Virus record (IMG/VR): IMGVR_UViG_3300028557_000049
Location: 1 to 53,607 of that record
From: a virus
Taxonomy: Duplodnaviria; Caudoviricetes
Reading direction: 5' to 3' (one strand)
DNA length: 53,607 bases
Part shown: positions 1 to 53,607 of the stretch, piece by piece
Layout of the letters: each line of letters begins with the position of its first letter
Numbering within the stretch: position 1 is the stretch's first letter
Translations under genes and position numbers: made by a program
Notes under the pieces: generated by a model
What the model saw: the letters and a program-made list of their open reading frames with translations, nothing else
Databases searched by the model: none
What the model was told of the DNA's origin: nothing

Positions 1-2
1 TC

Positions 3-50
3 TTAACTATAAAGTTCCAAAAATCTTTTTAATTCTTTTACTGTTATCAT
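3..50 (-). pseudogene. 15-codon ORF MITVKELKRFLELYS, probable truncated paralog head of the 206..691 gene
   Basis: Lies behind a near-copy of the promoter/leader cassette of 206..691 (42-124 vs 683-765) and starts MIT..K like it. Confidence 0.35.
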
Positions 51-73
51 AGTATTTGTTTTTTAGTATAAGA

Positions 74-105
74 CAAAGGTAATTCTATTATTTTAGAATA
101 CCAAA
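74..105 (-). promoter_or_regulatory. Bacteroidetes-type sigma70 promoter, representative of >30 copies in the window
   Basis: Minus strand TTTG-N20-TACCTTTG; other copies near 715, 1987, 2622, 4801, 5745, 6175, 7042, 11031, 12831, 16305, 18182, 19772, 20716, 22734, 27984, 31432, 33688, 38902, 40580, 44891, 45110, 47108, 50447. Confidence 0.85.
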
Positions 106-147
106 TACTTTAACACATATTTTTAATTAATATGCCGGTAAAATAAA

Positions 148-179
148 ATATGGATAAGTTAATATTAACTTATCCATAT
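148..179. terminator. Perfect 32-bp palindrome, probable terminator of 206..691
   Basis: ATATGGATAAGTTAATATTAACTTATCCATAT is its own reverse complement; followed by a T-rich run on the minus strand. Confidence 0.55.
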
Positions 180-205
180 CCAACACTAGATAACACTAAA
201 ATACA

Positions 206-691
206 TTAACTTATTCTCTCTCCATTCTTATACGTAAATTCTCTATACAACTGTCCGTTCTCATACCAACTACGATATAATCCATCTATCTTTCCATTCT
301 TATACGTATATTCTACTCTCAACTGTCCGTCCTCATACCACATACGATATAATCCATCTAACTCTCCATTCTTAAACGTACATTCTACTCTCAACTGTCC
401 GTTATCATACCACCAACGATATAATCCATCTATCTTTCCATTCTTATACGTACATTGTACTTCCAACTGTCCGTTAGAATTCCATTGTTTAGCAATATGA
501 TTTGCTTTACTTTCAATATAGTTTATATCTATAGTTAAACCATTTTCTTCTAACCAAGATATATTACCTAATACTGTTTGCCATGCACTTAATTCATCGT
601 TCAATTCAATGAATTGAATAAAGTTATTTAATTGTGCTGAACAAGCATTATGCTTAATAGCAAATTCTTTGATTTGGTGTAGTGTTATCAT
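206..691 (-). CDS. MORN-variant repeat protein (YwqK-like)
   Basis: About 3.5 tandem 24-aa repeats YKNGKIDGLYRxWYxNGQL; 72-bp DNA period. Confidence 0.8.
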   Translation of the reverse strand: MITLHQIKEFAIKHNACSAQLNNFIQFIELNDELSAWQTVLGNISWLEENGLTIDINYIESKANHIAKQWNSNGQLEVQCTYKNGKIDGLYRWWYDNGQLRVECTFKNGELDGLYRMWYEDGQLRVEYTYKNGKIDGLYRSWYENGQLYREFTYKNGERIS

Positions 692-753
692 ACTGTTTAT
701 CTTTTAGTATAAGACAAAGGTAAGTATAATATTTTAGAATAGCAAATACTTTA

Positions 754-945
754 TCACATATTTTTTTTACGCTCATTAATTATATGTTTTTTCCAATCAT
801 TAAATGATAAAGGTTTATCATTTACATTAATAGTTGATTGTATTCCACTTGCTATTTTTACTTCTGAAATATAACCTTTAAGGTTACGCTCAAATATTAA
901 ACCTAACAAATTAATGTTGTAATTTATTTTATTGAAAACTGGCAT
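754..945 (-). CDS. hypothetical protein
   Basis: ORF in co-oriented array. Confidence 0.55.
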   Translation of the reverse strand: MPVFNKINYNINLLGLIFERNLKGYISEVKIASGIQSTINVNDKPLSFNDWKKHIINERKKNM

Positions 946-956
946 ATCTATTATAT

Positions 957-1514
957 TTAAAATTTTATATTTTTAAATGCTTCATCCACTATATCATCAA
1001 CTTCTTCTTGATTAAAGTGTCCTTCAATAATCAAATTATCAATTATATCTTCCTTATTAAATAAGTAAGAAAGACTATCTATTGTTTCACCATCTTCATC
1101 TTCAACAAGATAATAATAAACTTCACCGTTTAACCATTTACTAAATAATTCAACCTCATTACGCATATAAGTCTTGATACGTTCAATACGTTCAGGTGTT
1201 AATTTCTTCCAACCAAATTCTTTACGTATAACATTTTTAGGTGCAAAAATATAACCTAACTGTCCACTATCCCACGAACAATTAAAACCTGTTGTGTTAA
1301 GGGCTATTCCACCATGTTCGTAAAGATATATAGGTAATTCAATGTTATCATTACCACACTTTGCAAGATATTCAGCATGAAGTGAACGATAACCACCCTC
1401 AGCTTGCACATCACCTCTAACATTCCTATGTGCTGAAAAAATCTTGGTATAATGGTCGCTATATGTTCTTGGACTTTCACAATCTTGGTCGTAACCAATA
1501 ATTAACTTTCTCAT
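957..1514 (-). CDS. conserved phage hypothetical protein (YEHGG...CSWDSGQLG motif)
   Basis: Start moved to ATG 1514 (MRKLIIG) because a promoter lies at ~1535-1566. Confidence 0.7.
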   Translation of the reverse strand: MRKLIIGYDQDCESPRTYSDHYTKIFSAHRNVRGDVQAEGGYRSLHAEYLAKCGNDNIELPIYLYEHGGIALNTTGFNCSWDSGQLGYIFAPKNVIRKEFGWKKLTPERIERIKTYMRNEVELFSKWLNGEVYYYLVEDEDGETIDSLSYLFNKEDIIDNLIIEGHFNQEEVDDIVDEAFKNIKF

Positions 1515-1567
1515 AATCCGTTTGTTTGATAATGCTAAGATAAGCAAAAGAAACGAGACTACCAAAT

Positions 1568-1711
1568 TTATTTTATTGGTATAATCTGATAACGGGAAGT
1601 AATACACTCACGTACATATTGCTTGGCAGCTGCTATGCTGTCAAATTCACCAAAGTTAAGCATCTTATACTTCGTGCTTACCCATAGGTTACATCTTATT
1701 GGTTTGCTCAT
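1568..1711 (-). CDS. small hypothetical protein, 47 aa (MSKPIRCNLWVSTKYK...)
   Basis: Read by hand; below the ORF-track cutoff; abuts 1713..1955. Confidence 0.55.
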   Translation of the reverse strand: MSKPIRCNLWVSTKYKMLNFGEFDSIAAAKQYVRECITSRYQIIPIK

Positions 1712-1712
1712 C

Positions 1713-1955
1713 TTAGTTAACTTTTATTGTGCCTTGAGTTATTGCCAATGCACCCATAAAGAAATGCTCCATTTCCTTATAATCCCTGAATGCTGTTAGG
1801 ATATCAATCGCAGAGCTTTTTAATTCTCTAGCTACCGCAAAACGAATATTAGCACCCTTATTTGCTGAATAAATGAATAGCGTTTCATCTTTGCTAATTA
1901 ATCTCAAATATTCAGTTAAACTAGCTTTTTTCTGTGCATCAGTTAATCTTGCCAT
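1713..1955 (-). CDS. hypothetical protein
   Basis: ORF with own promoter at ~1987-2018. Confidence 0.65.
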   Translation of the reverse strand: MARLTDAQKKASLTEYLRLISKDETLFIYSANKGANIRFAVARELKSSAIDILTAFRDYKEMEHFFMGALAITQGTIKVN

Positions 1956-2035
1956 TAGTCCATTTGTTTTTGGTTAATTGATACGTCAAAGATAAGGAAA
2001 GGATTTGACAATTCCAAACCCTTTCCCCATTTATT

Positions 2036-2563
2036 TTATTCAACAAAATTTGGCTTGATTTGAGTATACCCTTCGGGCTTATTGCCTTCAATGCTTATTA
2101 CATCTCTAGCCCATATGCCAACGTATTCTTTACCAGATTCACCATAGAAATCTCCCCCACCCTGACCATTTCCCTCACAGGTAAGCAATGGCAAAGGGTG
2201 TATGCGCCAACCATCTATGCTCCTAGCTACTCTTTGTTTATCCACATATTCCTTTTTGGTGTGGTTAACAATATAACGACCTTCACGTAACCCTACCGAT
2301 TGGTTTGGTTGTACTTTCGTATCTATCTCACATAAATTGTATGTGTTTTCCTCTTGACCTTCCAATGGGTCGGCATAGTCACCAGCCCAAACAACGCTAC
2401 TAGGATTATTTAAAATAAGCCGTTCAAAAGACCTCACAAAAGGATTACGCATCCATGAATGATTCATTAGCTTTAATCCGTTGGCCATATCGTGAGAATA
2501 AACCCACGCATTAACGGTTGTCTTGTCATCAGCTAAAATTACTGGCTTGTAGTACTGTCCGAT
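2036..2563 (-). CDS. phage protein of the MGQYY-start type, here apparently with an ATC start or a mutated start
   Basis: Frame open 25 codons upstream of the track start: ATC GGA CAG TAC TAC (IGQYY); motifs WAGDYAD, NHTKKEYVD, IHPLPLLT, GNGQGGGD. Confidence 0.65.
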   Translation of the reverse strand: MGQYYKPVILADDKTTVNAWVYSHDMANGLKLMNHSWMRNPFVRSFERLILNNPSSVVWAGDYADPLEGQEENTYNLCEIDTKVQPNQSVGLREGRYIVNHTKKEYVDKQRVARSIDGWRIHPLPLLTCEGNGQGGGDFYGESGKEYVGIWARDVISIEGNKPEGYTQIKPNFVE

Positions 2564-2669
2564 AGTTTTAACGCCCTTTTGGGTACGCCCTCATTTTTTA
2601 GTTAATAAAATATTTACAATACAAAGATAAAACAAAAAAACCAGACTAGCAAATAATCTGGCTTTTTAT

Positions 2670-2927
2670 TTATTGAAAATCTTCAATTGAAACGGCACAT
2701 AATTCATTGATACGATAACCAAACTTATTTAACACATCAAACAAATTGGCATCGTTATCCAAATGGGTATAATAATCTTCTTCAAGACCAATAGATAACG
2801 TCATCTCTATGAAATATTTACTTGTAGTATACAAGTTTTTCGTAAAGATACGCAAGTCTTCAAGGCTGCCATATAATATCGGCCTTAAGCCATCATTCAA
2901 TTCATATACAATTATGCTTGTTTTCAT
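2670..2927 (-). CDS. hypothetical protein
   Basis: ORF with own promoter. Confidence 0.6.
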   Translation of the reverse strand: MKTSIIVYELNDGLRPILYGSLEDLRIFTKNLYTTSKYFIEMTLSIGLEEDYYTHLDNDANLFDVLNKFGYRINELCAVSIEDFQ

Positions 2928-2978
2928 ACGCTTATTATTTAGAATGCTAAGTTAAGTATTATTATTGAGATTACCAAA

Positions 2979-3539
2979 TCATTTGATTTTTTCTTCGGCA
3001 ATTATACGCTTTAGTTTATCCACATAGCTTATATCCTCAGCATAGTTTTGTTTTAGATAAACAAAATAATCTGATTCAGTCTTTACATCATTGAGATATT
3101 GCGCTTGGTAAAACGCATAATCAACAACAGACTCTTGCCACGTCTCATAATACGCATGACCATTTTCCTCACCCTTATTCGTTGTTGGTCGCTTCTTAGC
3201 TACCTTCATTCCAAAAAGATTATTATTGGTCTTGAATATCTTGCTATTAAAGTTTCCACTTTCAAGCTTTGCTTGTGCATATATTATATGCGGAAATCTT
3301 ATATTCAATTCAAGCAAATATGACTTAAGCTTTGGTGGACTAAATGCCTTTTCCTTAAGAGATTCATTTATAATAATCATCTTGGTTTCTTGGCTAATCA
3401 ATCGAATATCATCCGTTCTATTAATTAAAATAGATAGGGTTATGCCCATCGTAATAATGATAACTACCACCAACCCAATTAGGATTGATAGCGTTATATT
3501 CTTATATTGTATTGATTGCTTATCGTAACGATATATCAT
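2979..3539 (-). CDS. membrane-anchored glucosaminidase (GH73-like peptidoglycan hydrolase)
   Basis: N-terminal hydrophobic helix; AQAKLESG, NNLFGMK and YAED motifs. Confidence 0.8.
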   Translation of the reverse strand: MIYRYDKQSIQYKNITLSILIGLVVVIIITMGITLSILINRTDDIRLISQETKMIIINESLKEKAFSPPKLKSYLLELNIRFPHIIYAQAKLESGNFNSKIFKTNNNLFGMKVAKKRPTTNKGEENGHAYYETWQESVVDYAFYQAQYLNDVKTESDYFVYLKQNYAEDISYVDKLKRIIAEEKIK

Positions 3540-3601
3540 GTAGTTCTTTTTTGGTTAATTTATAATGCTAAGATAAGCATAATAATCCAGACTTCCAAAT
3601 T

Positions 3602-3811
3602 CTAAGCATTTATTTTTCGCTTGCTTGAATCTTTTACTACATTAATTAATTTAGCAAATAGCTCCTCATACATACCTTCATTGATTGGCTTGAGCCAATC
3701 AAAGTCATCAAGTGTCTTTAGGTCTTTAGAATCCTTCGTGCCTAATCGTATACCCCTAATATCATTGTCAATACGCTTAATTAATACATCTTCAAGAGTC
3801 TGTCTCGCCAT
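3602..3811 (-). CDS. hypothetical protein
   Basis: ORF. Confidence 0.6.
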   Translation of the reverse strand: MARQTLEDVLIKRIDNDIRGIRLGTKDSKDLKTLDDFDWLKPINEGMYEELFAKLINVVKDSSKRKINA

Positions 3812-3854
3812 ATGGGTTTATATTTTAGTTAATTTAAAAATCCTAATTCATATT

Positions 3855-3887
3855 AAAGAAAAACCCCACCATTTTCATAGTGGGGAA
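3855..3887 (-). terminator. rho-independent terminator
   Basis: CCCCAC...GTGGGG stem followed by TTTTTCTTT on the minus strand, after the gp88-like gene. Confidence 0.6.
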
Positions 3888-3912
3888 TCTCCAGCATCTA
3901 ACCAAAAATACT

Positions 3913-4776
3913 TTATTTGAATAATTCAACCACTTGTTCAGGTGTTGAATTCTTATCGCTCAACGAATAAATCGAAACTACCAAATCTTTTTTAACCTTT
4001 TTATAGGCCTTGGTTAATCTAGTCGATATGCTTTGCGTTCGTATCGCAAACCCACTACTAAACGCTAATGCATTATTAGCACCCTTACCAGTCATTTTCT
4101 TGTATTTCAAGCCACATACCACGCCACCTCGTTTATCTAAGAATCTTAGGTCGTCAGCATCCGCATTAATTACTTCATAACCCTCATAGGCTAGGGGCAA
4201 TGCATCAAATACCATTGCGGTATTGATACCCCTACTTAGCAATTCTATTGCCTTATCATGATTGGTTTCACTACGGCTAAACGTAAGGTGATAATTGCTA
4301 GGTAAAGCCTTATCAAAACGAGTATAGTTTTTAGTATAATCGTAAAATTGCACATCAGGAAATACCTCAAAGATATTCTTATTATCAAATATCTTAAACT
4401 TTTCCCATGTAATATCTGTAGTACCATTCAAGCGAAATACAGGTATCGCATTACCCTCATGCTTCTTGATTGCCTTGGCAATTTCAGCCTTAAGTTGGTG
4501 CAAAAATTCTACCCTATTAGATAGAAAGTATTCAGACTTGTTACGTCTACCTTGTTGTACACTAGTAAACATACCACCATTGCCACTACCTACTAGACAA
4601 CTTGCAGCACAACCACTACTGGCATGACTACATAGATTAATACCCTTGCTATTATCACGAAATGAACTCATGTAAAGGATATACGTTATATAAGGCAAAC
4701 CAAATGTAGCATCATTGGTTTTTAGCGATTTAATGGTTTTTGCATTGTTAGTGGTTAACAGTATTTGTCTTTTCAT
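3913..4776 (-). CDS. GP88-family (radical-SAM-like CxxxxxxCxxxC) phage protein
   Basis: LCSHASSGCAASCL, RLNGTTD, QFYDYTK, NYHLTFSRSE, DDLRFLD; start set at ATG 4776, downstream of the promoter at 4801-4832. Confidence 0.8.
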   Translation of the reverse strand: MKRQILLTTNNAKTIKSLKTNDATFGLPYITYILYMSSFRDNSKGINLCSHASSGCAASCLVGSGNGGMFTSVQQGRRNKSEYFLSNRVEFLHQLKAEIAKAIKKHEGNAIPVFRLNGTTDITWEKFKIFDNKNIFEVFPDVQFYDYTKNYTRFDKALPSNYHLTFSRSETNHDKAIELLSRGINTAMVFDALPLAYEGYEVINADADDLRFLDKRGGVVCGLKYKKMTGKGANNALAFSSGFAIRTQSISTRLTKAYKKVKKDLVVSIYSLSDKNSTPEQVVELFK

Positions 4777-4892
4777 AATAGTGTTTTTGGTTTGATGTTT
4801 CAAAGATAATTATTCTTTTTGTAATTACCAAATGTTTTTTACGATTAGGGTAAATTATTTACATTTTCGGGTTTTAACACATATTTATTAAT

Positions 4893-5630
4893 ATGAAAAA
4901 TAAAACAACCAAAAAACTAACAACAATAGATTTTGTTGAACGAGCCAAAATAATACATAACGATAAATATGATTATAGTTTATCCACATATGTTACCACA
5001 CATATTAAGGTTAAAATAATTTGTCCAATACATGGTGTGTTTGAACAATCACCACATAACCACTTAGCTGGTTTCAATTGTAAACAATGTAGTTCTGAAA
5101 ATACTGGTATTGAAAGAAGAGTAAAATTAATTGATTTTATTTCACAAGCAAATTTAATGCATAATAATTATTATGATTATTCTTTAGTTGAATATGTATC
5201 AGCCATAGAAAAGGTGGATATAGTTTGCCCAATACATGGTGTATTTAAACAAAAACCTAACGCACATATTGGACAAAAACAAGGTTGTCCAAGTTGTTAT
5301 CATCAAAAAATGAAAGATAATGGTGGAACGTGGTCGGCCATTGCTTGGCATAACACTGGCATCAAATCTAAAAATTTTGATGGGTTTAAATTATATGTAA
5401 TTCGATGCTTCAATGAAAATGAAGAATTCATAAAGATAGGTAAAACGTTTAATAAATTAAAAAAACGATTTAGTCAAATACCTTATAAATACGAAATAAT
5501 AAAAACCATAACATCAGAAAATGGTGAATATATTCATGAATTGGAAAAAAGGGTTAAACGTAAATATAATAAACATACATATTTACCTAAAACTAAGTTT
5601 GGTGGAATGTATGAATGTTTTAAAGTTTAG
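4893..5630 (+). CDS. free-standing homing endonuclease-like protein (two CPIHG zinc-ribbon repeats plus GIY-YIG/T5orf172-like nuclease)
   Basis: YDYS...ICPIHG.F.Q.P..H...C..C twice, then LYVIR...IKIGKT...E; opposite strand to neighbours; ATATTTAT at 4881. Confidence 0.75.
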   Translation: MKNKTTKKLTTIDFVERAKIIHNDKYDYSLSTYVTTHIKVKIICPIHGVFEQSPHNHLAGFNCKQCSSENTGIERRVKLIDFISQANLMHNNYYDYSLVEYVSAIEKVDIVCPIHGVFKQKPNAHIGQKQGCPSCYHQKMKDNGGTWSAIAWHNTGIKSKNFDGFKLYVIRCFNENEEFIKIGKTFNKLKKRFSQIPYKYEIIKTITSENGEYIHELEKRVKRKYNKHTYLPKTKFGGMYECFKV

Positions 5631-5713
5631 ATATACGTTATATATCCCAACTTTTCACCCTTGATAGTCTTAGCATTGTTGGTTGATAGTAAAGGCTTGC
5701 GCTTAATTTCCAT
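5627..5713 (-). pseudogene. stranded original 5' end of the GP88-family gene
   Basis: MEIKRKPLLSTNNAKTIKGEKLGYITYI* resembles MKRQILLTTNNAKTIK...PYITYI; has its own promoter at 5745-5776. Confidence 0.85.
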
Positions 5714-5776
5714 GGCTGTAATTGTTTTGGGTTAATTGATGCTTCAAAGATAATACATTAATTCGAGATTTCCAAA

Positions 5777-6148
5777 TTAACTTTCAATTATTTCCTCTAA
5801 TCCGAAGTATTTTTTTATCTCATTTGCTTTTTCTAAGCCTTGTGTTGTAAGACCATTCTCATCCCAATTATCCACTTCATCATGCAATTTTTGCACCCTT
5901 GACAAAAATGATATACCTAATGCTTGTAATTCCTGTGGTAATAAATCAAAGACACCTTCATTATCAATAGCAGTATCTTCAAAATTATCAAGCCTTAAAC
6001 ATAGTTCTTTTGGTAGATGCCTACCAATAGCGCAGCCATCATAATACGAACACGTATATCTATCTCCTGTATTAACTCCACGATTCGTAGAATTAAAGTG
6101 CTTAATAGTATCTTCCAAAAAGGCCAATTGTAATTTAGATGTTTCCAT
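5777..6148 (-). CDS. hypothetical protein (GCAIG...LQxLHD type)
   Basis: ORF with own promoter. Confidence 0.65.
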   Translation of the reverse strand: METSKLQLAFLEDTIKHFNSTNRGVNTGDRYTCSYYDGCAIGRHLPKELCLRLDNFEDTAIDNEGVFDLLPQELQALGISFLSRVQKLHDEVDNWDENGLTTQGLEKANEIKKYFGLEEIIES

Positions 6149-6220
6149 AGCTGTAATTGTTTTGTTGATACGTCAAAGATAAGTAATAATATTCAAACCA
6201 CCAAATTAAATCATTGGTTT

Positions 6221-7012
6221 TTATCTCGATTCAATTTTAGTTAATTTAAACTTGGGAAATAGCTTTTTGATTTCAGATTGCTTTAATACCCCAAACCTAT
6301 CAAAACCCTCCAAGCATAATTTATTATCTGAAATAATCTTATCAACAATCGCTTGTTGCTCATCACGACTTATGGTTATCAAAGACCTGTCATGATTGCC
6401 CAAATAATATGGATTAACCGTTTCAATGGCATCACCATAATATGCGGTAATATATGCCTTAGCATCAACAGGTTTTAAATATGGTAACTCCTTAACATCA
6501 TAAGAATTCATTTCTTGCTTATATATATTCATAAAGCAATACTTGTTTTCCACCAAGTCAATAATCGTTATACCATCATTGTTGTCCTCAATGGTAAAAT
6601 CATTACGAATTTCGGGGTTGATACCATTAAGATACCAAGAAGAACCAATGCCAGCATTAACAAATGAATTATTAGTTGCTTGATAATTCATTATAAAACC
6701 AATCGCTGTGGTTATCTTTTCAATTGAATTAAAATCATTATTATAACCACCCGTTGTAAACGGACACTTATAAGAACCATACTTTTCAGTACCATCTTTA
6801 TGTGAAGTCTCAAATTGAGAACCAAATTCTAATAAACGCATTGCGTTAACTATTGCTGAACGACCATATAACCATTGGTTATAATAAACAAGTATAGTAT
6901 ACTTACTAGTACCTAATTCACTAACAGCTTTTTTCTTTTCAGCTACCGATTCAAAACGTAGGTAATTAACTGGATTAAGTATCCTTACGAAAATTTGATG
7001 TCTCTGTCCCAT
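6221..7012 (-). CDS. hypothetical protein (MGQRHQ start, DNNDG motif)
   Basis: 263-aa ORF with own promoter. Confidence 0.7.
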   Translation of the reverse strand: MGQRHQIFVRILNPVNYLRFESVAEKKKAVSELGTSKYTILVYYNQWLYGRSAIVNAMRLLEFGSQFETSHKDGTEKYGSYKCPFTTGGYNNDFNSIEKITTAIGFIMNYQATNNSFVNAGIGSSWYLNGINPEIRNDFTIEDNNDGITIIDLVENKYCFMNIYKQEMNSYDVKELPYLKPVDAKAYITAYYGDAIETVNPYYLGNHDRSLITISRDEQQAIVDKIISDNKLCLEGFDRFGVLKQSEIKKLFPKFKLTKIESR

Positions 7013-7091
7013 AGCATTTGTGTTTTGGTTAATTGATGCTTCAAAGATAATACATTAATTCGAGACTTCCAAATAAATCAGAAATTAAATC

Positions 7092-7244
7092 TTAAAGACC
7101 AACCAACTCTTTAAACTTCTCATTACTAATAGCCTTACAACCATCTGTAGTATGTACATAATAACCAGTCTCAGTCCTATATATTAAACCAAGCAATTTA
7201 GAACCCTCTAATGGCGCAAATAGATATGTTTCAAGTACCCTCAT
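7092..7244 (-). CDS. small hypothetical protein, 50 aa (MRVLETYLFAPLEG...)
   Basis: Read by hand; promoter -7 box at ~7273. Confidence 0.5.
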   Translation of the reverse strand: MRVLETYLFAPLEGSKLLGLIYRTETGYYVHTTDGCKAISNEKFKELVGL

Positions 7245-7313
7245 GTGTATTTCTTTTAGTTAAACGATACCCCAAAGATAAACATAATAATCCGAATAAA
7301 AAAATCTATTTTA

Positions 7314-7574
7314 TTTGGTAGTCTCATTTCTTTTACTTATCTTTACATCGTTGTTATAGAAAGACAACGGGTTGGTAGTCGAAAGCTACCCAGAGGGTAT
7401 ACTCCAACCTGGCTTTTAGTGTACCCATATATAAATTAATTAAATTTATCCATGTATTTGGTAATACTAATCTTATTACCTACCTTTACATCTCATTTAA
7501 TTTAATACCCCAAATATAAGGATTAATTAAATACAGGTATTATTTGGTAATCTGGATTATTATTCCTATCTTTG
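7314..7574 (+). promoter_or_regulatory. three tandem plus-strand Bacteroidetes-type promoters with no downstream ORF
   Basis: TTTG 7314/TATCTTTA 7338; TTTG 7457/TACCTTTA 7481; TTTG 7543/TATCTTTG 7567; each with a 20-nt spacer. Confidence 0.65.
7349..7426 (+). ncRNA. candidate small structured RNA with a possible pseudoknot
   Basis: GC-richer island just after a promoter; stems CGTTGTT/GACAACG, GGTAG/CTACC, GGGTATACT/AGTGTACCC; G-U pairs only form on the plus strand. Confidence 0.5.
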
Positions 7575-7872
7575 TACTTCAATTATCTAACGCTAATAAT
7601 AGCCTATGTGAATGAAATTAACTAAAATATCTCTTATATGACACATATTAAATATATGTAGTGTCCACCCTATATCCATACTCGTTATGGTTATGGGGAT
7701 TCTGTGTTTATGGGTATAAATTATCTAATATTTTTTTTATGGTATAATATCTTATACTGCTTTTGTGGCTATCTCAGGATATGAATCCTATTCATATAAT
7801 AGGGGATTTCTATGTCATATTTCAAGTATCCTTTTATTTCATATCAAAAACGAATCATATTCCCAGTATTTA

Positions 7873-7898
7873 CCACTTCTTCCCACTTCTCTCCACTT
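7873..7898. repeat. CCACTT x3 at exact 10-bp spacing
   Basis: Copies start at 7873, 7883 and 7893. Confidence 0.6.
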
Positions 7899-8005
7899 AT
7901 TTCAAAAAAGCCCAAACGTGCTAACGTAGGTACAATATTTATCCTATAATATACAAAGCCATGTATATCAAGGTATTATAAATATGTCTTTAGGGCTGGC
8001 GTACC

Positions 8006-8025
8006 ATGTACACAAATGTGTACAT
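8006..8025. repeat. dispersed palindrome ATGTACACAAATGTGTACAT, copy 1
   Basis: Identical copy at 8290-8309; 18-bp copy at 23241-23258. Confidence 0.85.
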
Positions 8026-8026
8026 A

Positions 8027-8227
8027 TTACCATGATTTCTTATTAACTAAATTTAGCAGATTATATACCAGTGCTGCATCATATTCTTGCTTAGATATTA
8101 CATCGACACAAGTATCCTTACCTCCAGCATAAGCTAGGCTAAAACGTCCATCATTTAATTCAGCGTAGGTAAGATGATAATCTATATCTATAAAATAAAT
8201 CTTAAAGGCTTTTTTAATTAATTTCAT
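8027..8227 (-). CDS. hypothetical protein
   Basis: ORF between two palindrome copies. Confidence 0.6.
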   Translation of the reverse strand: MKLIKKAFKIYFIDIDYHLTYAELNDGRFSLAYAGGKDTCVDVISKQEYDAALVYNLLNLVNKKSW

Positions 8228-8289
8228 ATTATTCTTTATTATAATATACTTGGGGCCGATGTGCGGCTACGCCATCTAACATCGTACCG

Positions 8290-8309
8290 ATGTACACAAA
8301 TGTGTACAT
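8290..8309. repeat. dispersed palindrome, copy 2
   Basis: ATGTACACAAATGTGTACAT. Confidence 0.85.
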
Positions 8310-8716
8310 CATAGTGATTTTTGGTTAGTGGTTTTAAGCCAATTATAAATTTTATCAGCTTTATCGGTAAAGTAGCTTAATTCATAACGTATACTATTAT
8401 CCATAGCTACAGCCAATTTAAGGCACTCTAATCTAAGATTAACATCTTTATCGCTAACTTCTACCTTATTTGGGTTATCGTTGGTTAGCGTGGTTGTTTC
8501 ACCCCATTCAGATAACTCTTGTGGTGTTGGTGTGTATGGTTCAAAATCTGTTATATCAAGGTCGTCCATAAATTCTCCTACTTGCCACAACGAACCTTCG
8601 ACAGTTTTTGCTATTCCTTCAAAATATCTATTGCTATCTTTTTGATAGCCAACAAATTGCACCTTTAGACCTTGGTTGCCTTTATACTTATAATACTTCT
8701 TATAATACTTGTTCAT
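8309..8716 (-). CDS. hypothetical protein
   Basis: ORF; C-terminal LRLECLKLA...ADKIYNWL module. Confidence 0.6.
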   Translation of the reverse strand: MNKYYKKYYKYKGNQGLKVQFVGYQKDSNRYFEGIAKTVEGSLWQVGEFMDDLDITDFEPYTPTPQELSEWGETTTLTNDNPNKVEVSDKDVNLRLECLKLAVAMDNSIRYELSYFTDKADKIYNWLKTTNQKSL

Positions 8717-8796
8717 TGGTTATTGGTTATTGGTTTATACAAAGATACATTATTTATTGGTTATTTCAATAGGTTTAGGGGGTAACGGCTTATTGT

Positions 8797-9003
8797 TTAA
8801 AGTCTGTTGTATTCCCCTAATTTAGTTCTGTGACAGATAGTGCACTTGTATTTTTTGCAATACCAAGGTTTTGGGCAGTTAAAATTAAAAATAGTGTCAA
8901 AATGCTCCCATTTGTGCTTACAGTGGTTAAACTTCCATGTCGGATAGTAGCTTACTAAAGCGCCTATTAACACGATTAATGCAATTACGATTAATAATCC
9001 CAT
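8797..9003 (-). CDS. small membrane-anchored Cys/His protein
   Basis: TM helix then CKHKW...CTICH. Confidence 0.6.
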   Translation of the reverse strand: MGLLIVIALIVLIGALVSYYPTWKFNHCKHKWEHFDTIFNFNCPKPWYCKKYKCTICHRTKLGEYNRL

Positions 9004-9063
9004 AACTATTGGTTGTTTAGTTGTTCCTCAATTTTACTTAAAATAACTTTAGTATTATTGAGG

Positions 9064-9414
9064 TCATGGCTTTAGCTTTTCTATTTTAATTAGCATTTCC
9101 GCTTTTTTTTGCTGAAAATTAGGATTTTGGCTAGCTATCCTATCCGCAAAATCAATATCTACATCTATCAACTGGGATTTGGCTAGAAAATCGTTTTTGG
9201 TATAAATTATTGTAGGGTAGTTAGGGTAAGTGTCAATCGTTGAGTTATCTACCTCAATTGCATAACCAAGTTTATTTATCTCTATTTCTTGCTTATCACT
9301 TAACCTGTAAGGGGTTTTCATTTTCATGACCTCATCTTCATTAAGTGCAAGTAGCACAGAAGTCGCCTTATACTGTTCTTTGTTTGCCAATGGCAATTCG
9401 TTATATTTTTTCAT
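9064..9414 (-). CDS. hypothetical protein
   Basis: ORF with ATGA overlap. Confidence 0.6.
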   Translation of the reverse strand: MKKYNELPLANKEQYKATSVLLALNEDEVMKMKTPYRLSDKQEIEINKLGYAIEVDNSTIDTYPNYPTIIYTKNDFLAKSQLIDVDIDFADRIASQNPNFQQKKAEMLIKIEKLKP

Positions 9415-9625
9415 GCAAAGTAGTTTTTAAGCACCTCTGGGAAGTGCTTGGTTAGAATTTCTATTGCTTTTTGGGCGGTTTGTTTTGATTTAAAAATCAC
9501 ACCTGATGGTTGTATGCCAATACAATCATACAAATTAACAGTATCACCACATTTACCCATTACCCACGCTTTACCATTTAAAAAATCGGCTACCCAATCA
9601 CCGTTCAACTCTTTGGCTACTTATT
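9411..9625 (-). pseudogene. C-terminal fragment of a phage protein (VAKELNGDWVADF...FKSKQTAQKAIEIL)
   Basis: No ATG start; joined out of frame to a 13-codon head MSIITELETLLNK*. Confidence 0.45.
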
Positions 9626-9654
9626 TAGTAGCGTTTCCAGTTCGGTTATGATGC

Positions 9655-9843
9655 TCATGATTTAATGAAGAAGTATGCGGAAAACAAACAGGCTATAAAA
9701 AACACAATCCCCAATAGCCATATTATTGCATTTTCTCCAACTAAAGCCCAAAAGCAATACCCAATACCTACTATCATTGCAATTATTCCAACAAAACCTA
9801 CAAACAGTAGTATCGCAAGTCCAAATATTTTAAGTGCTTTCAT
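9655..9843 (-). CDS. small two-TM membrane protein
   Basis: Two hydrophobic stretches. Confidence 0.6.
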   Translation of the reverse strand: MKALKIFGLAILLFVGFVGIIAMIVGIGYCFWALVGENAIIWLLGIVFFIACLFSAYFFIKS

Positions 9844-9908
9844 ATTAGTTGTCTTTAGTAGCGTTAATCATTTCTGCGCTTGATTTAAGTATCTTATCCA
9901 AGTAATCT

Positions 9909-10298
9909 CTACTGCCCATTTGAGTGGTAGGGTGCCATACCCATTTCACTGATTACGTAAATTTCACCTCTCTTTACTTGACCACTAAATAAATCCATTG
10001 GTGCTTTATAACCTATTATTTTCTTATCGCTCATTTCTTCTTTTTTTAAAATATCCATAAACTCTTTAGCTGTAAATACTTTTGGATTGTTCTCAAAATC
10101 GTTAATATGCAACCAAACATTAGTGCCATAATAACTACTATTACCATCATAACCATAATAATAATTTCTATCATACCCGTCCCAGTTATAACCATACTGC
10201 TCATTTAACCAACTAAGGTAGTCTTTAAATTCCGCAGAATCATCATTTTTAACTAAAAAATATTTAAATGGTAGTTGTTCTTTTGTCTTTAGTTTCAT
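9909..10298 (-). CDS. hypothetical protein, possibly truncated
   Basis: ORF ends shortly after KKIIGYKAPMDLF. Confidence 0.55.
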   Translation of the reverse strand: MKLKTKEQLPFKYFLVKNDDSAEFKDYLSWLNEQYGYNWDGYDRNYYYGYDGNSSYYGTNVWLHINDFENNPKVFTAKEFMDILKKEEMSDKKIIGYKAPMDLFSGQVKRGEIYVISEMGMAPYHSNGQ

Positions 10299-10332
10299 GG
10301 TGTTTGATTTGTTTCAGTAAAGGTAGATAAAA

Positions 10333-10581
10333 TTATTGATTATTGCAAGCCTTTTTCCAAAAGGAATCTATCTCATCGAAAAATTCTCCATCCCACTCCT
10401 TATCTTTGTGGATTTCTTGAAACTCATCAGTAAGTTCTTTTGCAAGTTCATACATACCGCCACGTCCTTGCTGTTCATATCTTCGTGTCACAAAATCCTT
10501 GGTATTATAATCTAATAAGGATTCTGCTATCCTCATATTTATCTCAAAGTAGGTTTCTAGGTATTCTTCATCCATTTCCAT
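10333..10581 (-). CDS. acidic hypothetical protein
   Basis: ORF with own promoter. Confidence 0.6.
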   Translation of the reverse strand: MEMDEEYLETYFEINMRIAESLLDYNTKDFVTRRYEQQGRGGMYELAKELTDEFQEIHKDKEWDGEFFDEIDSFWKKACNNQ

Positions 10582-10642
10582 CGTTGCGTAGTTTAGTTTT
10601 TAATTATCCTATTGTAAAGGTAAGAATATTTTTCCGAAATAC

Positions 10643-11008
10643 CTAATTTAATAGTTCAACAAACTCAGAATAGTAATTATACACATCTAAGTAACCACTA
10701 CTATGGCCATGTTCCCATGCAAGGTTAAATAGCTTGTCTACTTTAGGGTTATCTGTTACCCCAAAATCCTCAGCCAAGTCCTGTTTAAACTGTAAGAATA
10801 ACCTATTGTCCTCATTTCTGTAATGATTTACCGCTAAGTTATACTCATTTTTAAGCCTTATTTCAGTAGCTTCTCTTTCTTCCCTTACTTGTAGTAGAGT
10901 ACCTGTAAAAGTACCCATTGCTTCATCAATGTCCTTTGTTGTAGGTTTTGAAGGGTAAGGTAGTTTGTTGGTATATTGGTTATTTTGTATGTTTTCGTAA
11001 ACGTCCAT
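10643..11008 (-). CDS. hypothetical protein (AWEHGHSSG motif)
   Basis: ORF with own promoter. Confidence 0.65.
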   Translation of the reverse strand: MDVYENIQNNQYTNKLPYPSKPTTKDIDEAMGTFTGTLLQVREEREATEIRLKNEYNLAVNHYRNEDNRLFLQFKQDLAEDFGVTDNPKVDKLFNLAWEHGHSSGYLDVYNYYSEFVELLN

Positions 11009-11070
11009 GTCTTTTTGGTTTTTTGTATATCAAAGGTAAGAATATTATTTCAAATAACCAAATTAATGTT

Positions 11071-11676
11071 CTATAAATCTTTTCTATTTACGTCATAAAA
11101 ATAATTATTGGTATCTTCACTCATCCACCTACTGCTTATTTCACAAGAAAGGATTTCTGTATCTACCTTTTGTGACTTAGCTAATTCTGGGGTAAGTTCT
11201 TTGGTAACAAAATTGGTATCGGCCCAGAGTATTCTATTATTTGGTTGACAAAGCAGATAACCATCATCTGATAGAAGTACATGACCACATTTATAATCTG
11301 TTGGGTCATTTGAAAAAGCATTATTAAACCAATCGATAGTAAACAAATATTTAGCCCATATCTTAGTTTGGTCTTTAAGAATTACTTGGCATCTATTTAA
11401 TAATTGATATTGTATTATATTTGCATCATAGCCAAAGCAATCCCATAATTGTTTAAAATCGTGAGGTATATCTTTATCGCTAATTTCGACAAAGATTTCG
11501 CTAAGGGGTATCCTAGAGCGATGTATACCATGTTCTGTTAGTACATGGAAGGTAAGTATCTTATTAGGCAATGATTGTACGGCATGAGCAATACAAAAGT
11601 ACCATTGATTGCTATCAGCCTTGGTGAAGTATGATTCACGAACATAGCATTTAAAATGTGGTATGTTATAGTTCAT
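11071..11676 (-). CDS. conserved phage hypothetical protein
   Basis: QLWDCF, YLFTIDW, KCGH and QPNNRILW motifs. Confidence 0.7.
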   Translation of the reverse strand: MNYNIPHFKCYVRESYFTKADSNQWYFCIAHAVQSLPNKILTFHVLTEHGIHRSRIPLSEIFVEISDKDIPHDFKQLWDCFGYDANIIQYQLLNRCQVILKDQTKIWAKYLFTIDWFNNAFSNDPTDYKCGHVLLSDDGYLLCQPNNRILWADTNFVTKELTPELAKSQKVDTEILSCEISSRWMSEDTNNYFYDVNRKDL

Positions 11677-11683
11677 ATTTAAT

Positions 11684-11881
11684 TTATAATAGTTCTTTTG
11701 GGTATGGTGCAGTTTTGATTTCTAAATTATCTATCATACCTGAAAGATAACACAACCTACGCTGCCTATCGCACATATCCCTAGCGTATTGGTTGATAGC
11801 TTCAATACACTTATTATAGGCATCATCTGAATCATTTTCTGAATCACGAAAATAATCATTTAGTATTTCCTCTGGTGTCAT
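11684..11881 (-). CDS. hypothetical protein
   Basis: ORF. Confidence 0.55.
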   Translation of the reverse strand: MTPEEILNDYFRDSENDSDDAYNKCIEAINQYARDMCDRQRRLCYLSGMIDNLEIKTAPYPKELL

Positions 11882-12009
11882 TTCGTTTCGTTTAATAGGT
11901 TGGGTTTTATTAATTCAATTTTTAAACAGCTAAAACAAACTAAGTCTTCTCCTTGTTGGTAAAGAGCACTACATTTCATACCACATTGGTCACAAGGTAA
12001 TTCTTTCAT
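11878..12009 (-). CDS. 43-aa zinc-finger-like protein (CDQC...CFSC)
   Basis: Read by hand; ATGA overlap with the next gene. Confidence 0.55.
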   Translation of the reverse strand: MKELPCDQCGMKCSALYQQGEDLVCFSCLKIELIKPNLLNETK

Positions 12010-12045
12010 ATTGTTTTATCTTTTGGTTTTAATATTTAACTAGGG

Positions 12046-12426
12046 TCAATCAAAACTAGAACCACTATCAAAACTAGAACCGCTGTCATAGCTTGAGCTA
12101 TCACTGCTATACGAGGTGGTATCGTTACTAGTATAATCTGAATTGGTAGAATGATTATCATCATGTGAATTTCCTTCCCAATGGTGATTGATAGTTGGGG
12201 TTTCTTGCCTATAAGAATCTTGATTGGCTTGGTATATGGGGCTTAACGGGTTCCAAGGGTTGGTTAAATCAGATATTAAATCATCATTATTCGTATTCGA
12301 ACGTTGGTAACCGCTTGGTGAAGCATTTCTTGAAATTGGTTGCTTTACTGGTGTTTTTGGGTTAATGATGGGTCTTGGGGTTTCTTTCTTTTTGAATAGA
12401 AACTCTAGGAATTTAGTAATTTTCAT
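12046..12426 (-). CDS. hypothetical protein with Ser/Asp-rich tail
   Basis: SSYDSGSSFDSGSSFD low-complexity end. Confidence 0.65.
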   Translation of the reverse strand: MKITKFLEFLFKKKETPRPIINPKTPVKQPISRNASPSGYQRSNTNNDDLISDLTNPWNPLSPIYQANQDSYRQETPTINHHWEGNSHDDNHSTNSDYTSNDTTSYSSDSSSYDSGSSFDSGSSFD

Positions 12427-12521
12427 TTGCTTATTTTTTTAAGGGTTAGTGGTTATTGTTTAGTTCATTAAATGTACGATAATTAATTGACACTACAAAG
12501 GATATACCCCTGTTTTTCTTT

Positions 12522-12812
12522 TTACAATGATAATAAATTACTAAAACCAACAACTCTCCATGCTACTTCTTCTTTACCATAGTATTTTTCAATAGTGTGT
12601 ACAAGTTCATAAGCACTATCAATATTAACCATTGTAATAAACTTGTAATTTTTAAACAAGTTATCTTTGTAAAAATTCTGTTCTTCTGTGGATAAACCTA
12701 TCCACCAATCACTAGAGTTATTTCTTAGTATGTGTTTTTCTGTCATTTTACATTTATTAAAGTTCTCATTAACAATAAGTATTATTGTGCCAATTAGAAA
12801 ACGTTCATCCAT
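12522..12812 (-). CDS. hypothetical protein
   Basis: ORF with promoter at ~12831-12862; start uncertain. Confidence 0.5.
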   Translation of the reverse strand: MDERFLIGTIILIVNENFNKCKMTEKHILRNNSSDWWIGLSTEEQNFYKDNLFKNYKFITMVNIDSAYELVHTIEKYYGKEEVAWRVVGFSNLLSL

Positions 12813-12874
12813 TTTCTAATTATTGTGTTACAAAGGTACTAAAAATATTTCAGACTACCAAACATGGAATAGTA

Positions 12875-13138
12875 TTATTTATCACTTATTAATACACCCT
12901 CGTTGTTCCAAGCTCTTCTGGGAACAACCTCCACACCATCTATATAAATACATTCATCCCATAGCCCACCATTACAATACCATGAACGAAATAAGTCATT
13001 TAGCTTACTATCCTTATAGTTTTTTTCAAAAGATAATTGACCATTCGTATACCATGAACGATATAATCCATTTAGCTTACCATCCTTATACGTTTCTTCA
13101 ATAGCTAATTGACCATTAGAATACCATTGACGATATAA
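12875..13138 (-). pseudogene. 5'-truncated MORN-variant repeat gene abutting the IS607 right end
   Basis: LYRQWYSNGQL...YKDGKLNGLYRSWY repeats start exactly after ...GAACGG; the track's N-terminus is element sequence. Confidence 0.7.
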
Positions 13139-13300
13139 CCGTTCAACAGAAATTAGACAAAGTTGCCTATACCCAATTTCACGTTTTCTTGTATCATCCA
13201 ACCATATCTAACACAACCATTGCTAGTTATATCCCAATAGAGGGTTGTCCTCAAGCTTTCATTCCATTGCTGGAACTGATTCGGGCAAACGTTGCCCTAT
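13120..13300 (-). ncRNA. predicted omegaRNA (scaffold plus flank-derived guide) of TnpB
   Basis: Inferred from position (tnpB 3' end to element right end); boundaries approximate. Confidence 0.45.
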
Positions 13301-14431
13301 CATATTATATAATCTCATTCCCTCATGCTCAATATTAAGCGCAGCATTCTCATCCCTGTCTATAATCAATCCACATCCCTCACAGATAAACTCCCTGTCA
13401 GCTAATGTCAAGTTAACATTCTTCCAACCACAACATGAACATGTCTTACTGCTCGGATAAAACCTGTCAACAAACATCACTTCCCTTCCATGCCAAGCTG
13501 ATTTATATTCAATCTGTCTTCGCATCTCGCCTAGACTTAATTCTTGAATAGCTTTCGCCAATTTATGATTTTTAAGCATTCCACTTACATTCAAATCTTC
13601 CAGACAGATAACTTGGTTTTCGTTAACCAATCTGGTTGTGATATTATGAAGAAAATCATTCTTTTGATTTTTTATTTTCTCATGTAACCTTGCTAATTTA
13701 ATCTTAGCTTTATACCTGTTATTACTTCCTTTTTGTTTTTTAGAAAGCCTTTTTTGTAATCTAATCAGTTTTTCTTCTGATGTTCTTATCCACTTAGGGT
13801 TATCAATGGTTTCACCATTCGATAATGTAAGAAGTGTCTTGATTCCAAGGTCAATACCAACTGAATGATTAACTGGTTCATTCATTACACGAAGCAAATC
13901 ACCATCAATCAAGATGCTTGCATAATAATGACCACATTTCTTTCTTATTATTGTTATTGATTTGATTCCTGTTTTGTTCTTATACAAATAATCCTTATCC
14001 CGTTTGCTACATTCAAAATTAATACCATTAATTGTTTTAGTTAAATTTAACTTAGATTGAACCTCATCAAATGTTTTGCTTGCAACAGCCTCTTGTGGGA
14101 ATCTTGCTTTCTGTTCATCATGCTTTGATTTGAATTTAGGAAAACCTCTACCTTGTTTAAAGAAGTTCTTATAAGCCGTTTCAAGGTTAATGATTGATTG
14201 TTTAAGAACCTTTGTATTATGTTCTTTCAGCCATTCATAATCATTACGTAGATTACCATGAAAATACTTTCCAAGGTCAGAGAATGAAGTATTTGATTTA
14301 TCCGTTTCGTAACGTTGTTTCTTATAAGCAAGCGATTGATTAAAGACAAATCGATAAGAACCCAAGAGTGAGTTAATTCTCATCTCTTGGCTCTTATTCG
14401 GGTATAATCTAATCTTAATCGCTTTTAACAT
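13259..14431 (-). CDS. tnpB: RNA-guided endonuclease TnpB
   Basis: KAIKIRLYP HTH, GFPKFKSK, GIDLG, EDL, SSKTCSCCG, DRDENAA; RuvC D-E-D intact. Confidence 0.95.
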   Translation of the reverse strand: MLKAIKIRLYPNKSQEMRINSLLGSYRFVFNQSLAYKKQRYETDKSNTSFSDLGKYFHGNLRNDYEWLKEHNTKVLKQSIINLETAYKNFFKQGRGFPKFKSKHDEQKARFPQEAVASKTFDEVQSKLNLTKTINGINFECSKRDKDYLYKNKTGIKSITIIRKKCGHYYASILIDGDLLRVMNEPVNHSVGIDLGIKTLLTLSNGETIDNPKWIRTSEEKLIRLQKRLSKKQKGSNNRYKAKIKLARLHEKIKNQKNDFLHNITTRLVNENQVICLEDLNVSGMLKNHKLAKAIQELSLGEMRRQIEYKSAWHGREVMFVDRFYPSSKTCSCCGWKNVNLTLADREFICEGCGLIIDRDENAALNIEHEGMRLYNMIGQRLPESVPAME

Positions 14432-14949
14432 TAAAAATCTTTTGTTACTATTTTATTACCATTCCAAACAATAACTCTATACGCTTTAGAAAAAATCATA
14501 TTACCATATTCATTTTGAGCCTTATAACTCCACGTAATACATAATTCATTTCCACTAGTAAAGAAAATTAAACCATTTGATTCTGTTATCGGAGTGAAAC
14601 TTTCTTTATTTTTTAAATATAAAGTAGTCATCCATTGTGATGCTAGGCATTGGTTATATAAAAATATTTCTATGTGAGGATTTTTATTAAAAAATTGTAT
14701 CATTTCTTTGTTGGCAACAGTATCAGAAAATGTTTCAATATCCCATTGTTTAAACATATCACTTTGTGTTAGTTTAAATACTGTACTATCATCTATATTA
14801 AAAGTAACAGGTATTTCAACTCCTAATCCATTTGTAAAAACAGTATGAAATTTACCATTTTTAATGTAAACTTCAGTTGGTTTTGTTTGGGCTAAAAGAC
14901 TAGCAAATATAAAAACATTAATTGTAAATAATAAAAATAATTTTTTCAT
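14431..14949 (-). CDS. secreted protein (cargo 4)
   Basis: Signal peptide MKKLFLLF...LLAQ from ATG 14949; YKAQNEYG motif. Confidence 0.7.
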   Translation of the reverse strand: MKKLFLLFTINVFIFASLLAQTKPTEVYIKNGKFHTVFTNGLGVEIPVTFNIDDSTVFKLTQSDMFKQWDIETFSDTVANKEMIQFFNKNPHIEIFLYNQCLASQWMTTLYLKNKESFTPITESNGLIFFTSGNELCITWSYKAQNEYGNMIFSKAYRVIVWNGNKIVTKDF

Positions 14950-14980
14950 AAAATTGTGGTTTTGGTTTGTTAATAATAAT

Positions 14981-15334
14981 TTAAAATAATAATTCGATTT
15001 GCCCATTCTGAGATATGAATTGAATTGGGGTTTCAACTTCAATAGTCAGAGCGTAATCTGGTGTTGTAACAATAGTAGCTCCAAAACTATAAAGTGTATC
15101 GTTATTTTGTTTAACAAGTACGCTATCTCCTTTATAAAAAAACTCTGGTTTTACATCACCGTTATTTATTTGGAAAAATGCATAACGATATGTTATGGTA
15201 TCATTGTCTGGCACTTCAATTATATGATTATAATCCCACACAACTGATGTCCTTTCAATAAGATGATTATCTTTTTGACAAGACGAAATGATAAGCGTTG
15301 CTATGATAGCCAATAAGAAAAATAATTGTTTCAT
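14981..15334 (-). CDS. lipoprotein (cargo 3)
   Basis: Lipobox ATLIISS-CQKD. Confidence 0.75.
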   Translation of the reverse strand: MKQLFFLLAIIATLIISSCQKDNHLIERTSVVWDYNHIIEVPDNDTITYRYAFFQINNGDVKPEFFYKGDSVLVKQNNDTLYSFGATIVTTPDYALTIEVETPIQFISQNGQIELLF

Positions 15335-15360
15335 AAAATTATTAATTTAGATTTAGCGTT

Positions 15361-15969
15361 TTACCAGTCATTTTGGGTAGTGCTATTCATCGCTTTATGT
15401 AATGAATTTATTGAAGAGTTAATATATTGTTCGATAGCTGGTTTAACTTCTTCATTCCATATTTTTTTATTTAAAACCATTTTAGCGCATACTGGTTCAC
15501 TATTACGTAAATCACCATAACAATATTCTTTACCATAATAGTGACTAAAGGAGCCTGTTGGATTACCAGCTAACTTAGCTCCAGAACTAGTATATACTTG
15601 ATAACAATGCGTAGTTGGTTTAATTATTAATTTGTATTTATTATCCTTACAATATAAAGCCAAACTAAACCATATTCTATGTTTCCACATTTGGCCCATT
15701 GTTTTGGTATTAATAACAAAATTACCTTTAATAAATAACTGATTATTAACTTCATCTAAATTTCTAGTTGCATCTTCAAAAGAAACAAATACATCAGCAA
15801 AGTACATTCTCGCATTTCCAAATAGCGTTTTAGCATCAGTATTAGGTACATCAACTAAACTAACATATTCTATTTCACCGTTTTCATTCTTAGGCCAATT
15901 ATTATCATAATTCTGAGTATATGATGATAATGAATAAAATAAAATTGTAATAATAAAAATAATTTTCAT
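15361..15969 (-). CDS. secreted protein, DUF4468-like (cargo 2)
   Basis: Signal peptide; CKDNKYK motif and ...NDW end typical of Bacteroidetes proteins. Confidence 0.65.
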   Translation of the reverse strand: MKIIFIITILFYSLSSYTQNYDNNWPKNENGEIEYVSLVDVPNTDAKTLFGNARMYFADVFVSFEDATRNLDEVNNQLFIKGNFVINTKTMGQMWKHRIWFSLALYCKDNKYKLIIKPTTHCYQVYTSSGAKLAGNPTGSFSHYYGKEYCYGDLRNSEPVCAKMVLNKKIWNEEVKPAIEQYINSSINSLHKAMNSTTQNDW

Positions 15970-15998
15970 AATTTTAATTTAAAGTGTTTAAAATAATT

Positions 15999-16268
15999 TT
16001 ACCATTGTGGTTGGTTAGTCACACATACTCTATCACCAATAAAATTGTTTAACCAAAAAGTATAATCACAACAAAATACTTTATAATTACCACTACAGTC
16101 ATTTTTAATTGTTAAAGTATAACAAGATGTTATTTCATCATCAGTTATAATACCACAATTACATTGTTGATTAGAACCAATACCATTCACATCATCGTCT
16201 AATTCATCTTTTTGACAAGACGAAATGATAAGCGTTGCCATTATAGCAAATAAGAATAATTTTTTCAT
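15999..16268 (-). CDS. Cys-rich lipoprotein (cargo 1)
   Basis: Lipobox ATLIISS-CQKD; CNCG, NDCSGN. Confidence 0.75.
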   Translation of the reverse strand: MKKLFLFAIMATLIISSCQKDELDDDVNGIGSNQQCNCGIITDDEITSCYTLTIKNDCSGNYKVFCCDYTFWLNNFIGDRVCVTNQPQW

Positions 16269-16337
16269 AAAATTGTGTTTTTTTGTTTGTTAATTAATAT
16301 TCTACAAAGGTAATAATTCTTTTTGTAACGACCAAAT

Positions 16338-16958
16338 TTATTTAGCATTATTTTTCTCTTTTCTTCTCTTTGCACTACGCTTACCATACAGCTTTCCACT
16401 GAAACTAGCCATCAACATCATGATGTCATTAACTAACTCCTCTTCCTCACTCACGTCTACATTGTTCTCCACCTTCTCAATCTCAACACCATAACTGTTG
16501 AAGAACTTCTCTATCAAGTTATATTGAAATCTTGTTAATCTGTCCTTATGTTCAATAACAACTTTTTCAATCTTGCCAGCTATTACCAAATCAAGTAGCT
16601 TAACAAACCCATTTCTAGTGTCTGACAGACCAGAACCAACATCTTTGATGATATGGTCCACTTGGTACTTTTTCTTCGCACAGTGCTCACTTAAACGCTG
16701 TGATTGCCTATCTAAATCTCCCTTGGCTTTCTGCTCATGGGATGAAACTCTTGAATATGTACAAATTGGTTTCTTTATAACCTTAACAGGTAAATAGACC
16801 TTCATATACTTATCAATATCGTCTTGAAGGTATCTCCTGTGGCCACCAACAGTTTTAATGGCTTTAAGCGTACCTTCATCGTCCCACCTACGTAGTGTCT
16901 TGGTTGAGACGGATAACAGACTTGCAGCTTCCTTAATTGTTATAAGTTTACTGCTCAT
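16338..16958 (-). CDS. tnpA: IS607-family serine transposase TnpA
   Basis: MerR-like HTH (TLRRWD...GGHRRY), YSRVSS, DVGSG, DRLTRF, FSGKLYG. Confidence 0.95.
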   Translation of the reverse strand: MSSKLITIKEAASLLSVSTKTLRRWDDEGTLKAIKTVGGHRRYLQDDIDKYMKVYLPVKVIKKPICTYSRVSSHEQKAKGDLDRQSQRLSEHCAKKKYQVDHIIKDVGSGLSDTRNGFVKLLDLVIAGKIEKVVIEHKDRLTRFQYNLIEKFFNSYGVEIEKVENNVDVSEEEELVNDIMMLMASFSGKLYGKRSAKRRKEKNNAK

Positions 16959-17178
16959 CGTTTTCGTCCTTTAATATATTGTCTAGGTGACTTATTATTG
17001 TTGATTGAGATTTGTCCAATATTATCTGGAATTCCTCAACCGTAATGTCCTCATCCAATTCAAAAGTATGAGGGTATATATCACCATTATCAAGCTCGAA
17101 CTCGGTCTTGCTTACTCTAATAACAGTGAATTTCTTTTTTTCTAATTGTGACATAATTGTTGTTAGTTTCTTTTTCAT
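16948..17178 (-). CDS. small acidic protein at the head of the IS607 element
   Basis: Overlaps the tnpA start; ATATTTAT immediately upstream. Confidence 0.65.
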   Translation of the reverse strand: MKKKLTTIMSQLEKKKFTVIRVSKTEFELDNGDIYPHTFELDEDITVEEFQIILDKSQSTIISHLDNILKDENDEQ

Positions 17179-17260
17179 ATATAAATATACAGAAGTTTCA
17201 TAAAAGATACAATATTGTAAAAATATTTCTAAGATTGCCTAATTTTTTATTAGCAGTTGG

Positions 17261-17626
17261 TCAACCCTCAATAGTCACATACAATAATATGAAAAACCAA
17301 CAAAGGACCCCTACTAAAAAGATTTGTCCAAACGGCTTGATACTTAAATCTATTGGTACAAACAACCATACTACAACAAATATCATATGACTAATGGCTA
17401 TTATTGTCATATAGGCACCCATACTCAAGCCAATTCTTTCACCCCATGTTGTTTTATCAAATCTAGTAAGAAATAAACCTATAAATGATAATAAACTTAG
17501 TGGTATAATCAATATCCACATTAATACCAACCGCCAAAAATATGGACAAAGATTGGTGGGCATTTTATCTTGGTTGTAGAACCAGCGATAAAGCCTTGCT
17601 ACTAGTGTTGTTGAGCTTAAGTTCAT
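17261..17626 (-). CDS. membrane protein, probably truncated by the IS607 left end
   Basis: NLCPYFW plus TM helices; stop codon falls at the GGTT junction. Confidence 0.6.
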   Translation of the reverse strand: MNLSSTTLVARLYRWFYNQDKMPTNLCPYFWRLVLMWILIIPLSLLSFIGLFLTRFDKTTWGERIGLSMGAYMTIIAISHMIFVVVWLFVPIDLSIKPFGQIFLVGVLCWFFILLYVTIEG

Positions 17627-17648
17627 AATATTCTGATATTTTAGTTAA

Positions 17649-17852
17649 TTAGTGCCAACGTTTTTTTAATTCAGCTTCAGTACCTAGTGTTTTAGGAAAG
17701 CTATCAACTATTTTCCATTCTAGTGTAAATACGTCAAATTGCATCTTCAGATTACATCTTTTACAAATACATTTGTTTGGTAATGATGGGAAATTGTATC
17801 GAAAATTATGGCCAAATAATTTACAAAACATTCTTATAATTTTACTTCCCAT
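17649..17852 (-). CDS. DUF1660-like small protein
   Basis: FCKLFGH...CKRC. Confidence 0.6.
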   Translation of the reverse strand: MGSKIIRMFCKLFGHNFRYNFPSLPNKCICKRCNLKMQFDVFTLEWKIVDSFPKTLGTEAELKKRWH

Positions 17853-18157
17853 TTGATATATTTTGGGTGTATATACTTAGGAATCGTTGATGATACGACA
17901 TCTTTAATCGAATCATTGGTAGTGTTCATAGTGAACACATCAACCACTTCTACTTCTACCAATTCATCATATACGCCCACGGTACGTACCTTGGTAAAGA
18001 TATCATACTTTACGGTTTGAATACCATCATTCGATGTTCCAAAGGATAGACTATCACAGTATATTCCAATGTCACCTTTTTCTATGGGTATTATTGGCTT
18101 AAACCATGACTTGAACCATACGATGATGGCTATTTGATTTAAAGAATCATTTCTCAT
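17834..18157 (-). CDS. hypothetical protein
   Basis: ORF with own promoter. Confidence 0.6.
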   Translation of the reverse strand: MRNDSLNQIAIIVWFKSWFKPIIPIEKGDIGIYCDSLSFGTSNDGIQTVKYDIFTKVRTVGVYDELVEVEVVDVFTMNTTNDSIKDVVSSTIPKYIHPKYIKWEVKL

Positions 18158-18225
18158 AAGTAGTTATTTATTTTGTTGATACAAAGGTAAGCAATTATTT
18201 TGAAACTACCAAACTTTTTCTAGCT

Positions 18226-18450
18226 TTAATAATTTATACGGTTATTAAGTTCCATCCCAGATATCTTATAGCCTAGTTGTTTATAATCTTCGATTAATTG
18301 ATTGTGTTCACCCATAAGCTTAAGGTTTTCTTCATTATACTCATATACCCTTAGGCTAGATAATCTGCGCCCATCATACATCTTGGTCTTTTCTGGGAGT
18401 TCAACTACCTTCATTGGAAAATCCCAATATAGCTTTAGAATTACTTTCAT
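18226..18450 (-). CDS. hypothetical protein
   Basis: Start at MKVILK gives an ATGA overlap with the upstream gene. Confidence 0.55.
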   Translation of the reverse strand: MKVILKLYWDFPMKVVELPEKTKMYDGRRLSSLRVYEYNEENLKLMGEHNQLIEDYKQLGYKISGMELNNRINY

Positions 18451-18836
18451 ATTTGAATATGTTTTGATATTAATTCTTCTATACAAGCCAATTCAGCTTC
18501 CTCGTATGTTGGTCTAATATATTTTAATCTATCATCACCAAATAAACGAATGGTGGATGCGATACGTTCATCGTTATCCTTAAAGGTATGCCAAGCATAA
18601 CCTTCATCTACCTTGCTAATCTCTGAATCAGTATTATGTACCTGTCTAAACCATTTAAAGGCTTGCTGATATGTAGCGGCTGCAATAGGATTAAATTCTG
18701 TTTGCCTTTTATGGTGTGGGAAAACCAAATCAAACCCACCATAAGCATTAGAACAATACACAGCAAAACAATCTTCTTTAAACCCTAAACCCTCTATTGA
18801 TTTAGCCTCTTTTGGTCGTAAGAATAAATCTTCCAT
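18447..18836 (-). CDS. phage hypothetical protein (LGFKEDC...QQAFKWFR...TYEEAE)
   Basis: Motif pattern familiar from Bacteroidetes phage ORFs. Confidence 0.65.
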   Translation of the reverse strand: MEDLFLRPKEAKSIEGLGFKEDCFAVYCSNAYGGFDLVFPHHKRQTEFNPIAAATYQQAFKWFRQVHNTDSEISKVDEGYAWHTFKDNDERIASTIRLFGDDRLKYIRPTYEEAELACIEELISKHIQI

Positions 18837-18837
18837 A

Positions 18838-19767
18838 TTATTTTAAGTTAATACTTCTTACAAAATCAATATGCTCTTTGCTCATAGGTGTGCCAGCGTG
18901 ATTAAGTGTAAGAAAATTATCTAATATATCTTCATCAGTGGCAGACTCATCCATTTCACCATAAGCTAGGTTTGGATAAGCCATAAACCTACGCTGTGCA
19001 TCAGTAGATAAGTCGTTCCAATAATTACCATGTAGGTCGGGAAACTTGTTCTCACAAAAATCTATAATAGCGTTAAACCTTTGCTTACCATCAACACAAT
19101 CAAAACCATAACCAACACCAAACTCACGTTCTGCTTCTTGTAGTCTCTTAAAAGAATTGTACCTAAACAAGAATTTACCTATCTCAATACCTTGGTAAAT
19201 ACTTTCAATGAGTAATTGTTTCTGCTCTAGTGTCCAAACAAGACCACGTTGAAAATGATGCTTGTTACCTTCCTTGTCTTTTACATAAGGGTCAAAATTA
19301 ACCCTAAATCCCCAATCATCACTATCATCAAAATTAAGCCTGTTTTTACTTCTCTTGTACCCTGCTTTAAATAATAGGCTGGATAAGTCTTGATTATAGA
19401 AGTTTATTCTGCGTTTTTCTTTACCAAAAGGATTATTACCACACTCGTAGGTTGTAGGTGATATATAAGCATTGGAAACCACTGCTATGGTTTGGTATTG
19501 TTTTGGAAAGTAAGTTTTCACAACATCCTTTAATTCAGTAGGAATCCTTGTGCTTTGATAATCAATATGTACATCACCATTTTCCAATTTATACACATCA
19601 CCCTCTAACCTGAATACCTGTGGAACGGTAGTGGTTATGGTTTCTTTCTTTTTACCCCTACCAACGGTTTCGGTTTTGGTTGTATCGTAGTTTATAACTA
19701 CACTAACCTTATCACCTATCTCAATAGGTTTAGCTAGTTTGGCTTCTATTTGTTCTTGCTTGTTCAT
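18838..19767 (-). CDS. DUF262 / ParB-like (GmrSD N-terminal) domain protein
   Basis: FQRGLVW...LIESI, VDGKQR, F..LN..GTP. Confidence 0.8.
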   Translation of the reverse strand: MNKQEQIEAKLAKPIEIGDKVSVVINYDTTKTETVGRGKKKETITTTVPQVFRLEGDVYKLENGDVHIDYQSTRIPTELKDVVKTYFPKQYQTIAVVSNAYISPTTYECGNNPFGKEKRRINFYNQDLSSLLFKAGYKRSKNRLNFDDSDDWGFRVNFDPYVKDKEGNKHHFQRGLVWTLEQKQLLIESIYQGIEIGKFLFRYNSFKRLQEAEREFGVGYGFDCVDGKQRFNAIIDFCENKFPDLHGNYWNDLSTDAQRRFMAYPNLAYGEMDESATDEDILDNFLTLNHAGTPMSKEHIDFVRSINLK

Positions 19768-19784
19768 ATGACAAAGGTACATAA

Positions 19785-20240
19785 TTATTTTGAAACTACC
19801 AAATATGGCTTAACATATTTTAAAAACTCTTCAACCCCCATATCACCTTTTTTACTGTTACATTTGCTACAACACACACAGACGTTAGATTCATCGAACA
19901 CACCACCACCCTTACTAATAGGAATTATATGGTCAATAGTGGCCATCATATTATGTGGAACTTTCATACCGTTAAATTCTATTCGTAAGTTAGACTTTTT
20001 ACAATAGCAACAAGTTAACTTACCATCTTTCTTTAACTTACGCTTCAGAAAGTTCCTAGAAAAGGATATCTTACGCATCTTGCCAGAAAATGATTTTACA
20101 TTGGTTTCATCGTTATCGAAATAATGCTTTTTAAGTAGAACATATGATGCATATGTATTAGGTTCAGATACCTCAAAGTATATCTTATCGACATACTTGG
20201 TACTACCGCTACTGCTGCTATAAATTACCTTGTGTATCAT
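19785..20240 (-). CDS. HNH nuclease-domain protein
   Basis: CCYC...ATIDHIIPISKGG...N...CSKCNSKKG; start at MIHKV after the promoter near 20258. Confidence 0.8.
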   Translation of the reverse strand: MIHKVIYSSSSGSTKYVDKIYFEVSEPNTYASYVLLKKHYFDNDETNVKSFSGKMRKISFSRNFLKRKLKKDGKLTCCYCKKSNLRIEFNGMKVPHNMMATIDHIIPISKGGGVFDESNVCVCCSKCNSKKGDMGVEEFLKYVKPYLVVSK

Positions 20241-20304
20241 AACGCTAGATTTAGAACACAAAGGTAAATAATAAAAAGGATAAAACCAAATCTGAGTTAA
20301 GGTT

Positions 20305-20694
20305 TTATATGAAATAGGTTTGTAAGGCTTTATAAACATCTCTGAGATGCTTCTTATTCTCGTATACTGCCATGAATGTGCCTAGGGGTTTTTGTGTGAT
20401 AAATAACGTTCTAGCGAAGTAATTATCAACAAAGAATCTTGATTGACAAGGCTCAAGGATATCGGCATAATCAGCGTCTGAGGTAATTAACCCACATATC
20501 CAACCCTTCTTGGTCTTTTTAAGCAACACATATGGGTGACGAAATATCTCGTGCATAAACACATCACCAACAAGATATTCTGAAGGCTTTGTCTTAGAAC
20601 CAATACTTGGCAAACATGATACCCAAGATAAAATAACTTCTTTATCTAGGGTCTTGCTTTCGTTAATCTTTTTAGTTAAAATAACCTTATCCAT
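20305..20694 (-). CDS. hypothetical protein
   Basis: ORF with own promoter. Confidence 0.65.
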   Translation of the reverse strand: MDKVILTKKINESKTLDKEVILSWVSCLPSIGSKTKPSEYLVGDVFMHEIFRHPYVLLKKTKKGWICGLITSDADYADILEPCQSRFFVDNYFARTLFITQKPLGTFMAVYENKKHLRDVYKALQTYFI

Positions 20695-20735
20695 AACTTA
20701 TTTTGTTTTAGAATACAAAGGTAAAACAAATAATT

Positions 20736-21065
20736 CTACTGGATTTCGAATAATGGTATGGCTTCCATAACTCTATACTTCGATGTCACCGCTTGTTTAT
20801 CAAGGTTACGGTTAAAGTTTAATAGCAGCATTAATTCAAATGCTTCAGCATAGTCAATCGACTTAACGTTATGGCTAAGCGATATTCCGTTGCCATCATC
20901 CAATAATGATATACGTTCTTCACCTCTTACTGATTCTGTCCATGTATGGCTATGTGATAGCGATAGAGTTATTTCTGTGCCTATATTGGTATCCTTTACA
21001 GTAATATCATATTCGTGCTCACCATCTTCGTTTAAAACGATAAATGTTTTATTATTTAATCTCAT
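20736..21065 (-). CDS. hypothetical protein
   Basis: ORF. Confidence 0.6.
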   Translation of the reverse strand: MRLNNKTFIVLNEDGEHEYDITVKDTNIGTEITLSLSHSHTWTESVRGEERISLLDDGNGISLSHNVKSIDYAEAFELMLLLNFNRNLDKQAVTSKYRVMEAIPLFEIQ

Positions 21066-21086
21066 TCTACTTTATTTTAAAACATG

Positions 21087-21389
21087 TTAATTTAAACAAT
21101 ACATAAAATTATGACCATCAATTTCTGGTGAAATAAACATATTTGCTTCGTGGTACTCAATTGCATCATTTAAAACCTTAATGTTTAAGTCTAGATAGAA
21201 CAATTGTTCGTCTATTTCAGACATAATATTTTTGCTGAAGGTTGGCAAACTTTCATCTGACATCTCTACTAAATTATTCTGTAATTCAGTATTTATATCT
21301 ATTAGTGTTTGAACCATCTCACAAATTTCATAGAGACTAAGGTTATTAACCACGTCAGATAAAGATAACAAGCTAGTATTTAGTTTCAT
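21087..21389 (-). CDS. hypothetical protein
   Basis: ORF. Confidence 0.6.
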   Translation of the reverse strand: MKLNTSLLSLSDVVNNLSLYEICEMVQTLIDINTELQNNLVEMSDESLPTFSKNIMSEIDEQLFYLDLNIKVLNDAIEYHEANMFISPEIDGHNFMYCLN

Positions 21390-21398
21390 ATGTTAGTT

Positions 21399-22076
21399 TT
21401 AGTAAGGTGTGTGATTCTTTTTATAATTCTCAATATTCCATCTTATTTTTTCTTGATGATAAGCTTCTGCTTCACGTTCATCTTTAAGCGTTGTTATTTC
21501 ATTAACCCAACCTAAATTATTGCTAGTTACCTCACGGCTAACAACGAACCCGATAAACCCTATAAGTATAATAAACAAATATGTTATACCCATATTACCA
21601 CCTATTTTATTCGTTATATCTACTTTTTGTGTAGTACTTAGGTCATCATAATCACATTTCATGTCAGTATATGGTTTTAATATATAATCTTGTATTAGAC
21701 TACCGAAGGTCATTAGTACAAGACTTATTAATAACGAAATAATGTTTGCTGAGACGAACCAATTAATAGCAGCCTCATCAAAAAATATTTTCGTTGCTCT
21801 CAAGCATAGCCAGCCATGATTAAAATCATATAATACATAAGCTGATATCAAACCAGCTATTACATACATGACTCTAGCTCGTATATGGCCTGTAAATAGT
21901 AATAACAACACTATCAATGGCGATAAGGCGCTTAACACGATTAATCCAAATATGAATGGAACCATCCATCTACCAAACTCCAGTGTCGCAAGCGTATCAT
22001 AATCCCATTCTTCAACTCTAATATTACCCTTAGAGTCCATACCGCCTTTTAAAACGTTTCTAGGTTTAAATTCCAT
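21399..22076 (-). CDS. multi-pass membrane protein
   Basis: About four hydrophobic segments. Confidence 0.65.
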   Translation of the reverse strand: MEFKPRNVLKGGMDSKGNIRVEEWDYDTLATLEFGRWMVPFIFGLIVLSALSPLIVLLLLFTGHIRARVMYVIAGLISAYVLYDFNHGWLCLRATKIFFDEAAINWFVSANIISLLISLVLMTFGSLIQDYILKPYTDMKCDYDDLSTTQKVDITNKIGGNMGITYLFIILIGFIGFVVSREVTSNNLGWVNEITTLKDEREAEAYHQEKIRWNIENYKKNHTPY

Positions 22077-22136
22077 AATAATTATTGGTTTGTTATGTAA
22101 AGGTACACAAAATAAACGAAACTTACAAACTATGGG

Positions 22137-22709
22137 TTATCTTTTTTTCAATAACGATGCTAATTTGTTGTTTAGCATTGTAATTGTTGACCTAATAATA
22201 CGATATTCCTCATCAGTATAGATTGGGGTTTCAGTTAACATATCGTTTATAAGCCTGTCACTCAACTTAACATAAGTATTCTTTAAGTCGTTAACCGATA
22301 AGGCTGTTAATTGTGCGTTGGTCATTACACCATCTTGATTTGTAACATCATTCATAATAGCAGCCTTGCCATAACGTCTTGGTAGAACTTTTTCTACCTT
22401 ATTCTTAGTGGGAACTGAGTTAGGGGTAACCGATACTGGTTCGGTAGTTGCATTCATATTTTTACGTAGGTATTCATACCTATTAATAAGACTGTCCTTA
22501 GTTAGGACTACCTTATCAAATATGTTACGAACCAAGTTCGTTGTGGCTAAGCTAAGATTACCTTCTTTTGCTTGTGCTATTAATAAGGTAATAGGTACTT
22601 GAACCTCGCTGGTGAATATGGATTTTAAATCCTCATCATCTTGAATAAGAATCAAGGCTGCGGCCTCATTAAATTCTACTTCTTTTATTATTTCGATGTT
22701 AGTGCTCAT
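22137..22709 (-). CDS. hypothetical protein
   Basis: ORF with own promoter. Confidence 0.65.
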   Translation of the reverse strand: MSTNIEIIKEVEFNEAAALILIQDDEDLKSIFTSEVQVPITLLIAQAKEGNLSLATTNLVRNIFDKVVLTKDSLINRYEYLRKNMNATTEPVSVTPNSVPTKNKVEKVLPRRYGKAAIMNDVTNQDGVMTNAQLTALSVNDLKNTYVKLSDRLINDMLTETPIYTDEEYRIIRSTITMLNNKLASLLKKR

Positions 22710-22787
22710 ATGCTCTCGCTTTTAGTACAATAGCAAAGGTAAGTAATTAATTCGATAAAACCAAATAAAGCTAAAAAAACTTTTTAC

Positions 22788-22818
22788 TTGGAAATGTCAT
22801 TTTAATTACTTACCTTTG
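22788..22818 (+). promoter_or_regulatory. plus-strand host-type promoter, antisense to 22844..23176
   Basis: TTG-N20-TACCTTTG. Confidence 0.5.
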
Positions 22819-22843
22819 TAAGCTGATTCTAGTACATATAGGG

Positions 22844-23176
22844 TTAATTCTTCGTATTTAGGTACGAAGCAGGGTTGTTAATTACCTTCATAATGGTTCC
22901 CAGTTCTTCGTCATTGAATTGATACAGACCACCTTCTTCATTTTTTTCCCTACGCAATTTTTTGGAAAACAAAGACCTATCGGTAGCATTATCAGAACTA
23001 CCAAGGCCAGCAGCTGCCATTACTTGGTTAGCCTTTAGCATAGTACCATCTAATTTACGCTGAATTTCGGCATAATCCTTCTCGGTATTTTTATTTTTTT
23101 TTCCAGTCTTTTTATCTTCCCCCTCAGTTACGTTTAACGATTCTCTGAGTATTGCTTTAATAATATTTTTTTCCAT
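22844..23176 (-). CDS. hypothetical protein (IIKAILRESL head)
   Basis: ORF preceded by ATATTTAT at 23195-23202. Confidence 0.65.
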   Translation of the reverse strand: MEKNIIKAILRESLNVTEGEDKKTGKKNKNTEKDYAEIQRKLDGTMLKANQVMAAAGLGSSDNATDRSLFSKKLRREKNEEGGLYQFNDEELGTIMKVINNPASYLNTKN

Positions 23177-23240
23177 TTGTTTTGGTTCTTACTAATAAAT
23201 ATCTAAATTATTACAGAAAAACATATAGATTACGACTAAC

Positions 23241-23258
23241 ATGTACACAAATGTGTAC
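23241..23258. repeat. dispersed palindrome, copy 3
   Basis: ATGTACACAAATGTGTAC just after the sigma-factor stop codon. Confidence 0.8.
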
Positions 23259-23261
23259 TTA

Positions 23262-24155
23262 TTAATACATGATATATGATGGTATTTCATTGCGTAATAT
23301 TAGTAATGATTTATCTCGTATCTGTCTAACCATTTCACGACTAATATCATATTCTTCAGATAAATCTGAAAGGCTTCTAGGTATATTACCATCTAAGCCA
23401 TATAAGGCAGACATAATCTTACGATTTCTAGGTTTAAGCTTATCTAACCCAATTGAAATTTGATTCTTAAGGTCTCTGTAATTGATGTCGTAATCTGTCG
23501 GTTTAAATATTGATTCATCGGATATGGTATCTAGCAACGTAGTGCCGTTAGTCTCATCAATTTCAGAATCCAAAGATGCAACGTTATATGTATTGAACAT
23601 AGATATATTATTATATTCTTCTATGGTCCTTATTTCTTTATCATCTGATTCTTTTTTTGTTTCAGCATTATAGGAATAAAACATTTCATCTGGTGTAACT
23701 TGGCGATTATGGGTTTGTTCAAATTCCCTCATCTTTTTAGTAAATTTCGCTAATTCATTAACCCTATTAGCTGGTAAGTGTACCAAGCGACCATAGTTTA
23801 ATATGTGTTCCATTATAGTCTTACGAATCCAAAATACTGCATACGAGATAAACTTGTTACCAGTAGTTGGGTCAAACTTATGTGCGGCATTTATTAATCC
23901 AATATTCCCTTCATTTACCAAGTCATTCAATGGGTGTTGCGTGTTTGCGTATTGCTTGGCAACGCTAACGACAAAACGTAAATTTCGTTTAACTAACTCA
24001 TCAAGTGCCTTGTTATCACCATTACTAGCCTTGATAGCACAAGCCATCTCCTGTTCTGGAGTAAAGGCTTTTATCGATGATATCTCCTTTAGATAAGACT
24101 GAAAAGCCTCTGTATCTAGGGCAGTTATTCTATTTTGAATTTTAAACTTCCTCAT
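23262..24155 (-). CDS. RpoD/SigA-family sigma70 factor, Bacteroidetes-like short form
   Basis: YLKEI, NLRFVVSVAKQY, DLVNEGNIGL, KFISYAVFWIR, SLD, SREMVRQI. Confidence 0.92.
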   Translation of the reverse strand: MRKFKIQNRITALDTEAFQSYLKEISSIKAFTPEQEMACAIKASNGDNKALDELVKRNLRFVVSVAKQYANTQHPLNDLVNEGNIGLINAAHKFDPTTGNKFISYAVFWIRKTIMEHILNYGRLVHLPANRVNELAKFTKKMREFEQTHNRQVTPDEMFYSYNAETKKESDDKEIRTIEEYNNISMFNTYNVASLDSEIDETNGTTLLDTISDESIFKPTDYDINYRDLKNQISIGLDKLKPRNRKIMSALYGLDGNIPRSLSDLSEEYDISREMVRQIRDKSLLILRNEIPSYIMY

Positions 24156-24187
24156 AATCTATCTTGTTTTATATTGTTTCGTTATAA

Positions 24188-24631
24188 TTAAATCTTTCGC
24201 TTTAGGTCTCTTTCTAAATCCTTATTCTTAAGCGTTTCTCGCTTGTCATAAGTCTTTTTACCTTTAGCCAAACCAATTTCAAACTTAATGAAGCCAGTAT
24301 CAGACAATAGGATAGCTAGAGGAACTATTGTTAGCCCTTTTTGCTTTACTTTATCCGATAAATCGCTGATTTCCTTTTTTGTTAGTAATAGTTTACGCTC
24401 CCTAAGTGGGTCATGGTTATAATATTTACCCCCTTGCTTGTGTTCGGACACATGCATATTTCTTATAAATACTTCAGAATTAGTAATAACACAAAATGCT
24501 TCCGTTATATTAACGTTATTTGCCTTAATTGACTTGACCTCAGTACCCTTCAACTGAATACCAGCAACGTATGTTTCAAGTATCTGATACTCATAATATG
24601 CCTTACGATTATTCGTTATTTGCTTGCTCAT
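24188..24631 (-). CDS. smpB: SsrA-binding protein SmpB
   Basis: NRKAYYEY, AGIQLKGTEVKSI, RERKLLL, AKGKKTYDKRE. Confidence 0.97.
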   Translation of the reverse strand: MSKQITNNRKAYYEYQILETYVAGIQLKGTEVKSIKANNVNITEAFCVITNSEVFIRNMHVSEHKQGGKYYNHDPLRERKLLLTKKEISDLSDKVKQKGLTIVPLAILLSDTGFIKFEIGLAKGKKTYDKRETLKNKDLERDLKRKI

Positions 24632-24668
24632 CGTAATTATGTTTTTTTAATTGTGTTAACCTTACCAA

Positions 24669-24953
24669 TTATTCATGGGTATCCTTAGTGACCAAATTAA
24701 CTAAGATACTATCACCAAGCTTATGTTTATTGCTGGTTAAGTATAGTGTTGGACCGTACTTGGTATGATAGGTCCAAATAGTATCAGGTACGAAGGTATA
24801 TTTACATCTAGTACTAACCGAATCAATTACTACCAATTCAGTCTTACTCTTTATCTTAGGTGTAAATCTATTATTTAAACATAACGATATCCACATAATA
24901 TAGATTATGGAAAAGATAATTAATAAACTAAAAATTATACGATTAAGTGTCAT
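24669..24953 (-). CDS. membrane-anchored hypothetical protein
   Basis: N-terminal TM helix. Confidence 0.6.
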   Translation of the reverse strand: MTLNRIIFSLLIIFSIIYIMWISLCLNNRFTPKIKSKTELVVIDSVSTRCKYTFVPDTIWTYHTKYGPTLYLTSNKHKLGDSILVNLVTKDTHE

Positions 24954-25021
24954 AGCCTATATCATTTTTGCTTTTGTAAAGGTAATGAATTTTTCTAGAA
25001 AAACAAAAAGATTTGGAAAAT

Positions 25022-25423
25022 TTATTTTAAATCCAGTGAATTACGTTCTTCCTCGGTAAGCTTAGCTAAAGCTATGTCCCTTAATTCTTTTTTAGCAGCT
25101 TTAGCTAACTCAGCTGATATTCTGGCATTATCAGCGGCCTCATGTTCTTCCCACCAATCAGCCAGTCTACGAGATGCAGGTACCTTAGCATTATACACTA
25201 CCTTATCAAAGGTTTCTGCATCTAGCTTACGTAACTCAGAACATAGTTCAGCTACCCACCTATCACCCTCTGATTTATCAAAATATATATCTTTACTAGC
25301 CTTAATTAAGGCACCTGTACGTGGTTTTTCTATTACTGAGTAAAGATAAACTAGGTTATTAACCGTATCTTTAATTTGTTGTTCATAACCAGTTGGTTCC
25401 ATGTAATCACTTCTACATCCCAT
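25022..25423 (-). CDS. hypothetical protein (MGCRSDYMEP...WWEEHEAAD)
   Basis: ORF. Confidence 0.7.
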   Translation of the reverse strand: MGCRSDYMEPTGYEQQIKDTVNNLVYLYSVIEKPRTGALIKASKDIYFDKSEGDRWVAELCSELRKLDAETFDKVVYNAKVPASRRLADWWEEHEAADNARISAELAKAAKKELRDIALAKLTEEERNSLDLK

Positions 25424-25447
25424 AATACTTTATTTTTATATTGTTAA

Positions 25448-26164
25448 TTAATCATATTTAAATGACCCAACTTTTAGATTTGAACCATCGATTATTAAGT
25501 ACTGGTTTATATCACCAAGACAATCAATCATTACCAAATTTTCTTTAAATCTAATGTGACTAACATTGGTGTGGCCGACAATACATGTAATACCTTCAAC
25601 CATATCGTCCAATAATGCTTCTGGTCTAACCCAAATTGGTGTCTGTGTAATATCATTACCAGTAGAGCTAGCATACTCACCAGCTGTAAATTTAAATACA
25701 TTTGGTTTATAATAGAACAAATCATTAATTTCATCTACAAATGTATCATTAACCAATGGATATGATTCTAAGTTAGCGCTAGCCCATGTCTTAGTTATTC
25801 CAGCATGACTAATAAAATAGGTATCTACAAGATAACACATTTGTAATAGACCATCTCTGATAGCTGCGTTTATTTCCTCACCAAAGCTAATCGCATAGGC
25901 AGCTTGATAGCCAGAATATGTTTCACCAACTCCATTGATATAATGAAAATCATGATTACCTGTTAGTAAGATTACCTTTTCTGGGTATGCTTTTTTAAAG
26001 GCTATGATATCTCTGAAGTTTTCTAATTGTTGTTGACCAGTAATATTGGGGCCTCTGGAATCAAAATAATCACCAATAAACACCCATTTGTCAACGGATG
26101 AATCAGTTATTATCTTTTCCCAAGATTTTCTACCATGTATATCACCTATGATACCTATCCTCAT
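25448..26164 (-). CDS. calcineurin-like metallophosphoesterase
   Basis: GDIHG, GDYFD, GNHD, HAG, GHT. Confidence 0.9.
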   Translation of the reverse strand: MRIGIIGDIHGRKSWEKIITDSSVDKWVFIGDYFDSRGPNITGQQQLENFRDIIAFKKAYPEKVILLTGNHDFHYINGVGETYSGYQAAYAISFGEEINAAIRDGLLQMCYLVDTYFISHAGITKTWASANLESYPLVNDTFVDEINDLFYYKPNVFKFTAGEYASSTGNDITQTPIWVRPEALLDDMVEGITCIVGHTNVSHIRFKENLVMIDCLGDINQYLIIDGSNLKVGSFKYD

Positions 26165-26174
26165 ATTCTAATTT

Positions 26175-26420
26175 TTAACAACGATAAATTCTACCACCAC
26201 CCTGATATGTAAGGTCAGATACCTTGGGTCCGTTTTGACCAGTTGAAACGTCAGTTTCTGGTGCCTCCTTAACTGGTTCTTCAATCTTATCAGCAACATG
26301 CTCAAATAGGTTAAATAACCTATTCTTAATGACATTGGTCTTAGATATATTGAAGCCATCTTCACCAACCGCCTCGATGTAGCCATCAAGCCACACAACA
26401 AATGTTTGTAGTTTATCCAT
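26175..26420 (-). CDS. hypothetical protein (FxxWLxG family)
   Basis: FVVWLDGYIE. Confidence 0.65.
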   Translation of the reverse strand: MDKLQTFVVWLDGYIEAVGEDGFNISKTNVIKNRLFNLFEHVADKIEEPVKEAPETDVSTGQNGPKVSDLTYQGGGRIYRC

Positions 26421-26423
26421 GTC

Positions 26424-26693
26424 TTAACACTTAACGATTAAAGATGTCGTTTGAGTTGGTATACTTTCAGGTTTATTAATGTTTAAACCACTTAATGGGT
26501 GTTTACCATCATGAATATTTTGAAAAATGGTCCGAACCTCTAAATTATCAGAATACGATGGGTCAATTTCATGAAGAAATACTAACTTTAAGTGATTCTT
26601 AATTTTCTGTACTTGTTCAACGCTTAACGGCTTATCTTTTTCAGATAATTCAAAAAATCCGTTTAACCAGTATATAAATTGGTCGCTTTTCAT
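26424..26693 (-). CDS. hypothetical protein (FxxWLxG family)
   Basis: FIYWLNGFFE...IKNHLKLVF. Confidence 0.65.
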   Translation of the reverse strand: MKSDQFIYWLNGFFELSEKDKPLSVEQVQKIKNHLKLVFLHEIDPSYSDNLEVRTIFQNIHDGKHPLSGLNINKPESIPTQTTSLIVKC

Positions 26694-26713
26694 TGTGTTT
26701 AGTTTTATATTAA

Positions 26714-26881
26714 TTAGTTAGTTATCTCAGTAATCAAGGCATCAACAGATGAGGCTTCTAGTACACCGACTGCCTTAGCTCGGCCACCATTAAAAAAAAC
26801 CATGTATTGGTCTCTAGGTATACCATACCAAGTATTGGTATACGTGTTATACCACAATATGTAATCATGTAAATTTTCCAT
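26714..26881 (-). CDS. small hypothetical protein, 55 aa (MENLHDYILWYNTY...)
   Basis: Read by hand. Confidence 0.55.
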   Translation of the reverse strand: MENLHDYILWYNTYTNTWYGIPRDQYMVFFNGGRAKAVGVLEASSVDALITEITN

Positions 26882-26904
26882 TTTATATTTTTATATTTAA
26901 ATTA

Positions 26905-27567
26905 TTATTTTTTAACCAAGTTAATCGTAATAGGGTCATTAACCATATCATAGTGATAATCCAAAACGGATGCATTAATTAGGTTAACATCACCCATTCT
27001 AGCAATACCATACCCCTCATGTATATGTCCCGATACATGTAACCGCAAATCACTTAAGGTCTTCACCCTATCCAGTAAGTTAGGGCAACCAGCTAGGTCA
27101 CCTCTAACAGTTGCATCAAGATATCCATATACAGGCCCGTGTGTAATCAAGATTTCTGTGTCATTAGGTATCAAATCCCAATGCTTAATGATATCTTTAC
27201 TATTACGATTAAAAGCCCAATTATAGAACCATGGCTGCACTGGACTACCCCATATCTTAAAGCCTTCTATTTCAATACCAGAATCATTAAGATATGTAAT
27301 GCTTGGGTATTCAGCAAGCAATGCATCTATTTCATATTCTGGTGCACGTTCAAAAAAGAAATCATGATTACCAGCAATTAATATCTTATACTTATATGGT
27401 AGCTTAGAAAACCAATCTAGAAAATCACGTATTTCAGATTTATTTCCCCGTCCACTAATATCACCAGCGTGAATAATCATATCGATTTTACCATCTTCAT
27501 TATTAATTAAATGTGATGGTATTTCTAGGTGTTTTGTGTGAGTATCTGAGATACAAATTATTTCCAT
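26905..27567 (-). CDS. metallophosphoesterase (239FB/MPPED-like)
   Basis: SDTH, HAGD, AGNHD, ITHGP, GHIHE. Confidence 0.9.
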   Translation of the reverse strand: MEIICISDTHTKHLEIPSHLINNEDGKIDMIIHAGDISGRGNKSEIRDFLDWFSKLPYKYKILIAGNHDFFFERAPEYEIDALLAEYPSITYLNDSGIEIEGFKIWGSPVQPWFYNWAFNRNSKDIIKHWDLIPNDTEILITHGPVYGYLDATVRGDLAGCPNLLDRVKTLSDLRLHVSGHIHEGYGIARMGDVNLINASVLDYHYDMVNDPITINLVKK

Positions 27568-27968
27568 ATATCTAATAGTATTTTACCGTTACGCAATAAC
27601 TTCTCAAATTGCCAAGGTAAATAGTCTTGGTGGTGTTGCATATAGGTTTCTCGCTTAAGGTTATCATTTAATGATGTACCAAAGTCAGACTCAACCGATT
27701 CCACTTCCACCATTAAATCTGATACCTCACGTTCTAATGAAGGTATTTCATCATTTAGGTCTGAAATTTCATCTTCATAATCATCGATACCACGACCATC
27801 ATTTAATATTGCATATAAAATATCACGCTCTTCTTCGAGTAAATAAACCAATGACTGCTCGTTACCCTTATTAAGGATATCCTCAGTAAGTCGCTTCGTG
27901 TTACTAAAGTTATCGTCTAGAAACTTAGCCAATAGTTCTTGAAAGCTTTTAAATTCTGTATCGGTCAT
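27558..27968 (-). CDS. acidic coiled-coil hypothetical protein
   Basis: ORF with own promoter. Confidence 0.6.
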   Translation of the reverse strand: MTDTEFKSFQELLAKFLDDNFSNTKRLTEDILNKGNEQSLVYLLEEERDILYAILNDGRGIDDYEDEISDLNDEIPSLEREVSDLMVEVESVESDFGTSLNDNLKRETYMQHHQDYLPWQFEKLLRNGKILLDIWK

Positions 27969-28020
27969 TAAGATTGGTTTTTACAAAGGTACTAAATATT
28001 TTCGAGACTAACAAACATTT

Positions 28021-28464
28021 TTAAAAATTTCTCATAGCTTTTTCTGATGCTAAGTATATATTTTCTTGATACCATTTACGATAACTATGTAAACAGTAAT
28101 CTTTAATAGATTTTCCATATGGTATGCCATACGCTTCACCAAAATTTTCTTTAATATCGGTAATCCTAATTTTACCATACTTACTATGAACTACCTCCCA
28201 ATTACTTTGCCCTAATACTAACGTACAATCGTTAAAAAATACATTAATTTCATTGGTGATAATACATGTATTATGTGATAACCATTTTTTATATATAGTA
28301 TCTAACTCTTTAGTACCATTAAATATGATATGTAACTCATTATGTATATTATAACACTTAGAACCATGTCTACTACCAACCTCAAAACTATTTGTCTTTG
28401 GGTTATATTCAGTAATTAGAAAGTTACGATTTAAGTATTTAAATACTATTTCCTCGTCTGTCAT
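28021..28464 (-). CDS. hypothetical protein
   Basis: ATGA overlap with rnr. Confidence 0.6.
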   Translation of the reverse strand: MTDEEIVFKYLNRNFLITEYNPKTNSFEVGSRHGSKCYNIHNELHIIFNGTKELDTIYKKWLSHNTCIITNEINVFFNDCTLVLGQSNWEVVHSKYGKIRITDIKENFGEAYGIPYGKSIKDYCLHSYRKWYQENIYLASEKAMRNF

Positions 28465-30410
28465 AATGTCATTAAGGCCAAATTAATATTTTTCTTGGCA
28501 ACATCAACAGATTTAACTATAACCATAACTTCATCACCAAGTCTTATTATCTTACCACTACTGCTCTTAACCAAATAGTTAGCAACATCAACGGTATATG
28601 ATTCACCATTGATATCAGATAAACGAACCAATCCTTCACATCGATTCTCTTTTATTTCGATGAACAAGCCGTAATCTGTAACTGATGTTACAATACCAGT
28701 ATAAACACGATTAACTCGTTCTAATATATACACGCACTGCATATACTTAATCGAATCTCGCTCGGCCTTTTGAGACTTACGTTCACGCTCAGATAAATAG
28801 TTACACTTGGTATCTAATTTATCTAACTTAACGTTGTTCTTATTAGATTGATATGTATACAATAACCTATGTACCATTACATCTGGATACCTACGAATAG
28901 GTGATGTAAAATGGGTATAATCCTTAAAGCCAAGACCATAATGGCCCACATTATGAGTTCTATAGTCAGCCTTTTGCATTGTTCTTACCACCAAGTTATT
29001 GATAATATCTTCCTCTGGTGTATCCTTTACATCAATCAATAATTGATTAAGAGATTTAGTTATAGCAGCTGAATCCTCAATCTTAATATCATATCCAAAT
29101 TGCTTGATATAATCCTTAAGTTGATTCAATTTTTCTTCACTAGGTTTATCATGCGCACGATTAACCATCGGAAGTCCCTTAGAATTAATGAATTGAGCTA
29201 CATGTCTGTTGGCTAATAACATAAACTCTTCAATCAATTTATTTGAGTCTTTAGAAGACTTAAATAATATGTCAACTGGCTTGTTATTCTCATCCAATTT
29301 GAATCGAACTTCATGCTTATCAAATGATATAGAACCCTTACCTAAGCGAACCTTACGCATCTTCTTAGCCATCTTATCCAAGATAAGAACAGCACTGGTA
29401 AGTTGCATATCTAAAATAGGGTCACCAGTATTTAGTTTAGGTAATCTAGTCTCTATTACTTCTTGAGCTTCCTCATAGGTAAACCTATGGTCAGAATTAA
29501 TAACGGTTCTACCAAACCATTCATCTGTCACGTGGCCATTTTGGTCCAATTTAAAGACCGCTGAGAAGCATAGCTTATCTTCCAATGGTCTTAATGAACA
29601 AAGGCCATTAGATAGCCTTTCTGGAAGCATAGGCACACATCTATCAACTAGATACACGCTGGTACCTCTAGCATAAGCTTCTTTATCCAATTCTGTATCT
29701 GGACGTAAATAATATGATACATCGGCAATATGTATACCAACCTCTAATATTCCATCAATAAATTGAACGGATAATGCATCATCGAAATCCTTTGCATCAG
29801 CTGGGTCAATCGTGAAGGTTAATACATGACGCATATCTCTACGCTTATCTATTTCAACCTGTGTGATAACATCTGAAATTGCTTCAGATTCATCTAAGAC
29901 ATCAATAGAAAACTCATATGGTAGGTTGTATTCCTCTAGAATGCTATGTATTTCTGTTTCGTGTTCACCAGAATTACCAATGATACGTATGACCTCACCA
30001 TTAGGGTTCTTAGCGTTATCTTTCCATTCAGTTAATCTAATGACTACCTTTTGTCCATCAGTAGAACCAAGCAATTTATTCTTTGGTATAAAGAAATCTG
30101 TTGATAGCTTGCTGCTAAGTGGTACAAAGAACGCATGACGTTCAGATATTTGTATCGTACCAATAAACTCAGTCTTGAACCGAGTTACTATCTCAATTAC
30201 CTCACCTTCAAGTGCTCGTTCCCTTCCTTCAAGGACTCGAATCTTTACGATGTCAAGGTGCAATGCTTTATTAACGTTGTTCTTGTTAATGTAAATGTCT
30301 TTAGGTATATCTGGACTCACTAAATAAGCGGAACCGCTTACATTCATACTCAACTTACCTTCAATTATATCTCCTAATTCTATCATATTATACGGTTTAG
30401 TGATTTCCAC
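28461..30410 (-). CDS. rnr: ribonuclease R
   Basis: TIDPADAKDFDDA, HIADVS, SVYLVD, LIEEFMLLAN, HFTSPIRRYPD, C-terminal S1 domain. Confidence 0.96.
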   Translation of the reverse strand: MEITKPYNMIELGDIIEGKLSMNVSGSAYLVSPDIPKDIYINKNNVNKALHLDIVKIRVLEGRERALEGEVIEIVTRFKTEFIGTIQISERHAFFVPLSSKLSTDFFIPKNKLLGSTDGQKVVIRLTEWKDNAKNPNGEVIRIIGNSGEHETEIHSILEEYNLPYEFSIDVLDESEAISDVITQVEIDKRRDMRHVLTFTIDPADAKDFDDALSVQFIDGILEVGIHIADVSYYLRPDTELDKEAYARGTSVYLVDRCVPMLPERLSNGLCSLRPLEDKLCFSAVFKLDQNGHVTDEWFGRTVINSDHRFTYEEAQEVIETRLPKLNTGDPILDMQLTSAVLILDKMAKKMRKVRLGKGSISFDKHEVRFKLDENNKPVDILFKSSKDSNKLIEEFMLLANRHVAQFINSKGLPMVNRAHDKPSEEKLNQLKDYIKQFGYDIKIEDSAAITKSLNQLLIDVKDTPEEDIINNLVVRTMQKADYRTHNVGHYGLGFKDYTHFTSPIRRYPDVMVHRLLYTYQSNKNNVKLDKLDTKCNYLSERERKSQKAERDSIKYMQCVYILERVNRVYTGIVTSVTDYGLFIEIKENRCEGLVRLSDINGESYTVDVANYLVKSSSGKIIRLGDEVMVIVKSVDVAKKNINLALMTL

Positions 30411-30918
30411 TAATAATTACATTAATCTTGAAGTCTTTAAGCCTTCCACTTAAACACTGTTGCTTACCCCATTCTTCAAACTTCGGTATGTGGTCTAACC
30501 TATCATCAGAAAGTTCCACCACCTCAACCGTAGGATATTTATCAAGCAAGCTATTAAGCGTATTTATCTTAACAACATCGGTACTACCACCAGTATTAAA
30601 GTGATACTCGTCAAAATGAAGATTCTTAGAATCCAAGACCCTCTTAACCAAGTCACCCAATTTTGACATACGACCAGTCAACAATACCGTTAGGGTATTA
30701 GGATTAGCTCTTTCTCGTTGATAATCAGCCACAACATGGTCAACCACTGGCATATCGAAGATATCAATATCCAAAGAGTCAGCTTGACCCCACCATCCCT
30801 TATGTGGCCATTCTTGGCCAGTCTTAGCCTTATAGGTTATACGACCCTCATCTGGTAGAGGTGTATTTACTATCGTCCCGTCAAAATCCACGACATATAA
30901 TTTAGTTATCGTTGCCAT
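30397..30918 (-). CDS. HAD-family phosphatase (Swiss-Army-knife RNA-repair-like)
   Basis: DFDGT, GWW, LLTGR, DDR; start probably MATITK. Confidence 0.8.
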   Translation of the reverse strand: MATITKLYVVDFDGTIVNTPLPDEGRITYKAKTGQEWPHKGWWGQADSLDIDIFDMPVVDHVVADYQRERANPNTLTVLLTGRMSKLGDLVKRVLDSKNLHFDEYHFNTGGSTDVVKINTLNSLLDKYPTVEVVELSDDRLDHIPKFEEWGKQQCLSGRLKDFKINVIISGNH

Positions 30919-31117
30919 TAGTTTCTTGTTTAATTCTATTAAATAGTTTATTATATTTAGGACCATCTAAGGCGACCCTACATTTAAAATCACCCCAATT
31001 TTCTTTAAATAGAGCAATTTCGCCAAAACAATGATGTGGAGTTTGTACAGCATCTTTAATACAACGCCAGATAAAACTAAAAAACCACCAGATATATATT
31101 ACTTTAAACCTAGCCAT
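30902..31117 (-). CDS. hypothetical protein
   Basis: ORF overlapping both neighbours. Confidence 0.5.
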   Translation of the reverse strand: MARFKVIYIWWFFSFIWRCIKDAVQTPHHCFGEIALFKENWGDFKCRVALDGPKYNKLFNRIKQETNGNDN

Positions 31118-31425
31118 TTCTTTATCTTAATTAAGAGATTATCTTCAGCTTTTTCAACCATTAAAGCACCCATTATGCGCTTGGTGGCCGAACCAATCAA
31201 TAGCTTGGTTATCGGGCCGTGCGAGTTTATCGTTTGCCTCAAGGCACCACTAATCTTACGAGACTCAGCAGTTCTTTTCCTGTTTAGTTTTTCAATACTA
31301 GATAAGTTATCTTTTTGGTATTCATCGAATACCTCTAGAATACCTTCAATATCATTGGTTAAGACCAGAGTCTCTAGTCTGGTTCTTAATTTATTACGCC
31401 TAGTATTTATCCAAATAATTTTCAT
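31099..31425 (-). CDS. hypothetical protein (GALRQTINSHGPITK...SATKRI)
   Basis: ORF with own promoter. Confidence 0.7.
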   Translation of the reverse strand: MKIIWINTRRNKLRTRLETLVLTNDIEGILEVFDEYQKDNLSSIEKLNRKRTAESRKISGALRQTINSHGPITKLLIGSATKRIMGALMVEKAEDNLLIKIKKWLGLK

Positions 31426-31552
31426 TGTTACAAAGGTACTAATTTAATTTAACAGTTGCAAGTTTTATCCCTGTTTAGTTTTATTGGTTTAAAACTTCAA
31501 TAGTTACTAATTCTTAGGAAATTTAATGAAATTAACCTTCCTTTAATTAATT

Positions 31553-32725
31553 TTATTGGTTAGAGAGACTATAAACACCTCTATTATGAATATTGATGCT
31601 GGCGTTTACGTCAGCATCATTTTCATAACCACAGACAATACAATTAAAGGCTTCGCCTTTTCTATTGTTTTTATCTATATGACCACATGCGGAGCATGTT
31701 TGTGATGTATATGCTGGTGAAACCTTCACCAGATTAATTCCATATTCATCAGTAATTCTTTCTAATTTAAGTATAGTCTTAGTATAAGACCATCTTTGTA
31801 TTTTATTATTAAAATATTTTTTACCGGTTTTAACTGATTTTAGATCTTCTATAATTAAATCCTTTATATTATTTAATGGTAATTCATTACATATTTTGTT
31901 AATTTCATTATCCCTATGGGATAATGCTTTTTTAAATGCTTTACTACCTTGTTTCTTTCTACTTATTTTATTGTATATTTCAGTTAATTCACCATTATAT
32001 TTATTTCCATTATTATCACATAAGAGTTTATTATAACCCATATCCAATCCTAATGAAGAACCTTCGGTTCTTTTATTAGGATTTTCTTTAAACCATATTA
32101 AACTTATGTAATAATCATTATTAACTTTTCTAATCTGAATATTATTTCTTAAATTAAATCCTTCAGATAATAATTTATTAGAATGTTTATGATTATTTAA
32201 TGGAATATTAATTTGCAATGCTCTAGTACCTTTATCATTAAAATAAGGTAGCTTAAGATTAATAAAAGAATTAAAATGATTACCTGATTTTATATTAAAG
32301 AATCTTTCATCTAAATTAATAGATAAATTATTTAGATTAGGTATTTTAAAATATTTAGATTTAATAATAGATTTAAGATTTAGATTACTATATTTTATTT
32401 TAATAAATGAAGAATCAGGATGATTCTTCATCATATATGAATATATTTTTTTATAGTTATTATATCTTTTTTTATTAGCTTTATCTAATTGACTTCTTAT
32501 TATAGAAGATGCTTGTTTATAAATTAATTGTTTATATCTACTATGGTTAATAGTTTCAGATGGTAAATCTTTAGAGGATAAATTAATTTTAAGTGGTAAT
32601 ATTCCATCTATTATATAATTCATATAAGTTAATAAATCAGACTTATAATCAATAAATAATTTATCGAGGGAAGCAAGCTTCCCTTGATTACAATTTTTGA
32701 TTATATGTTTAGATGATTTAATCAT
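31553..32725 (-). CDS. tnpB: stand-alone TnpB-family RuvC nuclease
   Basis: GLDMG, IEDL, PAYTSQTCSACG, CIVCG, DADVNASINI; much more AT-rich than its flanks. Confidence 0.9.
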   Translation of the reverse strand: MIKSSKHIIKNCNQGKLASLDKLFIDYKSDLLTYMNYIIDGILPLKINLSSKDLPSETINHSRYKQLIYKQASSIIRSQLDKANKKRYNNYKKIYSYMMKNHPDSSFIKIKYSNLNLKSIIKSKYFKIPNLNNLSINLDERFFNIKSGNHFNSFINLKLPYFNDKGTRALQINIPLNNHKHSNKLLSEGFNLRNNIQIRKVNNDYYISLIWFKENPNKRTEGSSLGLDMGYNKLLCDNNGNKYNGELTEIYNKISRKKQGSKAFKKALSHRDNEINKICNELPLNNIKDLIIEDLKSVKTGKKYFNNKIQRWSYTKTILKLERITDEYGINLVKVSPAYTSQTCSACGHIDKNNRKGEAFNCIVCGYENDADVNASINIHNRGVYSLSNQ

Positions 32726-32879
32726 TTATGATTAATTTACCATTTAAATCTTTTTCTATTAATAATCTAATTCGCTCAGACATATTAAAATTATTATTTT
32801 TGCAATAAGATTTATATTCTAGTTTAGAATTAGGTTCAATTCTAATATTAATATCATTAATTTTTTTTATTTTGTCCAT
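32718..32879 (-). CDS. ribbon-helix-helix-like protein, 53 aa, coupled to tnpB
   Basis: MDKIKKINDINIRIEPNSKLEYKSYCKNNNFNMSERIRLLIEKDL...; overlaps the tnpB start; ATATTTAT at 32884-32891. Confidence 0.65.
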   Translation of the reverse strand: MDKIKKINDINIRIEPNSKLEYKSYCKNNNFNMSERIRLLIEKDLNGKLIIND

Positions 32880-32969
32880 ACTTATAAATATATCATAAAA
32901 TCACAAAAAACATCTTTTTTTAAAAAAAAATGAAAATTTACTTTGAAATTTCATTTAAAAACCTTATTT

Positions 32970-33632
32970 TTAAGTTATAAATACAATACTACTTGGTGGG
33001 ATATTTTCGTGAGTGTATACTCCACCGTCAAATTGTGTGTCCATTAAAAAAACATTTTTCAAATCCTTTGTTTTTATTCTTAACATTACAGGCTCTTTAA
33101 TAAAGTCACCACCTAAAAATAACCCCATGATTTCATTAGCAGCATCTAAGTTTTTTGCTAAATAAATTCTTTCTGGATGATACCCGATTTTTGATTTTGT
33201 CTTTGGGGTTAAGCCAATTTTTAAGATTTTAGGTAAATTAACTTTTTCTGTTACATGATATAAATAATCATCAATGTCAAATGTCCTTAAATCAAATTTT
33301 GGTTCAAATCTTACACTACTAATAATATCATTTTTACCAACCTTTGTGGTAGAGGTACCATCATCAAGATAATATGCAGAAATAAAATAACCCATGTTAT
33401 TCATAAACTTAAATAGGTTATCATGGTTGGTGTTTCTATAAATAAAATACACTATAATCGTTTTATAATCCTTATAGACTTTGACTCTATAAATGTTACC
33501 CATAAACTTCTGGATATAATTTACAGTATAATCCAAGCTATGAGTCATAGTTAAACCTTCACCTAGATATTGTTTCTCTTCTGCTCTATTCAAGAATTCT
33601 TTAACTTTGTACTTGATAAATTTATCTAACAT
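32970..33632 (-). CDS. ADP-ribosyltransferase-fold protein (KptA/Tpt1/DUF952-like C-terminal domain)
   Basis: LYHVT...ILKIGL.P...RIYLA...LRI...VYTHENIPP. Confidence 0.6.
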   Translation of the reverse strand: MLDKFIKYKVKEFLNRAEEKQYLGEGLTMTHSLDYTVNYIQKFMGNIYRVKVYKDYKTIIVYFIYRNTNHDNLFKFMNNMGYFISAYYLDDGTSTTKVGKNDIISSVRFEPKFDLRTFDIDDYLYHVTEKVNLPKILKIGLTPKTKSKIGYHPERIYLAKNLDAANEIMGLFLGGDFIKEPVMLRIKTKDLKNVFLMDTQFDGGVYTHENIPPSSIVFIT

Positions 33633-33725
33633 AACGTTTTATTAATAAATATTATAGAAACACAAATTGATTTAATTTTTAGTTGCTACAAAGGTACTAA
33701 TTTATTCTTAATTTTCCAAATTATT

Positions 33726-34088
33726 CTACATATTCATCCTCGTACTAGCAGTATATGCGTAATCCATACAAAATGATGTCTCTATGGGTTCTTCATCTAA
33801 AATTCTCCGAATCGCTTCCATAACAGGTAATTTATCTGTTACCAACCAATAAAACTCCAAGTCAACATCTGGTCGTATATTGCTGCCCCAATTATCAACA
33901 TATAACCTAGCATCTTCCTCAGTAATAACGAATAAACGAACTAGTTCGTTTATTAATTTAACTGAATATACAGGCCTAACATATCGACTAGTATCACCAA
34001 TTAAATAAACACCATCATTACCAACCGAACTCCTACGAATTTCAAAATTTTTACTTAGATAAGACTGTACATATTTTTCCATGTACAA
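33726..34088 (-). CDS. hypothetical protein
   Basis: ORF. Confidence 0.6.
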   Translation of the reverse strand: MYMEKYVQSYLSKNFEIRRSSVGNDGVYLIGDTSRYVRPVYSVKLINELVRLFVITEEDARLYVDNWGSNIRPDVDLEFYWLVTDKLPVMEAIRRILDEEPIETSFCMDYAYTASTRMNM

Positions 34089-34119
34089 TTATACTATCAG
34101 TAATATATTATGTCAAGGT

Positions 34120-34290
34120 TTATTTTTTAAAGGGTTTTATCGTGACGAACATTCTTTTACCCTCAAGCTTTGGCATGGCTTCAGCTACACCATATTCTTC
34201 AAGGTCAACCAATAGCTTTAAGATTAATGTCTCACCCTTGGTTACGTGAATCATTTCACGCCCCTTAAATTGCATTGAAATCTTAACCTT
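34120..34290 (-). pseudogene. infC: stranded original 3' part of infC
   Basis: KVKISMQFKGREMIHVTKGETLILKLLVDLEEYGVAEAMPKLEGKRMFVTIKPFKK*, colinear with the C-terminus of 35124..35618. Confidence 0.9.
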
Positions 34291-34357
34291 TTTAATAAAA
34301 ATCTTGTTTAAATACTATTTTTTCTAATTTACCATATATTTATAATAAAAAAATATT

Positions 34358-34495
34358 ATGGCACGACCTAAATTATTAAAAGACGAAAAAAAGATAAAAC
34401 TTAGTATAACATTATCTAAAGATGTTAATTTAATATTAGAAAAATTAACAAAAAATAAATCTAAATTTATTGAGGAATTAATTAAAAATTTATAA
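34358..34495 (+). CDS. ribbon-helix-helix-like protein, 45 aa
   Basis: MARPKLLKDEKKIKLSITLSKDV...NKSKFIEELI; ATATTTAT at 34336. Confidence 0.65.
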   Translation: MARPKLLKDEKKIKLSITLSKDVNLILEKLTKNKSKFIEELIKNL

Positions 34496-34498
34496 AAT

Positions 34499-35134
34499 AT
34501 GACACCAGAAGAGAAAATACAACATAGAAAAGAATATAATACAAAATGGCGTGAAGCTAATAAAGAACGCATTAAAAAAGAAGCAGCTGAACGCAGTAGA
34601 TTATGGTATAATGAAAATAAAGACAAAGCTAAAGAAACACAAAGAAAATACTATCAAGATAATATCGATAGTTTTAAAAATAAAAGTAAAAATTATCGTG
34701 TAAATAATTCAGATAAAATAAAAGAATATCAAAAAAATTATAGAAAAAACAATAATGAAAAACGAAACGAATATAATAAAAATAGACGATTAAATGACCC
34801 ACTATATAAGCTAACAACAAATATTAGGTCAAGCATTAATCAAGCTTTTAGAAGAAATTCATACACTAAAAAATCAAAAACTGCTGAAATATTAGGTTGT
34901 ACTTTTGATGAATTTAAACAACATCTAGAATCTAGATTTGAATCATGGATGACATGGGATAATCATGGATTGTACAACGGTGAATTAAATTACGGTTGGG
35001 ATATTGACCATATGATTCCATTAAGTAGTGTAAAAACGGAAAAAGAATTGATTAAATTATGTCACTTCACCAATATCAAACCGTTATGTAGTCGCATAAA
35101 TAGAGATATTAAAAAAAATACATTTATTTCTTAG
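34499..35134 (+). CDS. free-standing HNH-like homing endonuclease
   Basis: Basic helical repeats then ILGC...HLE...WMTWDNHG...WDIDHMIPLSS...HFTNIKPL...N. Confidence 0.85.
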   Translation: MTPEEKIQHRKEYNTKWREANKERIKKEAAERSRLWYNENKDKAKETQRKYYQDNIDSFKNKSKNYRVNNSDKIKEYQKNYRKNNNEKRNEYNKNRRLNDPLYKLTTNIRSSINQAFRRNSYTKKSKTAEILGCTFDEFKQHLESRFESWMTWDNHGLYNGELNYGWDIDHMIPLSSVKTEKELIKLCHFTNIKPLCSRINRDIKKNTFIS

Positions 35135-35618
35135 AAATTGGTTTAAGATATCCAATAATTTTTTTACCTTCAAGCTTTGGCATTCCTTCCGCAACGCCAA
35201 ATTTATCTAATTCTAATATAAATTTAAGTATAACTTCCATACCTTTATCGGTAAACAACATCTCACGGCCTTTAAATTCCATTGAAAGTTTTATCTTATG
35301 GCCAATCTTAAGAAAATTTTCAGCATGTTTAATTCGATAATCTAAATCATTTTGTCCAATTTTATAAGAAAGTTTGATTTCCTTAGTGTTTAAGGTTTTT
35401 TGTTTTTGTTGTTTATTTTGATTGTAAACATATTTTTCATAATTCATAATCTTGCATACAGGTGGCTGAGCATTTGGATTTATAAGTACCAAATCCATAT
35501 CTTGAGACTCAGCCATCGTTAGAGCTTCTGATAATGGCATAATACCTACATCTGAAATCCTAACGTCAGTCCCACGAATTTCCTTATTGATTAAGTGTTG
35601 TTTTTTACTCTTTTGCAT
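35124..35618 (-). CDS. infC: translation initiation factor IF-3
   Basis: INKEIR...DLVLINPNAQPPVCKIMNYEK, KEIKL, FKGRE, PKLEG. Confidence 0.95.
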   Translation of the reverse strand: MQKSKKQHLINKEIRGTDVRISDVGIMPLSEALTMAESQDMDLVLINPNAQPPVCKIMNYEKYVYNQNKQQKQKTLNTKEIKLSYKIGQNDLDYRIKHAENFLKIGHKIKLSMEFKGREMLFTDKGMEVILKFILELDKFGVAEGMPKLEGKKIIGYLKPISKK

Positions 35619-36095
35619 TTATATTAATGATTTTATTTTTTTAATAACTTCTTCAATGGTATTAACTTGTGTTACATCATACATCTCACAAACAATATCA
35701 ACGTTCCCCTTGCGCCAAAATGGTTCAGGACAGCATACAATAAGCTTACCACTACTAGCGTATAATCCAAGCTCTAATAGTGATATTGGTGACTTGGTGT
35801 TTGGGTCGAAGTACATTATAATAATATCAGCCACTTCTAGTCCCAATAGTTCCCATAGAACTTGTTGTCTAAACTCTGGATTGGTGGCCTTTTGCTCCCA
35901 AGATGAATCCCAATCACTACGCCTTGGGTTGAGAAACTGAATCTTTTCATCTTCAAGTGCCTTGATAATGTCTTGCTGCCAATCACTAGCCTTCCCACTA
36001 TCTGGTAAACCAATACTACCACCTAAGAAAATTGATGTATAACCATCCTTCTTTGTATGGGTATTCGGTGCTTGTATTTCAATTGCTTTTTTCAT
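35619..36095 (-). CDS. nucleoside 2-deoxyribosyltransferase-like protein
   Basis: IFLGGSI, WQ, NPRR..WD, QVLWEL, SPISLLELG, FWRKGNV. Confidence 0.85.
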   Translation of the reverse strand: MKKAIEIQAPNTHTKKDGYTSIFLGGSIGLPDSGKASDWQQDIIKALEDEKIQFLNPRRSDWDSSWEQKATNPEFRQQVLWELLGLEVADIIIMYFDPNTKSPISLLELGLYASSGKLIVCCPEPFWRKGNVDIVCEMYDVTQVNTIEEVIKKIKSLI

Positions 36096-36096
36096 A

Positions 36097-36288
36097 TTAA
36101 TTTAAGTTATAACCATTTGGTTCATTATCATCGTAGTATCCATCATCATCGTCCTCATTGGAAATAATGATGTTCTCGATAATCTCATCAAGTTCATCTA
36201 ATACGTTTATTTCTAATTTGCCATTGGCATCATTATATTCAAGGGTAATAACGTATTCACCCATTATTATTTTCTTGTTTAGTTTCAT
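36097..36288 (-). CDS. small acidic protein
   Basis: ORF. Confidence 0.55.
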   Translation of the reverse strand: MKLNKKIIMGEYVITLEYNDANGKLEINVLDELDEIIENIIISNEDDDDGYYDDNEPNGYNLN

Positions 36289-36299
36289 AATACCTATAT

Positions 36300-37307
36300 T
36301 TATTTATAAGTATCATTCTTTTGTATAAAGGTTTTAACCTTAAGTTTTCTAGTCTTATCATTTTTGATGACCTCAATTGAATCTTCGCTTATAACCCTAG
36401 TAATTTCACCAAAATGAGACCAACCGTCCTCAAATTCCATTTCAATATGTTTATCCATAAATGGTGGAATCACGCTCAGACTAGTACTACTACGAACCTT
36501 TAATACATATTCATCATCTATTTCTTCATAAACCTCGTGACCAATTAAATTTTTCCGTACATTAAATACATCAGCAAAGTATTCTGGACCTTCATTATAC
36601 ATATTTACCTCAGCTAAGATACTTTTAACAATATCAACCGTTATAAAGTTTAATTGTGAAATGAAAAGAATGGTTTCTTCCTTAAGTGCTGTATTGATTA
36701 ATAAATCATCAACAATTTCCTCAATAACACTTGGTGTTAAGTCGCTAAACTCTTTCAAATAACGAACACGACTTGGACGTTGCAATAAATTTTCGTCAAT
36801 TCGTAATTCATTGGTGGTTAAAATAAAAACACGTCTAAATTCTGAATTAAGTGCACCATCCATAATCGTTAACAAATCATGTGATTTATTAAAAATCTTT
36901 TCATATTCATCAACAAATACCGTTATATTCTGTGGAATTGAATTCAAAAATTCGGTAACGCCTAGATAATTTTCAGATACCAATATAATTGGCTGGTTTA
37001 ATTGATTGGCAATTAATTTCGAGGATACGGTTTTTCCTGTACCCTTAAGTCCATTCAATAATATACCAATATTACCATATGTTGTATTGGTATATGTGTG
37101 AACCACACGATTAATTAATTTGGTTTCTAGACCATATATCTTATAATTAAAATCAAATTTATCCGAAACCTTAGTTAGGTATAATCCAGTTATATCCGAA
37201 TAGTTAACTTGATAAACCACATTATCTAACCTCTCAAGGCTTGGTTGTTTTTCTTGTAAAAATAATGCATTTTCACTACCAGACCAAATCATTTTTACCT
37301 TGCTCAT
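36300..37307 (-). CDS. AAA+ ATPase
   Basis: GLKGTGKT, VFVDEYEK, TTN, RPSR. Confidence 0.9.
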   Translation of the reverse strand: MSKVKMIWSGSENALFLQEKQPSLERLDNVVYQVNYSDITGLYLTKVSDKFDFNYKIYGLETKLINRVVHTYTNTTYGNIGILLNGLKGTGKTVSSKLIANQLNQPIILVSENYLGVTEFLNSIPQNITVFVDEYEKIFNKSHDLLTIMDGALNSEFRRVFILTTNELRIDENLLQRPSRVRYLKEFSDLTPSVIEEIVDDLLINTALKEETILFISQLNFITVDIVKSILAEVNMYNEGPEYFADVFNVRKNLIGHEVYEEIDDEYVLKVRSSTSLSVIPPFMDKHIEMEFEDGWSHFGEITRVISEDSIEVIKNDKTRKLKVKTFIQKNDTYK

Positions 37308-37309
37308 AT

Positions 37310-37555
37310 TTACTTATTTTCGTTGATTAATTTTTCTTTTTCTTTTCTTGTTAATTGCTTTATTCTATATTCCTCTTTGCTAGCTAAGCTACGGTCTATA
37401 GCTTCAAAGCTAACCATAAGTCTTACGGGCCTTCGTACACGTGTGTATTTGGCTCCAGTTCCATTATTATGTGCCAGTATTCGCTTTTCTAAGTCGTTGG
37501 TTATACCAGTATAATATGTCCCATCATTACACTCTAAGATGTATACGAACCACAT
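37310..37555 (-). CDS. GIY-YIG protein (UPF0213/YhbQ-like)
   Basis: WFVYILEC.DG.YYTG.T, HN.G.GAKYTR, E..IKQL. Confidence 0.9.
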   Translation of the reverse strand: MWFVYILECNDGTYYTGITNDLEKRILAHNNGTGAKYTRVRRPVRLMVSFEAIDRSLASKEEYRIKQLTRKEKEKLINENK

Positions 37556-38004
37556 TATTTACCAGCAATTATTTCTTTGATTCTAGGTATACACATGGCT
37601 TGGGTTTCATGCAACAAGTTAATTGATTCGTCTAACCCAACCCACATCCAGTTGTCCATCTCAGGGAAACCACCACGTTCTGGTGAAACAAAAGAATTAC
37701 ACTTCAAATCAAACTTTGACCAATCAAGTGTACCAGAGTTTCGTTCTAATAATAGAAATGGGTGAAGTATCTTCTTCTTGGTGGTATACTCAACCGAATC
37801 CAATTGACGTAAGCCATTGGTTTCTAATATCCTAATATTACATTCTTCATACGTTTCACGTATGGCAGCTTCTATAAGCGTTTCGCCAGTATCTAATCGA
37901 CCCTTGGGTATTGACCAAAAGTCTGGCTTATGATTTGTTGGATGACAAACCAATAACTTATTACTATTGTTAACTAAAAATATACCAGCACATATAGCTT
38001 TCAT
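37555..38004 (-). CDS. NUDIX hydrolase
   Basis: WSIPKG...E...AAIRETYEE; FPEMD. Confidence 0.88.
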   Translation of the reverse strand: MKAICAGIFLVNNSNKLLVCHPTNHKPDFWSIPKGRLDTGETLIEAAIRETYEECNIRILETNGLRQLDSVEYTTKKKILHPFLLLERNSGTLDWSKFDLKCNSFVSPERGGFPEMDNWMWVGLDESINLLHETQAMCIPRIKEIIAGK

Positions 38005-38005
38005 A

Positions 38006-38350
38006 TTATAGTAGTTTTGTTCCAGCAGTATAAACACTTAAACTTAAAGCGACTTCACCTGATGGTTTTTCACCAACTAGTATCATCGCTTGACTCTCAA
38101 CACCTTTTATCATAGTTGGTTCTAGATTTGTAATGAATGGGAATAACCCACCCACAAAATCTAATGCTTTATGTGTCTTACCTAAGTTGGTAAATACCGT
38201 GCGAACATCTCCATCACCAAAGTCTACGGTTAATTTTAAGCCATAGCTCTTTGGAACTAACTCAGCATCAGTTACCATACCAATCTTTATTGATAATTGC
38301 TTCTCTATTTCTAGGAAATCAATAAAGCTTATTTGTTCTTTTGTTTCCAT
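38006..38350 (-). CDS. tRNA-binding OB-fold protein (CsaA/MetRS-C-like)
   Basis: ISFIDF, LKLTVDFG, TNLEP..I.GVESQAMIL. Confidence 0.85.
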   Translation of the reverse strand: METKEQISFIDFLEIEKQLSIKIGMVTDAELVPKSYGLKLTVDFGDGDVRTVFTNLGKTHKALDFVGGLFPFITNLEPTMIKGVESQAMILVGEKPSGEVALSLSVYTAGTKLL

Positions 38351-38359
38351 AATTATATT

Positions 38360-38872
38360 TTAATCTTCTTCTACTTCTTCTGGTAAGATACCCAACCATG
38401 GTTTCTTCTCCATTTTAAATCTTAAATTTTCCTTAGCAAGTACTATATTAAAGTACTTCTTTACGCCTGTTATTTCTTCACCAAGCCATGATGGTTTAAC
38501 CCAACTATTCATGGCTTCTATGCTTTCAAATTCAACCTCACAAAACTTCATATCATTTGGGAAGGTATCAATATCATAATGATACTGACCATCTTTAAAC
38601 GTAGCTCTGAGTTTTTCAAGGGTTAGTGTTAACTTATTATATATTTCGTGTCCTTCAGCCATTGGAATTTCATACTCAAACTCATCCCTAATAATATCCT
38701 CAGTAAACTTAATACCTATAACAGCATTATTATCTGTAAGTCTTATTCTAACTTGTTTATCTTTCTCAGCTAGGAGATAACCTTGTTTAATTTTGTAAAT
38801 CCTATAACTACCAGTTATTGGTACTTCAATATCAGAATTTAATAAAAACTTACGTTCAATTTCTTTACCCAT
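38360..38872 (-). CDS. CYTH-domain triphosphatase
   Basis: EIERKFL, QGYL, VRIR, EFEYEI, EVEF, PSWLGEEITG. Confidence 0.9.
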   Translation of the reverse strand: MGKEIERKFLLNSDIEVPITGSYRIYKIKQGYLLAEKDKQVRIRLTDNNAVIGIKFTEDIIRDEFEYEIPMAEGHEIYNKLTLTLEKLRATFKDGQYHYDIDTFPNDMKFCEVEFESIEAMNSWVKPSWLGEEITGVKKYFNIVLAKENLRFKMEKKPWLGILPEEVEED

Positions 38873-38957
38873 CTTAAGTGGATTGATTTTTAGTAATCAT
38901 ACAAAGGTACTAAATTATCTTGAGATAAACAAACCTTTTAAAAAAGTATTCACTTTT

Positions 38958-40547
38958 TTATTTAAATGTCGTAAACTCATTATTAATGAAGTTAATGTGT
39001 TGTGCACGTCCATCATTATGAATTATAACATGGCTTTGTAACCAAGTACTTGGCCCTTGATTGTAACCGACACGTAAGTGTGTGCTGGTACCAACAGCCA
39101 AAGCACCGTCCTTACGTCCAGGTGAATGGTAGTGTCCAACAACAATCTTGGTATTTAATTTTCTAAATTGCAATAAAGAACCACGACTTCCATTCGAACC
39201 AAAATCACCGTGTTGTCCAAGTTCAAAGCCACCCTTAACCTTATATGATGCACTTCTGTTAAGTGAAATAAAGTTAGGGTATTGTTTCTTAATCAACGCT
39301 GGTATTACACCTATTACGTTAGATGGGTCTGAACCATATTGTTCAAGCAATATATCCGATAATTGCATATACAATCTAGCGTTTTTAAAGCTTGGTTGTT
39401 TTTTCCAATCTTCGTTCTTAAGCCATCTATCCAAGAAATCATCGTGATTACTTCTAACAATAACAACGTTCTTAAATTTTTCAAAGCTCTTTAAACCATT
39501 CATCATGGTATCCAATTCCTTACCCAAGTCATTGGTGCCATTCATCTCTTTACCATATTGGATAAATGGGTCTTTCATTTGGTGGTGTGAAATTGAATCA
39601 CCATCGAATACGTCATGTAAGATTACATGGTTAGGCTTAATGTCGTTCATCAATTTAAGCGTCTCATCAATAACCCCTTGGTCATGGTGACCGAAGTGTA
39701 TATCACCCAATATGATAGCTTCCATTGAAGTTACTCGGCTAACCTTACCTGATTCTACATGGTAATATAAATCATTAAAGTTACCTGTCTTATCATCAGC
39801 AGTTACTTGTCTAACAAAGAAGGTTTTTTTATCCTTTATCTCAACAACAACAAAGCCAAAGGTATGATGAAATTCGCCCTTCTTACCAGCCTTAGAATCC
39901 GTATAATTCTTAAGCGTAACTGCACCAGTTGATAGCATCATCTTTGGCTTGCTATTTTCAAGGACTGGTATCATTTCAAGTTGCACTCTTGGCGAACCGA
40001 AGATACATGAATTAATACCGCTAAGTCCTTCTAAGCCAGACATTGGATTAATTGCTGTTGGTTGTATCTTGACATCAGACATAATCGAAACATATTCGTG
40101 TATATCATGTCTATTCGCATCAGCATACTTCATTATTTCATCAGCCCAGACTTCTTCATTTTTTTGTTCGGCTGTAAATACGGATGTCGGATTCTTATAT
40201 CGACCAAGAATGATATGTATATCAGCATCAATTTCCTTGGCATAAGCTTCAATATTCTCATAAAAACCCTTATGAACCTTTGTATTGTTCTGTCCAAAGG
40301 TGATTATAAACCTTTTTTTGGTTTTATCAAACTTGCGCTCTTTGGCCTTGGCATATTGTTCTGGTTCTACCTCTGGCTTACTTTTAAGCTTTAGTTTTTC
40401 ACTGACCCATTTACGTATAGTACGTTCACTAACACCAAATTCATCACCAAGCATTGCCGCTTTCTTTTCCCAAGGTTGCCCATTATCATCTTGGTAAACA
40501 TCAATTAAGCGTTGTTTTTGTTTTTCAGTTAATTCTTTAAACTTCAT
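38958..40547 (-). CDS. T5 A1-like protein (HTH plus metallophosphoesterase)
   Basis: HTH, QNNT.VH, IQPTA.NP.SGL, KAGKKGEFHH, GDIH, SNHD, QHGD.G.NGSRG, GHYH, GYN.GPS.W. Confidence 0.75.
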   Translation of the reverse strand: MKFKELTEKQKQRLIDVYQDDNGQPWEKKAAMLGDEFGVSERTIRKWVSEKLKLKSKPEVEPEQYAKAKERKFDKTKKRFIITFGQNNTKVHKGFYENIEAYAKEIDADIHIILGRYKNPTSVFTAEQKNEEVWADEIMKYADANRHDIHEYVSIMSDVKIQPTAINPMSGLEGLSGINSCIFGSPRVQLEMIPVLENSKPKMMLSTGAVTLKNYTDSKAGKKGEFHHTFGFVVVEIKDKKTFFVRQVTADDKTGNFNDLYYHVESGKVSRVTSMEAIILGDIHFGHHDQGVIDETLKLMNDIKPNHVILHDVFDGDSISHHQMKDPFIQYGKEMNGTNDLGKELDTMMNGLKSFEKFKNVVIVRSNHDDFLDRWLKNEDWKKQPSFKNARLYMQLSDILLEQYGSDPSNVIGVIPALIKKQYPNFISLNRSASYKVKGGFELGQHGDFGSNGSRGSLLQFRKLNTKIVVGHYHSPGRKDGALAVGTSTHLRVGYNQGPSTWLQSHVIIHNDGRAQHINFINNEFTTFK

Positions 40548-40706
40548 TTTAATTATTTAAACACTTTCGTTATTATGTTGCAAAGATACTATTAATATCT
40601 CAGACTTGCAAGTAAAAACCCTTATATTTTGATACTTGGTATCAAGCCATAGAAATACTCTATTTCTTCAGCAAGTTTTATATATGTTTTTTTATTTTTA
40701 TTTATC

Positions 40707-42233
40707 TTAGGCTGTTATTTTATCTAAAAAATCTAACTTAGACAACTTAGCATTTCTCTCGTTTTCAATTTCAGCTTCCAAATTCTGAATTAATTGACCA
40801 ACATTAGGAAGTCTAGTAACAACATTATTTAGACCACTAATTTCTTCTATTTCTGGAATACCATTTACTAATGTTGAAGAAATAATGTCTTCAGATGGGT
40901 TAAAACCATAATCCCGTAACTCGGTGATTAATTGAACAAAATTTTCTTTATCATCAGCATTACTGTGAACCACATTTGGAACGATGATATACGCATAAGG
41001 TTTATTAAAATTGGTTAAATCGTCAAACTTCAAATCACCAGAAGTAAGTTTTTCCCTATCTTCGCTATCAAGTCTAGCAGCTCTACCAAATGTTTGTAAA
41101 AACTTAGACTTGTTAAGTGTTCTAAGTGGTAATATACCAGTAAAACCAGATACATCAATACCCTCGGCCATTGTATCATAATGTAAAACTATAATACGTT
41201 TTAAGTTATCTTTTCCATCTTTTTTAAGTCGTTTAAGAAAGTCTTGTCTTCTAACTTTTTCACCATTGATATCATTACCAATTTCCTCTCTAGATGCAAC
41301 AGCATAAACATCAACACCATTAGCTCGTAACGTCAAGTATTGTGGGCTTGCTAAAAAGTTTTGAATATCTTGGGTTCCTTTAACTGATATTAAAATCTTA
41401 GGGTTAACTTTGGTTAACGTATGAGCGTGTTGTAAAAACGCCTCATATATAATCTTACTAAGACTAAGATTATAATCATCAGTTGAATATACTCCATCCG
41501 TGTTGACAAAGTGAAGTCTAGGTCTAACCATTTTTCCTAATTCAATAGCTTCTCTAGGTGTCATACTATAAAGAATTTCACCATACAACCCTCTATTATT
41601 CATTCCACGACCCCTATCTGATGGTGTATGTATGGTAGTAGCGGTGAAGAAATAACTTCTAGTTGTTTTAAGCGTATTCAGTATATCATGAAACTGTTCT
41701 TGAACCAAATAATGCGCCTCATCAGATAAAACTATTGATATCGGTTGTTTATATAACTCTAAAGCAATTTGAATCTTATCAGCTGAATTATATGTTGAAA
41801 AGAATATCAAAGGCAACTCTTGTTGTTTTGATTTATCAACCATAGCCCTAATCCCATCGATATTAGTGCCTGAACCAATTTCAGAGAATGGGATACTAAA
41901 GCCATGCTCATTTGCTTCAAGTCTTATTTCTTCCAATTCAGATTCATCCGTTTTACCACCAGAATGAACAAACATATATCTAGCTTCAACACCACCTGAT
42001 GTTAAAAAAGAATAAACTTCTTTAAACAACTGAAACGATAAAAGAATCCTAGGTACGTTGATAACGTATATCCTAAATTGATACGGGTTTAACTCTATAT
42101 CATTGGCTATGATAGCCGCTTGGATATATGTTTTTCCTGTACCTGTTGGTAAACACACAATACCTTTGTTATTATAAAAGGTTTTTGTTGTTGCTTCTTT
42201 TTGATACTCGTATAATCTTTCTAATACACTCAT
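40707..42233 (-). CDS. superfamily 2 DEAH helicase (restriction-enzyme ResIII-like)
   Basis: PTGTGKT, DEAH, TAT, EGID, QTFGRAAR. Confidence 0.9.
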   Translation of the reverse strand: MSVLERLYEYQKEATTKTFYNNKGIVCLPTGTGKTYIQAAIIANDIELNPYQFRIYVINVPRILLSFQLFKEVYSFLTSGGVEARYMFVHSGGKTDESELEEIRLEANEHGFSIPFSEIGSGTNIDGIRAMVDKSKQQELPLIFFSTYNSADKIQIALELYKQPISIVLSDEAHYLVQEQFHDILNTLKTTRSYFFTATTIHTPSDRGRGMNNRGLYGEILYSMTPREAIELGKMVRPRLHFVNTDGVYSTDDYNLSLSKIIYEAFLQHAHTLTKVNPKILISVKGTQDIQNFLASPQYLTLRANGVDVYAVASREEIGNDINGEKVRRQDFLKRLKKDGKDNLKRIIVLHYDTMAEGIDVSGFTGILPLRTLNKSKFLQTFGRAARLDSEDREKLTSGDLKFDDLTNFNKPYAYIIVPNVVHSNADDKENFVQLITELRDYGFNPSEDIISSTLVNGIPEIEEISGLNNVVTRLPNVGQLIQNLEAEIENERNAKLSKLDFLDKITA

Positions 42234-42234
42234 T

Positions 42235-42855
42235 TTATTTGGTGTTAATACTGTTAACTATTTCTCTTACCTTATCCCAAAATACCATATTATTATCCAA
42301 TAATACTTTGAAGTCTTTATAACCGAAACACCTTACCTTACCCTTGAACATTTCTTGGTCAGTATAGAAATGCAATCCTTCTGCGGTTGTAAATACAAAA
42401 TGTCTATAGTTCTTCGTATTAGTATTATCTGATACAACATTATATGTCAACATACCATCAGAGAATAAGTTGCTTAAATGGTCTGTATTTGCTGTTAACA
42501 GCGTTTGTGTATTGGTTCGGTATTTAACTTGAACAACACTTGGTTGATTAAGAATATTTACCCCAACACCATCAACACCATTATCATTTACTTGATTTGG
42601 AATATAATTGTATACCCCAACTCTGTTATCAACTGGATGTAATGATAAGAACACTTCAACAAAAAATTCAAAACCATCACCCAAATATCTTTGAACTTCA
42701 TAACGCAATGGGTCAATAATCGCTTGTTTCTCAAGATTGTTCATAAATCTTGAAAATTTATTTACATTAGCAAATAACGCTGGTAAATCATGACATTTGG
42801 TTTTAAAATTATGATGTATCATATTATTAATTAATATTAAATCCTTGTACCTCAA
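42235..42855 (-). CDS. Mrr-like PD-(D/E)XK nuclease
   Basis: GDGFE...DNGVDG...VQVKY; start may be MIHHNF. Confidence 0.7.
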   Translation of the reverse strand: MRYKDLILINNMIHHNFKTKCHDLPALFANVNKFSRFMNNLEKQAIIDPLRYEVQRYLGDGFEFFVEVFLSLHPVDNRVGVYNYIPNQVNDNGVDGVGVNILNQPSVVQVKYRTNTQTLLTANTDHLSNLFSDGMLTYNVVSDNTNTKNYRHFVFTTAEGLHFYTDQEMFKGKVRCFGYKDFKVLLDNNMVFWDKVREIVNSINTK

Positions 42856-43048
42856 GGCTTAAAATTTTGTTGTTAAGTTGTTCTTCTGGCAATTGATTCC
42901 AAAATTTAATCATTTCACGAGTTTCATAATATATGTCAAACTCTTCCATATCTGAAACATCTTGTTGCGTTAATTGTGTTTCTTGATGAAGAAATGTATG
43001 TCCTATTTCAATCATTACTTCTTGGTCTGTTATGTTGATTATATTCAT
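42827..43048 (-). CDS. small acidic protein
   Basis: Overlaps both neighbours. Confidence 0.55.
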   Translation of the reverse strand: MNIINITDQEVMIEIGHTFLHQETQLTQQDVSDMEEFDIYYETREMIKFWNQLPEEQLNNKILSLEVQGFNIN

Positions 43049-43338
43049 ATCTTTTTTTGTTTTATCAAGGTGATTTTTGTTGTTTTTTTAACAATTTGTT
43101 CTAAAGATGAAAACGTTGAGGTAGTTATCATTCCATTATCAAGCTTAATTATAGCCAAATCTTGTATGAAACACTTATAATCAATGGTTCTATCATAGAA
43201 CTCTAGTCCTAATAAAGTTACCATTGGTTTATCTCTTAAGAAGAGATTTCTAAATCTATCATTAACATTTGGTTTTAAAACATAACCAAATTCTAATAAC
43301 TCCTTTAAGGTTATCGCTTCCTGTGTTTTTAGTACCAT
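43045..43338 (-). CDS. hypothetical protein
   Basis: ATGA overlap. Confidence 0.55.
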   Translation of the reverse strand: MVLKTQEAITLKELLEFGYVLKPNVNDRFRNLFLRDKPMVTLLGLEFYDRTIDYKCFIQDLAIIKLDNGMITTSTFSSLEQIVKKTTKITLIKQKKI

Positions 43339-43403
43339 TTCTTATATATTTGATTAATTTAAAAAATCTTTCCAAAAATCTTTTCTAAAGGTAGCTATTA
43401 TAT

Positions 43404-44867
43404 TCAATAATATTTTGGGATTACTTTCTCTATAAACGCCATTTCTTCTTGACTTAAATTAAAATTAGAATAAAGTTTTTTATCTGTCCATTCTTGTGTA
43501 AAATCTAACCACGGTGTCAATGCTAATTCACCTCTGTGTAAATTACCGTTATTTTTATAAATTGATAGGCAAAATCTAACAAAATTTGTTTTTATATAAC
43601 CTAAGAAATTTCTAGCTTCAACTTCACTTGCAAAAGATACTGGTTGTTGTTTAGATTCCAAACTAATTTCTAAATCTTTAGTTACCATTGTATAAAAATC
43701 ATCTACTAACATATCACTATCCATACCTAAACCTAATTTATTAGTATCCTTAACGTGTCCTCTAATTTGTGCTAAATTAACGAAATATGTTTTATCTTCT
43801 TGTGTTTTAATAATTTTATTTAAATTATTATCTTTACATAATTCAATTAGTTTATTTTTTAATTTTGGATACACATCAACGTTACTAAACTTATTAATAT
43901 CATCCGTATTATCATAAACCAATTCAACACCATTTATTCTGTCGATACATTTGATACCAGTATGGGTTTGGTTTTTATTAATATACGTAATAACACACGG
44001 TACAAATAAAGATATACCAAAAACACCATTACCATTAAACAACTCAATACTAATCAAATCGTCTTTAACTAATTCTTTGGTTGAGGTGAATTTTTTTTGA
44101 ATATTTTTTTCATCTATTAACCAAGTTGATGGATGAATACATAAGGTGATATCAGAAATTTCGTGAGATTTTTTAATAAAAGCCATATCCAACATTTGGT
44201 TATATGGTGGGTTCATAACCACAATATCAAATTTATCAACACCCCAAACATCGTTACAATGGTTATCAAACTTATCGTCTAAGAAACTACCATTATAAAT
44301 GTTAATACTATATTCATCTTTTGGGTCGAAGCTAACCAAATACAAGAAACAATTTTTACTTTGTAATTCGGAAACATAAATCATATTTTCCATGATATAT
44401 TTATATCTTTGGTCATCTGATTCGAATATATCTAATCCAACCATCAATCTTTCAACAATACAAGCGATAAAAATACCAGTTCCAGTTGAATTGTCTAACC
44501 ACTTTAAATTAGGGTTAGACCAAACATCTTTAGGTAATTTATTAAGAATTTTTTGTACTAATTCCACTGGTGTCTGAACTTCACCATGTTGCTTGCGCTC
44601 AAAATCACCAACTTTAACATATTCACGAAGCATTTCGACAAGATGTTTAATATAATCAGTCTTTGAAATGTTGTTATCATTAATTTTATTGTAGATTTTC
44701 ATAAACAATCCTCTATCTTTATCCAAGATGGATAATATACCAATCCTTTTTTTATCAATTGGTAAGCCTTGCAATTTAGTTTTTAATGTTGAATCTAAGC
44801 CAGCGACTTCTTCAATCATCATTGCGTCAATAAGGTTTTCGAATTGTTGGTTTTTTGCGAACGTCAT
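43404..44867 (-). CDS. amino (probably N6-adenine) DNA methyltransferase, Eco57I-like
   Basis: GEVQTP, WLDNSTGTGIF, DIVVMNPPY; start at MTFAK after the promoter at 44891. Confidence 0.88.
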   Translation of the reverse strand: MTFAKNQQFENLIDAMMIEEVAGLDSTLKTKLQGLPIDKKRIGILSILDKDRGLFMKIYNKINDNNISKTDYIKHLVEMLREYVKVGDFERKQHGEVQTPVELVQKILNKLPKDVWSNPNLKWLDNSTGTGIFIACIVERLMVGLDIFESDDQRYKYIMENMIYVSELQSKNCFLYLVSFDPKDEYSINIYNGSFLDDKFDNHCNDVWGVDKFDIVVMNPPYNQMLDMAFIKKSHEISDITLCIHPSTWLIDEKNIQKKFTSTKELVKDDLISIELFNGNGVFGISLFVPCVITYINKNQTHTGIKCIDRINGVELVYDNTDDINKFSNVDVYPKLKNKLIELCKDNNLNKIIKTQEDKTYFVNLAQIRGHVKDTNKLGLGMDSDMLVDDFYTMVTKDLEISLESKQQPVSFASEVEARNFLGYIKTNFVRFCLSIYKNNGNLHRGELALTPWLDFTQEWTDKKLYSNFNLSQEEMAFIEKVIPKYY

Positions 44868-45152
44868 GTTGTATTTGTTTGGTGATGTTACAAAGGTAAT
44901 ACTTATTTCTGTAACCACCAAATAATAATGGATTTATAATACCCTTAGTTAAAATTTTTTTATAATCTAGTAATAATATAGGAAAATAGAATCAGATTTA
45001 CTAACCAATCTAATTCACTTGGTGGTATTGCGATATATAACAATACTACTAGTAAATCGACCACAAACCTAAAATCTTTCTTATCCATTGTTAAGGTTAT
45101 TATTATGATGCAAAGGTAAGGGATAATTTTTAAACTACCAAAGATTTGTTAA

Positions 45153-45998
45153 TTATTTTTTTATTTGTTTGAAAATTTCATGTTTTCTATTCAAACAAAG
45201 TTTAGAATTAGAATATAAAAAATCATAAACCTTCTCTATTTGATTCGACCCTTTAACAGTTATAGTAACAATACCATTATCTCTATCTTTATGTCTTACT
45301 TCAAATGATGAATTAACATCTAATTCTTTTTTAAATACGTTGGCAACTTCTTTTAAGAAGACTCCATTACCAGTAAGTGTAAACTTGTGATAATATTTAT
45401 CATATTGATTTCCGTTTTTATCTTTTCTAGAATCACGAATAATACCAATATAACCATCACCATCAAAATAACCACGAATAAAACCACTATATAGATTAGT
45501 ATCTAACCATTTCGGGAAACTTAAAGTAAACGTTTTATTTGGATGACAACCATGTTTAATTAGTTTTTCAGTAATGTTTTTATTACATATTCTAATACCA
45601 ACAGTGTCTTCTCTATTCCCACCTCTTTTATCTTTATATAAAAATAATGGTTTATTAACGTGTATTAATTTATTTAGTCTTTCAAGGATTTCTCTATCGC
45701 TTTCTTTCAAGGCTAAAACTACCATGTTTTTGTTAGTCTTAACATTTCCATCTGCATATAAGAACCCTAAAAAATAAGCTTTTTCATCAGTATCAATAAC
45801 ATCAAAAAAATCTTCATGTATTTCAAATTTTCGATTAACTTCACTTAAAGGTCTTAACTTAATACCTCTTCGTTTAATTAAATCTCTAACTGATGATTCA
45901 GCTCTCTCATATTTTTTACTTAATTCTTTAATGGATGCGCCATCTAAATATAGTGTAACCAAATCAATTTTTTCTACGTCTGTAAGTGTCTTTTTCAT
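45153..45998 (-). CDS. free-standing LAGLIDADG homing endonuclease with N-terminal HTH
   Basis: KAYFLGFLYADG and FIRGYFDGDG; ATATTTAT at 46019-46026. Confidence 0.88.
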   Translation of the reverse strand: MKKTLTDVEKIDLVTLYLDGASIKELSKKYERAESSVRDLIKRRGIKLRPLSEVNRKFEIHEDFFDVIDTDEKAYFLGFLYADGNVKTNKNMVVLALKESDREILERLNKLIHVNKPLFLYKDKRGGNREDTVGIRICNKNITEKLIKHGCHPNKTFTLSFPKWLDTNLYSGFIRGYFDGDGYIGIIRDSRKDKNGNQYDKYYHKFTLTGNGVFLKEVANVFKKELDVNSSFEVRHKDRDNGIVTITVKGSNQIEKVYDFLYSNSKLCLNRKHEIFKQIKK

Positions 45999-46051
45999 AA
46001 TATTTATTTTATTTATTAATAAATATCTGGAAAAGAGTAAAAAAACGTATT

Positions 46052-47089
46052 TTAACAATTATTACTCAAAATTTTTTCTAAGCTACTGCTAGAATTAATT
46101 GAAATGATAGCGTATGCTATTTGCTTTGCAAGGCTAATAACCTTGATTTTACTGCGAATTGGGTGGTTTTCTGGAACGTTTAACTCTAAAGAATTACTAA
46201 TAATTAACTGACTTAATTTTGATTTTGAAAGTCTGTCTAAGGCTGGACCAGATAAAATTCCGTGGCTAGCTATCATTCTTACAGATTTCGCACCAGCTTC
46301 TATCAATCCATCAATGGCTCTATCTGCGCTTCCAAAAGTGTCAATCATGTCATCAACTATAATAACGTGTTTATTTTTAACATCACCAATAATAGTAACA
46401 CTTTCAACAAAATTAGCTTTGGTTCGTATTTTATCAATAACCACATAGTTAATCTCCATAGCGTATTTTTCTTTGAGTTTTGTTACCATACGTTTAACTC
46501 TTTTAACACCACCAGCATCACATGAAGATAATACAATTTCTTCGTCAGGGCCGCATAATACAGTTGATTCATTTGCTATTTTAGCAATATCAGCCGCAAA
46601 TACTGTCTTACCCTCAATATGTGTTACTGGTATCTCAAAGAAGCCTTGAATTTGGTCAGCATGTAACTCATATGTTATGATAGCCGTTGCACCACAAGTC
46701 TCAAGAATCTTAGCCATAACCTTAGCACCAATTGGTCCCCTATCTTGGTCTTTTTTGTCCTGGCGAGAGTATGGAAAATATGGTAGTATTACAATTACCT
46801 CACTTGCAGCAGCTCTCTTAGCTGCATCAATAGCTAGGGTTAGCTTAATGATTTCATCACTTGTATTTGGACTACTTAATAGGTATACTCGTTTACCTCG
46901 AACTGTTTCGTTAAAATCAACACAAAGCTCACCATCAGAAAACTTTGCTTTATTCACCGAACCTAACTGAATGTCTTTATAAGAAGAAGGGTTTGGTACC
47001 CTTGTTTGCTGCTGATAATAGTTATATTTGATGATTATTGACTCCGCAAAATCAATACGATTATCGATTGAAAAAAGTATACTATCCAT
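46052..47089 (-). CDS. prs: ribose-phosphate pyrophosphokinase family protein
   Basis: FSDGE, PYFPYSRQDKK, LHADQIQGFF, DAGG..R, IVDDMIDT. Confidence 0.9.
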   Translation of the reverse strand: MDSILFSIDNRIDFAESIIIKYNYYQQQTRVPNPSSYKDIQLGSVNKAKFSDGELCVDFNETVRGKRVYLLSSPNTSDEIIKLTLAIDAAKRAAASEVIVILPYFPYSRQDKKDQDRGPIGAKVMAKILETCGATAIITYELHADQIQGFFEIPVTHIEGKTVFAADIAKIANESTVLCGPDEEIVLSSCDAGGVKRVKRMVTKLKEKYAMEINYVVIDKIRTKANFVESVTIIGDVKNKHVIIVDDMIDTFGSADRAIDGLIEAGAKSVRMIASHGILSGPALDRLSKSKLSQLIISNSLELNVPENHPIRSKIKVISLAKQIAYAIISINSSSSLEKILSNNC

Positions 47090-47212
47090 AGGTTTAATTA
47101 TTTTGCTACAAAGGTACTAAATAATTTTCAGATTACAAAATTTATTTTTCAAAATACCGAAATTAAATATAATTAACAGCCTTTTCGATATATTTATTTT
47201 TAAATCCATTCT

Positions 47213-48295
47213 ATGTTCATTAAACTCTACGCTGACCTTAAACTTTCGTTTTTTAAAGAATTCTTTAAGCTTGATAAATCAAAAAAAATGATACATTTAT
47301 TCAAGGTTAGAAAGGGTTATGCTGGTGAATATGTTGGACTTGGTGTATCTAGTGACTTGACCAATCAATATCTTCAAGAATTCGGTTTTAATTCTAAATC
47401 ATTTGGCGTAGTTGATGATAATAAGATTGATAAAATACTCCATGATGAGCGTCCAGATTTCTTAATCATCAAGGCATTCTGGGTTAGAAAAGATAAGATA
47501 GAATTATTGGCCAAGAAATATACCAAGACCAAATTTATCATTGTATCGCACTCTAAGCCAACGTTCTTAGCAACTGAAAATAAAGGCTTTGAAAGATTGT
47601 TTGAGGTTCTTGAATTAGCCAACAGATTAGATAATGTATTTCTTGGTTTAAATAACTTAGATTTCTATAATAACTTTGAATTTCTATCTAGAAATGTTGT
47701 TTATGTGCCTAATATCATTCTACCAGAAAATTTCTCCAATAACAAGACCAAAGATGATGTAATTAAGATTGGGTTATTTTGTGCCATTAGACCAATGAAA
47801 AATATACTTAATAGCGCAGTTGCAGCTATTTCAGCTGCTGATATGCTTGGTAAGAAGCTTGAGCTATATGTTATAACCGATAGAGTTGAAATGGGTGGTG
47901 ATATTACACTTAAAAACCTACGTGAGTTATTTGTAAACTTAAACCCAGAATTATTTGAATTGATTGAACTTGGTTGGATGACCCACCCAGAATTTAACGA
48001 ACAAATAAGACACATGGATATTGGTCTGCAAGTTTCATTTACGGAAACACTTAATATTGTAGCTATCGACTTCCTTAATAATAATGTACCAGTCATTACA
48101 GCACCATCAATCAATTGGTCAGCAAAGTTGGCTCAAGCTAATCCAGATGATATCGAAGATATTAAAGCTAAGATAATCTTACATTATAATAATTATTTAG
48201 TTTCTACGATGTCTCAAGGAGTTTCTTATTTGAATCTTATAAATTATAATATTCAAGGTGCTAAACAATATAATAATATATTGAATAAATTATAA
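47213..48295 (+). CDS. GT-B glycosyltransferase (GT4-like)
   Basis: CAIRPMKN, MDIGLQVSFTETLNIVA.D; ATATTTAT at 47190. Confidence 0.75.
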   Translation: MFIKLYADLKLSFFKEFFKLDKSKKMIHLFKVRKGYAGEYVGLGVSSDLTNQYLQEFGFNSKSFGVVDDNKIDKILHDERPDFLIIKAFWVRKDKIELLAKKYTKTKFIIVSHSKPTFLATENKGFERLFEVLELANRLDNVFLGLNNLDFYNNFEFLSRNVVYVPNIILPENFSNNKTKDDVIKIGLFCAIRPMKNILNSAVAAISAADMLGKKLELYVITDRVEMGGDITLKNLRELFVNLNPELFELIELGWMTHPEFNEQIRHMDIGLQVSFTETLNIVAIDFLNNNVPVITAPSINWSAKLAQANPDDIEDIKAKIILHYNNYLVSTMSQGVSYLNLINYNIQGAKQYNNILNKL

Positions 48296-48301
48296 TAAAT
48301 A

Positions 48302-48469
48302 TTATTTTTTATATTTATTAATGTAAAATATTATAATGCTAACGATAATAGCTAAAGTAATTAGCTTTATAGCCCAAGCAATAATATAAAAACTAATAAG
48401 CATTAACTTAAATGTTATTAGTATGAAAACTACAAGTAATAATATAAATCCAAATTTAAAATAATCCAT
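48302..48469 (-). CDS. small hydrophobic protein
   Basis: Read by hand; MDYFKFGFILLLVV... Confidence 0.45.
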   Translation of the reverse strand: MDYFKFGFILLLVVFILITFKLMLISFYIIAWAIKLITLAIIVSIIIFYINKYKK

Positions 48470-48472
48470 ATA

Positions 48473-48829
48473 CTATTTTTTTTTCCAATTTCTATCATGG
48501 TAACGTGCCTTATACGTTCCTAATTCAAAATGACCATTAAATAATATAATCTCTAAGGCTAGTGGTAACTCGCCAAATAAAATATCCCATTCAGCCTTTT
48601 GTTCTGAAGAATATTCTATCAAGGTATCATGTGTTAATGGGTCAATATCAGTTGGCTTACCATTTAATATCAAATCAATAGCCTCATAAATGTTGTTGCT
48701 ACCGAAGACTGGTGCAATTGAATCACCCTCATCTGCCGTACTAACGATAACGTTATTATCAGTTCTCCAACTTAAATTCTTTAATAAAGAAATATGCTCT
48801 TTCTTTAACTCAAATACTATCGCACTCAT
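48473..48829 (-). CDS. hypothetical protein
   Basis: FELKKEHISLL...ELPLALEIIL..G.FELG.Y. Confidence 0.65.
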   Translation of the reverse strand: MSAIVFELKKEHISLLKNLSWRTDNNVIVSTADEGDSIAPVFGSNNIYEAIDLILNGKPTDIDPLTHDTLIEYSSEQKAEWDILFGELPLALEIILFNGHFELGTYKARYHDRNWKKK

Positions 48830-48832
48830 ATT

Positions 48833-49060
48833 TTATTTTTGTTTAAAATCTGTTATTAATTCGTTTACAATATCAGCTAAACCATCAACAGCATCCTTCC
48901 GAATATAGTTCACCTTAACATCATAATTATCCAAGTAATTGACAGGATTAGGGTCTATGTAATAAATATCACATTTTAGATTATAATTCTTAACCTCAAG
49001 TACAATACCTGAAGCTTTATCAAGCCCAGCTCCACTAAATACCACTATTTTCTTTTTTAT
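48833..49060 (-). pseudogene. internally deleted Sir2/CobB-like gene
   Basis: KKKIVVFSGAGLDKASGI (Sir2 start) fused to IYYIDPNP...IRKDAVDGL (Sir2-like end); start codon is ATA. Confidence 0.6.
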
Positions 49061-49359
49061 TTGTTATTACCTCCAAGTATTCTTGCTATTAAACGAAATA
49101 TATAAAATAAGCCACCAACAAATCCAAAGTCATACCAAGCACCGTTATTATTTACAGCGTAAATACTAATACTATCATCAAATAGGCTACCAATAAATGA
49201 AAAACCACTTATTAATCCATGCCATGTTCCATACCAGAAACCCAAAACTGGTTCTGTTGGTTCAATACATGCTTGCACATCAATTGAATCTGCACAACCA
49301 GACATTATCATTGTTGCGATTACTAGTATCGCCAGTAAGGGTAATAGATTCCTTTTCAT
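49057..49359 (-). CDS. lipoprotein/membrane protein
   Basis: Lipobox MSG-C; GFWYG.WHG...IY..NNNG.WYDFGF. Confidence 0.7.
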   Translation of the reverse strand: MKRNLLPLLAILVIATMIMSGCADSIDVQACIEPTEPVLGFWYGTWHGLISGFSFIGSLFDDSISIYAVNNNGAWYDFGFVGGLFYIFRLIARILGGNNK

Positions 49360-49369
49360 ATTAGTTTTT

Positions 49370-49804
49370 TTATAACTTATTCTTAGTTTTTAATAATTCT
49401 AACACACCAGCCCAATCTTCTTCACCTGAAAACCCCGATTTATCTTCAAAAAGGACCGACATATATGGCTTCGTATCATAACAACCATAACCTGTAATAT
49501 CTGTAACGACCTCTGGGTTCTCATTAATATACTCAAAATGAATACCATGGTCCTCAAATAATTGCAAGTACTCTTTTCTTTCATGTGGATGTGAACAAGT
49601 ATAAAGTATCATACAGATTTCTGGCATCTGAGTCATCAATTGTAGAGCCTCTACTGAATATGGATAGAAATCCTTTGGCGTATTACCATATTGATAATTT
49701 GGCCTTAAGATTGTTCCGTGGATATCAAAAAAGAAATAACCCTTAACCCAACCACGCTTCTCCTTATCCTCGTAAAATTTATTTATTGCTCTTATTATTG
49801 ACAT
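49370..49804 (-). CDS. HAD-like hydrolase
   Basis: FDIHGT, LYTCS, NENPE, KPY...EDK. Confidence 0.75.
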   Translation of the reverse strand: MSIIRAINKFYEDKEKRGWVKGYFFFDIHGTILRPNYQYGNTPKDFYPYSVEALQLMTQMPEICMILYTCSHPHERKEYLQLFEDHGIHFEYINENPEVVTDITGYGCYDTKPYMSVLFEDKSGFSGEEDWAGVLELLKTKNKL

Positions 49805-49806
49805 AC

Positions 49807-50442
49807 TTATTGTTTATCGTTAAAGATACTTGAAAATGTTGACTCTGGTAACGTATAATAAGATTTTTTGTAATCAAAACAAACAACTGAACCAAATTTA
49901 TTAATATTGGTTATGTACCATTTCTTTAAATCCCTTACTCTTACATTTATATAACCATCATTGGCAACCCCAAGACTAACAACCTCATTGAGGTCACCCA
50001 ATTTTCTTAGAACTTCTCGCTTTATCTTTTTCTTAGCTAGACCCTTACAACTAATACAATAGATAAATGAATCACCAAATTCTTTTGACATATCCATATC
50101 ATCAATAACAACCCAATCAATATCATTCTTAAATGCATGTGTTGCTAGCCATGCATTTATATCTGCGGCCCGATTATGTATCCCACCATTTGAAGACGGT
50201 ATGTAACCTATTGGACCCTTAGATACCTTAAAGTGCTTGAAGATGTCACGCATCTCTGATAAGGTATAATCATACCTCCAATCAGAAGTAATTATTATCT
50301 CAGCATCTGTTGCTGATAGTATTTCATTTAAGGCTTCTACCGCTAATGGGTCAAAATCTGACGCATCCCACTCATTCGTAGACATACCATTTCCATTGGA
50401 AAGGCATAGGACACCATCTAGGTCAAGGAATATTATCTTCAT
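49807..50442 (-). CDS. HAD-domain protein (Swiss-Army-knife RNA-repair type)
   Basis: IFLDLDGVL, ITSDWR, VVIDD. Confidence 0.8.
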   Translation of the reverse strand: MKIIFLDLDGVLCLSNGNGMSTNEWDASDFDPLAVEALNEILSATDAEIIITSDWRYDYTLSEMRDIFKHFKVSKGPIGYIPSSNGGIHNRAADINAWLATHAFKNDIDWVVIDDMDMSKEFGDSFIYCISCKGLAKKKIKREVLRKLGDLNEVVSLGVANDGYINVRVRDLKKWYITNINKFGSVVCFDYKKSYYTLPESTFSSIFNDKQ

Positions 50443-50583
50443 AAAACAAAGGTACTAATATTTTTCTAGAAAAACAACTATCATTGAAGAATATATTCTA
50501 TTGGTGAGTATAAATCTTCCAACCCTATTACAAATGAGACAATAATAATATAAATACCAATTTTTAATTATTCTAATTTATTA

Positions 50584-50841
50584 TTAATCTCTATCAACAC
50601 CCCAATAATTATTTCTGGCCGATAATAACTCTTTTTTATCTACCTTATCGGCTAAATTACTAATTATTTCTTTTGCGTTATCTGCTACCATACTATTATA
50701 CATAATAGAAGTTTGATAAAATTCACCACTAAGATAATTTTTAAATTCACCTTTCTTAAGCGTTATCAGAACCACCCTATCAGCTTTAAATATAGCATAC
50801 ATCAATACTATTTTATCATATATACGTTTAACCATAATCAA
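50584..50841 (-). CDS. hypothetical protein
   Basis: ORF. Confidence 0.5.
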   Translation of the reverse strand: MIMVKRIYDKIVLMYAIFKADRVVLITLKKGEFKNYLSGEFYQTSIMYNSMVADNAKEIISNLADKVDKKELLSARNNYWGVDRD

Positions 50842-50886
50842 CTTTTTTTATTTAATTCACAATGTAATAATTACAAAGATACTATT

Positions 50887-51540
50887 TTATTTTTTTTTTA
50901 CTTCACTAAGCCTTAACCAATGATAACCACCAGCTGTTTTTTGTCTACCAGACAAACAACTTTGTATATCACCCTTACCCAACCATCGTTTAGCATCATT
51001 TATACTTTTAAAAACTTCACCAGTTTCAACACATTTTATAATTGAATAGACTCTTTTTTCTAGATTAAATTTTTTAGTTTTAAGTTTGTGTTCATCACTT
51101 TGTTTTTTACCCTTATGTGCAACCCGTAACTTTTCTTTAGTTTCATTTGAGTGGTTGTATTCACCAACCTGTCGATAAATTCTATTCTCCCTAGATTTCA
51201 TTTGTTTTGAACGATATTCTTCATTTAACCATAATTCGGTAACTTTCTTTATAATGTTTTCTTTATTGGAAGTAAGACCACCATCACCACCATTTGTTAT
51301 ATTATAACCGATTCTTACATCTGTGGCGTTTAATTTTTCAATCCAATAGATTTCTTTATTGTTAAGTTCAAGTTTAGTTGAACAAACCTCTAAAATTTCT
51401 TTTTTAAAGTTTTTAACGCCATGTTTACTTATCGCTCGTTTAATTAATAAACCAGAACCAAAATAATTATCGTTATTATTAGAGTCTTGCCCTACATAAA
51501 TTTTACCATTAACTAAATTTGTTGTTTTATATATAATCAT
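50887..51540 (-). CDS. GIY-YIG (Seg-like) homing endonuclease with NUMOD3/NUMOD1 motifs
   Basis: IYKTTNLVNGKIYVG, YFGSG, GYNIT.GG, HSNETKEKL, KTAGGYHW; ATATTTAT at 51555-51562. Confidence 0.9.
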   Translation of the reverse strand: MIIYKTTNLVNGKIYVGQDSNNNDNYFGSGLLIKRAISKHGVKNFKKEILEVCSTKLELNNKEIYWIEKLNATDVRIGYNITNGGDGGLTSNKENIIKKVTELWLNEEYRSKQMKSRENRIYRQVGEYNHSNETKEKLRVAHKGKKQSDEHKLKTKKFNLEKRVYSIIKCVETGEVFKSINDAKRWLGKGDIQSCLSGRQKTAGGYHWLRLSEVKKK

Positions 51541-51622
51541 ATCTGTTGTTTTATATAAATATAAAACAACCATATAAAAAGACAACAATTGGGTTAAAAC
51601 TAATTTATAATCTAAAAATATT

Positions 51623-52072
51623 TTAAGGTACGTAGTTAACTATCGTTACATACTCACCTCGCATCTCTTCCTCAATGATTCGTTCAATAACATTCCAATC
51701 CCCACCAGCCCTTAGACTCCCGATTTTCGGTAAGCCAAATGTTTTTCCACTAAACTTTTCCTTCATTAATTTAAGTGATGAACGCAAGGCATCATAATCT
51801 AGGTCCATTTTACCAACATTCCTACCAGTAAAATTATACATCCCGTACAAGTTTACAACCACAGGCTTGGTGCCTGTAGTATAGCTTATTGTACCTAGTT
51901 TGGCTATGTCACCCTTCTTGGTGGCTAGGTCAACAGTATAAGCTTCTGGAAACTTAGCCTTAATTTGGGGGGCAATGCCTGAACCCATTGTACAAAAACA
52001 GTTTGCGCATTGCGCTATAACATCAAAATCATCGGACATTTTCAATAAATCTCCATCTACATATTTAATCAT
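51623..52072 (-). CDS. macrodomain protein (ADP-ribose hydrolase)
   Basis: GDLL, ANCFCTMGSGIA..IK.KFP, PKIG...AGGDW. Confidence 0.9.
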   Translation of the reverse strand: MIKYVDGDLLKMSDDFDVIAQCANCFCTMGSGIAPQIKAKFPEAYTVDLATKKGDIAKLGTISYTTGTKPVVVNLYGMYNFTGRNVGKMDLDYDALRSSLKLMKEKFSGKTFGLPKIGSLRAGGDWNVIERIIEEEMRGEYVTIVNYVP

Positions 52073-52087
52073 AATCTTTTTTTTTTA

Positions 52088-52513
52088 TTAATATCTCATT
52101 TGAAACATAGCCAATCTAATGTATTGGTCTGAATCACAGAACATATCTGCTGGTAGGTCCTTGATTGGTACCCAATTCCACCCCTCACATTTCTCTGGTT
52201 CTAGGTTTTTAACCTCCAACAACTCAGAATTTACTCGTTCACCCACAAAAAAAAGCGTTATATAGTGCTTCTTAACGCCATTATATTCGAAGATATCTTC
52301 AGAATGGTCAACCTTATGGTAAGGCCCATCAATCTTAAGACCAGTTTCTTCTAGTAGTTCCCTACGGCAACAATCTTGACAAGATTCACCGAATTCTAAG
52401 TGACCACCAGGTAGGGCCAATAACCCAGCACCATGACTACCCTTACGTTTTCCAACAAGAACTCTATCCTGTTTATCTATGAGTATAACACTCAACCCTA
52501 CCTTAACATCCAT
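52088..52513 (-). CDS. NUDIX hydrolase (NUDT15-like)
   Basis: KRKGSHG.G, PGGHLEFGE...RELLEETG, EPEKCEGW.W. Confidence 0.9.
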   Translation of the reverse strand: MDVKVGLSVILIDKQDRVLVGKRKGSHGAGLLALPGGHLEFGESCQDCCRRELLEETGLKIDGPYHKVDHSEDIFEYNGVKKHYITLFFVGERVNSELLEVKNLEPEKCEGWNWVPIKDLPADMFCDSDQYIRLAMFQMRY

Positions 52514-52525
52514 ATTAATACATTT

Positions 52526-52840
52526 TTATAGTACAACCAAGAAGAAATCACCCTTACGTCCTACGATTGGTTCAGCTTGGATATCTTCAAAAGATAAATC
52601 ATGGGCATTTGGATTATTATAGTATACTCCACCTTCTAAATAATCTGATAATGGTTCTAAACAGTCGCCACTTGGGTTGATATGGTCTTCTGTAAGAATT
52701 TCAATTAAAGAAATGGTTTCAGTTTGCTCACCATCTCCAATCATAACTTGAACTGATTCAGATAGAATATCTTCTGATTGTTCGTTTAGAAAATCACGCA
52801 AGTCTCTATACGTTTTTATTTTGATTTCTTTTAAATTCAT
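52526..52840 (-). CDS. acidic hypothetical protein
   Basis: ORF. Confidence 0.6.
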   Translation of the reverse strand: MNLKEIKIKTYRDLRDFLNEQSEDILSESVQVMIGDGEQTETISLIEILTEDHINPSGDCLEPLSDYLEGGVYYNNPNAHDLSFEDIQAEPIVGRKGDFFLVVL

Positions 52841-52850
52841 CTTTTTTTGT

Positions 52851-53330
52851 TTAACTATTTTCGATTATTATTTTATCACGAACTCGCATCAATGTAATAC
52901 CAAGCCAGTTTGTTCCTTTCCAAGTAGCTCTATCCCACGCTAATGGGTCAGATTCACGTAAACCGATACCCCAAATACTATCTTCTGGACTGGCCTCAAC
53001 AATCTCAAATTCATCATTTAATAGTTCAAGACGCATATCAGCATTTTGAGTAAACTTGGCATAATTAGCATCAAATACAATCTTACGACAATGAGCTTCC
53101 CAGAGTTCTTTATTGAAGCCCTTAACCTCACGACCAAAAGCCTTTTGAGACCTCGGATTATCCGTACCCATTATCTTAGCGTATGCTACTAAGTCATTAA
53201 ACATAAGAGCCTTCTTAGCCATCATATATTGTTCGCATGAGGTGTATTTTACACCATCAATTACGAAAACCGAAGGACACCATTGGCTGTAGGTTCCACC
53301 CCAAAAAAAAGAAAATCCGTTCTTAACCAT
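52851..53330 (-). CDS. NADAR (YbiA-like) protein
   Basis: FFWG...SQW, EQYMMAKKA, GREVKGF, KFTQN, VEASPED.IWGIG, GTNWLG..LM.VR. Confidence 0.92.
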   Translation of the reverse strand: MVKNGFSFFWGGTYSQWCPSVFVIDGVKYTSCEQYMMAKKALMFNDLVAYAKIMGTDNPRSQKAFGREVKGFNKELWEAHCRKIVFDANYAKFTQNADMRLELLNDEFEIVEASPEDSIWGIGLRESDPLAWDRATWKGTNWLGITLMRVRDKIIIENS

Positions 53331-53607
53331 TATTATCGTTTTTTTCGTCAAGTATTTGTTCTAACTCGTTAAAGATTTTATTATTTCGTTTATTGGCAAT
53401 CTTATCTAACACACTATTAAACTTATTTGATATTAAATTTGGTAACCAAAAATAAAATAATTCAGTAAGCTCTCGATTATGGTCCTTTAAATTTGGTATA
53501 AGGTCATTATAATCAAAATCCTTACTATAATTATTTCTAATATACTTGTCTTTTAATTTTTGTTTTATTTGTAAAACACTATAACCATCCTTAAGGAAGC
53601 GATTAAC
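53323..53607 (-). CDS. partial hypothetical protein running off the window edge
   Basis: Open frame VNRFLKDGYSV...ELEQILDEK. Confidence 0.5.
   Translation of the reverse strand, partial: VNRFLKDGYSVLQIKQKLKDKYIRNNYSKDFDYNDLIPNLKDHNRELTELFYFWLPNLISNKFNSVLDKIANKRNNKIFNELEQILDEKNDNNG

Follow-up and report, generated by a model that had tools for sequence, protein, structure and literature searches.

A probable homing-endonuclease cassette carrying a replacement 5' end for the GP88-family gene that it interrupts in a lake-water jumbo phage

Among described systems, the nearest parallels to the locus reported here are the mORFs of fungal mitochondria, found in atp6 of Allomyces macrogynus and in atp6, atp9, cox2 and nad3 of Glomus (PMC3630166). 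As presented in the part of that source available to us, a protein-coding gene is invaded by an endonuclease ORF that brings along a gene terminus of foreign origin, which keeps the gene intact, and the displaced native terminus stays alongside and is closer to the genes of relatives than the in-frame copy is. In mORFs it is the C-terminus that is replaced, and the ORF, mostly of the LAGLIDADG type, is usually co-oriented with its host gene, often in frame, and located in an organelle genome. In phages, the free-standing seg and mob nucleases of the T4 type lie between or within genes, cut nuclease-free genomes and are copied in during repair; some of their cassettes contain promoters that serve the host gene downstream, and gene-splitting insertions include mobE in nrdA of Aeh1 and mobA in gene 39/60 (PMC2988022). 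The host gene either stays as it was or is divided so that two functional polypeptides result, and the available portion of that text has no mention of duplication ('duplicat'). The T5orf172 homing endonucleases of vibriophage ICP1 resemble the nuclease studied here in having repeated CapR/DUF723 zinc modules followed by T5orf172, and they likewise adjoin important phage genes (PMC10448857). They differ in that the duplication lies inside the nuclease's own binding domains and the nucleases are positioned at exchange boundaries; replacement of a host-gene terminus is not described in the portion of that article available to us.

Group I introns and inteins likewise house a nuclease in coding sequence without loss of the gene, and repair there takes place at the RNA or protein level. 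To our knowledge, homing endonucleases are thought to persist in essential coding sequence only via introns, inteins or the splitting of a gene into two parts. Here we describe a locus that is best explained (with a probability of roughly 0.8) by a free-standing homing-endonuclease cassette within the 5' end of a GP88-family gene, which invades coding sequence and carries a replacement terminus. The cassette contains a nuclease gene, a phage-type promoter-like site and replacement first 28 codons; a block of 15 bases in common with the target lies at its end. This would be a third route for phages, in which the nuclease supplies a replacement gene end, plus a promoter where that end is the 5' one. 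No case of a phage nuclease carrying a replacement gene terminus was found in the literature searched, which covered few subscription journals and no supplements.

The window, i.e., the whole stretch of 53,607 nucleotides that was analysed, is the entire record IMGVR_UViG_3300028557_000049 and comes from a large lake-water jumbo phage, of whose genome it makes up ~15% (CheckV estimate). The locus contains the following features.

3864 to 3885, minus strand: terminator-like hairpin just past the GP88 stop, at the end of the transcription unit (9-pair stem, 5 G-C pairs, T-rich tail)
4776 to 3913, minus strand: complete GP88-family gene, 287 aa, function unknown, starting MKRQILLTTNNAKTIKSLKTNDATFGLPYITYI, with a match to Pfam PF17338
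4678 to 4692: copy 1 of the 15-mer GATATACGTTATATA, encoding YITYI in the complete gene, at the right-hand boundary of the unit
4693 to 4776, minus strand: replacement head, 28 codons of the complete gene, with the loop SLKTNDATFGLP, 7 residues longer than the usual GEKLG
4693 to 5644 (equally 4678 to 5629): putative inserted unit of 952 bp, with the replacement head, a promoter-like site, the nuclease gene and one 15-mer; the spacing of the direct repeats is 952
4801 to 4832, minus strand: promoter-like site of the complete gene, inside the unit, TTTG-N20-TATCTTTG
4893 to 5630, plus strand: nuclease gene, 245 aa, antisense to GP88, with two zinc-ribbon DNA-binding modules and a T5orf172 domain of GIY-YIG-like type
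5713 to 5627, minus strand: stranded native GP88 head, 28 codons, MEIKRKPLLSTNNAKTIKGEKLGYITYI followed by a stop made by the junction
5630 to 5644: copy 2 of the 15-mer, end of the stranded head, left junction, beginning with the G in the stop codon of the nuclease
5745 to 5776, minus strand: native promoter-like site ahead of the stranded head, differing at 1 of 32 bases from the site at 7042-7073

All coordinates given in the initial annotation, which placed the nuclease between a stranded head and a complete gp88-like gene, were reproduced. The gp88-like identity that it proposed is borne out by the PF17338 match (E 1.3e-41, residues 6-231 on profile positions 2-220 of 230), and the best PHROG match of the gene is phrog_1617 (unknown function, E 4.6e-57). 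The interrupted gene is still a complete reading frame with a promoter-like site of its own, and the native promoter-like site and head remain as a stranded 28-codon stub. The nuclease is the sole plus-strand gene within a long run of minus-strand genes, and its stop codon overlaps that of the stranded head (5627-5630). Independent Logan contigs from other lake-water runs carry this arrangement, so an assembly artefact is unlikely: three bridge the GP88 head, the promoter-like site and the nuclease start (X10 record 2, 4033-5023; X12 record 18, 4434-5420; X11 record 11, 4578-5459), and one covers the stranded-head side (X13 record 30, 5602-6106). No close DNA relative of the window was found among GenBank phages, the best match spanning 4% of the query.

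As in mORFs, the gene terminus is duplicated on both sides of the endonuclease ORF and the displaced copy is the native one. In contrast to mORFs, the phage cassette replaces the N-terminus, and its nuclease is antisense and of the zinc-ribbon/T5orf172 family; because the N-terminus is replaced, the unit must also supply a promoter and a start codon. Whereas seg and mob insertions leave the host gene untouched or split, GP88 is made whole again by the replacement head that the cassette brings, and the native one is given up. The locus also differs from group I introns and inteins, since the complete gene has acquired a start of its own, the stranded head runs into a stop and the nuclease is encoded antisense to the gene. 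An Rfam search for an intron returned no family at E up to 1 except a chance miRNA match. Given this result and the opposite orientation of the nuclease, repair appears to involve neither intron nor intein, as originally suggested.

The initial annotation had also assigned separate promoters to the stranded head and the complete gene. Both sites fit a recurrent motif of this phage, TTTG-N17-22-TAnnTTTG, and can be regarded as candidate promoters: the motif has 22 matches in the window versus 4.09 expected, with at most 10 in any shuffle, and 21 of the 22 lie on the coding (minus) strand, including 4801-4832 and 5745-5776. The site inside the unit is identical to the one at 16305-16336 at 28 of 32 bases. 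The native site would now serve the stranded head alone and send antisense transcripts into the nuclease gene, and no terminator-like hairpin was found on the minus strand between the stranded head and the complete gene. No phage-type promoter motif was found ahead of the nuclease gene (the single plus-strand match in the window is elsewhere), and a scan for sigma-70-type promoters gave 20 sites versus 18.2 expected.

The 15-mer GATATACGTTATATA, which had been taken to mark the junction, does so with only two copies in the window (both strands, 1 mismatch allowed; expected 0.02), and two or more matches were seen in none of 100 shuffles. YITYI is encoded in 23 of 160 related GP88 loci, none of which uses the same 15 bases (1-4 differences each), so the identity of the two copies exceeds what conserved coding would give. 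By analogy with the 1124-bp insert described below, the 952-bp span may be read as the inserted unit.

We compared both heads with those of GP88 relatives. The stranded head shares 85-92.6% identity with the heads of intact relatives (best matches: L005, 92.6% over 27 aa; L004 and L010, 92.3% over 26 aa), and by this comparison it appears to be an ordinary native GP88 head. It shares only 56% over 25 residues (tblastx) with the head of the complete gene, which, as the annotation had it, is the diverged one; of 147 motif-matched GP88 loci, 138 have 5 residues in the loop that is lengthened there. The contiguous nuclease-free alleles predicted in relatives do exist, with the uninterrupted GEKLGYITYILYM found exactly in 9 of the 160 related loci. 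For the window itself, empty alleles come only from distant relatives (the closest are only ~70-75% identical), so the empty allele of its own lineage is inferred rather than seen. No contig joint skipping the 952 bp was found in the Logan contigs of 4 of 24 runs (X10-X13), in which patchy cover and the dropping of rare variants make the result uninformative on absence. At the DNA level GP88 relatives share 50-80% nucleotide identity, which makes donor-tract mapping in the window uninformative. The replacement-head type is common only to L002 and L159 among GP88 relatives (25 of 33 residues). L002 has the long-loop head and no nuclease within 6 kb, so head type and nuclease are not always linked. 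In quick trees of the GP88 body (10 of 95 rows dropped, head motif unmatched) the window and L002 are placed apart, and a single clade for the two is not rejected (AU test p 0.187); the phylogeny therefore does not support a head swap in the window.

In a motif scan of the 160 GP88 loci and the window, stranded heads were found only in the window and in one other locus, L015, from a second phage contig, and these are also the only two scanned loci with a nuclease directly upstream of GP88. L015 has the same architecture as the window (stranded head, antisense nuclease, promoter, diverged head of a complete GP88 gene).

From 4855: stranded head, MSYYVPTNLLSTNNAKT followed by KL and a stop
5849 to 4902: antisense nuclease, 315 aa, 45% identical to the nuclease of the window
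Beyond the promoter: complete GP88 gene, starting MDYYVSKNLLSTRNAKT

A close relative of L015, L013, lacks the insert, and its head equals the stranded head of L015. Presence and absence at a fixed site with intact flanks are thus observed for the homologous cassette. The insert in L015 is 1124 bp relative to L013, with a repeated 13-mer at both limits, and only 23 of 39 bases are identical between the new and the native head. The left flanks (318 nt) are 95.0% identical, with 1 mismatch in the final 125 nt before the shared block; the right flanks are identical at 681 of 720 bases, and 98.4% identity is seen further downstream. A co-conversion gradient is absent from these flanks, so precise insertion or a very close donor is a better fit than classical homing in which the donor is diverged.

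Duplicated gene ends are also found beside related nucleases at other genes. When the two flanks of each nuclease ORF were compared, 10 of 81 evaluable loci gave a match between left and right (E<1e-3), as compared to none of 241 mismatched control flank pairs. Seven of the ten abut the nuclease ORF and involve real genes (the window, L238 on the contig of L015, L244, L264, L265, L266 and L285), with the duplicated ends belonging, apart from GP88, to SmpB, an SU10-type portal gene, a DUF5856 gene and the gene of a 537-aa protein. At the sister loci L244 and L285 the duplication is C-terminal. The matches at L084, L260 and L286 were discounted as low-complexity. In a wider survey, several further genes next to related nucleases also had duplicated ends, and nine rows of that survey (L345, L366, L395, L397, L398, L406, L415, L425 and L443) were likewise discounted as low-complexity. 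Across the cases, repeat identity runs from ~59% to 96%.

These observations bear on three other explanations. The locus could be a one-off recombination scar, in which an intergenic nuclease upstream of GP88 in a donor was copied together with the head by one-ended repair and end-joining while the native head stayed in place, so that the head duplication is accidental, the unit is not mobile as a head-carrying cassette and the nuclease is maybe inert now. Several findings would suit such an origin: at the left junction the nuclease end and the target have just 1 base in common in the window and 3 in L015, as in microhomology joining, the flanks of L013 and L015 show no gradient, the head type occurs in L002 in the absence of the nuclease, and a nuclease homologue in L007 is a plain intergenic gene. 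We nevertheless regard a scar as rather improbable, given that the product is seen in two GP88 genes, with a junction that coincides in both with the stop codon of the nuclease, and that the same end-product is found at four other genes. This recurrence and the range of repeat identity (~59% to 96%) argue for a repeated process with persisting products and not for a single accident.

It is very unlikely that the protein is a domesticated nuclease or DNA-binding regulator (e.g., in anti-satellite defence or as a repressor), no longer mobile and beside an old duplication. T5orf172 and CapR-type proteins have been co-opted in the conflict between ICP1 and PLE, according to the available parts of three sources (PMC10448857, PMC8263062, PMC8096241), but presence or absence between close relatives with clean boundaries (L015 and L013), the lone plus-strand gene in a long minus-strand run, and flank duplications at many genes all speak against domestication here. 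Least credible of all is a scenario in which promoter and head were duplicated locally in tandem, the copies diverged and the nuclease landed between them, or else an assembly chimera. The two copies are indeed direct repeats of promoter plus head, but the stranded head is up to 92.6% identical to the heads of other phages as against 56% to its neighbour, the replacement head has its 7-residue insertion in common with L002, and L013 and L015 differ by an insertion, not a duplication; the independent contigs count against a chimera.

With a head-carrying homing cassette as the preferred reading, a mechanism can be proposed. The predicted nuclease would cut uninterrupted GP88 alleles near the junction, and the break would be repaired from an occupied genome, with homology provided on the left by the stranded head and upstream DNA and on the right by the gene body, so that the cassette is copied across. 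In the occupied allele the stranded copy may escape cutting because the right half of the site is missing, and the complete copy because the sequence left of the shared block differs, by a 21-base longer loop in the window and by heavy synonymous recoding in L015. Antisense transcription from the stranded native promoter through the nuclease gene may damp nuclease expression.

Whether terminus replacement is a general invasion strategy of zinc-ribbon (DUF723/CapR-like) phage homing endonucleases, one giving self-immunity and gene-end exchange between lineages, we judge to be close to an even question and leaning slightly to the negative. The cases behind such a reading are GP88 (twice), SmpB, the portal gene, DUF5856 and the 537-aa gene; a recoded spare head (with promoter) or spare tail would allow conserved coding sequence to be colonised without intron or intein. 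It would explain short orphan ORFs that resemble gene heads beside nuclease genes, and would offer a concrete mechanism for the mosaic N- and C-termini of phage genes. For annotation, such stubs would be relics and not small genes. The target site is predicted to be cut close to where the stranded head ends, and the natural pairs of predicted cleavable and immune alleles could be used in specificity studies of a large uncharacterised nuclease family.

At E<=1e-10 this family has 4360 homologues. No GP88 gene was found beside its other loci (0/75, 0/79 with L238 set aside, and 0/137), so the family is not GP88-specific; closer relatives of the nuclease, P0023, P0025 and P0078 (58-61% identity), were not located in the viral contigs searched. 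The nuclease of the window matches DUF723 (E 2.7e-8) and T5orf172 (PF10544, 23.8 bits vs a cut-off of 20, E 6.6e-5, residues 168-230) in Pfam, and phrog_681 'endonuclease' (E 1.4e-43) among PHROGs. A sequence search of solved structures gave no meaningful match for the nuclease or the GP88 protein, and a Foldseek search of pdb with the whole three-domain nuclease model (pLDDT 86.7) gave no match at E<=0.001. The GIY-YIG catalytic pattern is Tyr ... Gly ... Arg ... Glu, and Y168, G183, R192 and E218, which are the same in all 16 aligned homologues, may be the catalytic residues. In a wide structure search (VIA), GIY-YIG nucleases account for at least 8 of the 31 best-ranked rows, with weak matches to residues ~150-243, all of Z<5 (3.0-4.6): PD-T4-3 (4.6), HIGLE (4.5), the UvrC N-terminal domain (4.2), Slx1 (4.0 and 3.8), I-TevI (3.7), Eco29kI (3.1) and T4 EndoII (3.0).

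A nuclease gene, a promoter-like site and a spare gene head lie inside the GP88 gene of the window, and the GP88 gene is kept whole with its native head and promoter discarded. The window spans an entire IMG/VR virus record (53.6 kb), which CheckV estimates to be 15% of the genome, implying a jumbo phage. The 28-codon ORF, nuclease, promoter-like site and complete GP88 gene are all present as described in the initial annotation. Nearly all ORFs in the window are on the minus strand, and in minus-strand order the locus reads:

6148..5777, minus strand, 123-aa gene (first in order)
5776..5745, minus strand, promoter-like site upstream of the stranded head
5713..5627, minus strand, 28-codon ORF MEIKRKPLLSTNNAKTIKGEKLGYITYI and stop, the stranded GP88 head
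4893..5630, plus strand, 245-aa nuclease ORF, antisense to GP88
4832..4801, minus strand, second promoter-like site, upstream of the complete GP88 gene
4776..3913, minus strand, complete GP88 gene, 287 aa (PF17338, phrog_1617)
3885..3864, minus strand, terminator-like hairpin after the GP88 gene (last in order)

The 287-aa product is a member of the GP88 family (PF17338, E 1.3e-41; also phrog_1617), and its head belongs to the domain, since the Pfam profile match begins at residue 6. The nuclease pairs two zinc-ribbon modules (DUF723, E 2.7e-8) with a T5orf172 domain (23.8 bits vs. a cut-off of 20), and it matches PHROG 681 'endonuclease' with an E-value of 1.4e-43; GIY-YIG structural matches of its model are weak (Z 3.0-4.6), and no recognisable promoter was found upstream of its gene. 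The sole other sizeable plus-strand ORFs in this minus-strand genome (31031-31447, 34499-35134 and 47213-48295) may be additional mobile or accessory genes; none has a Pfam match, and one has a weak match to a PHROG without annotated function.

The stranded head shares 85-92.6% identity with the heads of intact relatives (best matches: L005, 92.6% over 27 aa; L004 and L010, 92.3% over 26 aa), and the uninterrupted string GEKLGYITYILYM, foreseen by the initial annotation, is found exactly in 9 of 160 related GP88 loci (representing 145 distinct proteins; the two collections share some contigs). In the head attached to the complete gene, the loop exceeds the usual length by 7 residues (the loop has 5 residues in 138 out of 147 motif-matched GP88 loci); this head type is common only to L002/L159 (25/33 residues), and loops of similar length are found in L212 and L214. 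By these comparisons, the stranded head is native and the attached one foreign. L002 has the long-loop head without a nuclease, the tree incongruence of the window versus L002 is not significant (p 0.187), and no high-identity empty allele (GP88 without the nuclease cassette) of the window's own lineage was found among the related GP88 loci compared. We note that a G+C-rich stretch (L002:5800-5860) lies in the A+T-rich 253-nt spacer upstream of the nuclease-free long-loop GP88 of L002. In L001 (6001-7182; the contig of L158), the GP88 frame continues stop-free into a homologue of the window's 123-aa gene (5777-6148), forming a 393-aa ORF whose homologous part is 44% identical to that gene; gene order thus differs, because the 123-aa gene is upstream of GP88 in the window. 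On contig L051, two full GP88-type heads occur at a distance of about 3.9 kb (L051:6001 and 9870), and probably belong to two paralogous GP88 genes.

The reading that the nuclease gives the gene a new promoter and N-terminus, proposed in the initial annotation, is supported by a second instance (L015) and an empty allele (L013, a close relative of L015). The L015 nuclease (315 aa, three zinc ribbons, 45% identical to the window nuclease) is divergent and immediately upstream of GP88, as in the window. Its stranded head starts with ATG at 4855, reads MSYYVPTNLLSTNNAKT then KL and a stop, and adjoins the stop codon of the nuclease gene; for the attached head the sequence is MDYYVSKNLLSTRNAKT. 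In L013 the stranded-head sequence is continuous with the GP88 body: on the stranded side, an alignment of L013 with L015 gives 95.0% identity across 318 nt (1 mismatch in the final 125 nt), 681 of 720 bases are the same beyond the insert, and identity is 98.4% farther downstream. The insert in L015 relative to L013 is 1124 bp, with a repeated 13-mer at its bounds; new and native heads of L015 have 23 of 39 bases in common before the 13-mer block, and the protein difference there is small. Close relatives differ in whether they carry the cassette, and its boundaries are clean. According to a motif scan of the 160 GP88 loci plus the window, stranded heads are found only in the window and L015, which are also the only two of these loci with a nuclease directly upstream of GP88; L007 has a nuclease homologue as a plain intergenic gene 4.3 kb from GP88.

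Across the window, the 15-mer GATATACGTTATATA has exactly two copies (positions 4678 and 5630) as compared to 0.02 expected, and at least two copies were reached in 0 of 100 shuffles. Both copies encode YITYI, which is present in 23 of the 160 related GP88 loci; as none of these 23 uses the identical 15 bases, the identity is a junction signature beyond conserved coding. The arrangement is also seen on contigs independently assembled from other lake-water runs. Both promoter sites named in the initial annotation are among 22 matches (4.09 expected; 21 on the coding strand) of the recurrent motif TTTG-N17-22-TAnnTTTG, a short consensus that we take to be of the Bacteroidota promoter type. The cassette-borne site (4801-4832) has 28 of 32 bases in common with the site at 16305-16336, so the donor probably used the same promoter type as the window phage. 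The stranded native site (5745-5776) differs from the site at 7042-7073 at 1 of 32 bases. A glucosaminidase-type lysin gene (2979-3539, minus strand; PF01832, E 6e-17) shares 72% identity over 159 nt with a Flavobacterium phage endolysin gene, which together with the promoter type hints at a Bacteroidota host.

We propose that the enzyme would cut uninterrupted GP88 alleles close to where the stranded head ends, and that an occupied genome would serve as repair template, homology being provided on one side by the stranded head plus the DNA upstream of it and on the other by the gene body. The occupied genome would be protected: the site's right half is missing from one copy, and the sequence left of the shared block differs in the other. 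Both GP88 junctions are exactly at the nuclease stop codon; nuclease end and target overlap there by 1 base in the window and 3 bases in L015, a small overlap resembling that of end-joining. Nine identical bases, AAAGTTTAG (K, V, stop), close the nuclease genes of the window (5628-5630) and L015 (4902-4910), although the C-terminal tails of the two proteins differ in length by 10 residues. Of the 14 further homologues aligned, not one ends in KV; the shared end could be coincidental or could mean that the two junctions descend from a common one. A co-conversion gradient was looked for in the L013/L015 flanks and was absent, which fits either precise insertion or a closely related donor.

The closest parallel to the GP88 cassette, in the available text of two reports (PMC3630166, PMC7487136), is that of fungal mitochondrial mobile endonuclease ORFs, which bring along a foreign version of the C-terminal part of atp6, atp9, cox2 or nad3, the native gene end staying behind as a duplicate; the fungal replacement is C-terminal, whereas that of GP88 is N-terminal. 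Intronless homing, cassette-embedded promoters and genes split in two are described for T4-type seg/mob genes in the accessible part of a review (PMC2988022), which does not mention duplication there, while the GP88 cassette duplicates the gene head. The domain plan of the window nuclease is the same as that of ICP1 T5orf172 nucleases, as far as the excerpted report describes them (PMC10448857). No phage case of nuclease-borne terminus replacement was found in the accessible literature searched. New relative to the known systems is an N-terminal, promoter-carrying replacement with an antisense nuclease in phages.

When, for loci of the nuclease family, the 700 nt preceding the nuclease ORF were compared with the 500 nt following it (E<1e-3), own flanks matched in 10 of 81 evaluable loci and mismatched flank pairs in 0 of 241 (drawn from different genomes, so that within-genome composition is only partly controlled). 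Three of the 10 were discounted as low-complexity; the remaining seven adjoin the nuclease ORF (the window, L238 on the same contig as L015, L265, L266, L264, L244 and L285), and those at other genes are:

L265 (2127-4052), also L266: phage-borne smpB (PF01668, E 2e-52), 34-codon SmpB head stranded at the nuclease stop
L264 (2901-3802): SU10-type portal gene head duplicated, nuclease co-oriented
L244 (2914-4065): DUF5856 gene, last 25 residues on each side of the nuclease
L285 (2866-4055): 537-aa gene, last 19 residues duplicated (89% protein, 74% DNA)

The L265/L266 nuclease has 316 aa, with the complete smpB ~420 nt beyond the nuclease start, and the new portal start of L264 is inside the 3' end of the nuclease gene. 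More cases (L341, L350, L370, L381 and L407-L410) came from zinc-ribbon relatives, for which a further 126 loci were evaluable. These flank matches are evidence that terminus replacement by nuclease cassettes is recurrent. In L341 (2830-4859; flank match of 49 aa at 96%), the nuclease has 561 aa, several zinc ribbons and a C-terminal part of another type. Direct repeats of 147 nt, with 96% identity in protein, lie on either side of it and comprise the first 33 codons of a 380-aa gene together with the region upstream of them; the locus appears to record a recent event like that of the window cassette.

What the first reader, a model, noticed from the sequence alone, without database searches (positions are those of the whole stretch)
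12875..13300. TnpB guide would come from a MORN-repeat unit, and the element's two flanks belong to different genes
Seen: the right end ...GTTGAACGG is followed by TTATATCGTCAATGGTAT, the start of a headless MORN-repeat gene, while the left flank is an unrelated membrane gene ending ...ATTGAGGG. Rejoining the flanks restores neither gene. The predicted guide matches other repeat units at 16/18 (13049-13066) and 15/18 (263-280, 335-352, 407-424), all with the first 9 nt identical and preceded by ATGGA. Known: TnpB guides derive from DNA flanking the right end. Inference: recombination between two insertions or an adjacent deletion reprogrammed the nuclease toward a multi-copy repeat family, perhaps in competing phages; self copies could escape through TAM or distal mismatches.
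Basis: partly seen in the sequence, partly recalled or inferred. Interest (0 to 1): 0.7.

Follow-up and report, generated by a model that had tools for sequence, protein, structure and literature searches.

The report
Transposon-end deletion rewrote a TnpB guide
A jumping gene in a lake phage lost 1.6 kb of neighbouring DNA at its right end, so its RNA-guided nuclease now carries a guide taken from a repeat-protein gene, and an undeleted sister copy found in a metagenome shows the state before the loss.

Summary
The element is a 4.1-kb IS607-family transposon on the minus strand (17264 to 13139). It holds a left end, a small ORF (orf76), serine-recombinase tnpA, four extra ORFs, an intact ISDra2-like tnpB and an omegaRNA-like right end finishing ...GTTGAACGG.

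Its left flank is a membrane gene lacking its conserved 50-residue tail. Its right flank is a MORN-repeat gene lacking at least 112 N-terminal residues.

A metagenome contig (L046) shows the earlier state. It has the same right end, then the missing membrane-gene tail in frame, four small genes, and an intact MORN gene reading GAT GGG|TTA TAT CGT CAA TGG.

The window allele therefore lost 1,611 bp, from the right-end GG to a TGGG site, the preferred IS607 target.

The claim of reprogramming against a multi-copy repeat family is not supported:
- The five other units in the window have 2-3 mismatches at guide positions 5-12.
- They have GGA or GAC where 23 of 24 related insertions have GGG.
- The 5 exact 18-mer hits in IMG/VR look like chance.

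The only natural perfect target found is the ancestral allele's own MORN gene.

This is known biology with an unusual natural before-and-after pair. Interest is moderate.

The parts
17265..17626 (-). 5' part of a phage membrane-protein gene (left flank). It is truncated: it lacks the conserved C-terminal 50 residues. The called ORF, 17261-17626, borrows its last T and its TGA stop from the element.
   Evidence: 17 of 17 full-length homologues are 152-185 aa and end in ...KAKYxKYCPxIxW. The tail is absent from the window. Joining to L046 gives a 171-aa in-frame ORF carrying the motif (E 8.8e-16).
17265..17267 (-). GGG next to the left end. It is the IS607 target motif and the inferred TAM; the GG crossover core is 17265-17266.
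   Evidence: 23 of 24 distinct related insertions have GGG here. The literature reports a GG core, a 5'-TGGG target and TAMs such as GAGGG.
13139..17264 (-). IS607-family transposon, 4,126 bp, counted from the first element base (T, 17264) to the right-end GG (13140-13139).
   Evidence: Left end defined against 16 relatives and right end against 4. There is only one left-end motif and one right-end profile hit in the window. Scarless restoration of the membrane ORF confirms both boundaries.
17179..17264 (-). Left end (LE), beginning TTGACCAACTGCTA...
   Evidence: Conserved in 17 of 17 loci, with unrelated DNA upstream.
16948..17178 (-). orf76, a small conserved ORF overlapping the start of tnpA; function unknown.
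   Evidence: Present upstream of tnpA in 16 of 16 related loci. No Pfam or PHROG match. The Atlas shows virus-only clusters.
16338..16958 (-). tnpA, an IS607-type serine recombinase with an N-terminal MerR-like HTH and a resolvase catalytic domain. The RVSS motif is at residues 70-73.
   Evidence: Pfam Resolvase 3.1e-20, HTH_17 1.4e-12, MerR 1.4e-11; motif position.
14431..16268 (-). Four extra ORFs between tnpA and tnpB: 15999-16268 (89 aa), 15361-15969 (202 aa, DUF4468), 14981-15334 (117 aa) and 14431-15042 (203 aa). Several have signal-peptide or lipoprotein-like N-termini.
   Evidence: ORFs; DUF4468; PHROG hits of unknown function. L005 has tnpA and tnpB adjacent. Relatives carry other cargo at the same place. 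An independent contig (X11) bridges 15448-16404.
13259..14431 (-). tnpB, 390 aa, ISDra2-like RNA-guided nuclease. The catalytic D194/E278/D360 and the CxxC...CxxC zinc ribbon are present.
   Evidence: Pfam OrfB_IS605 1.8e-28, Cas12f1-like TNB 1.2e-23, HTH_OrfB_IS605 1.6e-14. PDB ISDra2 TnpB E 6.3e-64 with the motifs aligned. Invariant columns; positions.
13139..13302 (-). omegaRNA-like scaffold overlapping the 3' end of tnpB and the right end (RE), finishing ...GTTGAACGG.
   Evidence: Conserved in 5 elements. 31 predicted pairs, 11 with compensatory changes. No Rfam family. The window copy has an 18-nt insertion and one broken pair.
13119..13138 (-). Predicted guide-encoding flank, TTATATCGTCAATGGTATTC. 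The start is uncertain by 1 nt because T follows GG at 24 of the 26 placed right ends, the other two reading ACGAT.
   Evidence: Position follows from the RE boundary. T after GG.
12875..13138 (-). 3' fragment (88 codons) of a MORN_2-repeat gene. It is headless: no start codon of its own, and at least 112 N-terminal residues are missing.
   Evidence: Pfam MORN_2. The intact gene is in L046. The fragment begins mid-unit at the junction.
13049..13066 (-). Neighbouring MORN unit, 16/18 match to the guide, preceded by TGGA.
12977..12994 (-).
206..691 (-). Second, complete MORN_2 gene (161 aa). Its units at 263-280, 335-352 and 407-424 match the guide 15/18 and are preceded by TGGA.

Best explanation
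Shown. The locus is one IS607-family transposon in a lake-phage genome. Its order is left end, orf76, serine-recombinase tnpA, four passenger ORFs, an intact ISDra2-like tnpB, and an omegaRNA-like right end. It first inserted scarlessly at a GAGGG|T site inside a membrane-protein gene. That state survives in metagenome contig L046. In the window allele, 1,611 bp directly after the right-end GG are gone. The lost DNA held the membrane-gene tail, four small genes and the first 112 codons of a MORN-repeat gene. The far breakpoint is GAT GGG|TTA TAT CGT, a TGGG(T) site of the kind IS607 transposases choose.

Inferred.
- The loss was TnpA-dependent. Most likely a second copy inserted at the MORN TGGG site in the same orientation, and homologous recombination between the two 4-kb copies then removed one copy and the interval.
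- TnpB guides are transcribed from the DNA just beyond the right end, so the guide changed from TGTTAAAGGG... (membrane gene) to TTATATCGTCAATGG... (MORN unit).
- The inferred TAM is GGG, supplied by the left flank.
- The occupied site is protected because the right end puts CGG there.
- The phage's five other MORN units escape because they have GGA or GAC there and 2-3 mismatches at guide positions 5-12.
- After excision the joint ...GAGGG|TTATATCG... would be cut and the element restored, as in other TnpB elements.
- The new guide also matches the intact MORN gene of the undeleted allele perfectly, behind TGGG.
For: Anatomy. Pfam hits for TnpB and TnpA. TnpB catalytic residues align to ISDra2 TnpB. 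The omegaRNA-like region has 11 of 31 pairs with compensatory changes.

Boundaries. The left end is conserved in 17 of 17 loci with unrelated upstream DNA. The right end stops at ACGG+T in 5 of 5. The window has one left-end motif and one right-end profile hit.

One element rather than two. L005 has orf76-tnpA-tnpB adjacent. Relatives carry variable cargo between tnpA and tnpB. About 27 nt before the tnpB ATG align with the tnpA tail of L005 (weak).

Truncations. 17 of 17 full-length membrane homologues are 152-185 aa with a conserved tail. That tail is not in the window.

Undeleted allele. L046 positions 1736-1838 are 100% identical to window 13138-13240, and positions 1-127 to window 13014-13140. 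The 1,611 bp between are absent from the window. The left flank joined to L046 gives a 171-aa in-frame ORF with the family's C-terminal motif (E 8.8e-16). L046's four inner ORFs have no match in the window.

Target motif. GGG lies before the element in 23 of 24 distinct insertions, with all four bases seen at position -4; L068 has GATGGG, like the MORN site. The GG core, the 5'-TGGG target and TAM, and the GAGGG TAMs come from passages read.

Guide matches.. The ancestral 20-mer has no match at up to 4 mismatches in the window.
Against: - No RNA data. The 3' end of the omegaRNA, the guide length and the TAM are inferred, not measured.
- The window's omegaRNA region carries an 18-nt insertion and one broken pair relative to 4 relatives, so the RNA may be impaired.
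- L046 is a single 1,838-bp contig ending in repeats at both ends. That it is allelic, rather than a second locus, is an inference.
- No element-free allele and no excision joint were found.
- Nothing distinguishes a second insertion followed by recombination from a one-step TnpA reaction or a TnpA-independent deletion at the 3-nt GGT microhomology.
- Four other GGGT sites lie on the same strand of L046, three of them between the right end and the breakpoint, so the choice of site is unexplained.
Confidence: 0.8

Rival explanations
1. One-step adjacent deletion. TnpA recombined the GG at the unexcised right end directly with the TGGG site 1.6 kb downstream, as in resolution between direct sites, and released the interval as a circle. 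No second insertion was needed.
For: Both breakpoints are exactly a TnpA crossover site, and GG(T) is shared at both. The far site fits the family's target motif (passages). No second copy is seen in the window or in L046.
Against: In the passages read, IS607 transposition goes through an excised circle formed by pairing both ends. A reaction of one end with a target is not described there. A search for 'IS607' with 'adjacent deletion' found 0 papers. The product is identical to that of two copies followed by recombination, so sequence cannot tell them apart.
Confidence: 0.3
2. TnpA-independent deletion. Replication slippage or end joining occurred at the 3-nt microhomology GGT and happened to start at the transposon end.
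For: Both breakpoints share only GGT. Phage genomes often lose non-essential DNA.
Against: One breakpoint coincides to the base with the element boundary, and the other with a GGG-T target motif. A random 3-nt microhomology deletion would rarely do both.
Confidence: 0.07
3. L046 is not the ancestral allele. It is either a chimeric assembly or a second locus (duplicate) of the same genome, so the history of the window's hybrid flanks stays open.
For: L046 is short (1,838 bp) and ends inside repeated sequence at both ends. Only about 15% of the genome is in the record by CheckV's estimate.
Against: A chimera would not be expected to place the missing membrane-gene tail directly after the right end, in frame and with the family's conserved motif. 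Both overlaps are 100% identical. The inner genes are absent from the 53.6-kb window.
Confidence: 0.07
4. The new guide is an adaptive weapon against the multi-copy MORN family of competing, unrelated phages.
For: The guide lies in a repeat unit whose first 9 nt recur in 4 other units of this phage. MORN_2 genes occur in related phages.
Against: No other unit matches perfectly. The 5 exact 18-mer hits among 2.9 million viral contigs are outside MORN frames and lack an adjacent GGG. There are 0 hits of GGG plus the 18-mer in species genomes. The MORN protein has no close homologue in the 5.8-billion-protein index (lengths 59-189 aa only).
Confidence: 0.08

Closest known systems
IS607-family transposons with TnpB, as studied in the Clostridium botulinum CboIStron/IS607 elements (bioRxiv 10.1101/2023.11.20.567912, passages read) and in H. 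pylori IS607/IS1535 (eLife 2018, PMC6188088, passages read)
   Same: A serine-recombinase TnpA with an N-terminal HTH. No inverted repeats and no target duplication. A GG crossover core with a (T/N)GGG target that doubles as the TAM. tnpB downstream, with an omegaRNA overlapping the right end. The guide is taken from the right flank, and excision is scarless.
   Different: An extra conserved small ORF (orf76) lies before tnpA. There are 1.9 kb of passenger genes between tnpA and tnpB. The TnpB is closest to IS605-family ISDra2 TnpB. There is no group I intron and no RAGATH-18 RNA. The host replicon is a lake phage.
ISDra2 TnpB (PDB 8bf8/8exa/8h1j)
   Same: Full-length alignment over residues 3-372 (E 6.3e-64), with the RuvC D-E-D residues and the zinc ribbon conserved.
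   Different: ISDra2 belongs to IS200/IS605, with a Y1 transposase and a TTGAT TAM (recalled, not from a call). Here the partner is a serine recombinase and the inferred TAM is GGG.
Free-standing homing endonucleases of T-even phages (marker exclusion and co-conversion) and 'transposon non-restorative homing' (review PMC13565253, passages read)
   Same: A nuclease encoded by one phage genome could cut a co-infecting relative at a site its own genome lacks, and repair would copy the cutter's allele.
   Different: Here the discrimination would be RNA-guided. The allele copied would be a 1.6-kb deletion next to a transposon that both genomes already carry. None of this has been tested.
IS-mediated adjacent deletions and recombination between IS copies (general IS biology, recalled)
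   Same: Flanking DNA is lost starting exactly at an element end.
   Different: I found no report of this for IS607: the search for 'IS607' with 'adjacent deletion' gave 0 papers. For a TnpB element the loss also rewrites the guide.

Membership tests
IS607-family transposon | Serine-recombinase transposase with an N-terminal MerR-like HTH and a C-terminal resolvase catalytic domain | tested here: met
   Pfam HTH_17/MerR at residues 5-52 and Resolvase at 67-202. RVSS motif at 70-73.
IS607-family transposon | Ends at GG, inserts at (G)GG, no target-site duplication, scarless donor joint | tested here: met
   GGG before the left end in 23 of 24 insertions. The right end finishes in GG. Left flank + GG + L046 flank restores a 171-aa ORF with no duplicated bases.
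IS607-family transposon | Mobility: the same element in unrelated flanks | tested here: met
   In the 17-locus left-end alignment, which shows 16 distinct insertions because L037 and L045 are one, upstream DNA is unrelated from the left-end boundary on. Near-identical copies sit in different contexts.
IS607-family transposon | tnpB directly downstream of tnpA | tested here: not met
   1.9 kb with four ORFs separate them in the window. They are adjacent only in L005. Cargo at this position recurs in relatives.
TnpB (OMEGA) RNA-guided nuclease | RuvC-like D-E-D catalytic residues and a zinc-ribbon (TNB) domain | tested here: met
   D194, E278, D360 and C331/C334/C350/C353 are invariant in 5 relatives and align to ISDra2 TnpB.
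TnpB (OMEGA) RNA-guided nuclease | Structured omegaRNA overlapping the 3' end of tnpB and the right end | tested here: inconclusive
   Conserved region with 11 of 31 predicted pairs showing compensatory changes, but only 5 sequences. No Rfam family matched. The window copy has an 18-nt insertion. No RNA run is listed.
TnpB (OMEGA) RNA-guided nuclease | Guide equals the DNA just 3' of the right end; TAM equals the motif 5' of the left end; cleavage of the empty site | not testable with these tools
   Only the comparative inference is available: GGG at left flanks, and CGG at the occupied site.
IStron (IS607 with a group I intron) | Group I intron spanning the element so that flanking exons are spliced | tested here: not met
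   No Rfam intron match in 12500-17800 at E up to 1. The flanks belong to different genes.
MORN_2 repeat protein (right-flank gene) | Tandem MORN_2 units | tested here: met
   Pfam PF07661 at 9.9e-11 for the fragment and 1.9e-21 for the intact gene in L046.

The most novel reading that the evidence does not exclude
The deletion allele behaves as an RNA-guided 'deletion drive'. Its new guide matches the intact MORN gene of the undeleted sister phage perfectly, behind a TGGG motif, and identity runs on for 125 nt. The ancestral allele's guide has no target left in the deleted genome. In mixed infections TnpB from the deleted phage would cut ancestral genomes. Repair from the deleted genome, using homology in the transposon on one side and the MORN 3' part on the other, would copy the 1.6-kb deletion. 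A rearrangement at a transposon end would thus turn a maintenance nuclease into a weapon against its own ancestor.
Probability: 0.22. Interest if true: 0.75.

Novelty: new variant of a known kind. Interest (0 to 1): 0.5.

Why it matters
TnpB guides are known to be copied from the DNA beside the transposon. Natural cases where both the 'before' and the 'after' of a guide change are preserved appear to be rare.

Here one phage population offers both alleles with base-exact breakpoints at a transposase target motif. The outcome is asymmetric: the new guide targets the old allele, and the old guide has no target in the new one.

That makes three questions testable with ordinary plasmid and phage assays:
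- Can IS607 transposases make end-anchored deletions?
- How does TnpB tell an occupied site from an empty one (CGG against GGG)?
- Can transposon nucleases bias inheritance between co-infecting phages?

The locus also shows that this phage-borne IS607 group carries passenger genes and removes phage genes, so it reshapes phage genomes beyond simple insertion.

Tried and rejected
- Two separate elements (orf76-tnpA and a tnpB-only element with ordinary phage genes between). Rejected. The window has only one left-end motif and one right-end profile hit. Relatives carry cargo at the same position. The left flank joined to L046's right flank restores one gene.
- Group I intron or IStron, and RAGATH-18 RNA. 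No Rfam match.
- Missing membrane-gene tail elsewhere in the window. tblastn with 10 homologues and a C-terminal profile against six frames gave nothing significant; the best E was 1.5.
- Close relatives of the phage. None in INPHARED by megablast with 20 kb. orf96 has no relative in IMG/VR.
- Membrane-tail 22-mer in IMG/VR. 0 hits, so no element-free or second occupied allele was found there.
- Guide targets. The 18-mer in IMG/VR gives 5 chance-like hits. GGG plus the 18-mer in species genomes gives 0.
- Sequencing runs. 12 lake-water metagenome runs hold the stretch, and no RNA holder is listed. Contigs of X9-X12 laid on 8000-22000 show no joint at 13138 or 17264 and no loose end listed there. 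Depth is only about 2-5, contigs are short, and 143 loose ends and 261 pieces were not shown. This says nothing about absence.
- Earlier notes of this scan: none for this genome.
- A first join was off by one base and gave a false frame. It was corrected.
- Supplements of the papers were not opened. The TAM tables for IS607 TnpBs may be there.

Full report
**What the window is.** The window is a whole IMG/VR virus record of 53,607 bases. CheckV estimates it at about 15% of a genome. It has 31.5% G+C. Almost all genes near the finding lie on the minus strand. Twelve lake-water metagenome runs hold the 12400-17800 stretch, and none is on record as RNA.

**Check of the observation.** On the minus strand the sequence ...CTGTTGAACGG ends at 13139 and is followed by TTATATCGTCAATGGTAT (13138-13121).
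- ORF 13259-14431 is a 390-aa TnpB (Pfam OrfB_IS605 1.8e-28, Cas12f1-like TNB 1.2e-23, HTH_OrfB_IS605 1.6e-14).
- ORF 12875-13201 carries MORN_2 repeats (9.9e-11).
- The 18-mer has 6 sites at up to 3 mismatches, against 0.14 expected; 0 of 100 shuffles reached 6.
- The four listed units share the first nine bases and are preceded by ATGGA. The fifth is preceded by ATGAC.
- ATTGAGGG is at 17272-17265, the end of a 121-aa membrane ORF. This is 4 kb outside the coordinates given.

**What the element is.** Between the two flanks lie these ORFs:
- a 76-aa ORF (16948-17178);
- a 206-aa protein with an N-terminal MerR-type HTH and a resolvase domain, i.e. an IS607-type serine transposase;
- four further ORFs (14431-16268, one with DUF4468);
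- tnpB.

TnpB relatives in IMG/VR align with the window up to ...ACGG+T and are unrelated after it, in 5 of 5 sequences (blastn).

Fifteen TnpA relatives and L005 all have the 76-aa ORF directly before tnpA. All share a sharply bounded left end, GGGTTAATCAACTGCTA..., with unrelated DNA upstream, in 17 of 17 loci including the window; L037 and L045 are the same insertion. The window has one such left-end motif, at 17267, and one right-end profile hit.

**One element or two?** I first suspected two elements with ordinary phage genes between them, because 15 of the 16 TnpA relatives, all but L005, showed no TnpB of the window's type.
- Pairwise comparison showed they are modular. They consist of a left module (left end, orf76, tnpA), variable cargo, and a 1.15-kb right module ending ...TTTAACGG+T.
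- The right module encodes a second, 378-aa TnpB type (ORFs; Pfam TNB domain 3.3e-15).
- The cargo varies. It is an M24 peptidase in L033, two small ORFs in L039, 2.8 kb in L038, and a nested IS607 in L042.
- L005 has tnpA and tnpB adjacent.
- About 27 nt before the window's tnpB ATG align with L005's tnpA tail. This suggests the four ORFs were inserted into that tail. The alignment is short and AT-rich, so the evidence is weak.

I therefore read 17264-13139 as one 4,126-bp IS607-family element with passenger genes.

**Are the genes intact?** TnpB aligns over residues 3-372 with ISDra2 TnpB (PDB 8bf8, E 6.3e-64). D194, E278, D360 and the four zinc-ribbon cysteines are in place and invariant among five relatives. 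The ISDra2 residue numbers are recalled, not from a call. TnpA keeps the RVSS motif.

The 160 nt from the 3' end of tnpB to the right end are conserved. They fold into a common structure with 31 predicted pairs, 11 of which show compensatory changes. That is from only five sequences. The window copy has an 18-nt insertion after the first hairpin and one broken pair. No Rfam family matches, neither a group I intron nor RAGATH-18.

**The flanks.** Eighteen viral loci encode relatives of the membrane protein. Seventeen give ORFs of 152-185 aa ending in ...KAKYxKYCPxIxW, and one is cut by a contig end. In an alignment of 15 of them, the window's protein stops after the last hydrophobic segment. 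I left out the cut one and two that are identical to L021. The tail is not elsewhere in the window.

The MORN fragment starts mid-unit exactly at the junction and has no start codon of its own. Rejoining the window's flanks gives ...TIEGYIVNGILMVN*, with the MORN frame shifted by one base.

**The undeleted allele.** Passages of the CboIStron preprint report a strict GG core and a 5'-TGGG-3' target that equals the predicted TAM. I therefore searched for GGG followed by the 18-mer.
- Species genomes gave 0 hits.
- JGI metagenome contigs gave 1 hit, L046, a whole contig of 1,838 bp.
- L046 positions 1736-1838 are 100% identical to window 13138-13240 (the right end).
- L046 positions 1-127 are 100% identical to window 13014-13140 (the MORN units).
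- The 1,611 bp between are absent from the window. The two identity blocks overlap by the three bases GGT.

Read on the element's strand, the right end ...GAACGG is followed in L046 by TGTTAAAGGG.... Joined to the window's left flank, this gives a 171-aa in-frame ORF ending ...ILTFIKAKYNKHCPQIKWD. It scores E 8.8e-16 against the homologues' C-terminal profile. This confirms both element boundaries to the base. It also shows that the original event was an ordinary scarless insertion into the membrane gene.

Downstream in L046 come ORFs of 120, 47, 92 and 93 aa, and then an intact MORN gene (MORN_2, 1.9e-21). Its residues 1-112 precede CAT GAT GGG|TTA TAT CGT CAA TGG. None of the four inner ORFs has a match in the window or in the other loci fetched up to that call, L003-L045.

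**How the deletion arose.** One breakpoint is the right-end GG. The other is a TGGG(T) site.

Among 24 distinct left-end junctions of this element group, 23 have GGG before the element's first T and one has TGG. All four bases occur at position -4, and L068 reads GATGGG like the MORN site. Passages of the eLife 2018 paper give (G)GG as the preferred IS607 target, with a GG at the termini. A 2026 review gives AGGAG or GAGGG as the TAMs of most IS607 TnpBs, and the window's left flank ends in GAGGG.

The far breakpoint is therefore a canonical transposase target, which points to TnpA. I favour a second insertion at that site followed by recombination between the two 4-kb copies. The reasons are that transposition through an excised circle is what the passages describe, and that recombination between direct repeats gives exactly this product. 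A one-step reaction of the right end with the target, or a chance GGT microhomology deletion, cannot be excluded from sequence. Four other GGGT sites lie on the same strand of L046.

**Consequences for the nuclease (inferred).**
- The guide changed from the membrane-gene sequence to TTATATCGTCAATGG.... Its first base is uncertain by one, because GG is followed by T at 24 right ends that I could place, and two degenerate ends read ACGAT.
- The occupied site has CGG where targets have GGG.
- The five other units in the window have TGGA or TGAC there and mismatches at positions 10-12, or at positions 5, 10 and 11 in the third unit. Self-cutting is therefore unlikely.
- The hybrid excision joint, GAGGG|TTATATCG..., would still be a valid target, so the maintenance function is not lost.
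- In public data the only perfect target behind GGG is the intact MORN gene of L046. The 5 exact 18-mer hits in IMG/VR are outside MORN frames and lack an adjacent GGG.
- The ancestral 20-mer has no match at up to 4 mismatches in the window.

So the derived allele could cut the ancestral one but not the reverse. That is the basis of the novel case, and it is untested.

**Limits.**
- There is no RNA evidence.
- The TAM and the guide length are inferred.
- L046 is one short contig ending in repeats.
- No element-free allele was found.
- No excision joint appeared among contigs of four runs at depth 2-5, which does not show absence.
- X11 and X9 contigs independently bridge the cargo-tnpA junction (15448-16404 and 16285-16746). 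An X9 contig spans 14017-14461 across the tnpB start, but only 30 of its letters lie beyond it, one short of the tool's 31-letter bridging threshold.
- Paper supplements were not opened.

**Verdict.** The idea of a nuclease aimed at a multi-copy repeat family in other phages is not supported.

The system is an IS607/TnpB element working as known. It is unusual in its extra ORF, its passenger genes, and the preserved before-and-after pair of a guide change.

Noticed in passing
window 16948-17178 (-); L005, L031-L045: A conserved 76-aa ORF sits just upstream of the IS607-type tnpA and overlaps its start in 17 of 17 elements. It has no Pfam or PHROG family, and the Atlas clusters are virus-only. 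It could be an accessory factor of this transposase group.
   Followed up: partly
window 14431-16268 (-): Four passenger ORFs lie between tnpA and tnpB: 89 aa, 202 aa with DUF4468, 117 aa and 203 aa. Several have signal-peptide or lipoprotein-like N-termini, and this block is 26.6% G+C against 31.5% for the window. The last ~27 nt before the tnpB ATG align with the tnpA tail of L005, as if the block had been inserted into that tail.
   Followed up: partly
L031-L045 (e.g. L039:1456-2592, L033:5425-6561): The same left end, orf76-tnpA and right-end terminus (...AACGG T) are combined with a second, unlike 378-aa TnpB type. Variable cargo sits between tnpA and tnpB: an M24 peptidase in L033, two small ORFs in L039, 2.8 kb in L038, and a nested IS607 in L042.
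   Followed up: partly
L039:1-76 versus L037:1-1556 and L045: L039 and L037/L045 carry a 99.97% identical element and the same right flank, but their left flanks differ from the left-end GGG onwards. This is a second case of a flank switch exactly at an element end. Only 73 nt of L039's flank are known.
   Followed up: partly
L007:2979-3672; L004:2451-2852: These are deletion derivatives. In L007 the left end is fused to tnpB residues 161-384. In L004 the left end is followed by 400 bp and then a full tnpB, with no tnpA.
   Followed up: no
window 13255-13280 (-): The window's omegaRNA-like region has an 18-nt insertion after the first hairpin, which also supplies the tnpB stop codon. It also has one broken pair in the long-range stem, relative to four relatives.
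   Followed up: no
L068, L069, L070 (one viral contig): At least five tnpB-only copies of a related element (about 47% TnpB identity) lie in one 78-kb viral contig. Their left flanks are GATGGG, ACGGGG and AATGG.
   Followed up: partly
window 13652 and 15948: In run X10 a contig joins 13652 to 15948 with 19 other letters between (read-laying table 5c, depth 2.6). It may be another organism's element or a further rearranged copy.
   Followed up: no
L021:6001-9041 (also L022, L023): In distant relatives the full-length membrane gene is followed within 1-2.5 kb, on the same strand, by MORN-type repeat genes. The gene order seen in L046 is therefore not peculiar to this phage.
   Followed up: partly
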